Made by a program: the position numbers and the translations under genes. A stretch of DNA of 64,000 nucleotides from Marsupella aquatica (lineage: Eukaryota; Plantae; Marchantiophyta). Of this stretch, positions 1 to 64,000 are shown one piece after another. The notes under the pieces are model-generated. The model saw nothing but the letters and a program-made list of their open reading frames with translations, did not search any database and was not told the origin of the DNA. Numbering within the stretch: position 1 is the first letter of the stretch; each line of letters begins with the position of its first letter. The stretch is from NCBI GenBank assembly GCA_973895155.1, contig OZ316896.1:6004166-6068165 (forward strand), read 5' to 3'.

Positions 1-716
1 GGTTTGAGATTAGCTAAAGTTGTTAGAAGTCTCGTCCATGGATAGCCGTCATTATCCCTATCCATGTCCTGAAGACCATATCCTCGATGAAATTGACCTT
101 TGACCGGAGGAAGCTCAAAAACGCAGTTTCCGTTGTATGAAGTGGGCAAAGTTTGCACTTGAATCTCCTTCCAATCGTTTCCCCTGCGGAAATTTGCCAA
201 CTCGCTTGACCCAGTAATATTGAGGAAGGCATCATATGCACTAACACGATAAAGAACTGGCTGAGATTGAAACTCATTTTGACTCACTGCTTCAAAAATG
301 GATTTCTCAGAAGACTTTGTCGACACAGAAGAGAGATCCCTACCCACACTCTTAGGGGAGATGTCAATAATTTCTGGTACTGCAACTGAGGGGCGAGTCG
401 GGGATTCTGGATCGGAAACATTGATATGTGCAATGTCATCCTTACATGAGACTAGCTCTACATCTGAACCACACTTCAGGTCCCAAGCTCTTTCTGGCAA
501 TATTCCTGAACCATTATCCGACACCTCGTGACTTCTGGATCCATCCCGAGAGTAAAGAATGAACAACTTCCAGATGAAATCATCTTTCAAAAGCCCAAAC
601 CTCGATGAGAGAAAAGACTCCTTGACAGAGATAATAGTATTCTCCGGAACATCCAGAACAACAACATCACCCGTCTTCTTTCTCTCGATCACAACCTTCG
701 ATCCCAATGACGACAT
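1..716 (-). CDS. N-terminal 238 aa of a putative DNA-transposon transposase (bryophyte MULE/SWIM-type-like); runs off the window start
   Basis: Hand translation from the ATG at 716 is open to the window edge (absent from the ORF track because it has no stop): MSSLGSKVVIERKK...QVQTLPTSYNGNCVFELPPVKGQFHRGYGLQDMDRDNDGYPWTRLLTT. The LP-x-x-[FY]-[ND]G-x-x-x-FELPP...MD-x3-DG-x-x-W motif resembles N-termini of bryophyte TE proteins as I recall them. The family call is recollection, not a search. Confidence 0.55.
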   Translation of the reverse strand, partial: MSSLGSKVVIERKKTGDVVVLDVPENTIISVKESFLSSRFGLLKDDFIWKLFILYSRDGSRSHEVSDNGSGILPERAWDLKCGSDVELVSCKDDIAHINVSDPESPTRPSVAVPEIIDISPKSVGRDLSSVSTKSSEKSIFEAVSQNEFQSQPVLYRVSAYDAFLNITGSSELANFRRGNDWKEIQVQTLPTSYNGNCVFELPPVKGQFHRGYGLQDMDRDNDGYPWTRLLTTLANLK

Positions 717-910
717 GCTGGAAGTTTTGGACATTACAGTCTACAACAATCCTCAAATGTGAGATACTTTTCTCTCTTCTTTCTTCAAATACATATGAGG
801 AAACGTGCTTGTGTAGGTGTTGGACTCAACGTATTTATTTAATAAATGCCTCTCATTCCCGTTATCTGACCGTTATTTTGTCTTATATGACACTATTTAC
901 GGAATGATAA

Positions 911-1024
911 AGCTAGCGATCTCGCTAGCTCAATGAACCAAGTAAAATTGTTCAAATCCTTACAAAACACCCTTCACGAGTTCATGTATTTAGTGATCAA
1001 TTTTTGGCTAGCGATGTCGCTAGC
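911..1024. promoter_or_regulatory. Two palindromes GCTAGCGA-NN-TCGCTAGC in the divergent promoter
   Basis: AGCTAGCGA-TC-TCGCTAGCT at 911-930 and GCTAGCGA-TG-TCGCTAGC at 1007-1024. Further copies at 2172-2189 and 4369-4386 (introns). Function is inferred. Confidence 0.6.
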
Positions 1025-1410
1025 AAAAATAGTTTCTCATAAGAGACCATTATGACCGTTTATATCCGTTGGAATTGGTCAACGGGTACCTATATGTCAA
1101 CGGTATGGTACAGTACCGGACACCTGTCTCTTTGTCATTCGATACTTTTCTTTCAGTCATGAGTTCGGTGGTTCGTATTTCCGGAAGTACATGTATACCT
1201 GACGGTGTCTGAAAAATGATTGCGAGGAGAGTCGTACAGAATATCTGTATCTCTTTTCACGACCGGGCGCTGCATTCAGGTGAAAGCAACAGACGAGGGT
1301 ATGATTCTGTCTTTGATTGGAAGATTGATTCTCGGGTTTCTTTATGTTCGCAAAGCGTGTCACCCTCGACCTTGACCTGTTCATACCCTTATCACTTCAC
1401 GGACCCCCTG

Positions 1411-4400
1411 ATGGAGCCATTGTCTTCACCAGAGAGCTTGTCATCAATAGGATCTTTCAAGTCAGTCGAGTCAAGCCAAAGGGAGACAAGGTCTACAGTG
1501 AACAAGAAGGCACTCCAGGCGGGATTGAAAACACCGAGGAGGCCCAAGATGGTGAACCAAGTAGATGTTGTGAATCCAACGTTTCAACCTGGAGCTTCAG
1601 AACCCTATTCTGTTGTCATCAATCGCCATCTTTTCCCTTTTGGAAATGACGAATTTGGATTCCCGCTCGCTCCTCCGAGGATTCCCCTTTGCAGAATGCG
1701 AAACATGCAGATCGTTCGGTCCTTGCAAACAAACTCGATTGTGATCGAGACACTCAAGAATGAATTCCGGACGCAGGGATACATCGAAGATGCTCCTTGA
1801 TTTTACGTCCAAATGACCGGCGAAGATGGCCTTGTCCAGATGTGCGAGGATGTGATTCGGGAGTCATGGGATGACATGTGGATTCTTCAAAATGAAGAAT
1901 TCGAGAGGGAATGTGATTCTCACGAAGCTTTCAAAATTTTGAAAGATAAAATGTTCTGTGTTTTCGATGGAAATCATCGTCTGTACTCATGGATGCAGCT
2001 TGCGGACGAGAATCCCCATGATGTCAAATATCATCCTCGAGTTGTTTGCCGAATTTTCAAGGGTGACAAGAACTCATTCGTGCAGATTGAGTCGGCAATG
2101 CATGCGCTGAATAGTTTTGTTTCTTTTCCTTCAAGCTGTGAACTCTATATAAAATTCTTTCATTTCCTCTTGTTAGCGATCTCGCTGACCTGTTTCTTTT
2201 GTTCAGGTTGACTCAATGTCACGTTGAGAATTCTTGGGTCCTTGAAGCAGAGAGAGTCCACAAGGTGCTCAGTAATGACCTTTCTGTATACAAAGATATC
2301 ATCGATGCAGACAACTACAAACTTTTCCAGCAGAAGATGGCAAATATCAGGAAACTGGCTTGGTATTCGAAGAACATGACACTCGATGCCTGCACGTACA
2401 TTCTGTCTGCTGCTAATATTGCAGCGCAGACGGAAGATTTGAAGAAGAAGTTTCAGTTGAAAGAAGCGCAAGGAGAACCTCTTTCAAAAGCTGCACAAGA
2501 CATGGCAGTCAAAGACATGATGAAGGAGCAACTGGCAGATTGGAATGTGAAGGTGCCAAAGATTGGACCTCTCCTGAATCCTGAGTTTGGTGACTTTTTC
2601 CAGAAGTGTGTTGAGATGCACAACTACTGCAAACATGAGAGGAAGGAGGCCCAACGAACAGACGATAAAGGAAGGGGTAATGTGTCACGTGGTCTCGATC
2701 GTGCGAGGCTATTTACGGGTGTCTCATCGTTGACTCCGCAGCTCAGATGTGTACTCCTCGAGGCACAATGCAGACCTGAACTTCGCAAGAAGTACTTCCA
2801 CCTTGGTCAATTCTCGGACAGCGAAACAAAACTTTGGCTTCACCGATGGGCTGTATGGGAGCAGGTTTAGTCAATTTGTTCTTCGCTCATGTCTGAGATT
2901 ATTTCAGAGATGATCCCAACTGTTCTAGATGCAAGGATCCTTACCTCGTCTGAGAAGACAAAGCCATCGCTGATCCTTGACATAGAGGAGGACTTTGAAG
3001 ATTTCCAAACGAGAGTGAAATCTCATTTTTTCAAACAGATTTGGCCACCAAAGTCGGGTGAGAAGATTGACATCTCACTTTTTCGGAGGAGGGCGAAGAG
3101 ATATACGTATCGTTTTTTTGTGGATAGAGAAGTTGCTGACAAAACATATTGGTGGTCCTATCCTGCTTGCTTCTCGCCTTGGATAGCAGGAGTGAAAGAG
3201 GATCCAACCTCTGTTAAATATGGAGAGTACTCGATGTACCCATGTGAGGGAGTGGAGGCTCCAAGGAAGATGAGTGAGTGGGAAGTCCTTCACTGTCCAT
3301 GGTATTTAGAATCAGACAAATGGGCAGTGACATTTGACACAGCAGAGAAGGCAGCTTTTCATATGATAAATCGAGGCTTGATACCAGAGTCGTACATTAC
3401 AGAGTCCAAATTAGCTCTTGCAGAAGCCGAGGCTGGTGGATGTGAGGCAATGGAGAAAGTTGTTCTTGGTGTAGCTACCATTGTCGACCGGAGTAGATCG
3501 AGGAGACCTCGGAAGGTGCCGGTGAAGGACACGTCCAAAGATGGATCAGTCTTGTCTGGGAAGCAAAGTAAGTCTTTTTCTCCTCTTTTTTTCATACCTC
3601 ATTCGGAGTAATTTTGTCTCAGTCACCTGTCTGACATTAACATGTTTTTCAGAGAAGAGAAAGGCTGCAGCCTCTGGCAGTTTGAAGAGTGGGGCGGATG
3701 ATGGAGAAGAACCCAAGTCTCCTGATGTTGAGGTCACAACAAAATCTGCTGTGGACCTAGGTTCAATCAAGCGTTTAAAGAGGAAGCGCAATGTCCAAAT
3801 TCTCTCCGACTCGGATGAGGAGGAAGCATGCGTTGCGCAAGGAGTAGCACGAATGTGTGGTCTTAAGAAGGACGGTGAGAGGCATTTCTTGGCGAACAGC
3901 AATCTCACGGAAACTGCAAACTCAATTAGCCAGAGGAAAGTAAGACCTCCCTGGATGGGCGATGCGGATCAATGGTTGTCTGGAATGAGCAAATCGATCG
4001 AACACCCAAACGCCGTGATGATCAACGGAAAACATTACGCTGGAATTGGTGCTCACTTGGGTTTCATATTCTTTCCCACGGGTCATCGAACAAGCGTCAC
4101 AGACCGTGAGGTCCCGAAGTGGAATGTTTGGAGTGAGAAATTACCATATTATTTCTTTGGAGTCATGCGTCCGATGCTTGCCGATGATGGTTATGTCGCA
4201 GTTCTTCACAGCTCTGACTATAACCATATGAGGCAAAAAAAAATTGCCGTCGAGCAGAAAAACAAATTTAAACATGTCCGGCAGTATTCGGTTTTGCTTT
4301 CATCTCCTTTGTATCAGGCAGATATGGACATCGAGGTAAGATATCCTCCATATTTTTGTGCAATTTTTGCTAGCGAGCTCGCTAACCAAAAGTGCCCATT

Positions 4401-4934
4401 TCTTACATATTCTCATTTTCAATTCAGGTGGTTACTCTCATTATGGATGTCTTCTGCAAGGTGGAATTCTCGGCAAAAGTCCCGAAACATACAGGATATG
4501 TTCCAATGACTTCCTCGGAGGATGCCCGCCATAAATCGATGTTGAGTGTTTGCTACCCAAAAACTGATCCCAGTCCCAGGGCGGCTTTCGCAGGTTCCAA
4601 TAGATTGTCAATTGGGTTCATGCAAGCCGTAATGGAGATCCTTTCTTTGCCAAAGGACATTGTCATTGACTGGACTGTTGGAGATGGAAGTGCTTTTGCC
4701 GCTGGGGAATACGCTGGGAGATTTGTTTTTGGTGTTGAAGATCGAGACATTCTTCATCTGTGTGCGCAAAGAACTTTGGCAAATGTGTTGGATAGACATG
4801 CCCAGAAGTTGAAAGGGGCCGCAGACCCGAAAAATGATGATCCCAATGATGAAGGGTCGGATGATGAGTTCACCATCCCATGAGATGATCAGGGAGGACC
4901 TTCAGACGAGAAGGATGAATTCGACCTGGAGTAA
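1411..4934 (+). pseudogene. 4-exon gene for a ParB/sulfiredoxin-like domain plus a degenerate beta-class N4C/N6A DNA methyltransferase-like domain (~1,070 aa); TE cargo
   Basis: Exons ~1411-2114, 2207-3567, 3653-4335, 4428-4883 (possibly to 4934) are phase-compatible. Introns 3568-3652 and 4336-4427 are GT-AG; the intron-1 donor at 2115 reads TT (mutated). ParB-like motif FCVFDGNHRLYSW. MTase-like motifs GFIFFPTG...RPMLADDGYVAVLH and LSLPKDIVIDWTVGDGSAFAAGEYAGRFVFGVE. In-frame stops at 1798 (TGA) and 2868 (TAG). Confidence 0.75.
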
Positions 4935-7900
4935 AGCACTTGGCCTTTGATGTAGAACTCCCTATTTGGTGTTTTTCTTTTGTTTATAGAATTTTCGGAT
5001 GTGTAGTATTGATCCGATTCTGGTGATTTCTTCAGTGATAGGCGTTCGGATTGGTTTTCGGAGGAGAGATTCCATCTTCGGAAAGAAATCGAGGATCATT
5101 TTCTTGTGACCCCTGAGAAGGGATTTGCGCTTCCATGCTATCCTGAAAAGACTGCAAAGGAGGTTGATGAAGCGCCCGTCGTTTTGACTTGGGAGGGGAA
5201 AGGTCTGCGGTCAGTGAGGGGTGTTCGGAAAGCCCTTTACTGCCCTCAGTTCATAGATGATGAGGCTGGGACTGTAGCACAGTATGTTGACGGTTTGGCT
5301 GAGGAGACTGATAGGGAGTCCAGTAGCGATCCTAGTAATTCCTCAGATGATTTGGAATCAGAGGATTCTCAATGACTCATGGTCAATTTCAGATGCAATC
5401 TCATTCCAGAAGATATTTGTCATACCAAAGTTTTATTAAAGATGGATTGTGAATGGTTTTTTGACCTGGTTTTGTTGACAGTGATGATGCCTTTTCATTC
5501 AGTTCAGTGTAGTGAAGATCTTGATTTTTGAGTTTGTGAATATTTAAGTATCTGCATTTTCATTTTCCGTAACTGTTTCACAATATATATCGACAATCTT
5601 ACTTGGGAATGCGCCTTAACTACCCTGAAGTTACGCACAAACTTGCCTCGCTAGCATGCTGTCCTCGCTAGCAAAACTCCTGTTTGCTCGCACAATAGAA
5701 TACCTCCTTCTAGTGTATATGTTTGTCCAAGTGCTATATAGTAACGATGGGGATGGAATCTCATTAAAACCTCCCCTAGTTTCTTTTGGGAGGAAAGAGT
5801 GTTCCCATCCCCCCTTCTTAGAGTGTATTGTAATGTAATTTATTGAGCCTATGGGGTAATATCTAAGTTGAAGTATATTGTGTCACCTAGTATGATAAAT
5901 TGAACTACAGTTAGTAGTCTTGTAGAACTACTCGATCAGATTAGGTTGTTTGTAAGACTAGCTGTAGTCGATGGGGTAAGTGTTGATGATGAATGAGCGT
6001 AGTTGTCACAATTCAAAGTAAAAGGAATTGAGATCCGCCGATAAATGACTTTGGATTGTAAGATCAGAGGTCAAAGGAATGGTTTGCATATATCAGGGAT
6101 CGGAGGCGAAATTCATACCAAGCTCTTGTCTGTGTCTTTGTCCAGCTTTTAATTGGTAAATTAGTTGCTCCTGTGCGCCTGTTTGAAAGCCTTTGACTCA
6201 TTGCACTTTAGCCTTGTTGGTGTAGTTTTGCTCTTGAAACCTGGAGTCTCTCTCATCTGAGTTCTTCATGCTTGGTTGAATCTAGTTTCCAATGAACTCT
6301 TTGATGAATGCCATTGCAGTCCCTCAATCCAATCAATAATGTGTACATTTTGCTCTCTTGTTTCTCCCATTCATTTTATTCTTTGGCTTTGCTTGTAGCG
6401 TTGTTGTTGGCTTTTCAAAATATGGTTGTGGGATTGCTTTGCTTTCAAACAAATGTTGGTCCGAGTCACTAATAGATTCTGGCAGAAAAAAACAAACATA
6501 GTGCTCGCAACCTATAGTAAGTTGCGTTGTTTAGGTGGAGGCTGTTGTTTTTATCTTCTTGCTATGCAGCATCGGGTAGTAATAGGCTACATTACGTGTT
6601 AAAGTTGATTTTTATTCCTTGTTATCTGTTCCTGAGTCTGAAGTTCCTTGCATTGGTTTCCCATGTCCTCTATTTGATTCCTACAGCAATTTGAAAAGAT
6701 TGTGCATGCCTATGGAGTGAGTTAGTTCTTGATGTATTGCAGGTGGTAAGGATTTTGTGAAGTCAGAGCTTTGCATAATTATGCTGGCTTGGAATCCACT
6801 GGATGTCAATTGTCATCCCATGTTGCTCGTGAGAGAAAAAGAATTTAGGTGCAATGTGCTTAATCTGTTCCGCACATGCCCTGTTATCCTCAAATAGCAT
6901 AGTTGAAGAGGTCAGTCTTGGCTTACCTGTGTGTTGGAGAACATGGTCTATAACATGGTGAAGCCATATACATTCACGGCTGGCCTCATACAATGCTAAA
7001 ATCTCCTAATGGTTTGAAGAAGTTGTGGTTAGGGATTGCTTTGTGCTCGTCTAGGAGATGGTTGTAGGGCCAATAAGAAGACATACCCTATATGAGATTT
7101 TGCGTCTGCTGGGTCTGAAAGGTAGCCTGCATCAACGTATCAGTTATGTTACAATTATTCATGGCTGGGAAATGTAGTCCCATATTTGTAGTGCCATTTA
7201 AGGATTTGAATTTTTTTTAGGACATTCCAGTGGCGAATGGTTGGCTGAGAGTTGTGGCGTGCCAATAAATTCATAGCAAAAGCTATGTTAGGGCAAGTTT
7301 GATTTGCAATAAACATTAAGGCCCCTATTGCAGATAGGTATGGCTTTTCGGAGCCAAGTAGTGGCTCCTCCTCCGTTCTTTAAATTTGGAAAATATCTTT
7401 TTCTCTATCCAATGCTTGCAGATCCATTGGTGATTCGACTGCTTTTGCTTTTTGCATGTTAAATTGCTTTAGCATTCTACGTGTGTATGTAGATTGATGG
7501 AGTAGTATTCCATCAGAAAGGTGTTCAAACTGTAGTCCAAGGTAGAAGGTAGTCTTGCCTAAATCTTGCATTTCAAATACGTGTTTTAGCAGCTTTATAG
7601 TTTCCAGCATTACCTTGCTAGTGTCAAATAAATTTAAGTTGTCCACGTATATGACTACAATTATGAACTCACTGCTTTCAAGTTTGATGAATAGGCATGG
7701 GGCGATGTCGGAATTCTTGAATCCCATAGCAAGCATCTTAGCTTTAAAACGCTTGTACTAGGTCCGTCCACTCTGTTTAGCCCATACATAGAGCTCCCCC
7801 TGAATTGATTAAAAGAGTTGGCCATACAAAAGCTTGGGTTTTCTATAGATGCTCCCATTGACTATGGTAGTCAACTCTTTTAATTAATTCAGGGGGAGCT

Positions 7901-8949
7901 TCCATGTGTATAGTCGTATCTAAGTGACCGTATAAATAGGCTGTAACAATATCCATCTGATGTATGGATAGTCTGTGATGGAGTGAAAAGGCTATGAGGT
8001 ATTTGTATGTTATTATATCCATCACAAGGGAACCAGTCAGTTCATAGTCTCTTCCTGGGATTTGAGTGAATCCCTTGGCGACAAGATGGGCTTTATATCT
8101 CTTATGCATTGCGCTTTTTAATAAACATCCATTTATACCCAATGAGGTGTGTATAAAATGAAACTGGAGTAATGGACCCAAAAACCTGATGTGAAATAAG
8201 GGAGTCCAATTCTGAGTTTATTGCCAGTTCCCAGTCTTGCCAATCAGGTTGTTGGAAAGCTTCAATAATCTTTATAAGATTAGGTAGGTCGTCCATTATC
8301 TCTTGTGAGATTTGAAATGCAAATTGATCATTTAATGAAGTTTTTACTGAGTTGTCCCAAATGTGTCCGATATTGCTATAGTTGATTGCAATTTCCTCAT
8401 TCTCAGTACTTGGTATTTGAGTAGGTGTAGCATTTACCAATGGGGTGGCCTTGAAAGGTACTTCTCCCCCTATTGCTGCCTCTGCCTAGGAATGGGTTTT
8501 CGTATCCATTTTGCTGTCGGGTTCTGCTGAGTATTGAAGTGCAATTTTGGGGTCAGTTGTGGGGGTAGAGTTCCAGGGAGTCTCTCCTTTGTATTCTGCT
8601 GCAACAAAATCTGATGTTTTTTGGATAGCAACATGTGAGCAATAAGTTCAGAGTATTTAGTAAAGTTCATATTCCTGTATAGCGTCGATAGTTTCAGATT
8701 TGTGGAATGAAATGTGGACAATGTTTTTTTCTATTTGCTCTTCATCTCCCACCAGATGTCCATAGATTGCCAGTTGGGAGACAATCTAAACAATTTGTTG
8801 TTGTAATCTGCGATTGTTTTGTGGTCCTAAACTTGAAGGTTGACCCAATCATGCCTGCCTGCAGGGAGAAAAATTGTTCGTGTATGATCAAACCTGGAAT
8901 GAAGCTCATCCCATAAGAGGCGGGGGTTATATTCATTCATATACTGTCG

Positions 8950-9098
8950 TTTAGGGGATTGGCTAGTTGATGCCTAATTAGGATTAGTGCTTGGGCCTTT
9001 TGCTGTAGAGTTGGGCCATTACTATTGTTTTAGGGGATTGACTAGTTGATGTCTAATTAGGATTAGTGCTTGGGCCTTTTGCTGTAGAGTTGGGCCAT
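8950..9098. repeat. 79-bp tandem duplication inside copia gag
   Basis: taggggattg(g/a)ctagttgatg(c/t)ctaattaggattagtgcttgggccttttgctgtagagttgggccatt at 8952 and 9031; frameshifts gag. Confidence 0.9.
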
Positions 9099-9674
9099 TG
9101 TCTGTTAAAATTGCATCTTGTAAATTCTTTGAGGCGAGATGTACCTTGATGTCTAATGACCATGAAAGGTAATTGGAGCCATCAATGTGTAATGCTTGAA
9201 AGTGAATGTTCTCAATGGTATTATTTGCCATTGTCTTTATTCCAATGATATGGGTCCTTGGTTATGTAATCCCTATTGATTTTGTGGTGTGCACCTTCCC
9301 CACTTGGGATTAATGAATCTTCAAATTTCTTGTGGAAAAAATGGTTAGGGAGGAGAGTAATTATCTAGTGTGATCTCAATTTGTAGATCAGACGTATTCT
9401 TGGTGTAGTTTAATCAATGTGAGGAGATGAGGCCCTCATGAATCAATTTGGATCTTGCCTTTCTGGTCCATTCCTAGGCTCACTGAACTTTGGGAGGGGA
9501 AAATGAATCACACTAAAGGGCACTCCATGCTCCGAGCATAGAACCTCAATTCCTTATGTGATTGGGGCCTTTCCAAATCTGCCTTTCCTAATTAGGGATT
9601 GCAAAAGAATTTCTGCCACATTGGGATGTTGTTGCCTCGTTCTATCCCTCTCTAAAAAAATTGCTAGAGCTATT

Positions 9675-9818
9675 CACGCTGATAACGTGTTGAATACTAC
9701 TGATCTTCTTCTCATTCATGTGGGTAATATATACATGGAGGTAGTTAGAGAAGTGGTGGTTGTAGTAAGTACCTATGGTTACCATGGTCTAAGGTAGACT
9801 TATCCTTGGGTTATAACA
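9675..9818 (-). repeat. Short 5' LTR (9688-9818, ~131 bp) and Bianca-type primer-binding site
   Basis: TGTT...AACA termini at 9688/9818. On the minus strand, ...CAACA is followed by CGTTATCAGCGTG, matching the ACACGTTATCAGCACG-type junction of Bianca elements. No partner 3' LTR found. Confidence 0.7.
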
Positions 9819-11728
9819 CTTTCAATTTAATGGACACAATTTGGTCCCTCCTTTTCCAGATTTTGTAAGCAAACAAAAGTGAGAAAAAGATGGACAAACA
9901 TATTATAGTAGTTAGATATGGTGTAATTTTGATTATGTGTTATTGTAGTCTACTTATGAATCAAAATTTTGGTTTCAAGTTGGGATATATTTTGAGTATT
10001 TAATCATAATTGAGAGAGTGGTAAATTGCTCAAGATATATTATGCTTCATAATTGAGAGTGGATAGAAAATGGTTCAATTTTCATTAGTTTTGTATTTTG
10101 ATTGCAAAACCATTATAGATTGTGCATTGTTTTTTATATTGCTTCTTTCAATATGGATTTTCAAATCTGTAATGCATTATCTTTTGGCAAGGTTTATTTC
10201 CCACTAAGTTGAAAAATTTGGTCATTATTGTTATCTGGTTTGAGCCAGAGGATGAGGAAAATCCCTTTGATTTTATGTGAAAGTTATTTGAATTGGGGTT
10301 TAGTGAGATTTTGAGTTAGAGATGGAAAATAATGCGACTAAACAAAAATGATATATAAGTCATATAGAGGGCTTAAAAGATTTTAAAGAAGAGAGAGTTT
10401 GATTTATTGAGGGCAACACGTGGCTTTTTGAAATTATTCAAAAATGAGATTAAAGAAATTATGAAGGAAGTAGAGGGAGACTAACTTAGTTGACCCCCAG
10501 AGGTATGAGTTTGGGTTGAAAGGAAGCCAAAAGAAAATTGAATCAAAGACAAGCTTACTTGGGCAGATGCCCGGGCAGATGAAATTAAGAATAAGGGAAT
10601 AAAGTCCACAAGGCTTCTAAAAAAACATGATAAAAATGTTGGTGGATAAAAGAGGAACCAGGACAAACTAGAACATTTGTGGAGAGACAGAAAAGCCAAC
10701 ACAAAAGCCACACGTTGAACAATCAGATGAATTGACTCACCTCTACCCGACTTGTAAAATGAATGTTGGAGTTTATTGTACATCTCAAAATGGATATTAC
10801 AAGTTTTTGTTTGTTTAAGCAAAAACATTTGAAATTTAACTTAGTAAGACTATGAGATGAAATGAGTAATCACATGTACCTTTTTATGGGATTGGCAAAT
10901 TTACCCTAAGTGCCCAAGGCAAAATAGGAAACGCAAATCAAGACAAAGAACTACCATGAATATTTATGTTACAAGATAAAAGAAGCACAATGATGAATGA
11001 AGTTATGTTTAGATTGTTTTGGCAAAACCATGGACCACAATTGAGCTAGCTTTGGACCTTGCCTGATCGGATACCCAAGACCCCACTGATGGCCAATAAA
11101 AACTACAAAGTTTTTGGTAATCTCTAGAACTTGAGTAAAACATATAAAGACTACTCTAAGCCCTTAATTTGAAACAAAACTTTTATGTGCATGTAGGTCT
11201 GATTTAGAATAAATATCTTACAGACAAAATATGAAAAACTATCTTTTGAATGCATGGTGTAACATTTTATTTCACACAAATGAATTGTATGTGGATATAT
11301 AGAAACTTTGCATGATAATATGCTAAACTGACTTTAACAAAAAGTTATGTCATCTACAGATTTGTTTGGATTATTTCAGAGTTATTCAAAAATATTTGAC
11401 CATTATCATTTGTTATATTTTTCACATCAACATACTAATTTACAGAAATTGATAGCTATGTCATGGCAGTAAAATTGTTACTTTTGACCAGTGGAAAGAG
11501 TGTTGTGGGCAAGAAGCTTTCTCACTATGCACCAACCCCATCATTAAATTTGTTGATTCCTTTATTGCTCACCTAAGTAGTTTGATGGTTAATCTTCTAT
11601 CTTTGCTCTCTTTAACTCATGTTTTCTACAATATTTACTATAAAACAAATATATCTATCATTATTTTCATTTGCTTTTATTGCCCTTGTTGCTCCCACTA
11701 TGCTCAGTAATGAATATCATGTCTATGA

Positions 11729-12330
11729 CTAGCCTAATACCCATGCGGTGCACAAAATATTTTGAGGTGAGAGCAGGATGTTGAGGAGTGGCAAAGATGT
11801 TGAGGCCACGGAGATGCCAAGGAGAGGGCAAGGTTAATTTTGAGGCAAGGCAAAGATGTCCAGGTCAGGAAAAGATAGGGAGCTGAGAGAAAGATGTCGA
11901 GGCAAAGGGCAAGATGTCAAGGAGAGGCAAAGATAAGCAGGTGAGGTAAAGATGTTGAGGTGAAAAAGATGTCAATGAGAGAGAGATGTTGAGGTGAGGA
12001 AAAGAAATCAAGGTGAGAAAAGGAGGTTGAGGAGAGAAAAGAAGGCAAGGTGAAAAAACTATATATAAAGATGAGGAAAAGATGTCGAGGAGAGAAAATA
12101 TGTCAAGGATCTGACAAAAAGATATTGCAGCACTGAGATAAAGATGTCAAGGTGAGCAAAAGGTGAGATATTGAGTTGAGGAAAAGATGTCAAGGAGGAA
12201 AAAGATGTCGAGAGAAAAAATGTCAAAGGTGAGAAAAAAGTCGTGGTGAGATAAAGATGTCAGTGTGAGAAAAAAATGGCGAGATGAGAGAAGCATGTCA
12301 AGATAAGGTAAGGTAAAGTTGTTGTGATGG
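11729..12330 (-). mobile_element. Non-autonomous Helitron-like element with ~18-bp purine-rich minisatellite
   Basis: Minus strand ends GTGCACCGCATGGGTATTAGGCTAG|T (degenerate Helitron 3' hairpin + CTAG, CTAG at 11729-11732). It adjoins a degenerate array of (A)GAAAAGATGTCGAGG(T/A)G units. Confidence 0.65.
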
Positions 12331-13626
12331 TGTTTAAACCACAAATTGTGTGACCCCATTATTGAGAAGCGCAATTGGGCCTCTCTTGAACCATTAGATT
12401 TTCACTTATAATTGTGCCTATGCTATGTGGTCCAATCCGATCTATGGCTCAAAACATAGATCTCAATGAGATCTACGTCTCACAAAAAAATGAGACAAAA
12501 TATTCTTGAGAGCATCAAGGGCTAACCATTCCAAAATTTCAATTTTGATCAAACAAATGAGTTTTATTCATTTTTTGATTGGTTTGTTGAAGAGACTTGT
12601 CTAAGAGACGCAATGTCCGGCCATATTGAAGGTTAACAATGAACATAGGTCACATTTTATGGCTTTTTAGGTAAATATCTCGATGAGATGGCCAGATTGA
12701 AGAGTGTCATCATTTAATGAGCGTATCTCTTCAATGACAAATTTTTTGAGGCTCACAATAAATGGGGATTTGAGCTCCATCTGATCCCTTTGAACAAATT
12801 ATGTTTTTTTGGATGATTCTGGTGTGGGTAAAATTGTTGTGACTATGGGAAATTCTAGATTGTTGTTTAGACTTCTTGAGCACAATGACCACAACAATGA
12901 CGCGACATTAGTTTGTTACCCAACAATGTTTTTCATTGATTTGTTGATGATTGGTTGACAAGTGTGCTTTGTTTACATCTTGGTTCACATGTCTATACCT
13001 ATTGACCATGAGGATGACATGATAGGATAAATTAGCTATTTGCTGTGAAACCCTAGTTTTCCAAAACCTTATCCTAGGATAAAGCCTTTACAAAATGTAA
13101 GTACTAACAATGCTTTTATTTGATTGAATGTCAGATGTGACATGCATCTAAAGTGTAGACTAGGTATTGACAAGTTGATTATCCTAGTGTGTAGTACAAA
13201 ATCACACTTGTTAAAACAAGGTGCATTAGAGATGTCATTTCTAATAGATGTATTTTTTCTTTTCAATTCTACTTGATGTCCCCTTTTGGCCTTGTGTTTT
13301 TTCTTTATCCCCTTTTGTGGCCCTTTCTTGTCCTGTGCTACCCTATTGTCCCTTGAATGATAGCATCCTTGTCTTTCATGATCATTTGCCCTAATTTTCT
13401 TGATGTTCTTGTTGAAAGTTGTAGCACCATTGCAACTGGCAACAAAAGTATAAAAGAAGCCTGGGTTTCACACTCCCAGCATTTTGAAATTAGATTGTTT
13501 AAACCTAAACCCAAACCCTAAACAATAGACTAGCTACATGCCCTCATTCACCAATCAACACACTTTTGTTGCATAAGAAAGATAAAAACTAGCTTTCAAT
13601 GCGATAAAGGTGATTTATGTATTGTA

Positions 13627-13945
13627 ATAGCCCAATGCCTGTGCGTTGCATGAAAGATGTCGAGGAGAGAAAAGTTGTCAAGGTGATAAAAGATGTCAAG
13701 ATGATAAAAGATGTTGAGGCGATAGAAGATGTCGAGGAGAGAAAAGATGTCGAGGTGATAAAAGATATTGACGTGATAGAAGATGTTGAGGAGAGAAAAG
13801 ATGTCGAGGTGATGAAAGATGTCAAGGAGAGGAAAAATGTCAAGGTGAGAAAGATGTTGAGGTGAGGAAAAGATGTCGAGGTGACAGAAGAAGTTGAGGA
13901 GAGAAAAGGATGTCGAGGAGAGAAAAGATGTGAAGATGAGAAACA
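13627..13945 (-). repeat. Second minisatellite array (18-bp unit AAAGATGTCGAGG[TA]GA[GT]A) with Helitron-like 3' end
   Basis: atagcccaatgcctgtgcgttgca precedes ~16 well-conserved units; produces spurious KDVEERK / LSSTSFI ORFs. Confidence 0.8.
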
Positions 13946-14369
13946 TTGTGACAGTCATCCCTTTTTTCCCATCCATGTGCCCCCCTTCCCCTTTCTCCTT
14001 GCCTCTCCCCCTCTTTGTTTTGTTTCCAAGGTTTTCTTTGGGACAATAAAAGTCAAATTTGGTAAGACAATTGCGGTGAAAAATCATACAAATATTTGTC
14101 ATAGTTTATGGGTGTGAAAGTCTCATTATTTTGGCACAATATATATACAACTGTGAGTATGTATTTAAAGTATTTTGGGGAGACATAAATCCTAAATTAT
14201 CTATCATTCTTCTCTTTCCCCACTTTTTTAACATGTCTTGATTTAATAACTTGTTTTTTCCCTTTTATCTTCTCCCTCCCCCTTTTTTTCTAAACCCGGC
14301 CATTTTCTCATAAATTCTCCCATCATCTCTCATGTCTCCTCAATGTCATAGTTCTAATTATATGTGAAC

Positions 14370-14860
14370 ATAGCATGATGCATGCATGTAAGTTGCACAA
14401 AAAATTTTGAGGTGAGAAAAGATGGCGAGGTGAGGAAAAGAAGTTGAGGTGAGAAAAAATATCGAGGAGAGAAAAGATGGCAAGGTGAGAAATAAAGCAA
14501 AGATGAGGAAAAGATGTCAAGGAGAGAATAAATGTCAAGGGTTAGGAAAAGATGTCTTGGTGAGATAAGATTTCAAGGTAAGTAAAGACGGCAAGATATG
14601 AAAAAGATAAGGTGTGGAGGTGAGAAAAGATGTCAAGGTGAAAAAAAATATCAAGCCGAGTGAGAAAGATGTAATTGAGGAGAGAAAATATGTTGAGAAG
14701 AGAAAAGTCATCGAGGGTGGGAAGAAAATGTCATGGTGGCACGCAGATGTTCATGTGAAAAAAGATGTGAATGCAAGGTAAAGATGTTTAGGACTCGAGA
14801 TAAATATGAAAAGATGAGAAAAACATGTCGAGCAAGAAAATATGTCAAGGTGAGGCAAAA
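14370..14860 (-). repeat. Third, more degenerate array of the same minisatellite
   Basis: The leader gttgcacaaaaaattttgaggtgag matches 11748-11772, followed by gaaaagatgtcaaggtga-type units. Confidence 0.75.
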
Positions 14861-15091
14861 TGTATATAAGCTTTGCAATGTGATTGAGACATTTTATGTG
14901 TGATCCCGACCATACAGATGTTGTGGTCGTGTTCAATACCAGTGTGTTGCACAAAAGATGTTGCGTAAAAGGTGTCATTGCATATAAGATATCTATATAA
15001 AAAAGATGTTGTAAAAGTAATAAAGAAGAGAGCAAGATAGATGATGGCAACCAAGGCAAACGTGGGGGCAGACGCACTCGCACAACACTAG

Positions 15092-15900
15092 GTCGAAGGT
15101 AATATCCCCCCTCCTCATGGCCTCCACTGTTGAGTATTGCTCTTAGTCTTGTGACTCTAGGGCTAACCGTAGTTAGACTAACTCAGGTTAGGACCTAGCT
15201 AAGGTTAGTAGTGATGCATGTTGTATATAACCAGGGCTGATGCCAGCCCTTGGTCGATCTTCAATTCATTGTTGGAGTGGAGCAAGAGAGAAGTAAAGGT
15301 CTCTTGCTTTCCCGTGGACATAACCTAAGTCGAGAGGTGAACCATGTACTCGCTCTGTCAATTACTTTGTATGGTATTTATATGTGCATTATGTTTTGGG
15401 ATTAGGAATATACCCAACAAATGGTCGGTATCAGAGCAAATATATCTCACCTTGTTACCAGTCTGATTCTCAACTTGGGCTTTCCACTCCTTAAAAGTGA
15501 CAAAAACATTATAGTTATTGTGTAGAAAGTATATCCACACATACCTTGAGTAATCATCAATGAACGTGACATAGTAAACTCTTTCATAATGTGAGGGAGT
15601 AGGGGCTGGTCCCCACACATGTACATACTCAGGTACCTCCTTGCTGGTGTGAGTTCTAACTCCAAAGGGTTTCCTATGTTGTTTTCCAAGCACACAATGC
15701 TCACAAAAATCCAACTTACAAGATTGCAAATTAGAAAATAATCATTTATTTTGAAGAACAACCAAATCTTTTTCACTCATGTGACCCAATATGAAGTGCC
15801 ACAGTTGAGCCGTCTCCTCATGAGATAAGGCTACATTGGCTTCATCACAGACTACATTGTCCTCCAAAACGTATAGATTTTTGTGCCTCTTTCCCTTCAA
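15092..15900. mobile_element. Ty1/copia fragment: plus-strand LTR + PBS joined to a minus-strand GAG-pre-integrase/integrase fragment
   Basis: LTR-like CCCGTGGAC...GAACCA motif and ...CCAACA end at 15419, then TGGTCGGTATCAGAGC (tRNA-Met PBS-like). Minus-strand LWHF..GHMSEK, FCEHCVLGKQ, YYVTFIDDYSRYVWIYFL, FKEWKAQVENQTG. Confidence 0.8.
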
Positions 15901-16339
15901 CACAAGCTTAGTACCAATTGAAACCTGAAGGACACCATTTGCAGAACTCCATCGATGACCATTTGAAAAACTCCAGTGATGGTATCAAAGCAAAGGAAGC
16001 TATTTGGTTGGATAGACTTATCACAACTAGATTTTGTTGCATTAGATGCTAACAATACCTTCTTCATAATTGTCGTTAATATAATTAACAACTGCCATGA
16101 CTACGTTTATAACTACGTCCGACGTAACTAAGACGTCGGAGAAATATAAGCGTCGATTGCCCCCATTTTAACATCGCTGGAAACACGTTTAAAAGTAACG
16201 TCTTTGGATGAGCTGTCCTAAACATTGTTTTGGTCATCGTTCAATATTAACGTCGTAGTCGAGAACGTAATGTGTTTAGGGTATCACGACGTCAATGTTT
16301 ACGTCATGGAGGGAGCCATTAAAGTGGTAACGTTGCTCT

Positions 16340-17470
16340 GTAGGACATTCCAAATGAATCAAGCCATGTTAGACGTTGAGTACATTGGTGTGGATGACTT
16401 GAATGAGGAGTAGTCCATGCTGACTCGAGTATAGCTTGGGTTTTCTATGAGAGGATTTTGGTTTAAGAGTGCTGAGACCAAAGTAGGCTTGCGTTTGTGA
16501 TTTTTGGAGAATGCACTCTTCCTGAGTACAGAGAAATTGCAGCGTGGGATAGACGATAGACTCAGTGTTCAGTCATGGTGTGCAAGTTCTTCAAGGATGT
16601 GCATTGTTGCTTCCTTCCACTTGGTGAAGAGGACAAGACTATACGTGGGTTCTTTTGTCGGGGAGGTGTTATTGAGAAGTTGTGTACCTCGGAAATAGAC
16701 TACTTGCTGGCCTATACATGGAAGAAGTTGTTGAGCACTTCAGTGACTACCATGGATTGATCGAGCACTTTGCAAAGACAATTCATTTCATTTCTATCCA
16801 TTGGGTAGAGTGCTTAATTCTGGCCAACAAACAGTTGGATCTAGGAGACTTCCTGCATCCAGGTGATGATCAAATGTTGGATGAGGCGCCCAACCCAGAG
16901 GGGTATTTACAAACGACAGGAAATAGCAAACAGTAACAGAAAACAGAAACTGGTAACAGGAAAATGAGTGATAATTTCTTTTGAACTTTTTTTGAACTTT
17001 TTTTTTGGGGAAAAAAAAGTTTTTTTTCTTTCAAAATTTTATTTTATTTGCTAGCGCCCGACGCTGGTAATGCTAGCGCCCAAAGCTAGCCAAAAAATGT
17101 TGTAACTTAGATTTTTTTGGAAAATGAGACTTTTTAGAAAATATTTTGACATGGTTATTTTTCCTGGTAACAGTAACTTTCCTGGTACCAGTAAACCTGT
17201 TTCGTGTTTACTGTCACGCGTGCCATACCCAACCCAGATGATGGGGAGGCATATCAACCTACATTGCCCAAATGTGAGCTGTCTCCGTAGCTTCACATTG
17301 TCTTGTATGATTACAAGGAAAGTTGTGCAACTGAGGTTGAGGCTGAAAGGCTAAAGGCTGGGGAAGAGGTCGTCCGGAAGAAATGGAACTAGAGGCAGAG
17401 GCGTGATTCTTACAAAAGAAGGAAGGCAGATGAGGAGTACTACTGGTCTGGTGAAGGAACTCCTTAAGTA
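16340..17470 (+). pseudogene. Additional unknown ORF inside the CACTA element, split by a MITE
   Basis: Removing 16901-17239 joins ...QMLDEAPNP to DDGEAYQPTLPKCELS...EAERLKAGEEVVRKKW...EEYYWSGEGTP* in frame. Residual stops remain. Confidence 0.5.
16901..17230. mobile_element. Mutator-like MITE (330 bp)
   Basis: 9-bp TSD AACCCAGAG/AACCCAGAT (16892-16900, 17231-17239); GGGTAT...ATACCC termini with degenerate ~70-bp TIRs; AT-rich core. Confidence 0.85.
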
Positions 17471-18039
17471 GCAACAATCTAGATTTCAGTGGATGAGGCA
17501 GTTTAGTGATTCGGCTAGGTTATAGTCGCTTTGTGGTGGACATGCAATGTGCTTTGTAGGACCTTTGTATCTCTATATCATACTGAATCTGAATAAAGAT
17601 TCCCTCATGTTTTTCATTTTGAATGCATGTGCCAATTAATGTCACCACTGTCATTAACGTCGCGCAGATATAGTAACGTTGCAATACACGACGTCTTTGG
17701 TTTAATACGTACCCTAAAATGACGTAAGTTAGTGTAACATCATTTTATGTGGAGAATCAACGTCGTGTGGAATACCGTAAACAAGGTTGTGGGTAAATTA
17801 ACATCGTTGAAGGCTCAATAAAACGACGTTAATTGGAATTAATGTCTGCCTGGTACAACATAGTTTGAAGATACATTGGTCTACCGGATGTAATAGTCAT
17901 ACAACGACGTTACCCACAGATGCTACAAACCCACATGAAGGTGGCCATAACGAATATATACATGCACTGAATACATTTATGGTCATGGATCCATATCATC
18001 TACAATTACTGATGCCATCAAACCCTTCCTCTGTCATGG

Positions 18040-21000
18040 GAAGATGGGAATGACAATGGACCATCCTCTCATAGTGTGCATCGGAACCATAATACACTGA
18101 TCCACCTAGCTAGGAAATACTATAGTGTCACTAACCTCAGTGAGTGACACTATAGTATGAGAGGATGGTGCAGCTACACGAGTCGTGTCTACCCAATAGA
18201 ACCCACACTCATCTTTCACCATGGTGGCTCTATGTGGAGGTGACATGATGGATTTGTGCTACCGCACCTCTAACATAGTAGTAGTAAATGACCCAAAGTG
18301 AACGTCTAAAATATCCAATACAGTGCCACAATAGGGAATCTCAACATCACCTGGGTCTATCAACATGAACACTCCTGAGTTACATGTACTCTTCTTCATG
18401 TGATCTATCCTCCAAGTGCGAAAGTGGTGCCCTGACTCATACATGTGTGTATGGGTCGTTGCCCACAACCTTGGTTCCCTAATGATGTTCTGTACATCAA
18501 TGGGAATGGATAAGGGTCCATGCTCTGCAAGGAGCCTATCCATGCGCTCCAATGCCCATACGCAAAATAATGCATACCGTCGTGGAACTATCAGTTGCTG
18601 CTCCAAGAATGCACTGCAAAAAATGTATGAATCCATGAGAATATTGCACAATCCAAAGAAGTGCTCCTTGAACCCACTCTAACTTCTACACACATAGAAT
18701 GTAGAACACCGTCTACTGTTAGATTAACATATATATAGAGTTGCATATATGTACCTATGCAACTCCCTCCACTGAGACACCTTTGGGCAATTTCCCAACA
18801 CATAATTGTGGATCTGTAGGCAAAGTATGTTGTCATGTAGTGAATGCTTTTTTGATGCACCCATCAAATGCAACCCACCATTGTCATCATCTTGTGCCTC
18901 TTCCCAAGCTGTAGGAGCTTTTGTGTCCAAACTCCCTATCATCCCTCCGGAATAAAGAGGCACTCCGACATGATATACCCCGTTGCCATACTTCCCTCTA
19001 GTCGAGCTGGTTGACACACCATGGACTTGAGCACTTTCATAAAGCGCTCTACCCAATACATTTAACATGCATGGACAGGACCAGCAATCGCGACCTCATC
19101 CACCAAGTGACATAGTAAATGCAATTGCATGTCAAATATGCATGGGGGAAACACCTTCTCCATATTGCACATCACGCGAGCTAACCTCTCCCTCATCAAA
19201 ACAATATCAGACTCCTTTATCTCCTTAGCGCATACCCACCTATGTTCCTCCTCAAAACCATCAAAGATTTTGTCTGTCAAATCCACATAGGGCCATAGAA
19301 AAATGAGTTTGAAATACTTGTTGAATTACAGGGCTCCTCCAGCGGTAACAAGAACTTGCAAGAGAGCAATGGAAGAGAGGGTACATTATCATACCTGAAA
19401 ATGGAGCACATCTCATATATAGTCAGACGGAGTAAACAACGCTCCCGGGAATCATCACAACAACGCAAGACTGCTGGTAGCACACGTTGTATCAACTTGT
19501 GATAATCATGAGACTTCAACCCTATTGGGGGTATGTGATCATTCCTTCTAGTGCACCCACAAAAACCAGCTCCGTAATGGCTAGGGAACTTCATCTCGCT
19601 TATCATCCCATTCATGTCCTTCAAAACCTCTCTTGGCAAAATCCAAGGACCAGGAGGTTTCTCCCCAGTACGTGTTATCCAACAACTCTTCACTACTCCA
19701 ACCCTCTCAACATCCTCTCGGACTCCACGAGTGTCATTCGTCCCATAAATGTGCTTCACCAAGTTCTTAGCAACATTCACTTCAATGTGCATGGGGTCCA
19801 ACAACCATTGAACCTGGAGTCTCTCAAAATTGAAATACCATATTGAATCAGTTCACTTGCATTCTCTAAATTAAGCATGTTATTGGTCTAATTTGTTGTA
19901 AAGGAACCATGCACTTCTATCACTTACCCTCCAATAAGGCAAGTCCCACATAGCTGAGCGTCGGTTTACTCCACAATCCTTGGGTTTCAGTAACTTTGCT
20001 TCCACCTTCTCTGCCATTTGAATTTGTCCTTCAGCTGAAGGGCCATTAGGACATGGCCGCAATTCAGTCTATGCCCAATGTGTTGTGTTTTGTTGCAAGT
20101 GGTCATCCATTGCCAACCGGACCCTACTGCCCTCATATATGGTTTTGTGCAGTAGTCTTGAGCTCCTCCCATGCAACTCTGGGCCACATGAAGGGCAAGC
20201 TGAAAAACCTGTCACCTTTAGGCCAGATATTGTCCCCATACCTGCCATTTCATTGAACCATGTTCAGACCACAAATAACCCCAAGACTTGCATTGTACAT
20301 GACATTGTGCAAACAATAGCCATTGGGTTGCCCAATGAATTACCTGGACCATTTGTGGTGCAATGAGTGATCATCACCCTCATATTGAAGGTCTTGCCAT
20401 TGCTTGCTTCACGAGTGACATCTATTGTCACTGCTCCAACCTCCCACAGATTATGTAGCTCTTCATAAGCTGGAGCCAAACAGATATCAGGATTCTTACA
20501 GGCCTTGGGTCCAGGAATTATAGCTAATAGAAGCACATGACCCTTCTTCATTGCCAACCATGGAGGGATGTTCTGATTTATCAAAAGAACAGGCCAGATG
20601 GACTTAGGCTTCTGTTGTTGTTTATATGGGTTCACTCCATCGATTGCCAACCCCAAATAAACATTTCTTGGCTCCTGGGCAAAATTTGGCCAAGTGGCAT
20701 CAATGTGCTTCCACGCTGGACTATCTTGGTGGTATTGCATTATCCCTGGTGGGGATTTGTTCTCCACATGCCAAGTCTGTAGTGTGGATAAGTGCTTTCG
20801 TTGGTAGAGATGCTGAAGTTGGGGAGTGATTGGAAAATAACGAAAAACCTGCCAGATCCAATGTAACGTCGTCAATTTGACGACAATCATACTAAACGTC
20901 CTTCCACACTACGTATTATTGAAACTAACATCGTGGAGGATGACGTTTCTTACATACGATGTACCATGCAACGTTAGTTATTGCATCCCATATGACGTAA

Positions 21001-23690
21001 AAACAAAAAAACGTCAGGTAGAAAGACGTAAAGTGAGATGGACGACGTAAAGTAATCAATTACATAGTCATATACGATGTTGTTTGAAAGAATGCAACGT
21101 TAAAAGTCAGACCTTCTTGTTCTCGCATTGCGTTGAGGAAAACATTACCTTTTCTGCAATCTTGTCTCTAATGGTGTCTGGTCGATACCGTGGAAGCCTA
21201 CACTGCTCCTCTGGGCAGTGAGTGTGATCCTTGTACACCCCTCTATACAAGATGCACCCACCTGGGCACATGTGGATAGTCTCTAAAGCCAATCCAATTG
21301 AGGCTAACAACTTCTTAGCCTCCCTCACACATCCAAGGAGAGTGTTTGGTTGGGGCAAGAGTTTGTCGTGGAACAATTGGAAGAGTGCATCTGTATGGAC
21401 ATCCAAACCATTGAAAACTCCTTGCAAATTCAACATCAACAAAGTTGCACCCAACCTGGATTTGCAAAACCACAAACACCAGACTTTTTGCAGTTAGTCC
21501 AAGTAGCTAGATGGCATGCCTGGCACTACAACTTAGACTGCCCAATATTCACTGGATGAAATTCCAGAGTTGTGATCAGTTTAGGACAACCTTACCGTGA
21601 GGATGGAGATCCCTCAAATAGTGGTGTTCTGGCTTCAGCCTCCAAGTGATCCCAATCTTCTTGATCCACTTCCATGATAGGGTGCTCGGCGTCAGGTGCA
21701 TGAGGTCCAAAGTGAACGTCAATAAGGTGGGCAAAGGCATCTTCTTCAAGGATAGGGTCATCTCCCTCATCTCCCTCATCGTCAACATCATCATCCAACT
21801 CTCCATCATCATCCAACTCTCCATCATATGCATCATGGTACTCTTCATCCTCATCGTCCATCTCATCATGGTCAAGGGGCTGACCCTCAGCATCCTCCTC
21901 ATCTGAGAAATGTAAAGTGGCACGTACGTGAAAGGCACGGGCTGATGTAGTCATCATTGATGGGTGAGGTGTGGGAGTAATATGTACACCATCCTAGAGT
22001 TTTCAATATGCAATGATAGATCAAATTAGAGAAAGGGTTTTCGTGATAAAGCTTACAATGAAACATCAATAATGAAAAATGCAAGGGTCACCCCATAATG
22101 AATATGTCATGTACACATGTAAACATCAATGCCAATCATAATCTACGAGAATCTCTTCCCCTGCTCTAATGGTGCGGGTAGGATGTGTCAAGATGTAATG
22201 CGTGCATGCTACAGGCAAATGAGGGTGACTCTGGTCATGGAACTCGTGCCACTCAGCGATTGGGCTAAACCCTAAATGCCGAGAACCAATAGTGCTATTG
22301 ATGTAACCCGCTGAGTTCCCTGTGCGAGGTGGGTAACCATCAATCTGAGCATACCTAGGGTCCAACTTTAGTGACATGCCATATCAACTAAAGGTTGGGC
22401 ACTGTCAGGACAAGATGCGCCATCTCGCCGCCAAATACTTGGGCCCATAGAATGGAAACAACTGAGGCAAATCATTGGGTGCACAACCAGTAGGGACCAC
22501 AATATCCACAAGAGCAAATACTCCAAGTCCTACATGAGTCCCCAATGTGGAGGGGAGGATGACCCATGGGTGGTCCCAAACTATAATAGGCTCCCAAAGC
22601 GGGAGGTCCATAGGCGGGTCCATAGGAGTCCAAACTGGGCTGGGAAGGAGTCCTTTAAGATGTCCAAGGCTCTCCCTCGCAACTGTCTCAGTGCCCGGGA
22701 CACCAATGCATCAAGAAAAGGGCATCGGGGTGGAACAATCCTAGGTGGACAGGACTCAATCGATTGGGGTCTAGTGGTCACCACTACTCCCCTCTCAATA
22801 GGGTGCATCCTAAACACTCTCCCCCTCCTATGAAATACACGGTCTATCTCCCTCAATGTGGCTGGCAAATTGGATGGATGCATGGATGAGTGGTGCGAGT
22901 GCACGATATGCAATGACTCTCAAGCGGTCCACAGGCGAAGATCGCACTACAACAGGAATTTGTTCCACATGTTCACCAAAACAAGTTTAGAATATGACAA
23001 TCAAAGAATATGACAATCAAAAAATAATTCAAGGAAGGAGATGTTATCATAATTGCAATATCCAACAAAATTGTATTACCTCTCGAGTTGGGGGGGGTGT
23101 AACGACCATGGATCCCTAAATGGCTAAGGACAATGGTCCTCTCGTGTAAGACAACACCCTTGCATTGTCTGCAAGGGCAAGGCATCTTGTGAAATGGCCC
23201 AATCCCCTGAAGAGCAGCCATGGCCTCTCCAAATCCATCAGCACGATGGGAGCTTCGGCCTCTCTTGCCCTCGGAACGATGTCTGCGTCGATGACGATTG
23301 GATCGGTGATGCCTAGATCGATCATACGTTTGGTGAGTAATCTCTCTCCCGGTCTGACAGGTCATCCCTCCCCCTATGATGATGGTCATCTCTGCGTTGG
23401 GTGTAAGTACCCCAACCATAGTCCTCATAGGATGAGTCATCCCTCCTCCTCCCTCCCTCGTCATTCCTCCTCCTCCGCCGCTCGTCATCGCTCCTATAGC
23501 CCAATGAAGCTGAACTCCCCCTATGCCAATGATGGTGTCTATGTCGGTGAGAACTACCGCCATGCTCATCATCATCGTCATACGAGTCATCCCTTCGCCT
23601 ATCCGACTCATCATACATCCCCCTATGATGATGATGGTATCTGTGCCGACGATGTCTGCCCCCATCATGGTCCGATGCATAGGTTGCCAT
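18040..23690 (-). pseudogene. CACTA TnpD-type transposase (transposase-associated Zn domain, Transposase_21, DUF4218/DUF4216-like), multi-exon, disrupted
   Basis: MPCPCRQCK...LSHLGIHG; IHMCPGGCILY...CRLPRY; RYFPITPQLQ...DSPAWKHID...EPRNVYLGLAIDGVNPY...WPVLLINQNIPPW; LDPMHIEVNVAKNL; GLKSHDYHKL; MEKVFPPCIFDMQLHLLCHLVDEVAIAGPVH; YCGTVLDI. Multiple stops and frameshifts. Confidence 0.93.
22126..22946 (-). pseudogene. SET-domain (lysine methyltransferase-like) exon nested in the transposase intron
   Basis: LPSTLGTHVGLGVFA (SET-N), GNSAGYINS (RFINH-like) and TRTIRAGEEILVDY (ELxFDY-like SET-C) in one frame with two internal stops (22405-22126 region). Acceptor TTGTAG at 22947. Confidence 0.85.
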
Positions 23691-24108
23691 GTCCCCTGTG
23701 ATCAAATTTACAAAGGCCCCCACAACATATTAAACCCCAAGCATAAACTATCCCGCAATGTTAACCAAAATAGCGTCCAGCCACACAATGTTCTTCGCAA
23801 ATTAACGTCGTTGTTTAGGTTGCGGGGAACAAGCCAAATTTAATTTACGTAGCTATGTACTACGTACTTAATAAGTTAACGTCATTGGGTATGACATAAT
23901 TATGTGTAACGTCACCACTAAACCCTACACCCCTGGTTAACGTTGTGATTAGCAACGTTAAATTAGGGTAACGACGGGTCTCCAAGGTTTGTGGGTTGCT
24001 GCTGTTTTCCTTTAACAAAACATCGGGAAGTGACTCAAATGTGACTCACATTCAACATTAATTCAACACTTCCCCTCTCCCCCTCTCGACCTCCTATCTT
24101 AACAGTGA

Positions 24109-25960
24109 ATGACTATGGCTCATCCAAGCTATCTCCCTTCCAGTGGAGAATTTGATGTAGACTTGGTGGCTATGGATGATCCAGGGGAGGTAGAAAAGGT
24201 GCGTAAAGCTATGCAATCGACACATTCGTTGATACATGCTTTCAACTAGAGTTGGAAGTTCTTGGGAGGAAAAGGAAGCAAGGAGTCTCAGTTTCTGGAG
24301 TACCTGGAAAATATAGAGGCCAATGCTCCTGCCCTCGATGATTATGTGGAAACTGAGAATGCAACGCTCTTGGGGGAGGATTGTGGGCCTTCGATTGATG
24401 CTCTCATCTCCTTCCCGTCCCTACTAGATGATGGGTGGGATGATCTTGCCTTCAATGGAATGCAGCCTAATTCTCAGGCACCTAGTGGGACCCCAATCAA
24501 GAGCGTGGTCAGGGTAGCACATGACAGATTCCAGCCTGATCAGGATCGGGACTCTCGCAGGCGAAGGAGGCATCATGATAGAACACATAGCAGCAATAGC
24601 AGCCTTGATGAGAGAAGACGGAAGGGGAAAGGGAAGGAGTATAGAGATGCAGATCCACACAATAGAGGTACATACAAAAGAAGAAGAATAGAGGGAGATG
24701 CAAGGGCAGACAGAAGAGAGAGGTACTCACCTCAGCGTGAACGTCACTCCCACAAGAAGCGACAACCTTCTCATGTGCGACCTATAACTACTGTTGTGAG
24801 TCAAGACAAACTCCCAACCATCACCTTGGATGCGTTTGATGCTAGGCCGGATGTTCTGGATGAGAAGGCCCTCACAAATCGAGTGCAGATGTGTTGTGCC
24901 AAGCACTGTCCTGGTTGGACAACTTGGAAGGATCTCGCACAGAACCCAAAGAAGTTTCAGCTCCTCTTGAACGATGTGCAAGCTAGGTTTAGGAACGGCC
25001 GTGAAATAGACTACAGGCACATCAGACAGAAGATCGTAGGCTACCTTGCAGATTGGAGGTTTAGATGGAGAAACAAGGTTCAAAAAATGAGATGCCCAAG
25101 GACAGAGCAATACCTGAAACCAGAAGGAATGAGCGACGCCGACTTCAAGTTGATCGTGGCTGAGTTGGAAGCAGCACCTGACACCCCAGTAGGCAAGCGA
25201 GTGCACATGGGGGACAAAGCTGCTGCAGCCCACAAATCAAATGGCCACCTACGTGTGACCAATTTCTAGGGCCATGGAGGATGGCAAGGCTTCCTCGCAA
25301 CCTATGGAAGTCCCCAACCCTCTTCAAAGCACAGCTTGCTCATGCTTCGGTCGCTGCAGTGAGAACATTAACTTAATGTCGTTTTTACGTTCTAACGTCG
25401 CAAGTTCTCCATTTTACGTCTACCCACCCTACGTACACCCTACCTAAAGTCGGCTCTCACAATGTTACATTTAATTAACGTCGTTAGGTACATTATACTT
25501 AACGACGGTGGTGACGACGTTCTCCAATTTCCTGCATAAACGCAAGTCTGGAGCCAACGCCAAGCCAAGTGAGCAGGAGCGGCTCTATTCAAAACGCTAT
25601 GGCCTGACGGCCCTATGGGCTAAGCTGGACTCTGTCCCGAAGGACCACCCAATGGTAAGTTACATAGTCAGGTTAGGTTCCTTCTATACTAGGTTTTGCA
25701 TCCACTATTTGCAGGAGGTAAACTGATCCCTTATGTCATGTGCAGGAGGATTGGAGTCCTCCAAAGGGGTTAGTGGCACGGCCCATTGCGGAAGATGAGG
25801 AGGTAGATCATGGAGGGGAGGAGCCTGATACACATGAGGAGGCCTTAGTAGGCTGTGGGCAGGAGGGCAGTTTAGGTACACAAGGCCGGTCATCTTCTGA
25901 CCTCTCCCCTCCAGTGGAGACTGATAGGGGTCATACCAGCCATAGACGACGGAGAGAGAG
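24109..25960 (+). pseudogene. CACTA TnpA/ORF2-like accessory protein, divergent from TnpD
   Basis: 335-aa ORF with an R/H/S-rich linker and WTTWKDL...LLNDVQARF...IVGYLADWRFRWR, resembling plant TnpA-type proteins. Downstream exon remnants at 25540-25653 and 25746-25960. Confidence 0.55.
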
Positions 25961-28854
25961 ATTTACATTTCCATATACATAGATAACACCCTGCAATAGG
26001 TCTTATTGTTCACATGTTTGTTGTTCCATTGATTCGCAGGGCAACAACATGAGTATACAGATACATATGAACATAAGTTTACACCATATAGATAGTTTAG
26101 TTATCCAGCCTTTTATAAAGACATTGACATAGGATTTCACCTGTTATCAATATCAAAGCATAAATTTCCTCTGTGACAGTGAAAGATCGCCCTTGCTTAC
26201 AGTTTAGACTAGTTAGACTCCTTACGCTATTACCCAGGTGAAATTATTCACTGGGCCTGTACTGGGTGACAGTATTACTCTAATGCTGTGTCCACAACAT
26301 TGAGCATAGGCCATAATCTCTCTCCAGGAATAGACGGACGATATCTATTCACCCCTCCAGTGTCTTCGTTCAGCCCCCGCCACTGGAGTGAGATCATATT
26401 TCATTCATACGATTTCGTGTCCCATGTTTCTACAGCAATGTCTAGACGGTTGCGGGGAGACATGGGCCGGAAAGAGGCGAGCCACCATAGCATTCTATTT
26501 ATTCTAAATCATCATTTGTTCATACAGAGGCGACATTCAGACATTCAAGTAATTTTGCACATTCAAACATTTTAGATATGCAGCTACGTGTCCGTGATGT
26601 AGCACCTGAACCAGTTGGTCGCCCTGAGGGCTAAGGGTGAGCCGAAGTCGTAAGTCGCGACGATCGAGACACAAAGGGAAAATGCCAAATTGAAACAATG
26701 ATAACTTTCCAACGAGAGCTCCGTTGGAGGACTTCTTGGGTGCGTTGAAAAGCTCTAGAGGGCTACATTCTCTTGAGATCATCTGAGTCTAGGGGTGCCA
26801 TAGGTTGTGAGGGGTTGCGGGGCTATCTCGCTCGCTTGTCAAATTCTGTCAAAATAGCAGCCAAGCCGCGTTTAGTCTCTCAAGGGAGCTTGCGTTGGGG
26901 AGGCAAAGTCAAGTAGGCATGGAGGTTGAGTTCCAAGGGTACTTGGCCCCTAGACCCACCAGTGGGGCGAGAATCAAGAGTTTGTTGTTGGAGTCTGGGT
27001 CATTCTGGTCCCGACGTGTTGAGACAAGCTTAGTACAAGCCTCGGATAAGCTTTAGGACAAACTATGCTTATTGGGCCATGAACATGTCCTGAAAGCAGG
27101 GCGGTCAGTCGGTGATGGATAGGTACAAGGGGGAATCCGGGTTGCTCCCAAGGAAGGAGCTATTCTGGACAAACAGTGGATGTCGTTCTGGTTTTGGCTT
27201 ATGGCATCGAGAGGACCTATCACTGACCTACTTACCAATGTTTGTTGAGCTTGAGTTAGGATGCTAGACTTGGGAGATCTAGATCCTGAGGGGTTACTTA
27301 TTGAGACGCTTGGTTGCTTGTGCAAACAGTGAGGATTGTTGAGTAGCAGTCGTGTTGGAGAGCAAGTGTGGCTTTGTATGGGAGGGGCCACAATTGGTGT
27401 AAGGGACACCAGGTTGCTTACTTAAGGTATTCCGTGGAGGTGTTCTGGCACCGGGAGCAATTAGGCATGGGTGCTAGGATTGGTGAGGGCGTTGGGTGGC
27501 TAGGTCCATCACTATGTTCCCTCCAAAAGTGAGTTATTAAATTGACAATACACCATTTTTGGCAGGTTTCTTATTAGAATAGTAAGATTGACACCTCTTG
27601 CATTGGCCAAGGCACAATTTGTTGATGGAAGTTACCTCAATGGTATCTTTCTAAAACTATCCTTACTTAGTTATTTGTTATTCATACATGAATTCCAAAA
27701 TAATTGAGTAGAGACTACTTTGTTGGGATTTGGATATGCAGAGTTGCGCCCAAGATTGTGGGCGACATTGAAAGATTATTTAAATAAGCAATAATTTTAG
27801 TCAGGTTTTTGCAATCTTCTGTTGGTGTCCATGGCATGAAATTTACCTTGTCCACCACACCAAAACTACAAACAATTATCAAACAAATTTTGCTATGTGT
27901 TCGATACAATTATAAAAAATTGATTATTCATTTTAATACTATGTCTTCTAGCTAACTTTAATCTATAATTACATATTTACCACAATATAGTCCACAATGA
28001 GGGCCTTTTTCTTCAGAGCCGCTACTAAAATCTAATATTTATGAGAAAATGTGGAAAAACCAATAGCACAATATGATTGGTTAAATTCAAATTTTGGGGG
28101 AAGAGAAGATCTAAGTCGGGCGCCCTTATTATCTCCATGAATCTCATCCGTCTTTAATGGGCAATCTATGGCTCAAATAAAAGATCTCAATGAGATCTAC
28201 AGATGAATTTTTTTGTTGTTAAAATGATTGAATAGTTTTAAAATGAGAATAAAAACCAAATCCAAACCATCCTGACCATTGATTTGATCTTTGCTGAAAT
28301 CTATAATGTTCATTGCATTTTGCTAATAAAAATATTTTTTGTCCATATTAAAAGGTGATCTACAACGCAAATGAAAGATCTTGAGGAGATCTATGGTCTG
28401 GTCTTTTCTGTTTCAAAAATGAGTATATATCTTTAAAAATAAAAATAAATGATTTTTGTTGCTTCCTCCTCTTCCTCCTGCCCAATACTTGTTTCCATTA
28501 AACTTTCATGTTTCTTTATGGCTGTATAGTCCTAGAGATAACAAAATTGGAGATGAGAGATAACAATCACCGTATCTATTCAACCCGTGTTTATTAATTT
28601 ACCTAATTTTTTATTCATTTATCCAAATTTTTCTGGCCTCTTTACTCCCCCCCTCTCCCCTCATCGCCCTTTCTTTCCTTGCTTTCCCCTTTTGCCCTCC
28701 CAGTGCCTCGCCTTTCCTCCTCCCACTTTTTCTTCCCTTTAACACCATTAGAAAGATGAAAAAGAAGTTAAAAAATGGAAAAAAGACAATTAATCTCCAA
28801 AAAATTAAATCTCTTTTTTAAGAGCAAAAGCCAAAATAATTTAATGTCAATCTT

Positions 28855-31359
28855 CACTGATCAACGTAATTAGTATCACACACATTATTTGAGAATAAAA
28901 GTTTTTGAAGGATGTCACCATAATTAAGGTGTGTGAGACTATATAAGAAGTTTTTAATTTTTAAATGTTTTTGCTATATAAGAAATGAGTAAATACATGT
29001 TATTCAATTTTAAAGTAAGGGAGATTATTTTTTGTGACCCACAAATAGTGTGTGATGAACATTTAATTAATGTGTGTAACTTATGAGTTTTTCTAGCTGG
29101 TAAAATCAAAAACATATTTAATTAAATATGATTAAGAATACAATTCCTATGACAATTGACTAAACTTCCTACTTGTAATTCTGTAATCTGAGTTTACTTG
29201 GACAATCCATTTCCAAATCGAGAATTGTCATGTCCAGATTCATCAATGTGTGATTTGAAATTATTGTTTTCAAACTCAAAATCCATAAGTGATTTTGCTT
29301 TAGAATCAATACTACTAATCTATGGTAGAATTGCGGGAACAACGTCAATCTTTGTATCTTGATCAGGTACATGTCGCATAGAAGGCATAAGGGTGCCTTC
29401 AAAATAAATCATATATTTTTAAATCAAATTTTGAAGATTTGGATTCAATTGTTGTTTTTGCCACACTCCATTGATATCAAGGAAATACCACAACAACTTG
29501 TTCAATCTTTCCTTGTATACGTTATCCCAATGTGCTTGTCTTGTTGTTGATTGACCTTCTATACAAATTTTGCAGCAGACTTTAAGAAAAATTGGTTCAC
29601 AGGATTCTTAACTGCTCCAAAATTCTGAATTTTGAAATCCTCATGACTGTCTTCAACTTGTGCTTCTCTCAAACATCATTATGTCCATGCATCCTTGATC
29701 TTGGAGATCACAAACAAATCACAAGGTTGCGTCTTATCAATGGGGCATGGAAATAAGTTGCATATGGTAGCATTCGATCTTTGTAGTGTTGTGAAAGAGG
29801 TTCTATCATGTAGTCATGGCCCTTGAAATTGTTGACAAAAATCACTCTCATTTGCCCGCCTTAAAGATTGGTGACTTGGCACCATGGTTCATTCAACCAT
29901 TGATTCCAATAACTCTTGTCACGAAACCATTCTTTGCATATCTATATGCAACACCAAAAATTGTATCCTCCATATTCCTAATAGGATGAGAGCAATGATC
30001 ATTCTAGAAAACAATCATAGGAACCTTTCTGATAGACGAGATGATAGATTGAGACCGTCCAGTGAGACGTATGATCATGGTCATGCCTTGCCCACTAGAA
30101 ACTACTTATGCATACTTGACATTGTCATCACCACAAAATCTCAATGTTGACAACGAAATGAGTTTCATCAGCATTTTCAACAAGGTCTTCATTTAGGGTA
30201 CATCATTGCTTCCAACTCTCTCTTGAGTTGTCCCATATGGAAAGCCATCTTGCTTCTTTGCACTCACCATCAGTTTCCTTGTTTGTGCCCTGCCAACAAT
30301 GTTACATTTTCCCATAAATCTTTGAATTCAATGAAGTGTAATCTTTTTTAAGATAGGAATTTCTCCTGATTAGAGGATTAGTTGATTCGTCAAGCATATG
30401 CTTTGCCAACTATTGCAAAAGCTTTGGTGAAAATTCACTCTTAATTGATTGAACTTGTCCACTATAGACTAGTACAACCATGTAACCCAATCCTCTGTCT
30501 TCCTGTCTTGACCTTCTCTTGCCTTCCGCAATATCTTTTGAATGATTTCATCCTGATGGATATTGATGGAGTTTGTCCTTTTGTTGATTTGCAACCAAAT
30601 TGCTTGAAATCTACAACCTTCTTGAGATTTGCATTTTCACTACCTTGAAATAATGATGTGAAGTCCTTAATAGTCCTTGAACATAGTTCAGCTTGGCCAT
30701 TTGCCTCTTGATCTCGCCTCATCCATGAAACTATCTTCGTACAATCTTATATGGTCACGACGTATTGAGATGTTCTCTTATGCTTTGTTTGCACTGCTTT
30801 TGTACGTGTGACTTATTGATCTGGAAAACAAGTTTCAGGTAGTGAGTTTTTTGGAACATCTTTGACAAGCCTACAAGTAGTGACAAAACTCCAATCCTCC
30901 CTATATTCCTCACTCTAAGTCCAGATTGAGAAAATGCGGATATCAGAGGCAATGCAACTAGAATGGAAAATCCATTGTGGAGAATGCGAGGGAGAATGTT
31001 GTGATTTTTAAACTTGAGAACACGCAAAAAAATTTGACAAAAATATTACAAGATTGGTAAATAGATTTAGCAAAAATTTAGGCAAAGTTGTGGTCGGGAG
31101 CATATTAGGAGTGCTCCACCGGGGAGACCTATAAAGCCTATATAGTTTGATCCTAAGTTTGACCTTGGTTTTGTAAAAATCATCCATCAATTTTCAAACA
31201 AATATTCCTTTATACTCTCATGAAAACATTTTTTTTTCTTAGTGTAGTGATATTTTTATGAATGTATAGAAAATTAGTAAGAAACTTAATTTTGTAATTT
31301 TTTGAAGATTTGTATTCACACCCTTAATAGTGTGTGTAAGACTATTTACGCACGGAGAC
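28855..31359 (-). mobile_element. Degenerate pogo/Tc1-mariner-like element with a DDE_1-type transposase remnant
   Basis: Minus-strand translation gives IVGRAQTRKLMVS, FHMGQLKRELE...LVENADETHFVVN (~30150) and DKTQPCDLFVISKIKDAW (~29720). Subterminal inverted motif TAGT(A/C)T(C/T)ACACAC at both ends; TA at 31360-31361. Confidence 0.75.
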
Positions 31360-34300
31360 TAAATAAATTATGATACCAAATACGGTAAACAATGTACTCT
31401 TCTTCCTCTTAGTGTTTGCTCATTATCAAAAATTATTATTTCAAGTCAATATATTTTCACTTTAATGCTCCATGCCAAAATGTATTCTAAATAGACTATA
31501 AAATAATATGCTTTCAATTTCAGGTTCCATGCAAGCTATAAAATAATTATAATAACACATTCAAATAATATTTTACATAGTGTATTTGTAGCCTATTAGA
31601 ACCAATCTTAGGTACTCATTTCACTCAAGCCAAAAACCTTAATAATTTTTAGAAAATCTGACAGTTGAGCATTGTTCCCTCTTTTTTCATTTTGGTAATA
31701 GAATGATGAAAAAAAATAGGTGAAATTGGTTATTATAATAGTAGATTTATTATATTTTTCTTGCATCTGTCCCCTCTACACTTTCCAATAATATATTAAA
31801 AATGGTATTACATTTTATGTGACATTAAGCCTACCAAACTAAGATGCATCAAAATATAGTAATGAATGAGTGATAAGAGATACGATTGCTCATCTTCACC
31901 AATTATTTATGTATACTAGCAAGTAGCACCAAAATCATTTCAAATGATTGAGTTCTAAAGACAAGTATGAACAACCAAAGCATAGATAAATCGATATATT
32001 GTCTCCAATCATCCCCCATAGACCATGACATATATAGTGAACACTTTACATATAATCATGATAAAAATCTACATAATAAATGTTCTCATGGACTCTTTAT
32101 CTACATGTGATTTCAGTTCAACCACAAGTAATCAAAAGACTATGTGCACCAAAACTAAAGTCTGGATGGATTGCTATGATGTTCTAGCTAACCCTATGAA
32201 TTGTGATAGAGAACAAACCCTATTTCACCCAATACTAATTTGAAAGAGCCCAACTGCAAATGGATTGAAAATTCTCTCACTAATTGTTTACCTATGTTTT
32301 TGTCACGGTAAAAATATTATCAGCACCCAAAAATCAAATTGAGAATGCAAATGGAATGGATTGAAGCAGAGAAAAATCATCCATAGCTCCGCAACAACAA
32401 AGTACTCAAAGTGCTCCCTATAAGAAGAACAATATTGTATGAAAAACATAATTTTTAGTAGCTCCAACCAAAAACATTACTTAAAACTCTCTTTGCAACA
32501 AGAGCAACACTCCCTAAAAAATAGGATTCATCAACAATACTCAAAAACTTGAAATCATAAGTAAGTTTGTAACAATAAACTTGGTCAAAATATTATTTAT
32601 AACAAGAGCAATGGTTTGTAAAAAATAGGGTTCTGCAGCAATCCTCATGCAAATTGAAATTTCTCCTAGTGCAAAGGAAAAATTAATACAATCTTGTTAA
32701 ACCATAGGTGCCCATATAAAAGGGTCACTTTCCCTGCCCGAACACTGTTCACTTCTGCCCCCGGAGAACAACAGAGTTGCCCCCAAAAAGTGGAGCTAAC
32801 CGGAAGTGACGGCCCTGACCGATAATGATGGCCTCTTGCCCCACAATTGCCTACGATAGCTCTCTCCATGAAAGTTGTCTGACATTTTCCTCGGTATTAT
32901 GCCTTCCATTGTATTCCACTTCAAATTTTTCTCGTCTACTGCTTGATTGTTTTCTTGTCTACTGCTTGACTGTAGTCTCTCAATAATCTGACATGCAATT
33001 TTGATTTTCATACCACAAAAATGACAGATTGTAGGCATTTTTGAGAAGGTGGGCGCAAACGCCAACCCAGTTTGAACACACGACCTCCCAAATCTAGGCA
33101 ACTATCGTAACCACTGTGATCTACTGGCTTTACAGATTGAATTGACAATCAACAGTATAAGATCAACTATTTAGAGATCACCCTAATGCACTTGTGACCC
33201 TGTTGCGCGAGCTACCCGTCTCACAGCCCATGCCCACACCAAAACTTGCCTCACCCATTCCCACTCCTCGGTGCCTACCTAATCTCTTCCCAAAAATAAA
33301 GTGCCCATACCTCTTCATTGGAGCCAGGGACTCGGTTATAGCTGTTCACGATCCGGTTGTATTATTATACCCAGTGGCAGGAGACCAACACCTGGATGTC
33401 ACCTTAGGTACTTCTTGATGGCTACCTAGGCTGCCCGGGACCCATGAGGACATGCCCTAAGTGCCCAACCCCCTGCCCATCTGCCCATCTCTCCCCGATC
33501 AGCAAGATAATAGAGATTCATATTATCAATATTCCCTAACAAAATCACTATTTTAAGTTTTTCTTTTTGGGGAAACATAGATCTCGGCGAGATCTATGTT
33601 TTGAGCCCAAAATTGGCTTATATCATGGACATATGAGATTCCAATGAGTGTAATAAGTTTGGATCGTGATCTCTTGATAGAGTGAAAAGAAAACTTTGTT
33701 GTGCACAATGAAATTACAAGTAACCCATAGCTTTTATATGTGCACTTGTGGTTTAACAAGAGCAATGTTCTATAAAAATTAACATTCTGCAACAACAATT
33801 TTGTAAGTTGTATAGTCATTTTGCAAGGTATCAATGCCCTATAATCTCAAGAAAATGTGTAGAAAACTTGTTATGTTCTTAGAATATTTCCTTTGTAAAA
33901 AAAGTATTTATATTTGGCTAAGATTACATGTGGTACTATAAAATATACACTAAATTAATCGCTAAGTGATTGAGATCAAGGAAATTTCTTTACTTATAAT
34001 ACTAACTACCTACTTACTCTATGAAAGATATATATTGAAAAATATTCTATAAATCTAAGTTTGAAATAACTTTTGACATAGGATGTTAAAGTCTGGATGG
34101 ACATGCACATTGTCCATGAAGCGTTAATGGATAAACCAAACAATGCATGGACATGATTAAAAATATAAACATTGGAGATTACTATTTACATTCTATCGAG
34201 TAACCAAATCATTAATTATTTCAAAAATTTTGTCTATCACTAACTCTATCACCAATTGTGTTATAAAGATAGTTTGTAAATGGCTGGAGCACTTTTAATT

Positions 34301-36826
34301 GAAACCTTCCTCCATTCTCCCAATACTCTTTCCCCTTCACATAATTACTAGAAAATAATCTATAAATCTTAAATACTTGGGGGTCTCACTATATGTATGC
34401 CTCCCCATCACCTACAACATTTTTAGGTCTTGGACTCTCTAAAATGTAAGAAAAATATTATTTTTAAACCCCTATAAAAGTTTGAAATATTCCAAAAAAT
34501 TGGTTAAAAAGACACTAATGTTCTTATAAGTTTCAGAATTGGATTTAAAAGACCCTATTATTCTTTAAAAAAAAAAATTAAGTCTGTTTTTCGAACCAAT
34601 AAAATGACCCTATTCTTTGTCGCACGTGATGTGCCATTTTTGTGGAAGTGAAACCCCCGAGATCTTATATAAGTACCATATCTGGTCTTTATGGTAGATG
34701 AAACTTTGAGTAGATTGAGTGCTTCACATTTTCTAGTGATACCGCCTCAAATAGTTTGCTCAATGATAAAAAACCAAATGAACCAAATTTTATCAAAACA
34801 ATATTTTTATGTTTACAAGCCTTAGCATAAGCCCAACAAGATTGGGGAAGCAAGCAGCATAATGACTCGAGCACCAGAGAAACAATTTTCACCAAGGAGG
34901 CTAAGGGGCAAATCTTAAGCCCAGATAAGCTCAATGTCTGTAGTACTATACCACGAACATAAATTAACATTTAAGGTCCAAAACTCGATATTTGATCCCA
35001 TGGAAGAACAAGTAAGGAATGATTTTCTATTGTTTAGCACTTTTGAATAAGTAAAGTAACAAAAAAACAGGTTTGAGCCTTTTACTATGATTGCTCAGCA
35101 AGGCATAGATTTGAATGTTTATTTAACATTATAAATAAAAGAACAAAATAGAAACAATTAATAAAAGACAATGAAAATCTTGAGGTATGGTGAGGGAGTT
35201 TAGGAAACAACCAAGGTTACTCCTCAACATAACTTCATTTGATGTGATTTAGATGGTATATCCGTGAGAAACATTTATGGAAAGGATTACTTTACTAGGA
35301 TGATTACTAAAATATCGTCAACATGTCTCAACGTTTCCTTTCAAGGTACTTAATGGAGACTAGTAATCAATCACTTCGGTATCCAATTGGTACTTTGTGT
35401 CACGAACAAGAGACACCATCATCATCAAATTTGAAGTCATAAGTCATTGGAAATTAATCCTTCTTAGCATCATGTGCTCAAGCAAGATAACGCCAACAAT
35501 TATGCATCAAGAACTTTTAGAATTATGTAGATCTCACCAATTAAGGAATCTACTTCTACACATTCCAAAGTTTCAACCTCTTACAAAATTTTATTTCTTT
35601 GCTCTGAATTTTGAAATATCCAAATGCAAAGACCTTGGGAGAAAAAATTCTTTGCATTAAGTCACTCTAATACAAATAGAATTTCTTTCTACAAAGTGAA
35701 GTGTGTTACAATATGCAACAACAGGCTTACATAATTTCCTCACACAAAAGTGACAAAAACTCTACTACATATAGGCTAGCAAAAACCCAAGAGAAAAGAG
35801 ATAATAAAAGGACATGCCCTTTCATATCTCAAGAGTCCTGAACTAAAGTAAAAAGTATCAAAAATATGCTACAGGAGTACTCAAGGTTCACTAGAATGCT
35901 CCTGGAATCAAAAATTTATCAAAAGTTATCCCTAGTGTTAACTGGAGTAAAAGTGTCATTGCACCTTTGTGGTAAAACTAAATAGTGATTTTGTAGGAAT
36001 TTTAACTTCTAAAATTAAAGTCAGAATGAGATGAAAAGTTTTTTAGGTGGTTACATACATGCTACATGCTTGCAAAATCTCAGACTTTTTTAAGGTGTCT
36101 AAGTGCCTCAATAAAATAGATAAAAAGTGCTGTCGGATATAAAATACAATTTTCCGGAAACTTTTCTAAGTGTCGTAAGCGCCGTTGCGCCTTTGCGCCA
36201 AGGAGTAGTAGCGCCGTTTCGGTTTTGCGCACTTACGCTATAGCAAAACTAGAATGTTAATAACCTCCAAACCACATGACGGTTTGAGTCGATACTTTCA
36301 GGGTAGGTTCTACTACATAAGGGCTACCTCCTACAACTTTTTTAAATTTATTCTGACTACTTACCTCAGACTTTTTTATCTATTCTGACTACTTAACAAA
36401 AATTGCTAAGATTAGTTGATCTTGAGTTGAAGGGTGGAGTAGGTCAATCTTCTTGAAGCAGTGTTGTCTGGTCCGATGGTTGAAAATTCATGAATGTCTC
36501 TGTTTGAATTACTTCTCAAAGGAAATCCAGAACCTGAGTATCATGTCGAGCAAAAGGAAGAGATTTGATTTGTCGTTCAACATTTAAAACAGGGAGCTAG
36601 TAGTCTCTTGTGGAACATAGTGTTCACCTTGCTAGCTTGCATGTAGATGCCAACCAGATCATAACTACAACAAGTGGCATGATAGTTGCGTGGAAACTTG
36701 TTGATGAAAGTGTCGGAGTCCTTGGCAAGCGACAAAAGTGGAGTAATGCTAGGTAATAGTTCCCGCCACTTCAGGGTGTAATCAGCTAACCGTTGTGAAG
36801 TAATGTTGTTCTAGATTCTCTGGCTC

Positions 36827-39124
36827 TTAGCAACCAATGTAATAAATTGTTGAACAACAAAAGGATCCTTTGGAAGGGCACCATGGTTGACTTGGTATCT
36901 TTTGCCTCAAAAAGTTGATGATGAATTCCAAGACAAAGGCAAGTAAGTTTCCAAAATATGCCAAAGCCAGATCTCCATTCTCCAGCACAAGGTGTCCAAC
37001 CAGAATCATGACAACAAGAATAGGGTGAAAATATTCAGCTTCTGTCGAGATTTCATCCATCTCTACTATCTTCAAGCGGGTGACTTCTTTTAGGTGAAGT
37101 TTCAGGATATAGAGACATTCAACTCTCTTCTTATGATAGTACTGCCAAAACTCTAAGATGGGAGGAGTTCTAAGGTCTGAAACTCTGACAAATTCAACAA
37201 ATTGTTTAATACTCTCTTGAGGAGTCTTAGGGTCAATATGCAATGTAGGAATGAAATTGACTTGGTAGGATTTATCTTGACCTGATGGAAGGGTGTCAGG
37301 ATAAGAAACAACAAGATGTTCACCTTCAGGTGTAACCTCAGGTTCTGGAAAACTAGGATAAAGGTGGTGTGGATGGTTGGAAGGAGTGTAAGGTGAGGTA
37401 GGTGAATGACTAGAAGGAGGGGAAGAATAAGGAATGGGTGATCCAGACTCTGAAGTGTGGTAACGTACAGTAGAGTACATCTGAGTGACATGACATTGGA
37501 ATAGTTGTGCAAGTCTTTGAACTAGATCCTCACAATATTCTAAATGATGATCTCGATTCAAGGTAGTAGTAGCTTTCTGTAATAGATCTTCCAAAACATC
37601 AACAAGATCCTTCTCGTCACACTCCAGCAACTTAGCAATTTCAGTAACAAGATCAAAGTAATACTCAACTGATCGTCCTGATGAAGTTCCAAAGGGTTGT
37701 TGAAGTTTTGTCCTTAATGGTGATAGTCCCTCAAGATTTGGTTCCTCCAATGCAACATCAGATATTTGAGTAGTAGGGACAATAGGTGTCATCAATGGAA
37801 CTTTGGCGGGTTCTTGAGTGTACTGGGCAGGTCCTTGAGTAGGTGAATAGAATGAAAGAGGGCTGCAGGATACTGGAATGGTGACAGAAGATATTCGTAA
37901 TCTTTCAACTGCATCAATGATCTCTTCAGGTTCACAAGTTAATAAGCTAATTATCTTGTCAATGATCTGTTGATTAAATTTGACCTTTGATAAATCATTT
38001 TTTGGTATATCAGTGAGGGGAGAATAATGTGGTCTTTTCCGTGGTCTTGCAGGGGAAGTAAAATGAGTAGCTGCATGGTTAACCTGAATTGGGGTCCGTA
38101 GCAGATGGGCTAGGGAAAAAATCATTTGTTGCTGCAGTTGGCGAGGGGATAGACTGAGTTGAGTCTGGAGATGTAGGTGTAGGGTTAGCAAAATTGGGAT
38201 AAAGGGGAGTTCTTCTATCGTGACTGGGATCTTCAGGTGGAGATAGAGGTCCATTGGGGTCTAAAGGAGGGTTGTCTAATGGTTCTTTGGAAGGGGCTCG
38301 CCAAGCAAGTGGAGTAACTTCAGGGCAAAAAGGAGGTGACATTGCTGGATCATCCATCTGACCATTCTTACCTCCTTCAATTTCAGAATCAGAGTCTCCA
38401 AAATCAAATTCGTCGATTAATCTGGATCTTTCCTCTTGCTCCTCAAGTAGTAAGCAATCATCTTGAAAATATAGCTGACACAAGTAAGCGGGTAATAGAG
38501 TGGGTTGTCCCACTTTCACCTTCTTAATCTGGGATAAGATTGCTTGTCTCATAAGCAATGCCCAATTTATATCAGTTTCCCCTTTCCAACTTGCAACAAT
38601 GGTATTAGCAAGAGATATCGGTATCATGTGAGGACCATTGGGATGGAAATGGGAACCAGAAATTCCAAGATGACTTTTAAAGTGTAATCAATACATTGGT
38701 CCATCTTCCACCAATGGCGAACATTTCGGATTCCAGAAAAATAAGGTTTTGAGATCTCTCCTTGGCGTGATAGTAAATTGCTTCCCGTAGCAGGGCAGTC
38801 AAAAGCTTCTGCTACAAATTGTAAAGTCCACTTCTCTGGATTTGCTCGAGCAGTGCCCACCATATCAACTTCAATGTGTGCTCCATCCTGAAAATCCTTT
38901 AAGTAACTAGGTGAAGTCACTGACCAAGGTAGAGTAGCTTACTCAACTAAGTGCATGACTTCCAAAGACTCTTTTAGAACATCCAGACTTCTCTTTAAAG
39001 TGGGATAAACCACTGGGACAGCTTTTGGTAAAGTGACTCCGGCTACAACTCCCTCTACTCCCTCTCCTGTTGTTGCCATAGTTGAGGCATAAGTCAAAGT
39101 CGCAAATATAAAGTGGCTGAACAA
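36827..39124 (-). pseudogene. Retroelement-associated accessory ORF (bryophyte family of unknown function), frameshifted
   Basis: Consecutive ORFs with RANPEKWT, LEFLVPI, LANTIVASWKG..INWA, PTLLPAYLCQLY, then a Pro/Ser-rich tail. Resembles, from memory, abundant liverwort LTR-element extra ORFs. TGTTACA LTR-like ends at ~35710 and ~39636; no gag/pol seen. Confidence 0.55.
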
Positions 39125-40679
39125 AACACGTCGAAGCGTCGTTGCGTGATTACGCCATTCCGCCTATACTCTAAAACGCAAATGTCATTTACGATGAAAC
39201 GTTGTTCCGCCGTTACTTTGTGGCGTTGTTGCATTGAAACGCTTTGGCTCCAAGACGCCATCATGCCTTTACATTTTTGCCTTCCGTGATCAAAACTTCA
39301 CAATGAATTCTCCGATCGCACCACGAGAATACAAATAGTGTTCTCCCTTGCTCGTCTCAACGCTTCCTCTAGATCAGAGTGCAATGTCGCAGCCAAGTGA
39401 CTCTCTTCAGAATGTCAGGTAGATTATGGAGTTTGACTCCTTGGTGAGAAAGCGCACCCGAGTAGGGCAATGCTCGCTGATTACTCAGGGTATTATCTAT
39501 TAATCTGTCCTATCTTAAGTCTTAACCTTACTTATATCTAAAAGTAGATTAATTGGTTATGTTTAATCTATTTCTAACTACAAAATTTTTAAAATTTTCA
39601 TTATTTCTAACTTTTCTGACTTAGACAGCTGTTACAATGTCCTTTATGTGAAGTTGTGTTCTTGTTATTAAGGGGATTTAGTTTATTGTTGCCATAATGG
39701 AATATTGTGGGTGGTGCCTTTGCTCCACAATGGGTTGAAGCCCTTGCACTCCTCTTTCTTTGGTATGAGTATTGTTGCTTGGCTCTTGAGGCTCATTACA
39801 TGCGTTGCATTGCTCTGGGCCCAAATGTTGGGTCAAACATGATGGCCAAGGCATTTTAGCGGGAGAAGGTGGATAGGGCACAATTTCATATTTTGGGTGA
39901 GGAGTCCTTTTGGCACTTTCCCTTGCATTTTTTGCATGGTTGTTGCTCTGGCTGCTTTTCACTCAACCTGATGCACAGAAGAGGGGGGTTTCAGTATTTA
40001 TTGAACAACTGACAAGGATAATATAAACTATTGAACGTACTGAAATAAAAACAAAATTTGCCAGATGTGAAAATTTAATTGGGGGCATCTAAAAATATTT
40101 TGTTTAACTTCAAGGACATAATGATGTGTAACTATGGCTGAAATGGTTTGCCCCACAAAAAATCAACAAAAAATAAGCAAACAATCAGCCAAACCAAACA
40201 CAAACATTGGTCAAAGCCAAAGGTGCCCCTAAAAATGGGTTTTGTTTCAAGAACACCCAAATTCACCCTTACCTACAAGAATGTTTGCTCAATGTGGCTA
40301 AATTGCGTGATGAACCCAAATACTTGGCAGGTGGATCAGGGTCACGAAGAGAAACACCAATGGCCTTGTATCTAGGCATTAAAGATATAGCTGACAAGGT
40401 CTAGTACAAGATATTACTTTATGTGGGGTGTATTTCCTTTTGAAAATCTGATTTAATTAGTCTGCATTCATGTTCAAGCATGTGTTGAGTTGTAGCATTA
40501 AGGTTGTCCTGGGGTTTGTCCCATTACTTATTTTGAGTCCATCTATTAGGGTTAGAATTACTTTAAGTGCTTTGCTTTTAGAGTGGCATTATTTAATGTA
40601 TGTAGAGATTTTGAGAGCATAGGAAGTAGGAGGGGTCCTGTACATCATTAGTTATCAGTGTTGTTGTCTTAAAATTTTT

Positions 40680-40990
40680 GAATCTCGGCTGAGCAGTTGA
40701 GATGGGGCCTTTGCACCTCCGCGCATCTCAGCTAGGCAGCTAAGATTAACTCAATCTCAGTTGACCTCGCTAAAATGGGTGTACGGACCCAAAAAAACAG
40801 AAAAATAACCAAAAAAATTGGAATTTGTTTTTTGGAAAAAACATTCTGGCAAAATCCTGTGTCTGTACTGTATGGACACATGGCCATCTCAGCTGGCCTC
40901 GCCAAGATGGGGTGTTCCATACCATGGCCATGTGTCCATGTGTCCCGTGTCCGTATTGTATGGACACATGGCCATGTGTTCCATACAGAA
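40680..40990. repeat. Palindrome-rich small repeat (possible MITE remnant)
   Basis: TGTATGGACACATGGCCAT at 40869 and 40957; near-perfect palindrome TGTATGGACACATGGCCATGTGTTCCATACA at 40957-40987; repeated ATCTCAG(C/T)TG. Confidence 0.55.
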
Positions 40991-41669
40991 TTTCAAATAA
41001 GGTTTTTTTGTCTCCCTCAAATTTTGAACAAATTATATATCTTCTTTTTTGGGTGCCGCAACTTGGCGGCTTCTTTGAAATGACGTGACAATTGATATCA
41101 GGTTGACTGATAGAGATGACTAATAACTGATGAGATGACTTGTCTCGAAATGGGACAGTGTTTTTGTCCTGAATTCTGTAAACTAGTGAAAATGTTATTG
41201 GGCTTTTGATTTATTTGAGTGTAGGGAATTTGAGTTGATGGATGCTTACTTAGATAGAAGTGGTACATTCAAGGCTAAGTATTGATTGATCCTGGTTCCA
41301 ACTAAGGGGTCTTTCATTGGTGTTAGTTCCATAGACTTTGTGTATCATTATGCAAAATTGGTTTATTGTGTGGTGTTCACAAAATCACTACTGTCATTCC
41401 TCAAGCTCAAGTTTTGGTCATACCAAAACCCATATTAAGTAAAGAATATTGTTAAGAAAGTAAAAATGGGGGAAGGGGCACTTTGCATGATAGTGTGGGT
41501 TTTATCTATCCCATATTGTATCTCAAATTGCTAATAAATAACTGGCTAGCATAGCTAAGTTTGCTCAAGACAAAACAATTGAGAACAAATGGAATCTATT
41601 GATCCCATACGTATCTCAAATTGCTAAGTAATTACATTGTTTACCATAGTTAGTACCATAACTTATATA

Positions 41670-42114
41670 GTCTCCCTGCATAAATAGTATCACACACACT
41701 AATAAGGGTGTGACTACAAATCTCAAAAACATATAAATAATAGTACAAGTAGAGAGTTCAGTCTCTTGTCATACATTCTAGTTTGATTTTGATTGTATTT
41801 ATAACCTGGTTCTCACTTCATCATACTTTAATAAAATCTGGCTTCCAATTGACATTCAATTTTAATTTTATATGCTCTTGCAAATATATCTTACTACTAG
41901 AAAAATTTGTACTTTTCATAAGCTATGCACATTAATTCTGTGTTCATCACACACTATTTGAGTGTCACCAAAAATAATCTCACTTACTCTAATTTAGAAT
42001 AACATGTATTTAGTTTCACTTCTTATCTAGTCTCACACACATTAATTATGGTGATATCTTTAAAAAATCTTTGTTCGGAAATACTGTGTGTGAGACTAAT
42101 TAGGGTAATCAGTG
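41670..42114 (+). mobile_element. 445-bp non-autonomous deletion derivative (MITE) of the 28.9-31.4 kb pogo-like element, inverted
   Basis: 41670-41730 is the reverse complement of ~31300-31359, and ~41930-42114 is the reverse complement of 28855-~29080. Flanked by TA on both sides. Confidence 0.85.
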
Positions 42115-42399
42115 TAGTTAGCAAAGCTAAGTTTTCTCAAGACAAAGCAATTGAGGAAAAATGGAACCAGTAGTTAGTACCTCATGACATATAGTATGGT
42201 AATCATAGTACATCAAACAGCAGTCACTAATACACAATCACCACTAAAAGCCAACATTCAAGCAAAAATATATGTGCTAAGTGTACAGTAGACAAGACAA
42301 TAAATATACACAATGGTATCTTTGTAGGGGAAGTGTAGAAAGTGAAGTCCAGATGGACCACCATGTTGGACACAATACTCTCCTGGAACACATTTTGGT

Positions 42400-43070
42400 T
42401 GTCCATGTGAGATTTGGCTATAGCTTGATGATTATGAGGCCAAAAATAAAATCTAGTTTTTCATGGGCAAGGGAACTAGAGTAGGAGGAGACATAAAAAA
42501 CATAAGCCCTAATATTTCATATGAACACAAAGAAAATTAATCTAATAGAATTTGACCCTCTGCATTCCATGATGAAAAGTACCAAATTGGTCAAAAATTC
42601 AGTCACTTTTGATGGAAGTGCAGCTTACTACTCCTCTAGCACATCCTCAAATCTAAAAGTTATTTGAATTTATGAACATCAAATTATAACAATTAGACTT
42701 AAATTTTGGGAAATGTGATCCATGGGGGGTTTCGAAAGACCAACGTTGTGGTCATAAAGAACATCTTTCCATTTTGACGGTTCATGAGAATTGAGGGCCC
42801 ATAACTTGATGATTACCAGTCAAAACTGAGATTTTGACACAAATAAAACACAAGCCCAAATATTTCATGCTAACACAATGAAAATTAATCCAAAGAGATT
42901 TACTCCACATTTTATGATGCAAAACTAAACCAAAACAACCAACAATTCAGTTTCTCTTTGATGATAGCTCACTTACTCCTCTAGCATACTCCAAACACAA
43001 AGTTTGGAGTATAAAGTGCTACAATTAACCTCAAATTTTGTTAAATGCTATCCATGGGGGGTTCTAAAGG
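42400..43070. repeat. Diverged ~350-bp tandem duplication upstream of the DWNN gene
   Basis: aagccc(t/a)aatatttcat...gaaaattaatc, cttactcctctagca and tccatggggg each occur twice about 330-350 bp apart. Confidence 0.7.
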
Positions 43071-43633
43071 CAGACCTTGTAATCCATGGGACCTTCAAAT
43101 TACACATGCGAGGCACTCTAATATTATAATACGGGGTTATTCAGGACGCATCGGGATACCTTAGGGACAGCCGGGTTCGGTCATCTCTTCCCAGTCACGC
43201 CTTTTTCGTTGAGTACGCATGGGTCCGATTCGACTCTGTCCTCTCCCCGTCTCGTCTCGAATTCTGGTCCTCCTTCATCCCGACGAGGAGGTCCTCATTC
43301 CGCACGGTGCTTCCTCCCTCTCTTGTCGAGGGAGAGTCGTTCGGGTCCCGCACTCTACTACTATTCAGCCGTCCTGCTGCTCTCCTCAGCTTCTCAGCGA
43401 ATTCTCACTCTTCTCAGTCAGCGTTTGCGTTCGCCGAGGGGGCGTTTTTCATCTCTCGGGGCTGTGAAGTTTGTACAATTTCTCTCGTTGATTGTTCACC
43501 TTTCCTGTCACTGCTTCTGGAAAGATCATTCTCCTCTGTGTCTGTCAACTCGCTCACCACCGTTTGGCGTTGATCCAAGCCGCTCTTGTATATTCCTCTC
43601 GCTGCGTCCAGCCTTGTACATACTGCAGCCGTC

Positions 43634-43658
43634 GTGTGTGTGTGTGTGTGTGTGTGTG
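43634..43658. repeat. (GT)n microsatellite in the 5' leader
   Basis: About 12 GT units. Confidence 0.9.
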
Positions 43659-44223
43659 CCCCGCCTGTCTGTGTTCAGTGCTCTGTGTCAATTTGGCAGC
43701 TTCTTTGTCCATCGATCACGAACGCTTTGCCAACTCTTCAGCACCGCATCTGAAGTACTTTTCATCGCGGTACCCCCAACATCTGATCGGAGGCGATCCG
43801 CGTTCTCAGGCTGTGAGATGGTTGAATAGTGCAGAAGAAGCGGTGGCAGGGGGTTGTTGTGGAGGCGGCTCTACCGAGATCCTCCTATCGGCTTCTCGGT
43901 TACTTTCTCTCTCGTTTGAGTCCTGCTTTCATCCATCTGTCGGACCGAAGTCATCGATTCCCTGCTCATGCGACGTAGCTGTGGATGAGATCTGCCGAGT
44001 TTGAGGACCGCGCCCAAGCTGGCCAGAGGAGAGGACTTCTGTTGTCACAACATCAAGGAGATTGGAGTCGAGAGACCGATCTTGCGGCAATTAGCTAGGT
44101 TTTAGAGTGATACTCATCGTAGATCCAAAAATTAGGGACAGGTTAGGAAGACGACCTAGGATAAACACTGAGTTTCCGACACCGGATAGGAAAGAACCTC
44201 TCTTGCTGTACTTGCAAAGCTAA

Positions 44224-47200
44224 ATGGCTGTGTACTTCAAGTTTAAGAGTGCCAAAGATTTCGACTCTGTGTCAATTGACGGACATTTCATATCTGTTAC
44301 AAATTTGAAAGATAAAATTGTTGAGCAGAAGAAATTGGGAAGAGGTTCTGATTATGATCTCGTGATCTCGAACGCACAAACCAATGAAGGTGTGCACTTT
44401 CGCTTAAGATCAAGAGACAGATTAGGTCATGCGGCCCAATTCTTGTTTTTCTGTTTGAGTTTGCCCGGATTCTCTGCAAATGTTTCAAAGCAGTATCCGG
44501 CATACACAGCTGATATGTATTACGAGAAGCAATTCTTACTACCAGCACTAAGATGCTCCTTAGTGGTTTTTTCTACTTTTATTGAGATCAGCGTAGTTCA
44601 TGGATTTGTCCTATTTTCACATAGATAGGTGACTTTTTCAGCAATTTGGGGCTGTGCGGTTTCTCCATTATGGATCCCAGCTCAGCTGTAGTTATGCTTC
44701 AAGTTACCGTCGGTTGGGATGTCTTCTGCCAAATTGCCTTCCGCCAAAGCTTTGGGCGAGACTATAATGTTTTGCTTATGTTGCATTTACAGAGTACACA
44801 GATGAAGGATTCTTGGTGCCAAAAAATACTTCAGTCATAGTTCGTCGAGTTCCTGGAAGGCCAAGTATGCCAATTTTCGCAGATGTCAAAGACGAGTACT
44901 GTCTTCATCTCTAATCTTCTGAATTTGTTCAGTGTCTACCCTTTTAATGAGATAGATGTCACTTACTTTTCCTTTTCCGGATTGGTACGCTCGTGATGTC
45001 GAAGAGCGTGCTGGATCCTCTCTAGTTCTCTGGCGCTTCCTTACTTCTGTAGTACATATGTCTTTCAGTTCTTAGGAAAGTGAGATGACTTGTTTCCTCA
45101 GTCTCCGTCTATCGTAGCCTTCCAGCTTGAGTGAGAGAACAGGAGTGGCTACTCATGTAACAAAGCATATCCTACTTTGATGATCATACAAGTTGTAGTG
45201 TTCCTGTGTTTGCCCCGACGTCTCGCATCAGATATTCGCCTCAAACTTGATCGGTTGCTGTCGTTGCCACATCCGAGATTGATAAAGTTGTTATGAGGAT
45301 AATATGCGTCCGAATGATTATATCTTCAAATATTTGTGGCAGGCGGAAATCTTCTCTGGAGGTCCCATCAGTCAACACTGCGTATCAGACATTAGAATCA
45401 ACACAAAAAAACATTGTAAGCCACAATCGCAGAAAATAAACATGACATTTCTCTCTGTTCTTCTGTTGCTCCATGGGCTGGTTGTGCTTACGAGTTGGAG
45501 GAGGTTTGATTTGTGTACATTTGAGAAACTAAAGATCTCCTTTCTGGTTCTCAGCAACAGTCAAGCGGTCCAGATGGTCTCGATGACTTCGGCATTGACC
45601 TGTATGCGGTCCCAGAGGTTGTCCAAGCTCTTACTCTCACCGAAGATGAAGATAGTAAAATTAGGGCCTTCGTCGACTCATCTGCAACTGAATGGCAACG
45701 GTAGGTAGCACCCAATCGTACTTCTTGAACTTGCGGTATCGAAGACGGTACTCAGAAGTTTTGGTACACACCGGATGGAGACCCGGGTCTTTTTCTGGCA
45801 GCTAAACGTTTTTCACTTTGTCACAGACAAACGCAAGAAAGTTTCGCGGGGGGAAAGGGCTATGGCAACAAGGGGCAAGGGAGAGGTCTTCCACCACGAG
45901 GAGGATACGGTGATTATAATTTCCACTCACTGAACTGTTTGCTTGCTTGCTTAATGGTCATGGAAGATGATTGTGGAGATGTGTATCCATGACTTCTGTG
46001 AAAGTTGTCCTCCCTCACCCAAAAGTAGCCATGTGACATTATTCTCAAGGTTAAGGGAGACTTAGAGACGGATTTTTTATTACCGAAGTCAGGCTTGCTG
46101 AACATCTCCACAAAACCTTGCTGAACGTCTCCACAAAATTTAAGTCCTGGTGACAAATTTCTTTGTGGGCAGTACAGGTGGTCGAGGAGGGTTTGAAAAG
46201 AAAAACCCACCTCATGGTTATGTATGTCATCGTTGTGGAGTCACAGGTGCATTTTCGGTCGCAATCGAACATTTCATTACTTTTTTGTTTTTTACGATTA
46301 TGTTTCAGAATGTTTGCTATAGGTGGATGTCGCAGGTGCTATTCCAGACACAATTTGCAACAGGAATACCTAGTTGTACATCCAGATTGAATTAGATCTA
46401 TTCTAGCAGTCCTTCTAGCAGTTATATAGACTTCTCGAACTCTGGAAAGACTTTCTTGGGCTACACATGCGTGCTGTGCACCTGGTATCCTGACGAGTCC
46501 AGTTTGTCAAAATATCGATGAAATACCGCTTACCACCATGGAAATTGACAGTGACTTTCGTGGTCAAATTTAGGGCATTATATACAACATTGTCCCACGA
46601 ATGGCGATCCGACATACGATATGAAGAAAGTCAAGCCGCCAACTGGCATTCCTAAAACCATGCTGGTTGCCAACCCTGATGGGTCATATGCTTTACCGAC
46701 AGGCGAAGTAGCAGTGCTGAGGCCCAACGAGTGCGTTTCTATGATTCTTCTCTCTTGTCTGTTATTCTGAGACTATGATGCTGCATGAGACCTGCCCTAC
46801 TTTTGAGGTTGGCTTTCCAGCAATGATGTGCTTATACGTCCCTCCACTGTGTACTGTGCAGGGCTGTTTTCGAACGGGAAGTGGATGGTCTACCGACATC
46901 CAGTCGACCAATTTTTGATATCCCACCAGAGCTTTGTTGTCCCTTATGTAAGGGAGTCTTGAAGGAGGCGGTTCTCACAAGCAAGTGCTGCTTCAAGAGC
47001 TACTGTGACAAATGTACGGATGTTTGACTCGGATATATTTTTTGATAAGGATTTTTCCTGGAACATTTTCAGTCGACTTATTGAATGGCGATTTTATCCA
47101 TGCATACGACCCTCAACTATGCTGTATCTTCCTGCATCCAGGTATTCGGAATGAGATCATCTCAAAGGGAAAGTGCGTTTGTGGAGCAACGAACGTTCTT

Positions 47201-50200
47201 GCAGATGATCTGCTGCCTAACAGGACTCTGCGAGATGCAATTAGCAGGTTCTTGGAGTCTCAAGTTAGTGCCGCAACTAGCAGCGGAAATATTGGAAGCC
47301 GAGCTCATCTACCAGGTTTGTGTTTTGTTTCAAGTTGTCATCGAGATGTTCAAGGTTTATCAAGATATTCCGAGGAATATTTTGAGAAATAACGCTTTCT
47401 CGGAGTCCTTGTGGACAGGACTTACTTGACTGTGTCTGAATAATTTACTGACAGCATTAATTATGGCTGGCAGACATGGAATCTGCTCGTTATGCACGGC
47501 CTGCAGTATCTGTATCCTTGAAAGAAGCCTCCTCTGCCATGGTCGAATCAGATGGTTCTGACACTAACGAACCCCTAGCTGGAGGAGAAAAGGATGTGGC
47601 AAACCACGCATCAGCTTCAGTCAAACGTGGCCCCAAGGGTCAGAGTGTGAGCGGGACACGACCTGGAAATGAAGTTGCAGCTCCCGTAAAGCAAGGCATG
47701 GAACTAGTTGATGGCTCTCCAGAATCTCAACTCACAAAGGAAACGTTGCAGGAGATGGTGAGCTTGAAGAGACCAGCCAAGCCGGATTCAGACCTCAGGG
47801 ATGAAGTTGTCGCTTTGTCAGAGCCAGTCAAAGGTACTGATTTTTGCTGGGTTGTGCATTTTGTGTTACGGATGATCTCAGACGGCGTTTAAGGTTTTCA
47901 CAGGGTTCAAGGAACTCACTTTAGAATCCTCTTGTCTTTCTGTCACATAGCTGTTTCTTGTTGTTGAGATGTTAATTCTGGTAATTGGTTTTCAAGTGAA
48001 GTTCAATTCTTCACCCCGTGCATATCTGGCCTTCCAGGAAAGAAGAAAACGAAAGGCAAGCGTCCCCGGCAAGGTGGAAACACAATTCTTATGGCCTTTG
48101 AAGTAATCAATCTCAATTGTATCATATCACGTGGAGTATTATCATAGGTGAATGCGCTAAGAATTGGGAACAGAACAATCTATTGGTGCGTTATTCAACT
48201 ATAGCTCACATGTGGTTCGTTTGCAGTTGACATGACGTACTCAGAGGGCATGGGCATGTGGAACCAGGGTCCGAACTACAATCCTCAAGTAATTTTCAGC
48301 ACCTGTCTCATTTGTTTCGTATTATCTAATATGATGTATAGGAGCACAATGCACTTTTTGTTGCCCTAATGTGACTGCCTTAATTACTGCTCAACATTTA
48401 TTTTATCCCTGGCAATGCTACCAGATGCAGGCTGAGAACTGCTGCATGCATTGCGGTTCATATGAACATCCTACCTGGAATTGTTATATGATGAATGGAC
48501 CGGGGCCTTCGCATCATCCGGGTCCCATGCATGGACCAATGTTTGGGCCAGGTACATCGATGTGACTCGTCGTTATTGACCGTTTTTTCTGGGCATTCTT
48601 GGTGGAAACCTGGAGATTTCGCTTTATTATGTTCTTCATTTGATGGCCTCGAAGTCGTCATTCTCGTAAATAACATTAACGGGTGTCCAATGTTCAGGTT
48701 TCAATCCGCAAATGATGGGAATGGGGCATCCGCCTATGATGCCTTATCCACACAATCCCGGTCCGTATAATGGTTACGGAGTTCCTCCTTACGAGTTCCA
48801 ATTTAATGGGCCTATGGTTCCACCTCACGAACCTTTTGTTCCTCCTCATGCTGGAATGATGCCTTATGGACCACCTCCCCCTATGCAAAGGTGAGTTCAT
48901 GACTAGGATCTCCTAATTTTTTAATGAAGAGGGCAATAAGCAATGCCTTATGGTACTTTTGTCAGTTATTGGCAGACTTTGGCTGATTCTGTTTTGGGTA
49001 TGTCTCTATCAGGGATTATGTTGATCCTACTCTAATGAGTCGCGAAGAGTTTGAGGCTAGAAAGGCAGAGCTGAAGAGAAGAAAGGAGAGGGAGCAACGC
49101 TTTGGCAGGTATTCAAATTCTCATGTTTTCCATTACCTTGCGAGAGCAAGCAATAAGCGATGTAGTTTTTGTCGCTTCGAGAGAATGAAATATTCTCTAG
49201 TACGGTAGTTCCCATATACAGATAGCATTCGTCAAATGATGCATTGGTGATGACTGGATTTCTTTTTTGCTCCAATTTTTTTATTATGTTGGACGGTTTA
49301 TAGCGTTTGAAAGTCTCGAGCAAGGGCAGATAGATTGTGTATAATACTGAGCTTTGTACGGTTGGTTGCTTTTTTTTCAGGGAGCACGTAAAGTATCCGA
49401 GTACAGATGTAGACATTGTACCTCCTCCAAGATTGCAAGGGGTAAAAAACTTTCAATCTACCTATGACTTTAGGCAAATGTAATCCTTGATCTTATAGCT
49501 TGTGTCGTATCAGATGACTATTGAAGGATTCTGGGGATGATGGCATTTCTATGGAGACTTTCTTTGGCACATTGACTTATTAATTACAGTGGGTCTTCGT
49601 GCATCTGTCGATGACGCAGAGGGTGGGTCCTAGGCTTATCAGTCCTGCTGAATTAGAACGAGAAACTAGCCGGGATTTACTAGATGAGGACCGAGACGTA
49701 GAGGTCAGACCACATCGGAATGTTGAACAACGACATCCTTCCCGAACTAGGCCGTCCAGACCTAGAGAGGATTGGATCGAAGAAGAACTTCAAGCTGCTT
49801 CTGATGGAGAGCGATCTACACATCGGGATTATTATGAAACTCACGAAAGGTGGAGCTCCCGTCCTGATGATGAAGCAAGCAGTGGAGAGGAGGTGTCAAG
49901 GGACGGGAGATACTCTCGTGGGGAAACTGCACTCCCTCCTAAACAGAAGGGAAGGGGCTATACTCCTAAGGCAAATGGTCGTTCTGATGATGTGAGAATA
50001 GGTCAGAAGAGATCTGCGTCAGTTTACGATTCAGAAGATGATGGTGATTTGAGGCAATCTGGAGGCCAAGCTGGGCCCACTTCCCCTCATCGAGCTCTTC
50101 GAAGTAGCGAGTCAGATGATCAGCTTCCGAGGGAGGTCGAGTATAACGACAGTAGTGATATCCGTCGTCAGGGTGGAGAGAGATCTGTGAAAGCCCTACT

Positions 50201-50435
50201 CTCAAATGATCTGCCTAGAGTTAGCGTGTTTGAGCGGACTAACTTACCCATCAAACCAAGGAGAACCGTAGACACTGAGTATGATGCAGGAGAATTCAGA
50301 GAGAAAAGGATAAAAGGTACAGCAGGGAGCCAAACCCTTGACGGTGGTAAACAAGTTGCAAGAGAGACTGAAGATACTAGTCGACAGCGCTCTGGGATTG
50401 TCTCAAGGAAGAGAAGGATCAAACGAGATTCTTAG
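44224..50435 (+). CDS. RBBP6: DWNN-domain / CCHC zinc knuckle / RING E3 ubiquitin ligase (RBBP6/Mpe1/PQT3 family), ~16 exons
   Basis: MAVYFKFKSAKDFDSVSIDGHFISV...DLVISNAQTNE|EYTDEGFLVPKNTSVIVRRVPG (DWNN); PPHGYVCHRCGVT|GHYIQHCPTNGDP (knuckle); ELCCPLCKGVLKEAVLTSKCCFKSYCDK|CIRNEIISKGKCVCG (RING); LMSREEFEARKAELKR. GT-AG exons approx. 44224-44389, 44793-44894, 45561-45701, 45826-45909, 46178-46246, 46574-46730, 46862-47013, 47142-47314, 47474-47832, then small exons to 49620-50435. Confidence 0.93.
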
Positions 50436-52341
50436 CGTCTTGTCGCCCATAATTTGTATGTCATCCAGTTTGTAGCATGATTTATTGTCTGCTCTATTAG
50501 CAATAGTTACAGCCTATGAGGATCTGACAACTTGAGTGGCTTCACTGCAGTGACCACTAGTGTTAACTGCCGTAAATCAGGTCCAGATATCAACGCCGTT
50601 TGGGCATACCTGTATTTCTGCCTTGTGTATTATAGACTGCTGGGATGTGGATGCCCTGGGGCTGGTATTATTCATCTACAAGCGGCCGAAAATTCACTTC
50701 CGGCGGCCGGTCGTGTATGGAAGGCATCTGGCAACGTTTGTAGACCTAGTTTTAACCTATCATTAGTCAATCGATTGAAGTTTAAAGAATAAATGCTGCG
50801 TATAATCATCAATGCCTGTTGCCCAAATTGCACCGTCTTATTGGGTCGTTTTTGATTGGATTTGATGGCTACAAATGCGTGATAACATTATCATACCACT
50901 TCAATTAAATGTTGTGTGTCAGGTATGTGTACACACCGTTCACTCACACACATCATAACGTGGGTCGATCTTTTCGTTTTCAAAGAACTGTTTCAGTGGA
51001 ATCTAGTCGGGTGAACACCAACTATTGTGCAGTGGCGAGCAAAGAATGAACAGACTCATCTGTACTCTTAGCTCACATATGCAATCTGCGGTTTGTTCAA
51101 CAATGCACGTCTTGTTGCTCTGGCATCACAGAAGCGCACACATCCGTCTGCTTACAGTCCTGAACTTACACTCAACATACTTTCTGTAGAAGATTGAACT
51201 GACGAAGGGCTTTTAGGTTTGAGCTAAAACCTAAAATGCAAAAATCCCATCAGGGTCCCAGTTGCAAATAACGTGATTTCATCTTGCCACTTCCATACTT
51301 TGGAACAGCGCATAGTAGGTTTGCACACCAAGAACTTCTTTGACAAATTGCAACCCACTTCTCTAAAAGATTTGAGTCACACATCTGTTCCAAAATTATG
51401 ATGTCCAAATTGATGATCGTTGTATTGTGGACGATGGGTCAAGAAAATTTTGACACACAAAAGCAAAAAAACGTATTACACAAAGAACAGATATCATTTG
51501 AGTTAACAAGATTTGACTTTCCATTCAAGCATCTTGTCAAACCTTGTGGCCTATGACGGCTTCAAGTTCTGTGTTGCACTATCACAAAGATTTCACAAGC
51601 TACCTGTAAAACCATGAACAGAAAGTAAGTTTTCTGGATAACTAATTTGAAACTTAATCCTAATTGATCCTATATAAAGCACCTCAAATGCTTCCTTCAA
51701 AAACACGAAAGTCATTTTTGAACTCAAGTTCCGATCAACCCATCAGACAACATCTTCCCTTTATATGATTGCCAGTGTTTGATCAATCAAAGTCCCGAGG
51801 TCAAAGATGTGGTAAATACATAAATCGAGCCTAAGTTCCACCTAAATGAGTAAGATTTTGTTCTTGCATCAACTTCCACCTAAATAATTGAGATTTTGTT
51901 TACTGCAGGTAGCTGGTATTTCCTGTGACAGGTACTACAAATTTCAATTTTGGCCACGAATTCTTTTGGTTTTGCCCTAATTTGGTTTTAAAATCCTAAG
52001 CTACACATAAGAATGTTCATGCAAAAAGTGTTCTCTCTACTTGCATGAAGAATCTAAAATACGTGTATTATTCTAGTTTTTGGGTTGAATATCTGATGAG
52101 TTCCTTCCAGATCTGTTCATGGCAACCACATCAATCTGTCTTTGTGATCGATTTTCTTCCACATTGCTATGACTTGCTTCTAAATCCATATTTCTTTCTC
52201 ATCAATTCTACTTAGGTCTCCTTCTCTTCCTCATTGATTTACTGTTTCTCTTGCAACACATTCGGGTCGTATAAGTATGTGCTCTGATACGATCAAGTTT
52301 GATGCTTTGAGAGGGCCTGGAAGGAGGGGCTCTGAATTTGA

Positions 52342-52750
52342 CGAGGCATATATGAATTGCTTACAATGACATTCGAGTCTACGAGCTAGGCCCTATAAGC
52401 CTAGTTTGGACAGCGACAATGTGGTGCAAAGGATATGAGGCATACATGAATTGCTTTGCAATGATATTCGAATCTAGGAGCTAGGCCCTATAAGCCTAGC
52501 TTGGACAGCACCATCATACGGTGCAAAAGCTTCTCTAATAAGTCTTGGTCCAGATTCGTGCTCAGTGATTTAAACAGAATAATAAGGTTGATCATGATAC
52601 AGATTGACATAGTACATTTATATTATCACATTTTGATGTAAAATTACCAGAACTCATTTGTAATCCTTTTTTAATATTCCTATCTAGAATAAGATCACAT
52701 TACAATTACCAGTACTCGTTTTGAATCCCTTTTAAATCCTATCTAGAACA
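52342..52750. repeat. Two short tandem duplications (~95 bp and ~60-65 bp) in the intergenic 3' region
   Basis: gaggcata.atgaattgctt...gagctaggccctataagcctag.ttggacagc at 52342 and 52437; atcacatt...aattaccag.actc...cctatctagaa.aag twice in 52625-52752. Confidence 0.8.
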
Positions 52751-53861
52751 AGTCCAGTGAGATGGCTCAGCTAATTCTCAACACTGCCATCTCATATTAA
52801 GTAAAATGGTCAGTACATCAAGGCCATTCACTCATGATCTTTGTAGAAAACTCATTTGGGCGGTTGAAAAAGTACGTGGGAGGCATACAATTGGTGGAAA
52901 GTGGAAACGACTACCCTATGGCAACTGCAACCGGTAAAACAATGTTGCGATCAACTTCATGAAACTTCATAAAATGTATTCAATTGTTGAAGTCTTTTGC
53001 AGAGGAACTATTGGAGTAGGCGAATGAAGTGTGTAAAACGGTCCTGAGATATGTTTCTGGAGATATCTCATAGCTGGAGCAACTATTGTCAAAGCATGGT
53101 TCATGTACTGAAATTCTCAGGGAACATGCTGCTTGTAAGCTAATTTTTCTAGGCATATTATCAAAAGTGTCCAGACCCCTATCATCTTCCCCTCAACAAG
53201 TAGTCTGCAACTGGAGAGCTGGAATTTAAAGACGCACCACCCAACCAGTGAGTCCATTTTCACTGCTAGAACAAACAGAACGAAAAATGCCACTGCCATA
53301 CACAATAAGCCCAATGAAGCTAATGCGGAGTACAATCCAAAAGACTTCACATAGTTTCCAACGCCCCCCAACTTTTTGCTGATCCGACTGTTCCCCCATG
53401 CCAGTGCAGGTTATCTTTGCAATATTTGAATCGGGTAGTGTATTAATCGCAGACTACTTGAAGTAAAATTCAGTGGGTAAACAGATACTTCGGAGTTCAA
53501 TAAAGCAATCTAATCCTATCAAGTAGCCCACCAGACACATTGTCCGAATCTGACATGTACAAAGAAAAATCTGGGAACAACCTTGGCCTCCTGCAGTCTA
53601 CCTACTCTTAGAATCCTAGTGACAAGATATCTTTTGAACCATCTAAACTATTCCTGGCATCACCCCAAATTTATGACGCGGGTCGATAACCATGTTACCT
53701 TTCTCTCTACGACTGGATATCGGTCAGCAACGTCCATGGGTCACTGCCAAGCAGTGAGAATCTTGCACGGAGCAAATTTACTTGAAACCTCAAAATTTTA
53801 CAGGAAGACTTCTCGATTGTCTTCAAGAGGTCGTTACAGAGAAGGACCAGCACAGATGTTC

Positions 53862-56800
53862 TCAGGATTGGTCTGACCTTGCAGCTGCTTGCAAGTCCTC
53901 GGAAAGCGGATGTGTCAAACGCCAGCCCCGTGATAACTCAGCCTTGGAGCTATGATAAAGGACCTGTCCACAACGAAAGACGTACTAGTGGGCATCATAA
54001 TAAATTAACTTCCCGGACCATACCAGATAACTCCGCTACTGGTCTTACAATTGTCACTAGACGCTTTCCTCATGCAAACTTCACAACATCTCAATCAATG
54101 TGCAAGATTGCAGACAACAAAGAATTGTAAACAAAAACCATTCATCAATTGCACGTTTTAACATAGGGCGTCCAAATTCTACTTACCACTTTTTGATCGT
54201 CTCCCCCGCTACAAATGAGCTGGTCGTTTGTAGATACTACCACCTGGAAAAAATTGAGAAGCTTTTCATAACTCGAGTCTTTCTAAAAAGATTCCGCGTT
54301 GCCTGAAACTGTATTCCTCTAAAAACTATCTTGATACGTCATTTTGAGCAGCAGGACAAATTTGAGGCATAAAAGCTGTACTGTAGCGCATACCAGTGAC
54401 ATGAAGAGACAGTGTTCAGAAAGGATCTCACCGTATTAATACATCGAGAATGACTTGAGAGAAGTCTAAGACATGGCTGTCCCAACGTGACATCCCAGAT
54501 GGCAACACTGCACATGACATCGTCCAGCTTAATACACAACATCTTTCGACATAAGCAGCCAATGCTTGTAAACAAATGAGGCAAAGCTTTACGGCCTAAA
54601 ACGCAACACCTCATTGACAACAATAGTGGTTCCCATTGAGAATGCATAGTAAATGGTGTTGGCCAAAGTAACTTGTTCTTCAAAGATGGTTTTAATCTTG
54701 GGATAAGGCAGGTTCACTTTGTTTAATGTTACTAACTCCTCATTTGTAATCCTCGAGCAAAATCTCACCTGCCATTGCCACTAGCTGTGACCAAAACAGG
54801 CGCACTTTGACACCATCGAGCATCGTTCACCCCCCCATCACCCTCGTCCACAAAGCTATAAATGCAGAAGACAGTCATTAGGTAGGTCATCAGCCTCTAG
54901 GTGCTGTAATACAGCTCTTGAGAGTCTGACCTAAATCAGTATTTGTAATCTTTCAATAACAACGTATACTGACGGCAATGACAATTCTCTGACAAGACTT
55001 TTGGGACGATGTAACTTAACCTGTGAGTACAACACCACAAAAATTTCTCAGCTTGTTAACAGTAATGAAAAGCAAACAAAGAAAATTCAAAAGCATTTAC
55101 GTACCCAGGCAACTGTCCTGCATTTTGAGTAGTTGGCATGGGATTGCCATGACTTAGACAATGAAGTGGTCTGCTTGAACGAGAATTCAACTTTGAAACC
55201 GCGACAGGTCGCTCTTTTGTCATTAATCCAGGTTCCATTGGCATCATTCGCGTGTCCCAGACAAGTGTATGGTTTGCAGTACTAGATGAATGGAAGTAAG
55301 TACCACAGGCACTAAAGGCCACTGAAGTAGCCTGTAAGAACCACACGCCACTTCTAAGCGATGTGATCTATCCCTTCTACTGTCAGAAAAACATTACAAG
55401 GTAACCCAAGTGGATTACGTTGATCCCAAATTCTTTAACATGCAGCAATTTTCATTCAAAGTTCTTTCAAATACTCCCATTACAGCGACAAGCAAACTCT
55501 TAAAGAGATCGCAGCAAATGTTTGAAAGACAAAAGCGTAAAAACTGGTGAACAACTAGATGAATAAATATTCAATGACGAAAACACACACGAACCTCACT
55601 TTTCAGGCCTAGTGGTAAGCGGGCAATGGCACCACCAGTTCTAACGTCAAACAACCCCACACTGCCATCACCAGCACCTGTTGTAGGCAAATTTTCGACC
55701 CAACCGTGAGGTGCTACATATTTGTACTATCCCTAGTCATTCGACTCAAGAATGCTAAGTTTGCTTGATTAAGCAGGAAACTCAAGTATCCAATCCTGAC
55801 AAAGTGAAACCAGCAGAATTTTGTTGGATGTGACTAAAGAGAATACCCCTTAAGACGCTTGCATCCCTTATTCCCACATTTTATAAAAGAGGGTCGACTT
55901 CCTATCAAATGGCTATTAGCGACATTCACCAGAATCGTTCAGTTTTACAAGGCCAGTCACCATCTGAACAACATGTTTGTTTAAAACCTCGGCTATCTCC
56001 CCTTAGAAAGAGGTAATCTACCTCAGCACCTGCTTAGGAAAGAAGAGTCTCCACTCATCAGCAGGAAGAGGAATACCTGTAATGATTGTGAAGCCTTGTG
56101 GATCGGTGTTCAAACAAGTGATGTACTGCAACACAAATAACTCGTCAAAACTGGGCTGGTTGTTTCTTTCCTAACAAGTGACTGCAATAAATGATAGGTC
56201 AGACTTTATACATTCTTGTGGTTCCAGCTACTCTCGTGAAAAGGAGTACCTCAACTATTCTACGTGAGGTTTGTACAGTCGGGGCCACTGCAAAAAAATC
56301 CCAAAGCCGTAAAAATAAGGGCTTACTGAGTCACTGGCAGGGAAGGTCATGAGATCTTTAATAGCTTCAACATCCCAAATCTGCACCACAGCAGGGTGGG
56401 AACCTGCTGAGTCACTCCCGCAAATAAGTAGATTGTGATGGCAGAACTTGAGAGCATCCATCGACTGCAAATGAGAACTCCTTTGTCTGCAACACAATCA
56501 ATGATTCTCCAAGGTTAGAAACCCAGTAGCTCAGATCCCAGATATGCCTTCGAACAAAGGATAGAGCATATTCTCCCAAATACGATACAACTGGCCTTCA
56601 GAAATATTTAAGTCGTAATGAATCCTCTATACTATTAAATTGGCGGAAGCATTTACGTCACTGAGGTGCTTCTAATGTGTACTCGCCTGATCTCCCCATT
56701 CAGATCAGAGGCAAGCTCTCCGGTGCGAACATTCCACAGGAGTATCTCACTTTCACCCTCCCCGCCACTTGTTGCCACAAGCCCTGCTGTTGAGACCACA

Positions 56801-59800
56801 TTTCTTGGGTTACGACGAGGACTGAAAATAAAATGTGTAGCAAATCTATCAAGATGATATAAACAGATATTATTGACATCCTACTTCCACTTTCGTCTTG
56901 CGCATCCCTTGACTTTACCGTCTAGCTCTTAACTTCTGGTCATTTATGAGTGGTGTCACAGGAGACGGTTGAAAAACAAATGCACTTCCTCATTTTCGAA
57001 TTAATGCTCTAACGTGAGACCATGTCACACTCACCACCTAAATTCAGGTTTTCAAAAAGAGCTTGGCGTATTTGGGATAAGAACCTAGATCCGCTCAAGT
57101 TGGGATATGCAGCATACAAGACGGCAAAAAAATCCGACTGTTTTAGCACTGACATAAATTACTACTGCATCAGATACACAATACCCTTGGTATTATGAGT
57201 AGAATTCATACAAGATTGCAACTGGTGCACAGCCATAGCACTTATTTTCTTCTTATGGCCAGATGCGCCCTCATTCTCCACGGGTCCCATTGTGTGTAGA
57301 CATGTTCCCGATGCTGAATCCCAGACCTGTCAATATATATTACAATTTCAATAACATCGTGTGGTGTTAAAACAATCATACTCGAGTCTTGCTATCAATT
57401 GTTGAGCAATAACAGGGGTAGGCAGAAAATTCTCCAAAGAACACCTGAACCCTTACTTTGAGGATGTTGGTGCCACATGAAATGATGCGCTCTCCATCTA
57501 GTGCATATTCCACAGCTTGTATCTGAGAAACAATATAAGAGCCAACTTCATGAAGGTTTCAAAAAGATATCTTTATGTGTTATGTCATTGTGATGTCCCC
57601 ATACATCTTAGATCTCCTCGCCAGCCAAAAGCTACAGCTGCAGACCTGGACTAGTAATGTAGCTGCGTCTCATAGTTGTCTGCCAGATTAACTGTGTATG
57701 CAACCAACTGTATCAATGCAATTTGATGGATGAGAAGGAATGAGGACGGTCCCAACAGCTGAACCTAACTTGCTGGGCCGAATGGACACAGTGAGGACGA
57801 ATACAACGTTCCTAAAATGTCAAGTACAATGCCAAGTACAATGCCAATACTGAATAGTCTCCTGAACAAGAAGTGGGCAGGCTGGAGTAAAGACCTGACA
57901 GTTGTGTCCTGGAAGTTCTCGCGCCCTACCAGTCATCAAATTGTAAAGAAGAAGTTCATTTGGTGCCTGCACAATGGGGTCAAAACATTCTAATCCTTAA
58001 AAGCGCCGATCAACCAAGCCAACACAGTGCAATAGGATGTACCTAAAAAACTACCCAAATCCATATAGAGATCTGATTCTTCACCGATAAGCTTGAGGAT
58101 TACGAAAATTCAAAACAACGGACAGAGCCTTACAGCATTGCAGCTGCACACAAGTTGTGGTAAACCACCGGGATGCAGTCGTAGATCTAAGACCTTCTGC
58201 ACTCCTTGCTGGACATAAGGTTACGCACCACAACTTTAGTCAAAAAACGAAAACAGCCAAGTATTCCCTATCGGCAGGAAATGTCAAAATTTGAAGTTGT
58301 TTGAAATTACACTTTCTCCGATGGATAATATTGCCAACGAAAGAAATAGCCACCATGCAGAAGCCCCATCTCGTTAAGATACAGGTTAGAAACCTTACAT
58401 CCACGCCGCCCAAAGGTGCTAGGGCCACACTGGAAGTGTACGCACACCAACTTGCAGACCAAGTGCTGTAAGCCTGCTGCTGCAGCCAACTTACGGGTCC
58501 TTTGAACTGATTGTCTAACGAACTCCAACCTGTAAACCAAGGGTCAAAGTATGGATTAAATAAGGACATCCAATTCCTCAAACAAAATAATTCGAGATTA
58601 CAGTGGGAATAACTGAGACTAAAGGAATGCATAACATCAAATCGTTTGTGGACGGCATATCAGTACAAGTACAGAAAAGCGTAGGGCTGCTACTCCAATC
58701 AATTCCAATCTTAGAGCTAAAACCTCCAACATTCTCCTTGCCAATGAAGTTGATTGGAAGTTCAAATCAATTCCACAGCTCTCCCTCTGTGCTAACTTTA
58801 CAGCCGCCAACTTACTAAACCTAAATGACCAAATGCTTTAGCTTGAGGTTTGGCAATCCGTACCCCCAACAAAGGATGTCCATTGCCGCCCATGGCTTCC
58901 TACGTCCTGTGGTCGAAATGCAACAGTCCCAGAATTGCCACCCATTTCTCGCTCCACAAGGCATTTGAAGATGCTCGTTTCTTTATTCGAGATTGCAGCC
59001 CCATCCTGACTGTTTCCTTGGGTTCGTTCACTAATTTTGTCCCTTCCATTGCTTGTGGACAACCCAGGATCCATACCTACGTTTAGTCGATGCAAATAGA
59101 ACAGAGCATGTCAGAGCTCAATGAACAAGCTAGGGAATTGTGATAGAACGGCATAGCAGGAAGCCATAGTCAGGTAAACTGCAATGCTGTGGCTCAATCG
59201 CATGCAGGTACGCTGTATCCTAGGGCCTATTGTATGAAAGACAATTCTGCAGGCAAAATTTCTCTCACGTATTTGCCATTACAGTCAAATGTAAAACTTG
59301 TCCATGAAAGACCCTAACTTCCCAACGCTGCTACCGAGCTTATGTAATGCTAAACTATGCCCTTGAGCACAAGGATGGAATGTCATAGCGTTCTCCTTTC
59401 TTGATACAGTTTCAAATCCATCGTCTTTTACATAGACCTGCTGCCGTTATGAAGATGGAGGGATCACTTAAATGAGCACTTAAGCGCATATTAGCCATTC
59501 ATATCTTATTTCCACTTAGTAACAAAGTAGTTCAGATGAAAGGATGATAAAGACCTGAACACGCTTCGCTGAAAGACCAAGCGAAGACTGCAACTGGATC
59601 TCTGGCTCTTGGTCCACTAGTTCCTGGTTGAGATTGTGGCGAAGCTTCAGGGAGATTATCTACCCTTACTGTTCGCTCCTTTCGTAGTTCTTTAAAATTC
59701 GAGAGAAGATCAACAAGTTCTTGGTGCAAAGCGGCAAGTCTGCCATCAACAGCCAGTAAAACAATATTTCAAGATTTTAAACCGCACATCTCTTCATTTC

Positions 59801-62124
59801 AAAACCATTTTATCTGAGCAAGCAACTCAATGTCTTTCAATCTGAACTTTCAAAATTTGCGTACTACAGAGAATGAGCAATACCGGACTGAAAGACATGA
59901 ATTTGCAAGAAATAACATTAACTTATTAACTTTGAATGTGATACCTTGAATGAGGTATGTACTGCTGTGATACAAGGCTGCTTAGAGATCTTCTAACATT
60001 TTTATTCCCTACCAAATATAGATTGAGCATATATTACTCGGCAGGGATGGAGGCTCTCATTTTCTGCCTTAATCTACATCATCCAAGACCGAATTTCCCA
60101 TCTCCCAAACCCCCATTTCTTGACTTTTTCTCGCCCCCTCTCACTATCTGTATTTATGTCCACGTTGAAGACACCTGTCTCAACCTCCACATTTCCTAAA
60201 ACCTGGTTGTGCTACTACCTGCGCCTTCTGTTAACTACCCGGACTATTGCCAGCATCTTCTTTCCATTTCATATCCAAACTAGAAATCGCAAGTTCTCGG
60301 ATGAATCGCAATCATGGGAACAACTCCTCTATGCACATGAACACTTACTTTATGCCAGATATACACACACAACAACTGACAACAAGGGAAGCGTTTTAGA
60401 ATACATGGTAGGTTCACCTACAGCTCAAATTTCCTTTGTGCTGCATTTTGGTCCATGCCAAGATAAGCTTCCATTACATCTGAAGACTGAGAGTCTGTGC
60501 TGCAAGAAACGGCAAACTCATCAAAAGATGCTTAGAAACATAGTCCACTGCGACGAGCCTTTATCATTGTGATACAGTAAACAGAATACCATTTTCGACA
60601 GGCATGAAGGAGCGATTGCTATCCCTATCTTACCTGATAGTTCATTGACAAGTTGTTTTCCTCTGTCAAGGACACCTCGGTTATCGTTACCTAGAATCGC
60701 TGATCTTGCGTGTCGGACGCCTGTTGATCCGGAAGCTTCATTCTTGATTACGCCCCACCTTCTTCTTTTCCGATTCCTCCTTACAACATTTGATTGAGCG
60801 CCCACATTACTTGGCTCTGTTGCCACCATCTTCTTATGAGACCTTTTCAGTCGTCCTTCAGGCAGTATTACTGCAGCTGCCAATTTCTCTTTCTGCACTT
60901 GTTTTAAACAAGCGTCCTTGTCCATCAGATTGTTCACTTGCATTTATAAACCATGCGTCCAAATGTCTTAAGTAAGACATTGACGACATTCTTACCGTAA
61001 TTGATGACAACCGTACATTTGGAAGCAGCTTTCCAAAGAAAAGATAGAAAACAAAACAAATTCCCTTTGGCACAAACTGCAGAACTATGGGTGTAAGAGT
61101 TGCTGGCAGTCAAATGTATAATAAACACGGCACTGAATAGAAATTTTGCAAAAGAGTAAGTAGGGAAAAAACTCCCCGCACCATTCCCTAGTGTGTACTC
61201 TACTGCAAATACGACAATATTTAGAATAGTTGTAACTTTTCACGCTAAGATAGTTGACTCGAAAGAGGAAATTACATTAACTTTGATCTTGTGGCTCTTT
61301 GCCCTTGGATCGTGGATCATTCGAGTATGGCACTTTTGAATGTAGTTGAAAATATGCTCGTTTGTGTGGTTCAAGCGCAGCTTTTGTCGAATTTCAGGAT
61401 GTGCTTCCAACCACTCTGTTATTTCTGTAGCTTTCACCACTTCTCGCTGATTCAAAGCCTCCAACCAAATATAAACTGGGCGCCATTTCTCGGTAATTGG
61501 CTTTCCGTTCCGTCGGCCCTTATTTCTGTGCATCACACTTGTCCCTGCCTGACCAGCAGCCGCTTCAGCTTTCTGTAAAGAAATCAATGCAGGAATATAT
61601 TGTTACGAAAGGAGTATGCGTAAGCGCAGAGAAGTGTGGAAAGCAATCTCATCTAACGGTACACGTAACAATTATTGTACCAAAAATGTTACTCGAAACC
61701 ACCAGACCCATCAAATATTTGCTCGTATCATTAAAAAAAAAGGTTTTAAGTGATTATGATAAACACTGTTCAGAAACACTTTCGAAATAACGGTATCAAC
61801 GCTAAAATGTGAGATTTGCCCGAGGAACAGGAGGAGCAGCCGAAGAGAGCATGAGACGAAGAGGAAATAAAAGATGGATTGAAAGATGAGGACCTGGCGT
61901 TCCATTTTCAGCGTCTTGAGCTCAGCTTGGAGGCGGCCGAAAATTTCGGTCCGGGGCGTCACCTTCAATTCTTGAGACAATCCATTTTGATTTCGTTCTA
62001 GCCAATTGTCCAAGTCGTTCTTCTCCAAAACGTGCTCGTAGGGCAGCGCACGGAGCCACTCCAAAGCTGCTTCCCACCCTCGCGATGACTTGTTGGTCTC
62101 CGCTGTTAGAAGAGCAGCGATCAT
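53862..62124 (-). CDS. WD40-repeat protein with a duplicated N-terminal helical module, ~19 exons
   Basis: GT-AG exons from the ATG at 62124 to TGA at 53862; the junctions I checked are phase-consistent. WD repeats: ELPGHNCQ|IQAVEY, KVWDSASG, ILLWNVRTG, VQIWDVE, VGLFDVRTG, LVWDTR, VAIWDV, CSGGDDQKV|VLY. N-terminal W..[AV]..WL.AL....V....[LI]..WLE repeats in exons 1 and 2. Confidence 0.88.
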
Positions 62125-63464
62125 CCTTCAGATGGATTCCCCCTACCAAAAGTTAGATAAATAAAGGCGTTGTTTAGCAGCCCAGTCCACATCGTCGCCA
62201 AAGAATTTAACGGACGGCAGCTCCGGAACCTACATTGCATTGCTACAGCAATTACAAAGAGCACATGGTATTAAATTTTGAGTTGTGGAAGCAACTCGTC
62301 GAATGACTCGAGTGGCGTTAAACAAACTGAATGTTGTAAGCAAATCGGTCGCCTCTTCGCAAATCTCCTAAGAGGAATTTGAGAGTTCAAGAAAGACTAC
62401 TGGACGATGAACTTAGTGTACGAAATTGCGCTTCGCTGCGCTCATCTGAACCCAGTATTACTTTTTCCTCCGCGGGGCCTTTTCTAGCAACTAATTTGGA
62501 AAAGAAAGATTAGCTCAGCCGATGATCCCTTCCTACCACTACGTCGAGAGCCTTCAGCGATATCCTCCGCTTCGTCACTTGACTAAACGAGATTCGCCGA
62601 GTTCAAGGTAGACTTTCCCCGTCAAATCTAATCATGAAGAGCTGCTGCCCACGGCCCAATACAGGTATTGTCAATCTGCATTCAAAACAAAACCCTCATT
62701 TGGGCACTGGACTCGTAAACTGCCATATACTTTCAAGAGACTTGTCAACCCGAAGAACCCCAATAGAAGGACGACAACGAGCGCAATGTCCTCACCTAAT
62801 GGTGACCAATGTAACGAAGGAAAACTCCAGGTCAACAGTCAGGCTACTAATTGGCTTTTTCCGCAACTTCACAGATCGCTCAGCTGCCGTGACAACAAAA
62901 TGCAACGAGAGAGTCACTTCAGTGATGAAGCTCTTCCATGATTTGTCTCCAGAGCAGCAGCTCACGCCCTGTGACAAGGCGTCTCTCACTGCGGACAGAC
63001 ACGAGTATTTTCTATGATAGGGCTCTGGAATAATCATCACACCCTCGTGAGCACAAACATACAGAACCTTTGTATGGAATCAATGATCTTCTCCTACTTA
63101 AATCTCCCCGTTTTATACCTTGAGCTATTGCGTGTCCCTGGTCAGGTCCCTCTTGTTTAACAAACACTCCAAGTCCTGATTTTGGTGTCCCATCATCCTC
63201 CTGTGTGCCAGCTTAATCTTTAAGGTTTTTAGCCCTGGGTGGCGAATATGTGTGTGATGGAGAAGCGGCTACTAATACTCTTTATATCTAGAATTGTTTT
63301 CTGATGGTTAGATCTCACTACATTAACTTTTAGTATGACCTTTCAGACTCTGGCCAGTGGGTGTGTGTCTAGGTGAGAAACTGGCTAATGGGAGAGAGAA
63401 ACCCTAATTTTGCCAAAAGTGGCAAAATATTTTGGAAAGGTGGAATGTAGCAAATTTTTGCCTA

Positions 63465-63668
63465 AAAAAATTAGGGTGTGCTTAAGTTCACCCAATAATT
63501 TGTTAGTTTTCACACCCATACCTCAAGTTAGTCTGATGTGGACAACATGATTGTTTGTGTCAGGCCAAAAAATTAGGGTGTGCTTAAGTTCACCCAATAA
63601 TTTGTTAGTTTTCACACCCATACCTCAAGTTAGTCTGATGTGGACAACATGATTGTTTGTGTCAGGCC
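63465..63668. repeat. Perfect 102-bp tandem duplication
   Basis: aaaaaattagggtgtgcttaagttcacc...gtttgtgtcaggcc occurs twice, at 63465-63566 and 63567-63668, with no visible differences. Confidence 0.95.
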
Positions 63669-64000
63669 ATACTCATGAGGACATGTGCCTAACTCAACAT
63701 GAGTTTACTTCTCTTACTCGTCTTGGGATGTACAAATGTACAAACCCACATATCTCAAGCCCAGCTTGCCTATCTCCCCTGACTAATCAATGATTGCAAT
63801 ACGTATAACTTTTGTAGTACTTCTGTCACCCAATTAGTTTGCTTATAAGGGCCTTCCGACTAAAGAGTGCCCTCATAATGAGTTTCATGAGGCCTTTATT
63901 TAGCTAAATTTAAATTTTGCTACTCTGAAACTAGTGAGATATATGCTTGATGGGTCCCCCGGTAAACCTTTCTTACCTGATGGGCCCCTAGGTAATTTTT

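Follow-up and report, generated by a model that had tools for sequence, protein, structure and literature searches.

The locus

The 64,000 nucleotides of Marsupella aquatica DNA that were analyzed as a whole ("the window") open with a repeat unit carrying two genes head to head: an open frame running off the left edge and a long intron-containing gene (Table 1). The four exons of the latter splice to a frame of 1,067 codons, in line with the approximately 1,070 amino acids of the initial annotation, whose quoted motifs are likewise all in place (DGNHR at 1966-1980, FFPT at 4069-4080, DWTVGDGS at 4668-4691). Full-length relatives of the protein occur in Riccia and partial ones in Adiantum: spliced residues 5-700 are colinear with Riccia protein P0149 (28% identity, E 7e-66) and residues 797-1057 with P0156 (27%, E 7e-16).

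Table 1. Features of the repeat unit (window positions)
Feature	Position	Strand	Remark
Repeat unit, likely DNA transposon	1..5850	.	left end beyond window; right end ~5715-5850
Divergent head-to-head gene running off window, candidate transposase N-terminus	3..734	-	open frame
Palindrome copy 1, GCTAGCGA-NN-TCGCTAGC, between divergent genes	912..929	.	
Palindrome copy 2, between divergent genes	1007..1024	.	dyad extends to 1000-1030
Exon 1: disordered N-terminus and ParB-like domain with ~43-residue helical insert	1411..2114	+	TGA 1798-1800
Exon 1 ParB-like motif string		+	IPLCR...VR...GY...DGNHR...AMHALN
Intron 1	2115..2206	+	donor TT here, GT in other copies
Palindrome copy 3, intron 1	2172..2189	.	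3 mismatches to consensus
Exon 2: all-helical middle, presumed DNA-binding/dimer part	2207..3567	+	TAG 2868-2870
Exon 3: charged linker, then first half of methyltransferase fold	3653..4335	+	motif IV position 4069-4080
Palindrome copy 4, intron 3	4369..4386	.	
Exon 4: methyltransferase motifs X-I-II (DWTVGDGS 4668-4691, GVEDR)	4428..4883	+	stop 4881-4883
Probable fifth coding segment, LPxY...FIDDEA tail as in Riccia proteins	5013..5375	+	profile match
Two direct-orientation half-sites CTCGCTAGC near right end	5648..5672	.	
G/C-rich hairpin at right edge of repeat	5749..5812	.	fold -12.8 kcal/mol

Three lesions interrupt this copy, as the initial annotation had recorded: in-frame stops at codons 130 (TGA) and 456 (TAG), and TT at 2115-2116 as the donor of intron 1 (the remaining donors are GT, and acceptors are AG in three of three). 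All three are private to this copy; other copies are without them. Other copies of the repeat have C at 1798 in place of the first base of the TGA; position 2115 is G, making a GT donor, across all aligned contig depth in each of four runs; and 2868 is G in most of the aligned depth of runs X1, X3 and X5 and in part of that of X2. C>T or G>A changes account for 10 of the 22 listed private differences of this copy, which therefore was not lastingly protected.

The spliced frame ends at the stop 4881-4883, so that extending the gene to 4934, as first proposed, would require a third read-through. The gene probably continues into 5013-5375: this alone among 1,268 window segments passed a profile of four Riccia C-terminal tails (E 7e-4; pairwise match to a Riccia tail, E 0.043). 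A search of this copy for a clean splice joining the frame to that segment found none.

The repeat unit and the divergent gene

The repeat that contains the gene is dispersed and multicopy, and its right boundary is discrete. In run X1 the summed contig depth (which is not copy number) is 15,377-140,698 over 1-5850 versus 82-199 over 5851-6786, and the step at ~5850 is repeated in X2, X3 and X5; 4,945 contigs of X1 align on 1-7000, with identities from below 90% to above 99%. The repeat is likely a DNA transposon. The mobile, multicopy context asserted by the initial annotation is thus borne out by depth, and the linkage to an identified transposase is not: searches for a transposase and terminal inverted repeats identified neither, the left end lying outside the window, and because no transposase was identified "transposon cargo" is a description that rests on repeat depth only. 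Depth at 5786, within the right-edge hairpin, exceeds that of the adjacent repeat body in all four runs; the hairpin is either the element's terminus or a separate small repeat.

The divergent gene is a 246-codon open frame (3-740, with its first ATG at 734) in which four of five listed family variants are synonymous. Homology searches with it returned no informative match; they speak neither for nor against a possible resemblance to Zisupton/KDZ-type N-termini. A CACTA end at 5711-5715 (TAGTG) was considered and set aside, as the high depth extends beyond it and the window contains no partner for it. A CACTA transposase remnant (Transposase_21, E 5e-38) does lie at 20267-20908; a link to it was rejected, since it is 14 kb past the depth step and beyond Copia remains.

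Relatives of the protein

The many Riccia paralogues are spread over at least six contigs of differing length, and many of the annotations in Riccia and in Adiantum are cut short or in pieces. Invariant ParB-type residues and the position of the first intron are common to the liverwort, the fern and a third sequence group (the tree of relatives is a quick version, with 15 of 99 rows dropped or merged for length). Wider scans yielded little: one locus among 95 metagenome candidates with exon 2 as query (a 68-residue match at 30%), and one of 30 GTDB candidates with profile A3, an ORF that by our reading looks DUF1015-type; A3 matched nothing in 151 genomes of that candidate's phylum. Viral scans found no relative, and tblastn of the relative P0003 against phages and plasmids gave best values of only E 2-9.

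The C-terminus: a methyltransferase fold with a deviant catalytic loop

Judged by the AlphaFold2 model of a Riccia homologue (P0150; pLDDT 66.9, pTM 0.68), which stands in for the window's own domain, the C-terminal domain is a beta-class amino-methyltransferase fold of the PF01555 type, as had been proposed. The model matches M1.HpyAVI, CcrM, M.BceJIV and M.MboIIA in Foldseek at E 1e-11 to 1e-10, with N4CMT (8s9o) also among the matches (E 3e-8); profile A1 matches 5HEK at E 2e-7; and the alignment has the permuted Rossmann order, motif IV ahead of motif I. The PF01555 match that was expected came part of the way: 9 of 12 Riccia proteins match the family, the best at 26.2 bits (E 9e-6), below the 26.7-bit gathering score, and a Pfam search of the window exons gave no PF01555 match.

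Motif IV reads FFPT in this copy. The canonical (D/N/S)-P-P-(Y/F/W) or D-L/I-P-Y is absent from the window family, and the notion that other copies might retain DPPY or SPPY did not hold: position 4072 is C or A in all aligned depth, giving FLPT or FIPT, and the Phe codon at 4069-4071 has no listed variant at or above 1% in any of the four runs. Among the 22 relatives that cover the loop, it reads DLPT in 7, DLPS in 4, DMPT in 4, DMPS in 3, SLPT in 2, DFPI in 1 and DVPF in 1; the catalytic position is thus Asp in 20 and Ser in 2, and an aromatic fourth residue is absent in 21. With Phe in every aligned related contig of four runs, and 21 of 22 relatives lacking the aromatic residue, the degeneration is family-wide. 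The loop nevertheless looks to be under constraint, to judge by its variants: 8 of 13 variant rows over 4020-4140 are synonymous, as are five of the six non-private common-variant sites (4056, 4068, 4089, 4092, 4095, 4106). In motifs I and II, D-x-x-x-G-x-G and the acidic E are kept and the Pro and Phe positions are changed (DWTVGDGS, DFAGGWGA).

In the passages cited here, the Asp at the catalytic position of CcrM hydrogen-bonds the target amine (PMC10406627). One Adiantum protein has DVPFG, near the DLPYG of the phage methylases that ranked first in the phage search; DLPY occurs in 63 of the 65 viral relatives retrieved. The methyltransferase-fold half is, on these residues, likely a pseudo-enzyme; the initial suggestion of a pseudo-enzyme or reader is strengthened because the catalytic loss is family-wide, and an active 4mC or 6mA mark finds no support in these data. 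What is new here, as read from aligned sequences, is that family-wide loss of the catalytic residue in the window family.

The N-terminus: ParB-like by several weak tests

That the N-terminus is ParB-like, also an early claim, stands with moderate support from profile and model comparisons. Residues G123 N124 H125 R126 are invariant in 13 of 13 alignment rows and align with GERR/GHxR (chromosomal ParB carries GERRxRA, a G-x-x-R type motif following a short strand; PMC7333895, in the part cited). Profile-profile alignment is colinear with phage and bacterial ParB N-domains over 86-89 columns, scoring 28-29 where shuffled profiles reach 15-16 at most (E 3e-4 to 4e-4 with the helical insert removed, which was our choice; E 0.015-0.019 with the insert kept; HH probability at most 40%), and in all four pairings it outscores every one of 40 shuffles. 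Phage-fusion ParB-N domains fit the plant profile a little better than a mixed set does, and far better than Spo0J; chromosomal Spo0J taken by itself is not significant (E 0.26-0.49). The DGQHR model was matched in 5 of 99 family members, the window exon included (best E 0.001), DUF1015 in 4 and DndB in 3.

A Pfam search of the window exon gave no ParB match; Foldseek of the N-terminal model had no match at E 0.001; and PDB HMM searches with profiles A2 and A3 gave nothing relevant. Of 50 VIA rows, KorB (8qa8) alone covers the N-terminal part, with an alignment (Z 5.2, rmsd 7.1, 177 aligned) that is inside the noise band and uses a folded model without the first strand. Atlas neighbors include ParB_N, DndB and ParB-N plus N6_N4_Mtase clusters; the ParB_N/DndB structure rows have TM 0.48-0.55, all below the naming bar. 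The region following the N-domain is all-helical and is spanned only by the weak KorB alignment; no helix-turn-helix could be made out there. A homodimer prediction for the N-terminal 395 residues of P0034, made without an alignment, scored 0.00 with an uncertain fold and is evidence neither way.

Palindromes in the element's non-coding DNA

An 18-bp palindrome recurs at four full sites (up to 3 mismatches) in 1-5830, as against none in 300 shuffles: its number is far beyond chance. A scan of the remaining 58 kb of the window found none. The full palindromes are confined to the divergent promoter and to two of the introns; nine of ten core hexamers in the repeat unit are non-coding, and the half-sites are within ~200 bp of the right edge. 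The parS site, 16 bp, is bound by ParB dimers (PMC7333895, part cited). The intact protein likely binds these dyads, which are its predicted site in the element's own non-coding DNA. They could, alternatively, be candidate sites for the product of the divergent gene.

Relation to known systems

The ParB-plus-methylase accessory design has already been proposed for algal transposons, and the land-plant case adds a variant; our literature searches for a land-plant transposon protein of this composition found no report. (Comparisons in this section extend to the cited passages of the papers named.) Closest is Sola1-1_Ec32 of Ectocarpus, whose accessory gene, on the opposite strand from the transposase, encodes a 1104-aa protein with ParB and N4C/N6A methyltransferase domains; its authors predict activity and propose that the protein binds and modifies its own element (PMC12477816). 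The likeness, which is one of described domains and layout rather than of aligned sequence, is that a single protein holds both domains (1104 aa versus at least 1,067 here), that the repeat is large, and that a second gene runs on the other strand. The differences are a land plant versus a brown alga, a catalytic motif lost here and an activity predicted there, internal 18-bp dyads here and no occurrence of "palindrom" in that paper's main text, and no Sola transposase or AACCG end identified at the window repeat. On Plavaka elements of the red alga Bostrychia the ParB-like domain of PAG3, fused to a 2OG oxygenase, lies beside inverted repeats that are its proposed binding sites, and a PF01555 methylase fused to SET is a separate gene of the same element (bioRxiv 10.1101/2025.02.11.637652). 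Here too a ParB-like domain and a PF01555-type methylase share an element with inverted repeats; PAG2/PAG3 are two genes with tandem repeat arrays by PAG3, whereas the window has one fusion and single dyads in promoter and introns.

Phages and prophages, in which ParB-terminase loci are also described (PMC4738411), provide five examples of ParB-N fused to a beta-class methyltransferase (~410-430 aa) in identical domain order; the plant proteins, ~2.5 times longer, contain a helical insert and a ~450-residue helical middle, are encoded with introns, and lack DPPY. MpDN4MT1a/b of Marchantia, to which the initial annotation had drawn a link, and rotifer N4CMT (PMC10406627) are likewise prokaryote-type amino-methyltransferase folds in a eukaryote. 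They are active host enzymes with TSPPY/SPPY, unlike the present repeat-borne protein; the TSPPY of MpDN4MT1a/b (bioRxiv 10.1101/2021.02.12.428880, whose cited text is without "ParB") is in none of the 22 relatives and absent from the window family, and the link finds no support. The resemblance to VANC of VANDAL elements is an analogy, with no homology expected: VANC21, too, is encoded by an element and binds short motifs in that element's introns and intergenic stretches, and its function has been shown by experiment, but its motifs are 8-9 bp, non-palindromic and in tandem (PMC5735166), as against 18-bp palindromes here.

What might the intact protein do?

It is an open question how a large transposon distinguishes self from host and evades silencing; VANC is the main worked example in plants. 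The reading that we prefer, at somewhat less than even confidence, is that the window holds a dead copy of an accessory gene whose intact product is a self-recognition factor, with a predicted ParB-like palindrome-binding part and a pseudo-methyltransferase half. The 18-bp dyad would be read by a dimer, as parS is by ParB. Loading at dyads may be followed by CTP-dependent spreading along the element, and the pseudo-methylase half would contribute binding to DNA, to a base or to SAM. On balance the divergent promoter of the element would stay accessible, or be protected from 5mC silencing by the host, in an anti-silencing role that would parallel that of Arabidopsis VANC on VANDAL elements. Since the catalytic residue is lost family-wide, "marking" may be binding instead of methylation.

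An active enzyme is one competitor: in the D-x-P-x lineages at least, ParB-guided 6mA or 4mC on or near the element would mark it as self, and the window lineage would either work through an unusual site or have been disabled recently. The Asp (in two cases Ser) of the relatives, the phage-like DVPFG of Adiantum, the retained Gly-x-Gly loop and motif II acid, and the activity predicted in Ectocarpus all speak for it; the near-complete lack of an aromatic fourth residue, Phe in the window family where CcrM has its amine-bonding Asp, and Riccia domains below the PF01555 cut-off weigh against it, and we consider it unlikely. Also improbable, in our estimate, is a structural helper of transposition rather than an anti-silencing factor, which would attach to the dyads and bridge or compact the long element so that the transposase can pair its ends (or, in a variant, dyads bound by the divergent product). 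ParB does bridge and compact DNA from parS (PMC7333895, part cited), the half-sites are close to the right edge, and the head-to-head layout with a second constrained gene recalls the opposite-strand layout of Sola1-1_Ec32; however, all four full dyads are internal, with no subterminal arrays, which is closer to the VANC pattern, and searches with the divergent gene gave no informative match. Least probable, we think, is a mere passenger, captured long ago and amplified along with a non-autonomous repeat, that now has no role; the palindromes would then be by-products. The death of this copy, the fragmented annotations in Riccia and Adiantum, and the failure to find a transposase would fit such a history, but lesion-free copies, family variants near motif IV that are mostly synonymous, ParB-type residues and a first intron position kept across liverwort, fern and third group, and dyads so far beyond chance would not. 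Should palindrome binding fail, what is left is a further decayed cargo gene of a published kind.

The algal papers propose binding and modification of the own element by ParB fusions, and their cited passages give no test. With an 18-bp candidate site, lesion-free copies and full-length relatives in Riccia, the present family opens the self-recognition idea to testing in land plants. If a plant nucleus does contain a CTP-dependent ParB clamp, that would be new. A bolder version, which we regard as doubtful, has liverwort and fern transposons carrying a working CTP-gated ParB clamp, which would load at the promoter and intron dyads and spread over the element, with a dead methylase as reader or as shield from host silencing, and the same module behind DUF3723 of the fungal Starships; if true, giant mobile elements of eukaryotes would use a ParB-derived module for self-recognition in general. 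DUF3723 is a conserved cargo of Starships, and thus, like the gene described here, an accessory gene of giant mobile elements (bioRxiv 10.1101/2021.12.13.472469, whose cited text is without mention of ParB); the 25 Pfam families listed for the 99 members, out of 44, do not include it. It is a lead only: in the Atlas, DUF3723 (PF12520) ranks first among the feature neighbors of one relative's N-domain (score 0.96, 189 of 256 features).

Gene structure and repeat unit

The ParB-methyltransferase gene in the window is a real feature. Its spliced exons comprise 1,067 codons, in keeping with the ~1,070-aa spliceable frame of the initial annotation, and the exon model is confirmed by homology to Riccia sorocarpa proteins that spans all three junctions: a 1,207-aa protein (P0149) aligns over residues 5-700 (28%, E 7e-66), and another (P0156) aligns with the C-terminal part (27%, E 7e-16). 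The two premature stops and broken splice donor that had been claimed are there, at codons 130 and 456 and as TT at intron 1 (introns 2 and 3 have GT donors; all three acceptors are AG). These three lesions belong to the window copy: among the 40 of 991 differences listed, position 1798 is C in other copies, 2115 is G and 2868 is mostly G. The frame ends at 4883 instead of the proposed 4934. A profile of four Riccia C-terminal tails matches only one of 1,268 window segments, 5013-5372 (E 7e-4), so a fifth coding segment there is probable; a clean splice into it was looked for in the window copy and not found.

Summed contig depth, which is not copy number and marks a repeat with a boundary, is 15,377-140,698 over 1-5850 in sequencing run X1 vs 82-199 over 5851-6786; the step at ~5850 recurs in X2, X3 and X5 (contigs of all four runs were compared with window 1-7000). 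X1 yielded 4,945 contigs matching that interval, at identities from <90% to >99%. The left end of the unit is beyond the window start. Four of five listed variants in the head-to-head second gene are synonymous; family and homology searches gave it no name, and its motifs may resemble those of Zisupton/KDZ-type transposases. The unit has a CpG observed/expected ratio of 0.73, against 0.33-0.48 for neighboring repeats and 0.71 for the region of the host gene, a value that youth accounts for as well as protection does. Summed depth over a G/C-rich hairpin at 5749-5812 is higher in each of the four runs than over the adjoining element body (by about tenfold in X5): the hairpin is either a small repeat of its own or an end that short non-autonomous copies share.

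Features of the repeat unit and of its surroundings (window coordinates)
Feature	Position	Strand	Remarks
Second gene, head-to-head	3-734	-	divergent from ParB-methyltransferase gene; predicted from open frame
Exon 1	1411-2114	+	spliced model
Exon 2	2207-3567	+	spliced model
Exon 3	3653-4335	+	spliced model
Exon 4	4428-4883	+	spliced model
Palindrome half-sites	5648, 5665		inside repeat unit
Decayed Copia-type retrotransposon pol	6763-8485	-	RVT_2, E 2e-16 and 3e-17; directly right of repeat unit
Degenerate low-complexity tandem repeat field	11755-14853
Second integrase remnant	15361-15741		rve, E 1.5e-4
Decayed CACTA/EnSpm element	18262-25266		Transposase_21 at 20267-20908 (-), E 5e-38
Long inverted repeat pair 1	28852-29086 / 41916-42117		73%
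Long inverted repeat pair 2	31291-31396 / 41633-41737		85%
Host gene	44224-50432	+	begins with DWNN domain, E 4e-20
Exact 103-bp tandem duplication	63465-63669

Relatives and the ParB-like half

Searching with exon 1 gave 145 clusters (50% identity clustering, E up to 0.001). Organism labels on 15 of the 30 examined read Riccia sorocarpa (nine) or Adiantum (six) and nothing else; the other 15 are Logan, ENA or JGI sequences without such a label. The Riccia C-terminal region as query returned 15 proteins, every one from Riccia. A quick tree of 84 N-domains has a fern group, a group without organism labels (support 96) and a third (support 94) to which the window and each of the 11 Riccia-labelled rows belong, a placement that makes a liverwort the likely host. 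An Adiantum nelumboides annotation (P0093) combines a ParB-like domain and a Ty3 gag region in one gene model, where gene prediction has probably fused a nested insertion with its surroundings.

What is the N-terminal half? A ParB-like domain is likely but not proven. Columns invariant in all 13 rows of its alignment include P-L-C-R, V-R, G-Y, G-N-H-R and the last N. Against ParB N-domains from bacterial genomes, the plant profile scores 28-29 over 86-89 columns (E 3e-4 to 4e-4) with a 43-residue insert removed and 20 (E 0.015-0.019) with it kept; shuffled controls reach at most 15-17, and nothing significant came from ParA or methylase controls or from Spo0J alone. The commonest weak family matches among 99 members are DUF1015, DUF2399, DndB and DGQHR; DUF1015, DndB and DGQHR are presumably ParB superfamily members. 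Foldseek found no match to the predicted N-terminal structure, and VIA, a structure comparison, listed KorB at Z 5.2. The Atlas gives DUF3723 (0.96) and ParB_N (0.91) as feature neighbors; its structure neighbors are clusters of DndB, ParB_N and ParB-methylase proteins, none of which reaches the naming bar. For the N-domain of a relative (P0092, residues 200-352), the nearest Atlas feature neighbors are fungal DUF3723 clusters (Starship cargo) and an unnamed cluster that has members in Cnidaria, a hint that mobile elements of eukaryotes carry a broader ParB-like family.

The methyltransferase half

The beta-class methyltransferase fold proposed initially holds: the predicted structure of a Riccia relative (P0150) matches beta-class enzymes (E 1e-11) and viral N4/N6 methylases (E 2e-11), and a profile of this half (A1) finds M1.HpyAVI in the PDB (E 2e-7), which is also the only, weak PDB match of window exon 4 alone (E 0.64). 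As to the N6_N4_Mtase match (PF01555) that had been expected, 9 of 12 Riccia proteins match (best E 9e-6), with scores under the cut-off. The degeneracy noted in the catalytic loop proves to be family-wide. Among 22 relatives the first position is Asp in 20 and Ser in two, and the aromatic fourth residue is kept in one; the window's own family has Phe first, for which four runs list no variant, and Leu or Ile second. The top phage match reads DLPYG then WD; in parallel, the plant proteins read D-x-P-x-G then WN.

Dyads and possible function

An 18-bp palindrome, GCTAGCGA-NN-TCGCTAGC, starts at 912, 1007, 2172 and 4369 (<=3 mismatches): the first two copies occupy the interval between the divergent genes, the other two introns 1 and 3, and intron 2 lacks it. 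At this threshold, 300 shuffles of the unit yield no copy, and the rest of the 64-kb window has none either. Three X2 contigs with an otherwise different intron 1 keep the right half-site at a similar spacing to the acceptor (loose end 2204, agreement 0.72), a weak sign that it may be conserved.

The reading toward which we lean, with slightly less than even confidence, is that the ParB-like half of an intact protein would bind the dyads of its own element and the methylase fold would contribute binding without catalysis; the divergent promoter would thereby be controlled or shielded. Beyond the gene, the fold, the motif loss and the dyads, we infer every step of this model. By analogy with CcrM, whose DPPY Asp and Pro hydrogen-bond the target amine (PMC10406627), Phe at the catalytic position most likely abolishes catalysis. 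An active methylase that marks the element is an alternative we consider unlikely. The protein is best classed neither with the active beta-class methyltransferases nor with the relatives of MpDN4MT1.

The protein might instead be a structural helper of transposition, or the dyads might be sites for the product of the other gene; we think this equally unlikely. That the gene is a passenger seems very improbable. Around the catalytic loop, 8 of 13 variant rows are synonymous (a small unitig sample and not a dN/dS), suggesting continued constraint on the protein.

On the reading we favor, the window protein would work like an algal ParB-methylase accessory protein. A literature search that left most subscription journals and Repbase uncovered found no report of a land-plant ParB and DNA methyltransferase on a transposon; its one relevant match was an Ectocarpus paper (PMC12477816), whose authors propose that a ParB-like plus N4C/N6A methyltransferase accessory protein of 1104 aa binds and modifies its own element, Sola1-1_Ec32. 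A Bostrychia preprint (bioRxiv 10.1101/2025.02.11.637652) likewise proposes self-binding, by a ParB-like protein (PAG3) that adjoins inverted-repeat arrays, and motif-guided anti-silencing exists in plants in the VANC proteins (PMC5735166). New here are the land-plant members, the family-wide loss of the catalytic residue and the defined internal dyad.

Neighboring elements

The host gene is, by our reading, RBBP6-like. Both inverted repeat pairs flank ~10-13 kb with minus-strand frames at 36830-38687 that have no Pfam match, possibly another mobile element. A 339-codon frame divergent within the CACTA/EnSpm element (24250-25266, +) has no Pfam match either. Linkage of the repeat unit to the CACTA transposase remnant at about 20-21 kb was considered and rejected, the remnant lying outside the unit. 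Near that remnant, and also outside the unit, four one-mismatch palindrome half-sites cluster at 17048-17092, which may be chance.

Follow-up and report, generated by a model that had tools for sequence, protein, structure and literature searches.

The window, a stretch of 64,000 nucleotides, contains a dead copy of a CACTA (En/Spm) transposon of land plants. The transposase matched the Pfam families PF02992 (Transposase_21) with an E value of 5e-38 and PF13960 (DUF4218) with an E value of 5.5e-14, and both domains were also present in the related locus L006. The coordinates of the transposase gene (TnpD) and of the adjoining features are given in Table 1. The window copy is dead, as breaks affect not only the SET exon but also its first exon and the 3' exons of TnpD; in the first coding exon the frame is broken near position 23325.

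Table 1. Features of the CACTA element in the window (positions in nucleotides)
Feature	Position	Strand	Remarks
TnpD gene	~23690 to ~17990	minus	CACTA (En/Spm) transposase
TnpD first coding exon	23080..23690	minus	R/H/D-rich low-complexity N-terminus, then CxCxxC...H zinc finger
Intron A, 133 nt	22947..23079	minus	GTAAT...TTGTAG; 71% A+T (SET exon 49%)
SET terminal exon, 821 nt, broken	22126..22946	minus	Delimited by alignment of relatives and N-terminal helix block
Spacer, 223 nt	21903..22125	minus	Ends in TCTCAG acceptor; 62% A+T, three TGTA
TnpD second coding exon, acidic	21596..21902	minus	Phase-1 entry
Remaining TnpD, several exons	17990..21455	minus	Transposase_21, DUF4218 and 3' part; in-frame stops
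Divergent ORF, 339 aa	24250..25269	plus	Free of internal stops; placed head-to-head to TnpD
Region between the divergent genes	23701..24100		AACGTC-type repeats
AACGTC/ACGTTA patches	16050-16450, 17601-17990, 20851-21146, 23701-24100, 25271-25530		

The SET exon and its surroundings in the window

The first-pass annotation had placed a SET-domain exon in a TnpD intron and regarded it as spliceable to the upstream zinc finger exon. All of the landmarks that it had named were recovered on the minus strand: CPCRQC at 23179-23162 and HLGIHG at 23122-23105 in the finger, the donor G/GTAAT starting at 23079 in phase 1, the acceptor TTGTAG ending at 22947, GLGVFA at 22530, AGYINS at about 22310, IRAGEEILVDY at 22170-22138, and the acceptor TCTCAG ending at 21903, which is in phase (1) with the acidic TnpD exon. 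The finger (23179-23105) is of the transposase-associated type, and its exon closes with the phase-1 donor. Its match to PF13963 (E = 0.0032, 18 bits) was below the cut-off of 27.7. The window finger was 49 to 55% identical to the finger of L011, a locus of a second family, and the CxCxxC...H pattern was common to three families and Riccia.

The SET exon comprises about 270 codons with a stop codon at 22128-22126, and consists of an N-terminal helix from 22923, an R-rich linker and the SET module at 22608-22129. A tblastn search found a single SET copy within the 64-kb window. The exon has two frameshifts and two stops. The frameshifts that the first-pass annotation had reported are real (at about 22885 and about 22625, both upstream of the SET core), but the phase, which it had held to be unconfirmable because of them, could be resolved. 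The SET core at 22608-22129 lies in a single frame with TGA stops at 22407 and 22386, and relatives aligned across all 821 nt of the exon in three frame segments. The frameshifts compensate each other (821 + 1 nt makes a multiple of 3), so that the acceptor at 22947 and the SET stop share one frame. A 14-residue block built from the N-termini of five relatives was used as a query for the N-terminal helix. It scored best (24.4) at 22923, in the phase-1 frame and 23 nt past the acceptor, while the next best score was 5.8; none of 1468 random 280-nt blocks of the window reached 24.4, the maximum being 16.8. The spacer downstream of the SET stop is predicted to form the 3' UTR of a SET isoform as well as the 3'-terminal part of the long intron of TnpD, and would contain a polyadenylation site.

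The divergent ORF on the plus strand gave no Pfam, Atlas or homolog match. In L003 and L006 a divergent ORF was present at the same place and was weakly similar to that of the window (E of about 1e-3). This ORF is probably the second gene of the element, which from its general pattern we take to be TnpA-like, and the region between the two genes is predicted to be a bidirectional promoter. Motifs of the AACGTC/ACGTTA type, which were picked post hoc, clustered in five short, apparently non-coding patches, with 28 of the 47 sites of the window in about 1750 nt. The CpG observed/expected ratio was 1.0-1.7 in these patches, compared with 0.2-0.65 elsewhere. Similar motifs occurred upstream of the finger in L011 and were absent from family B, the third family. 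Such motifs are candidates for binding by a protein of the element.

The ends of the window element were searched as well. Of 18 x 73 candidates, no CACTA...TAGTG pair of terminal inverted repeats convincingly enclosed the copy in the window, none of 12 candidate terminal pairs around it had a TSD (target site duplication) of 3 bp, and no locus showed both ends. Three family-B loci (L006, L012 and L019) share the left end CACTACAA with different flanks; a right end of family B was looked for and not found. The sequence CACTACAAC, which is the same as the family-B terminus core, occurred on the plus strand at window position 22945, at the SET acceptor, and at 21524 in the next intron, with no partner end found for either. 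That TTGTAGTG at the SET acceptor might terminate a nested element was considered and rejected, as no TSD-matched partner was seen by eye and the sequence was absent at the acceptors of the other families.

A remnant of a Copia-type LTR retrotransposon (15358-16050, minus strand), recognised by eye from GAG-pre-integrase/integrase-like sequence, adjoins the probable 3' subterminal region of the element. Degenerate purine-rich tandem repeat arrays with units of 18-19 nt were present at 11740-12300 and 13630-14830. A repeat of about 37-56 nt occurred in dispersed copies at 12434-12489, 28164-28394 and 33561-33619; two of these form an inverted pair 21 kb apart and are possibly the ends of another small element.

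Recurrence of the layout in other loci and proteins

Metagenome contigs were scanned with a DNA motif that matches only about 50 of the 192 collected proteins, and 21 loci were obtained. These were 19 loci of family B (one of them partial), the family-B sister L016, and L011, which was closer to the window than family B with 49% identity in SET. Twelve loci extended at least 850 nt upstream of the motif, and 11 of these had the finger there; twelve extended at least 700 nt downstream, and in 10 of these TnpD was detected there by tblastn. The exceptions, L014 and L002, had a truncated SET without the neighbour. In L011 the acidic TnpD exon downstream was recognised by eye, and the acidic exon of the window gave weak tblastn matches downstream of SET in eight family-B loci. 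The same layout, consisting of a finger exon, an intron of about 110-145 nt, a SET exon with a stop and a transposase exon, thus recurred in two other families. The SET segment is not a one-off, being present at the same position in other copies and families, and judged from these sequences it is cargo of the family rather than a single capture.

The counterparts of intron A measured 144 nt in L011, 111 nt in L016 and about 116-118 nt in family B. The phases of the donor, the SET acceptor and the TnpD acceptor were 1/1/1 in the window, 0/0/0 in L011, and 0/0/0 in family B and L016. The window copy, from a distant subfamily, thereby differs from the others in splice phase. In family B the AG of the SET acceptor was intact in 9 of the 11 loci where it was located, and that of the TnpD acceptor in 11 of 12. 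The phases thus match in all three families, which agrees with the earlier proposal of a CACTA family with its own SET exon, spliceable in frame to the finger exon. As the SET acceptors were chosen once the frames were known, the three-family match, expected about once in 27 by chance, supports splicing but does not prove it.

Scans with peptide patterns gave no confirmed locus in viral contigs (18 stretches) or in metagenomes (57 stretches), and the DNA motif scan found no locus in prokaryote genomes or viral contigs. Since these scans used exact patterns, a distant bacterial or viral origin of the SET stays compatible with them.

The dN/dS test named in the first-pass annotation revealed purifying selection on SET. 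The comparison of L016 with 10 family-B copies gave dN/dS values of 0.27-0.34 at a dS of about 0.42, so that between subfamilies purifying selection acts on SET (dN/dS about 0.3). Inside family B the median dN/dS was 0.85 for SET (77 pairs) compared with 0.56 for a TnpD exon (15 pairs). A value of 0.85 is expected for decaying copies, and weaker constraint fits it too. Comparisons of the window with other copies gave 0.30-0.54, but they were saturated (dS > 1.3) and are not used here as evidence. When L016 was compared with L012, conservation was 0.82 in the SET core and 0.84 in the finger exon, compared with 0.72 in the intron, 0.60 in the linker part of the SET exon and 0.55 in the spacer.

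With a finger profile, eight proteins were found that carry the finger and SET-family sequence in one chain; three of these eight had been used to build the profile. Four are gene models of the liverwort Riccia sorocarpa (P0059, P0075, P0087 and P0115), and the others are P0062, P0084, P0128 and P0175, of which P0062 is an ORF from a Logan contig that may represent RNA or DNA. Among 41 longer relatives scanned, SET-family sequence was joined to Transposase_21 in three Riccia models. In an AF2 model of P0062 the finger was folded (pLDDT 82-85), the linker was disordered, and the SET module had values of mostly 88-98. The model suggests the layout of a tethered enzyme.

SET family membership and fold

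Of the expected PF00856 match, the part concerning the window copy held poorly (E = 0.0099-0.015, 16-17 bits, below 22.4), while the relatives did match. Of 20 close relatives, 19 matched PF00856 at E <= 0.1 and 8 were above the cut-off. As the window copy alone is weak, the identification of its exon as SET is based on the matches of these relatives. Nineteen of them, at 35-67% identity, were found among 38 candidates, and one more among 170 longer ones. A phmmer search of the PDB with the window SET gave no match, and the profile search there gave only weak SET matches with E values of 0.07-1.8. A profile collected 176 representatives of the family at E <= 1e-3 (150 of the 176 listed). The nearest cluster in the Atlas was a streptophyte SET cluster. 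The 20 matches that were looked up included seven Riccia sorocarpa gene models, one sequence from Calypogeia, one from Ginkgo, two from Adiantum and one from a bacterium. Distant members of the SET family (P0162, P0179, P0188, P0189 and P0131) were Adiantum and Ginkgo gene models and related proteins; in the gene model P0189 the SET-family sequence is fused to an SH3 domain of a Tf2-type retrotransposon. These members may be carried by other elements or may have been domesticated.

The SET fold was borne out by AF2. The intact relative P0009, which is 53% identical to the window core, was modelled with a pLDDT of 79.7. This model gave 271 PDB matches at E <= 0.001 with a best E value of 2.9e-7, and SET proteins alone were among the matches listed; viral SETs were matched as well, at low identity. 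The best fold matches were bacterial, viral and histone SETs, all at 15-23% identity. Because they span these three groups at similarly low identity, no substrate class is indicated.

A tree of 69 SET cores was calculated with FastTree and rooted on one bacterial SET; host SETs and 98 of 163 partial sequences were left out. It grouped the window SET with P0003, P0004 and P0012, near L011. Its deep nodes were weak and uninformative on origin.

Possible roles and comparison with known systems

That the element possesses a conserved SET exon in the first coding TnpD intron, as an alternative to TnpD, is highly probable from the gene structures. On balance, we also favour the reading that one finger exon is spliced either to the SET exon, giving a predicted methyltransferase with a chromatin-permissive role, or past it to TnpD. 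Use of the proximal acceptor (22947) and termination in the 223-nt spacer would yield a finger-SET protein whose N-terminus is of low complexity, followed by a small folded finger and, behind a disordered linker, a compact SET module, while use of the distal acceptor (21903) would skip the SET exon and yield TnpD. With the SET exon spliced to the finger exon, the element would itself encode an enzyme predicted to methylate proteins. The shared finger would bring SET wherever TnpD goes, that is, to element DNA or the transposition complex, and there SET would most likely methylate histone lysine and keep the chromatin of the element permissive. This histone-directed, anti-silencing role is proposed tentatively. 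The complete reading, that an old and diverse CACTA lineage of land plants (liverworts, likely mosses, with SET relatives of greater distance among fern and Ginkgo gene models) carries a histone methyltransferase as an alternative last exon and marks itself through a splice-switched finger, is possible, although we hold it with a little more reserve.

The catalytic motifs were compared in 65 of 163 members, namely those that span the domain, the window included. The Gly of motif I (GxG) was kept in 64 of the 65 members, the terminal Tyr of motif IV (GEE...Y), also present in the window, in 64, and the Asn of motif III in 62. The canonical SET motif III reads RFINHS, with a histidine. This NH-motif (SAM-motif) His was found in none of the 65 members, 63 having Ser and 2 Asn, which is a PR-like departure. 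The YxG position, mapped by motif analogy, was Tyr in 37 members and Phe in 28; Phe is the residue of the window copy and its subfamily. The median tail past the terminal Tyr was five residues, and the earlier description as a compact SET was borne out: the chains of the family stop soon after this Tyr, and there is no Cys-rich pre- or post-SET.

The finger-SET protein is somewhat more likely than not to be an active methyltransferase. The family-wide change of His to Ser, the frequent Phe at YxG and the missing post-SET would also suit a different role under the same splicing. The finger-SET protein could methylate targets other than histones, namely TnpD, the protein made from the divergent ORF or a silencing factor of the host. 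Alternatively, a catalytically weak or dead SET could bind lysine or SAM, rival TnpD via the finger and tune transposition rather than oppose silencing. The similarly low identity of the fold matches to bacterial, viral and histone SETs, indicating no substrate class, favours this as well. Against it, the terminal Tyr, the motif-I Gly and the Asn were kept in 62-64 of 65 members although these are highly diverged. PR/SET domains are not known to carry the NH-motif His, and PRDM9 is active nevertheless. We regard the different role as rather unlikely. The available part of PMC5519329 lists three tyrosines of PRDM9 as catalytic and remarks that activity can survive when single catalytic residues are lost.

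The SET exon could also be an independent nested gene with its own ATG and an internal promoter or non-coding leader, in which case the finger would be excluded. The SET exon opens with an ATG in L011 and has one as its fourth codon in family B, and an ATG is found at or near the exon start in several relatives too, so that a SET-only protein would be possible. In several relatives the called start is indeed a Met located at the N-terminal helix, but gene callers take the first Met, and in the window the helix starts with Leu. Moreover, the phase of the acceptor tracks that of the donor in three families, just 111-144 nt of A+T-rich intron lie upstream, and eight proteins contain the finger and SET-family sequence in one chain. 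An independent gene is therefore improbable. A host gene fragment captured once, or a nested insertion, in this copy alone and without a function for the element, would suit the broken window copy, its Pfam score below the cut-off and an acceptor that reads TTGTAGTG, resembling a CACTA right end, but it is ruled out by the conserved layout, which recurs with unchanged position and order in Riccia models and two further families, by the purifying selection between subfamilies and by the conservation of the SET core above that of intron and spacer, and we give it next to no credence.

The reading of a finger exon shared between SET and TnpD was compared with known transposons. Spm elements produce TnpA and TnpD via alternative splicing, as stated in the available part of PMC4158355, and the available text on Arabidopsis Spm3 (bioRxiv 10.64898/2026.08.24.746577) reports that a single gene gives rise to TnpD and to a TnpA-like factor, and that TnpA induces CG hypomethylation. 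The term 'SET domain' does not occur in that text of the Spm3 preprint. Like maize En/Spm and Spm3, in which TnpA acts against silencing, the present element has a CACTA transposase, and two products by splicing are predicted. Unlike in these systems, the second product has a SET enzyme fold and is not the DNA-binding TnpA, it is encoded by a terminal exon within the first coding intron that shares the finger, and the gene that is probably TnpA-like stands apart and is divergent.

Transposons with SET as cargo have already been published, also from the EnSpm superfamily. In the available part of bioRxiv 10.1101/2025.02.11.637652, Plavaka elements (EnSpm superfamily) of the red alga Bostrychia are described with three accessory genes, one of which, PAG2, carries SET fused to an N6-adenine DNA methylase; capture of SET by Helitrons is also mentioned there. 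HarbingerS and MuDR elements of Phytophthora carry SET genes according to the available part of PMC12730594. In the accessible descriptions of SET-carrying transposons, SET is an accessory gene. The present element resembles Plavaka with PAG2 as an EnSpm-superfamily element with a SET domain, but going by that description it is set apart by a plant-type Tnp2 transposase (PF02992) and by a SET nested in an intron. It likewise differs from Plavaka and Harbinger in that its transposase is of the PF02992 type and its SET is not an accessory gene. In contrast to PAG2, no DNA methylase match was found in the scanned window ORFs or in 61 relatives. HarbingerS, oomycete MuDR and Helitrons are SET-carrying DNA transposons too, as far as their available descriptions go, but their superfamilies and hosts differ. 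For land plants, the search turned up no description of a CACTA transposase with a nested SET exon, Repbase Reports and most subscription journals being outside the scope of the search.

The likeness to VANDAL/VANC (Arabidopsis MuDR), from the descriptions at hand, lies in the proposed self-targeted anti-silencing. VANC is a separate gene that is not known to contain a SET domain. The AACGTC/ACGTTA-type clusters in non-coding parts of the window presumably resemble the layouts of VANC targets. With SET8, vSET, LegAS4/RomA and PRDM9 the SET exon product shares the fold, GxG, the Asn, the terminal Tyr and the lack of Cys-rich pre- and post-SET. It differs from them in its identity of only 15-23%, its own N-terminal extension and insert, the replacement of His by Ser, and a chain that stops a few residues past the terminal Tyr.

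In the available sources, the means by which plant transposons withstand silencing have been elucidated for VANC and TnpA, described there as sequence-specific regulators that cause hypomethylation; functions of the SET cargo in oomycete and red-algal elements are only proposed. A SET exon in the transposase gene of a bryophyte CACTA element would permit a direct test of self-written histone marks, as bryophyte hosts are transformable and intact relatives exist (L005, L012, P0004, P0009 and P0062). A class of bryophyte proteins annotated as 'SET domain-containing protein' is flagged by it as transposon cargo and not host genes. If the proposed reading is true, the choice of splice site would toggle one finger between DNA cutting and chromatin marking of the element itself, and the transposon would bring along a chromatin writer of its own, belonging to a separate class of SET with Ser in place of His and no post-SET.
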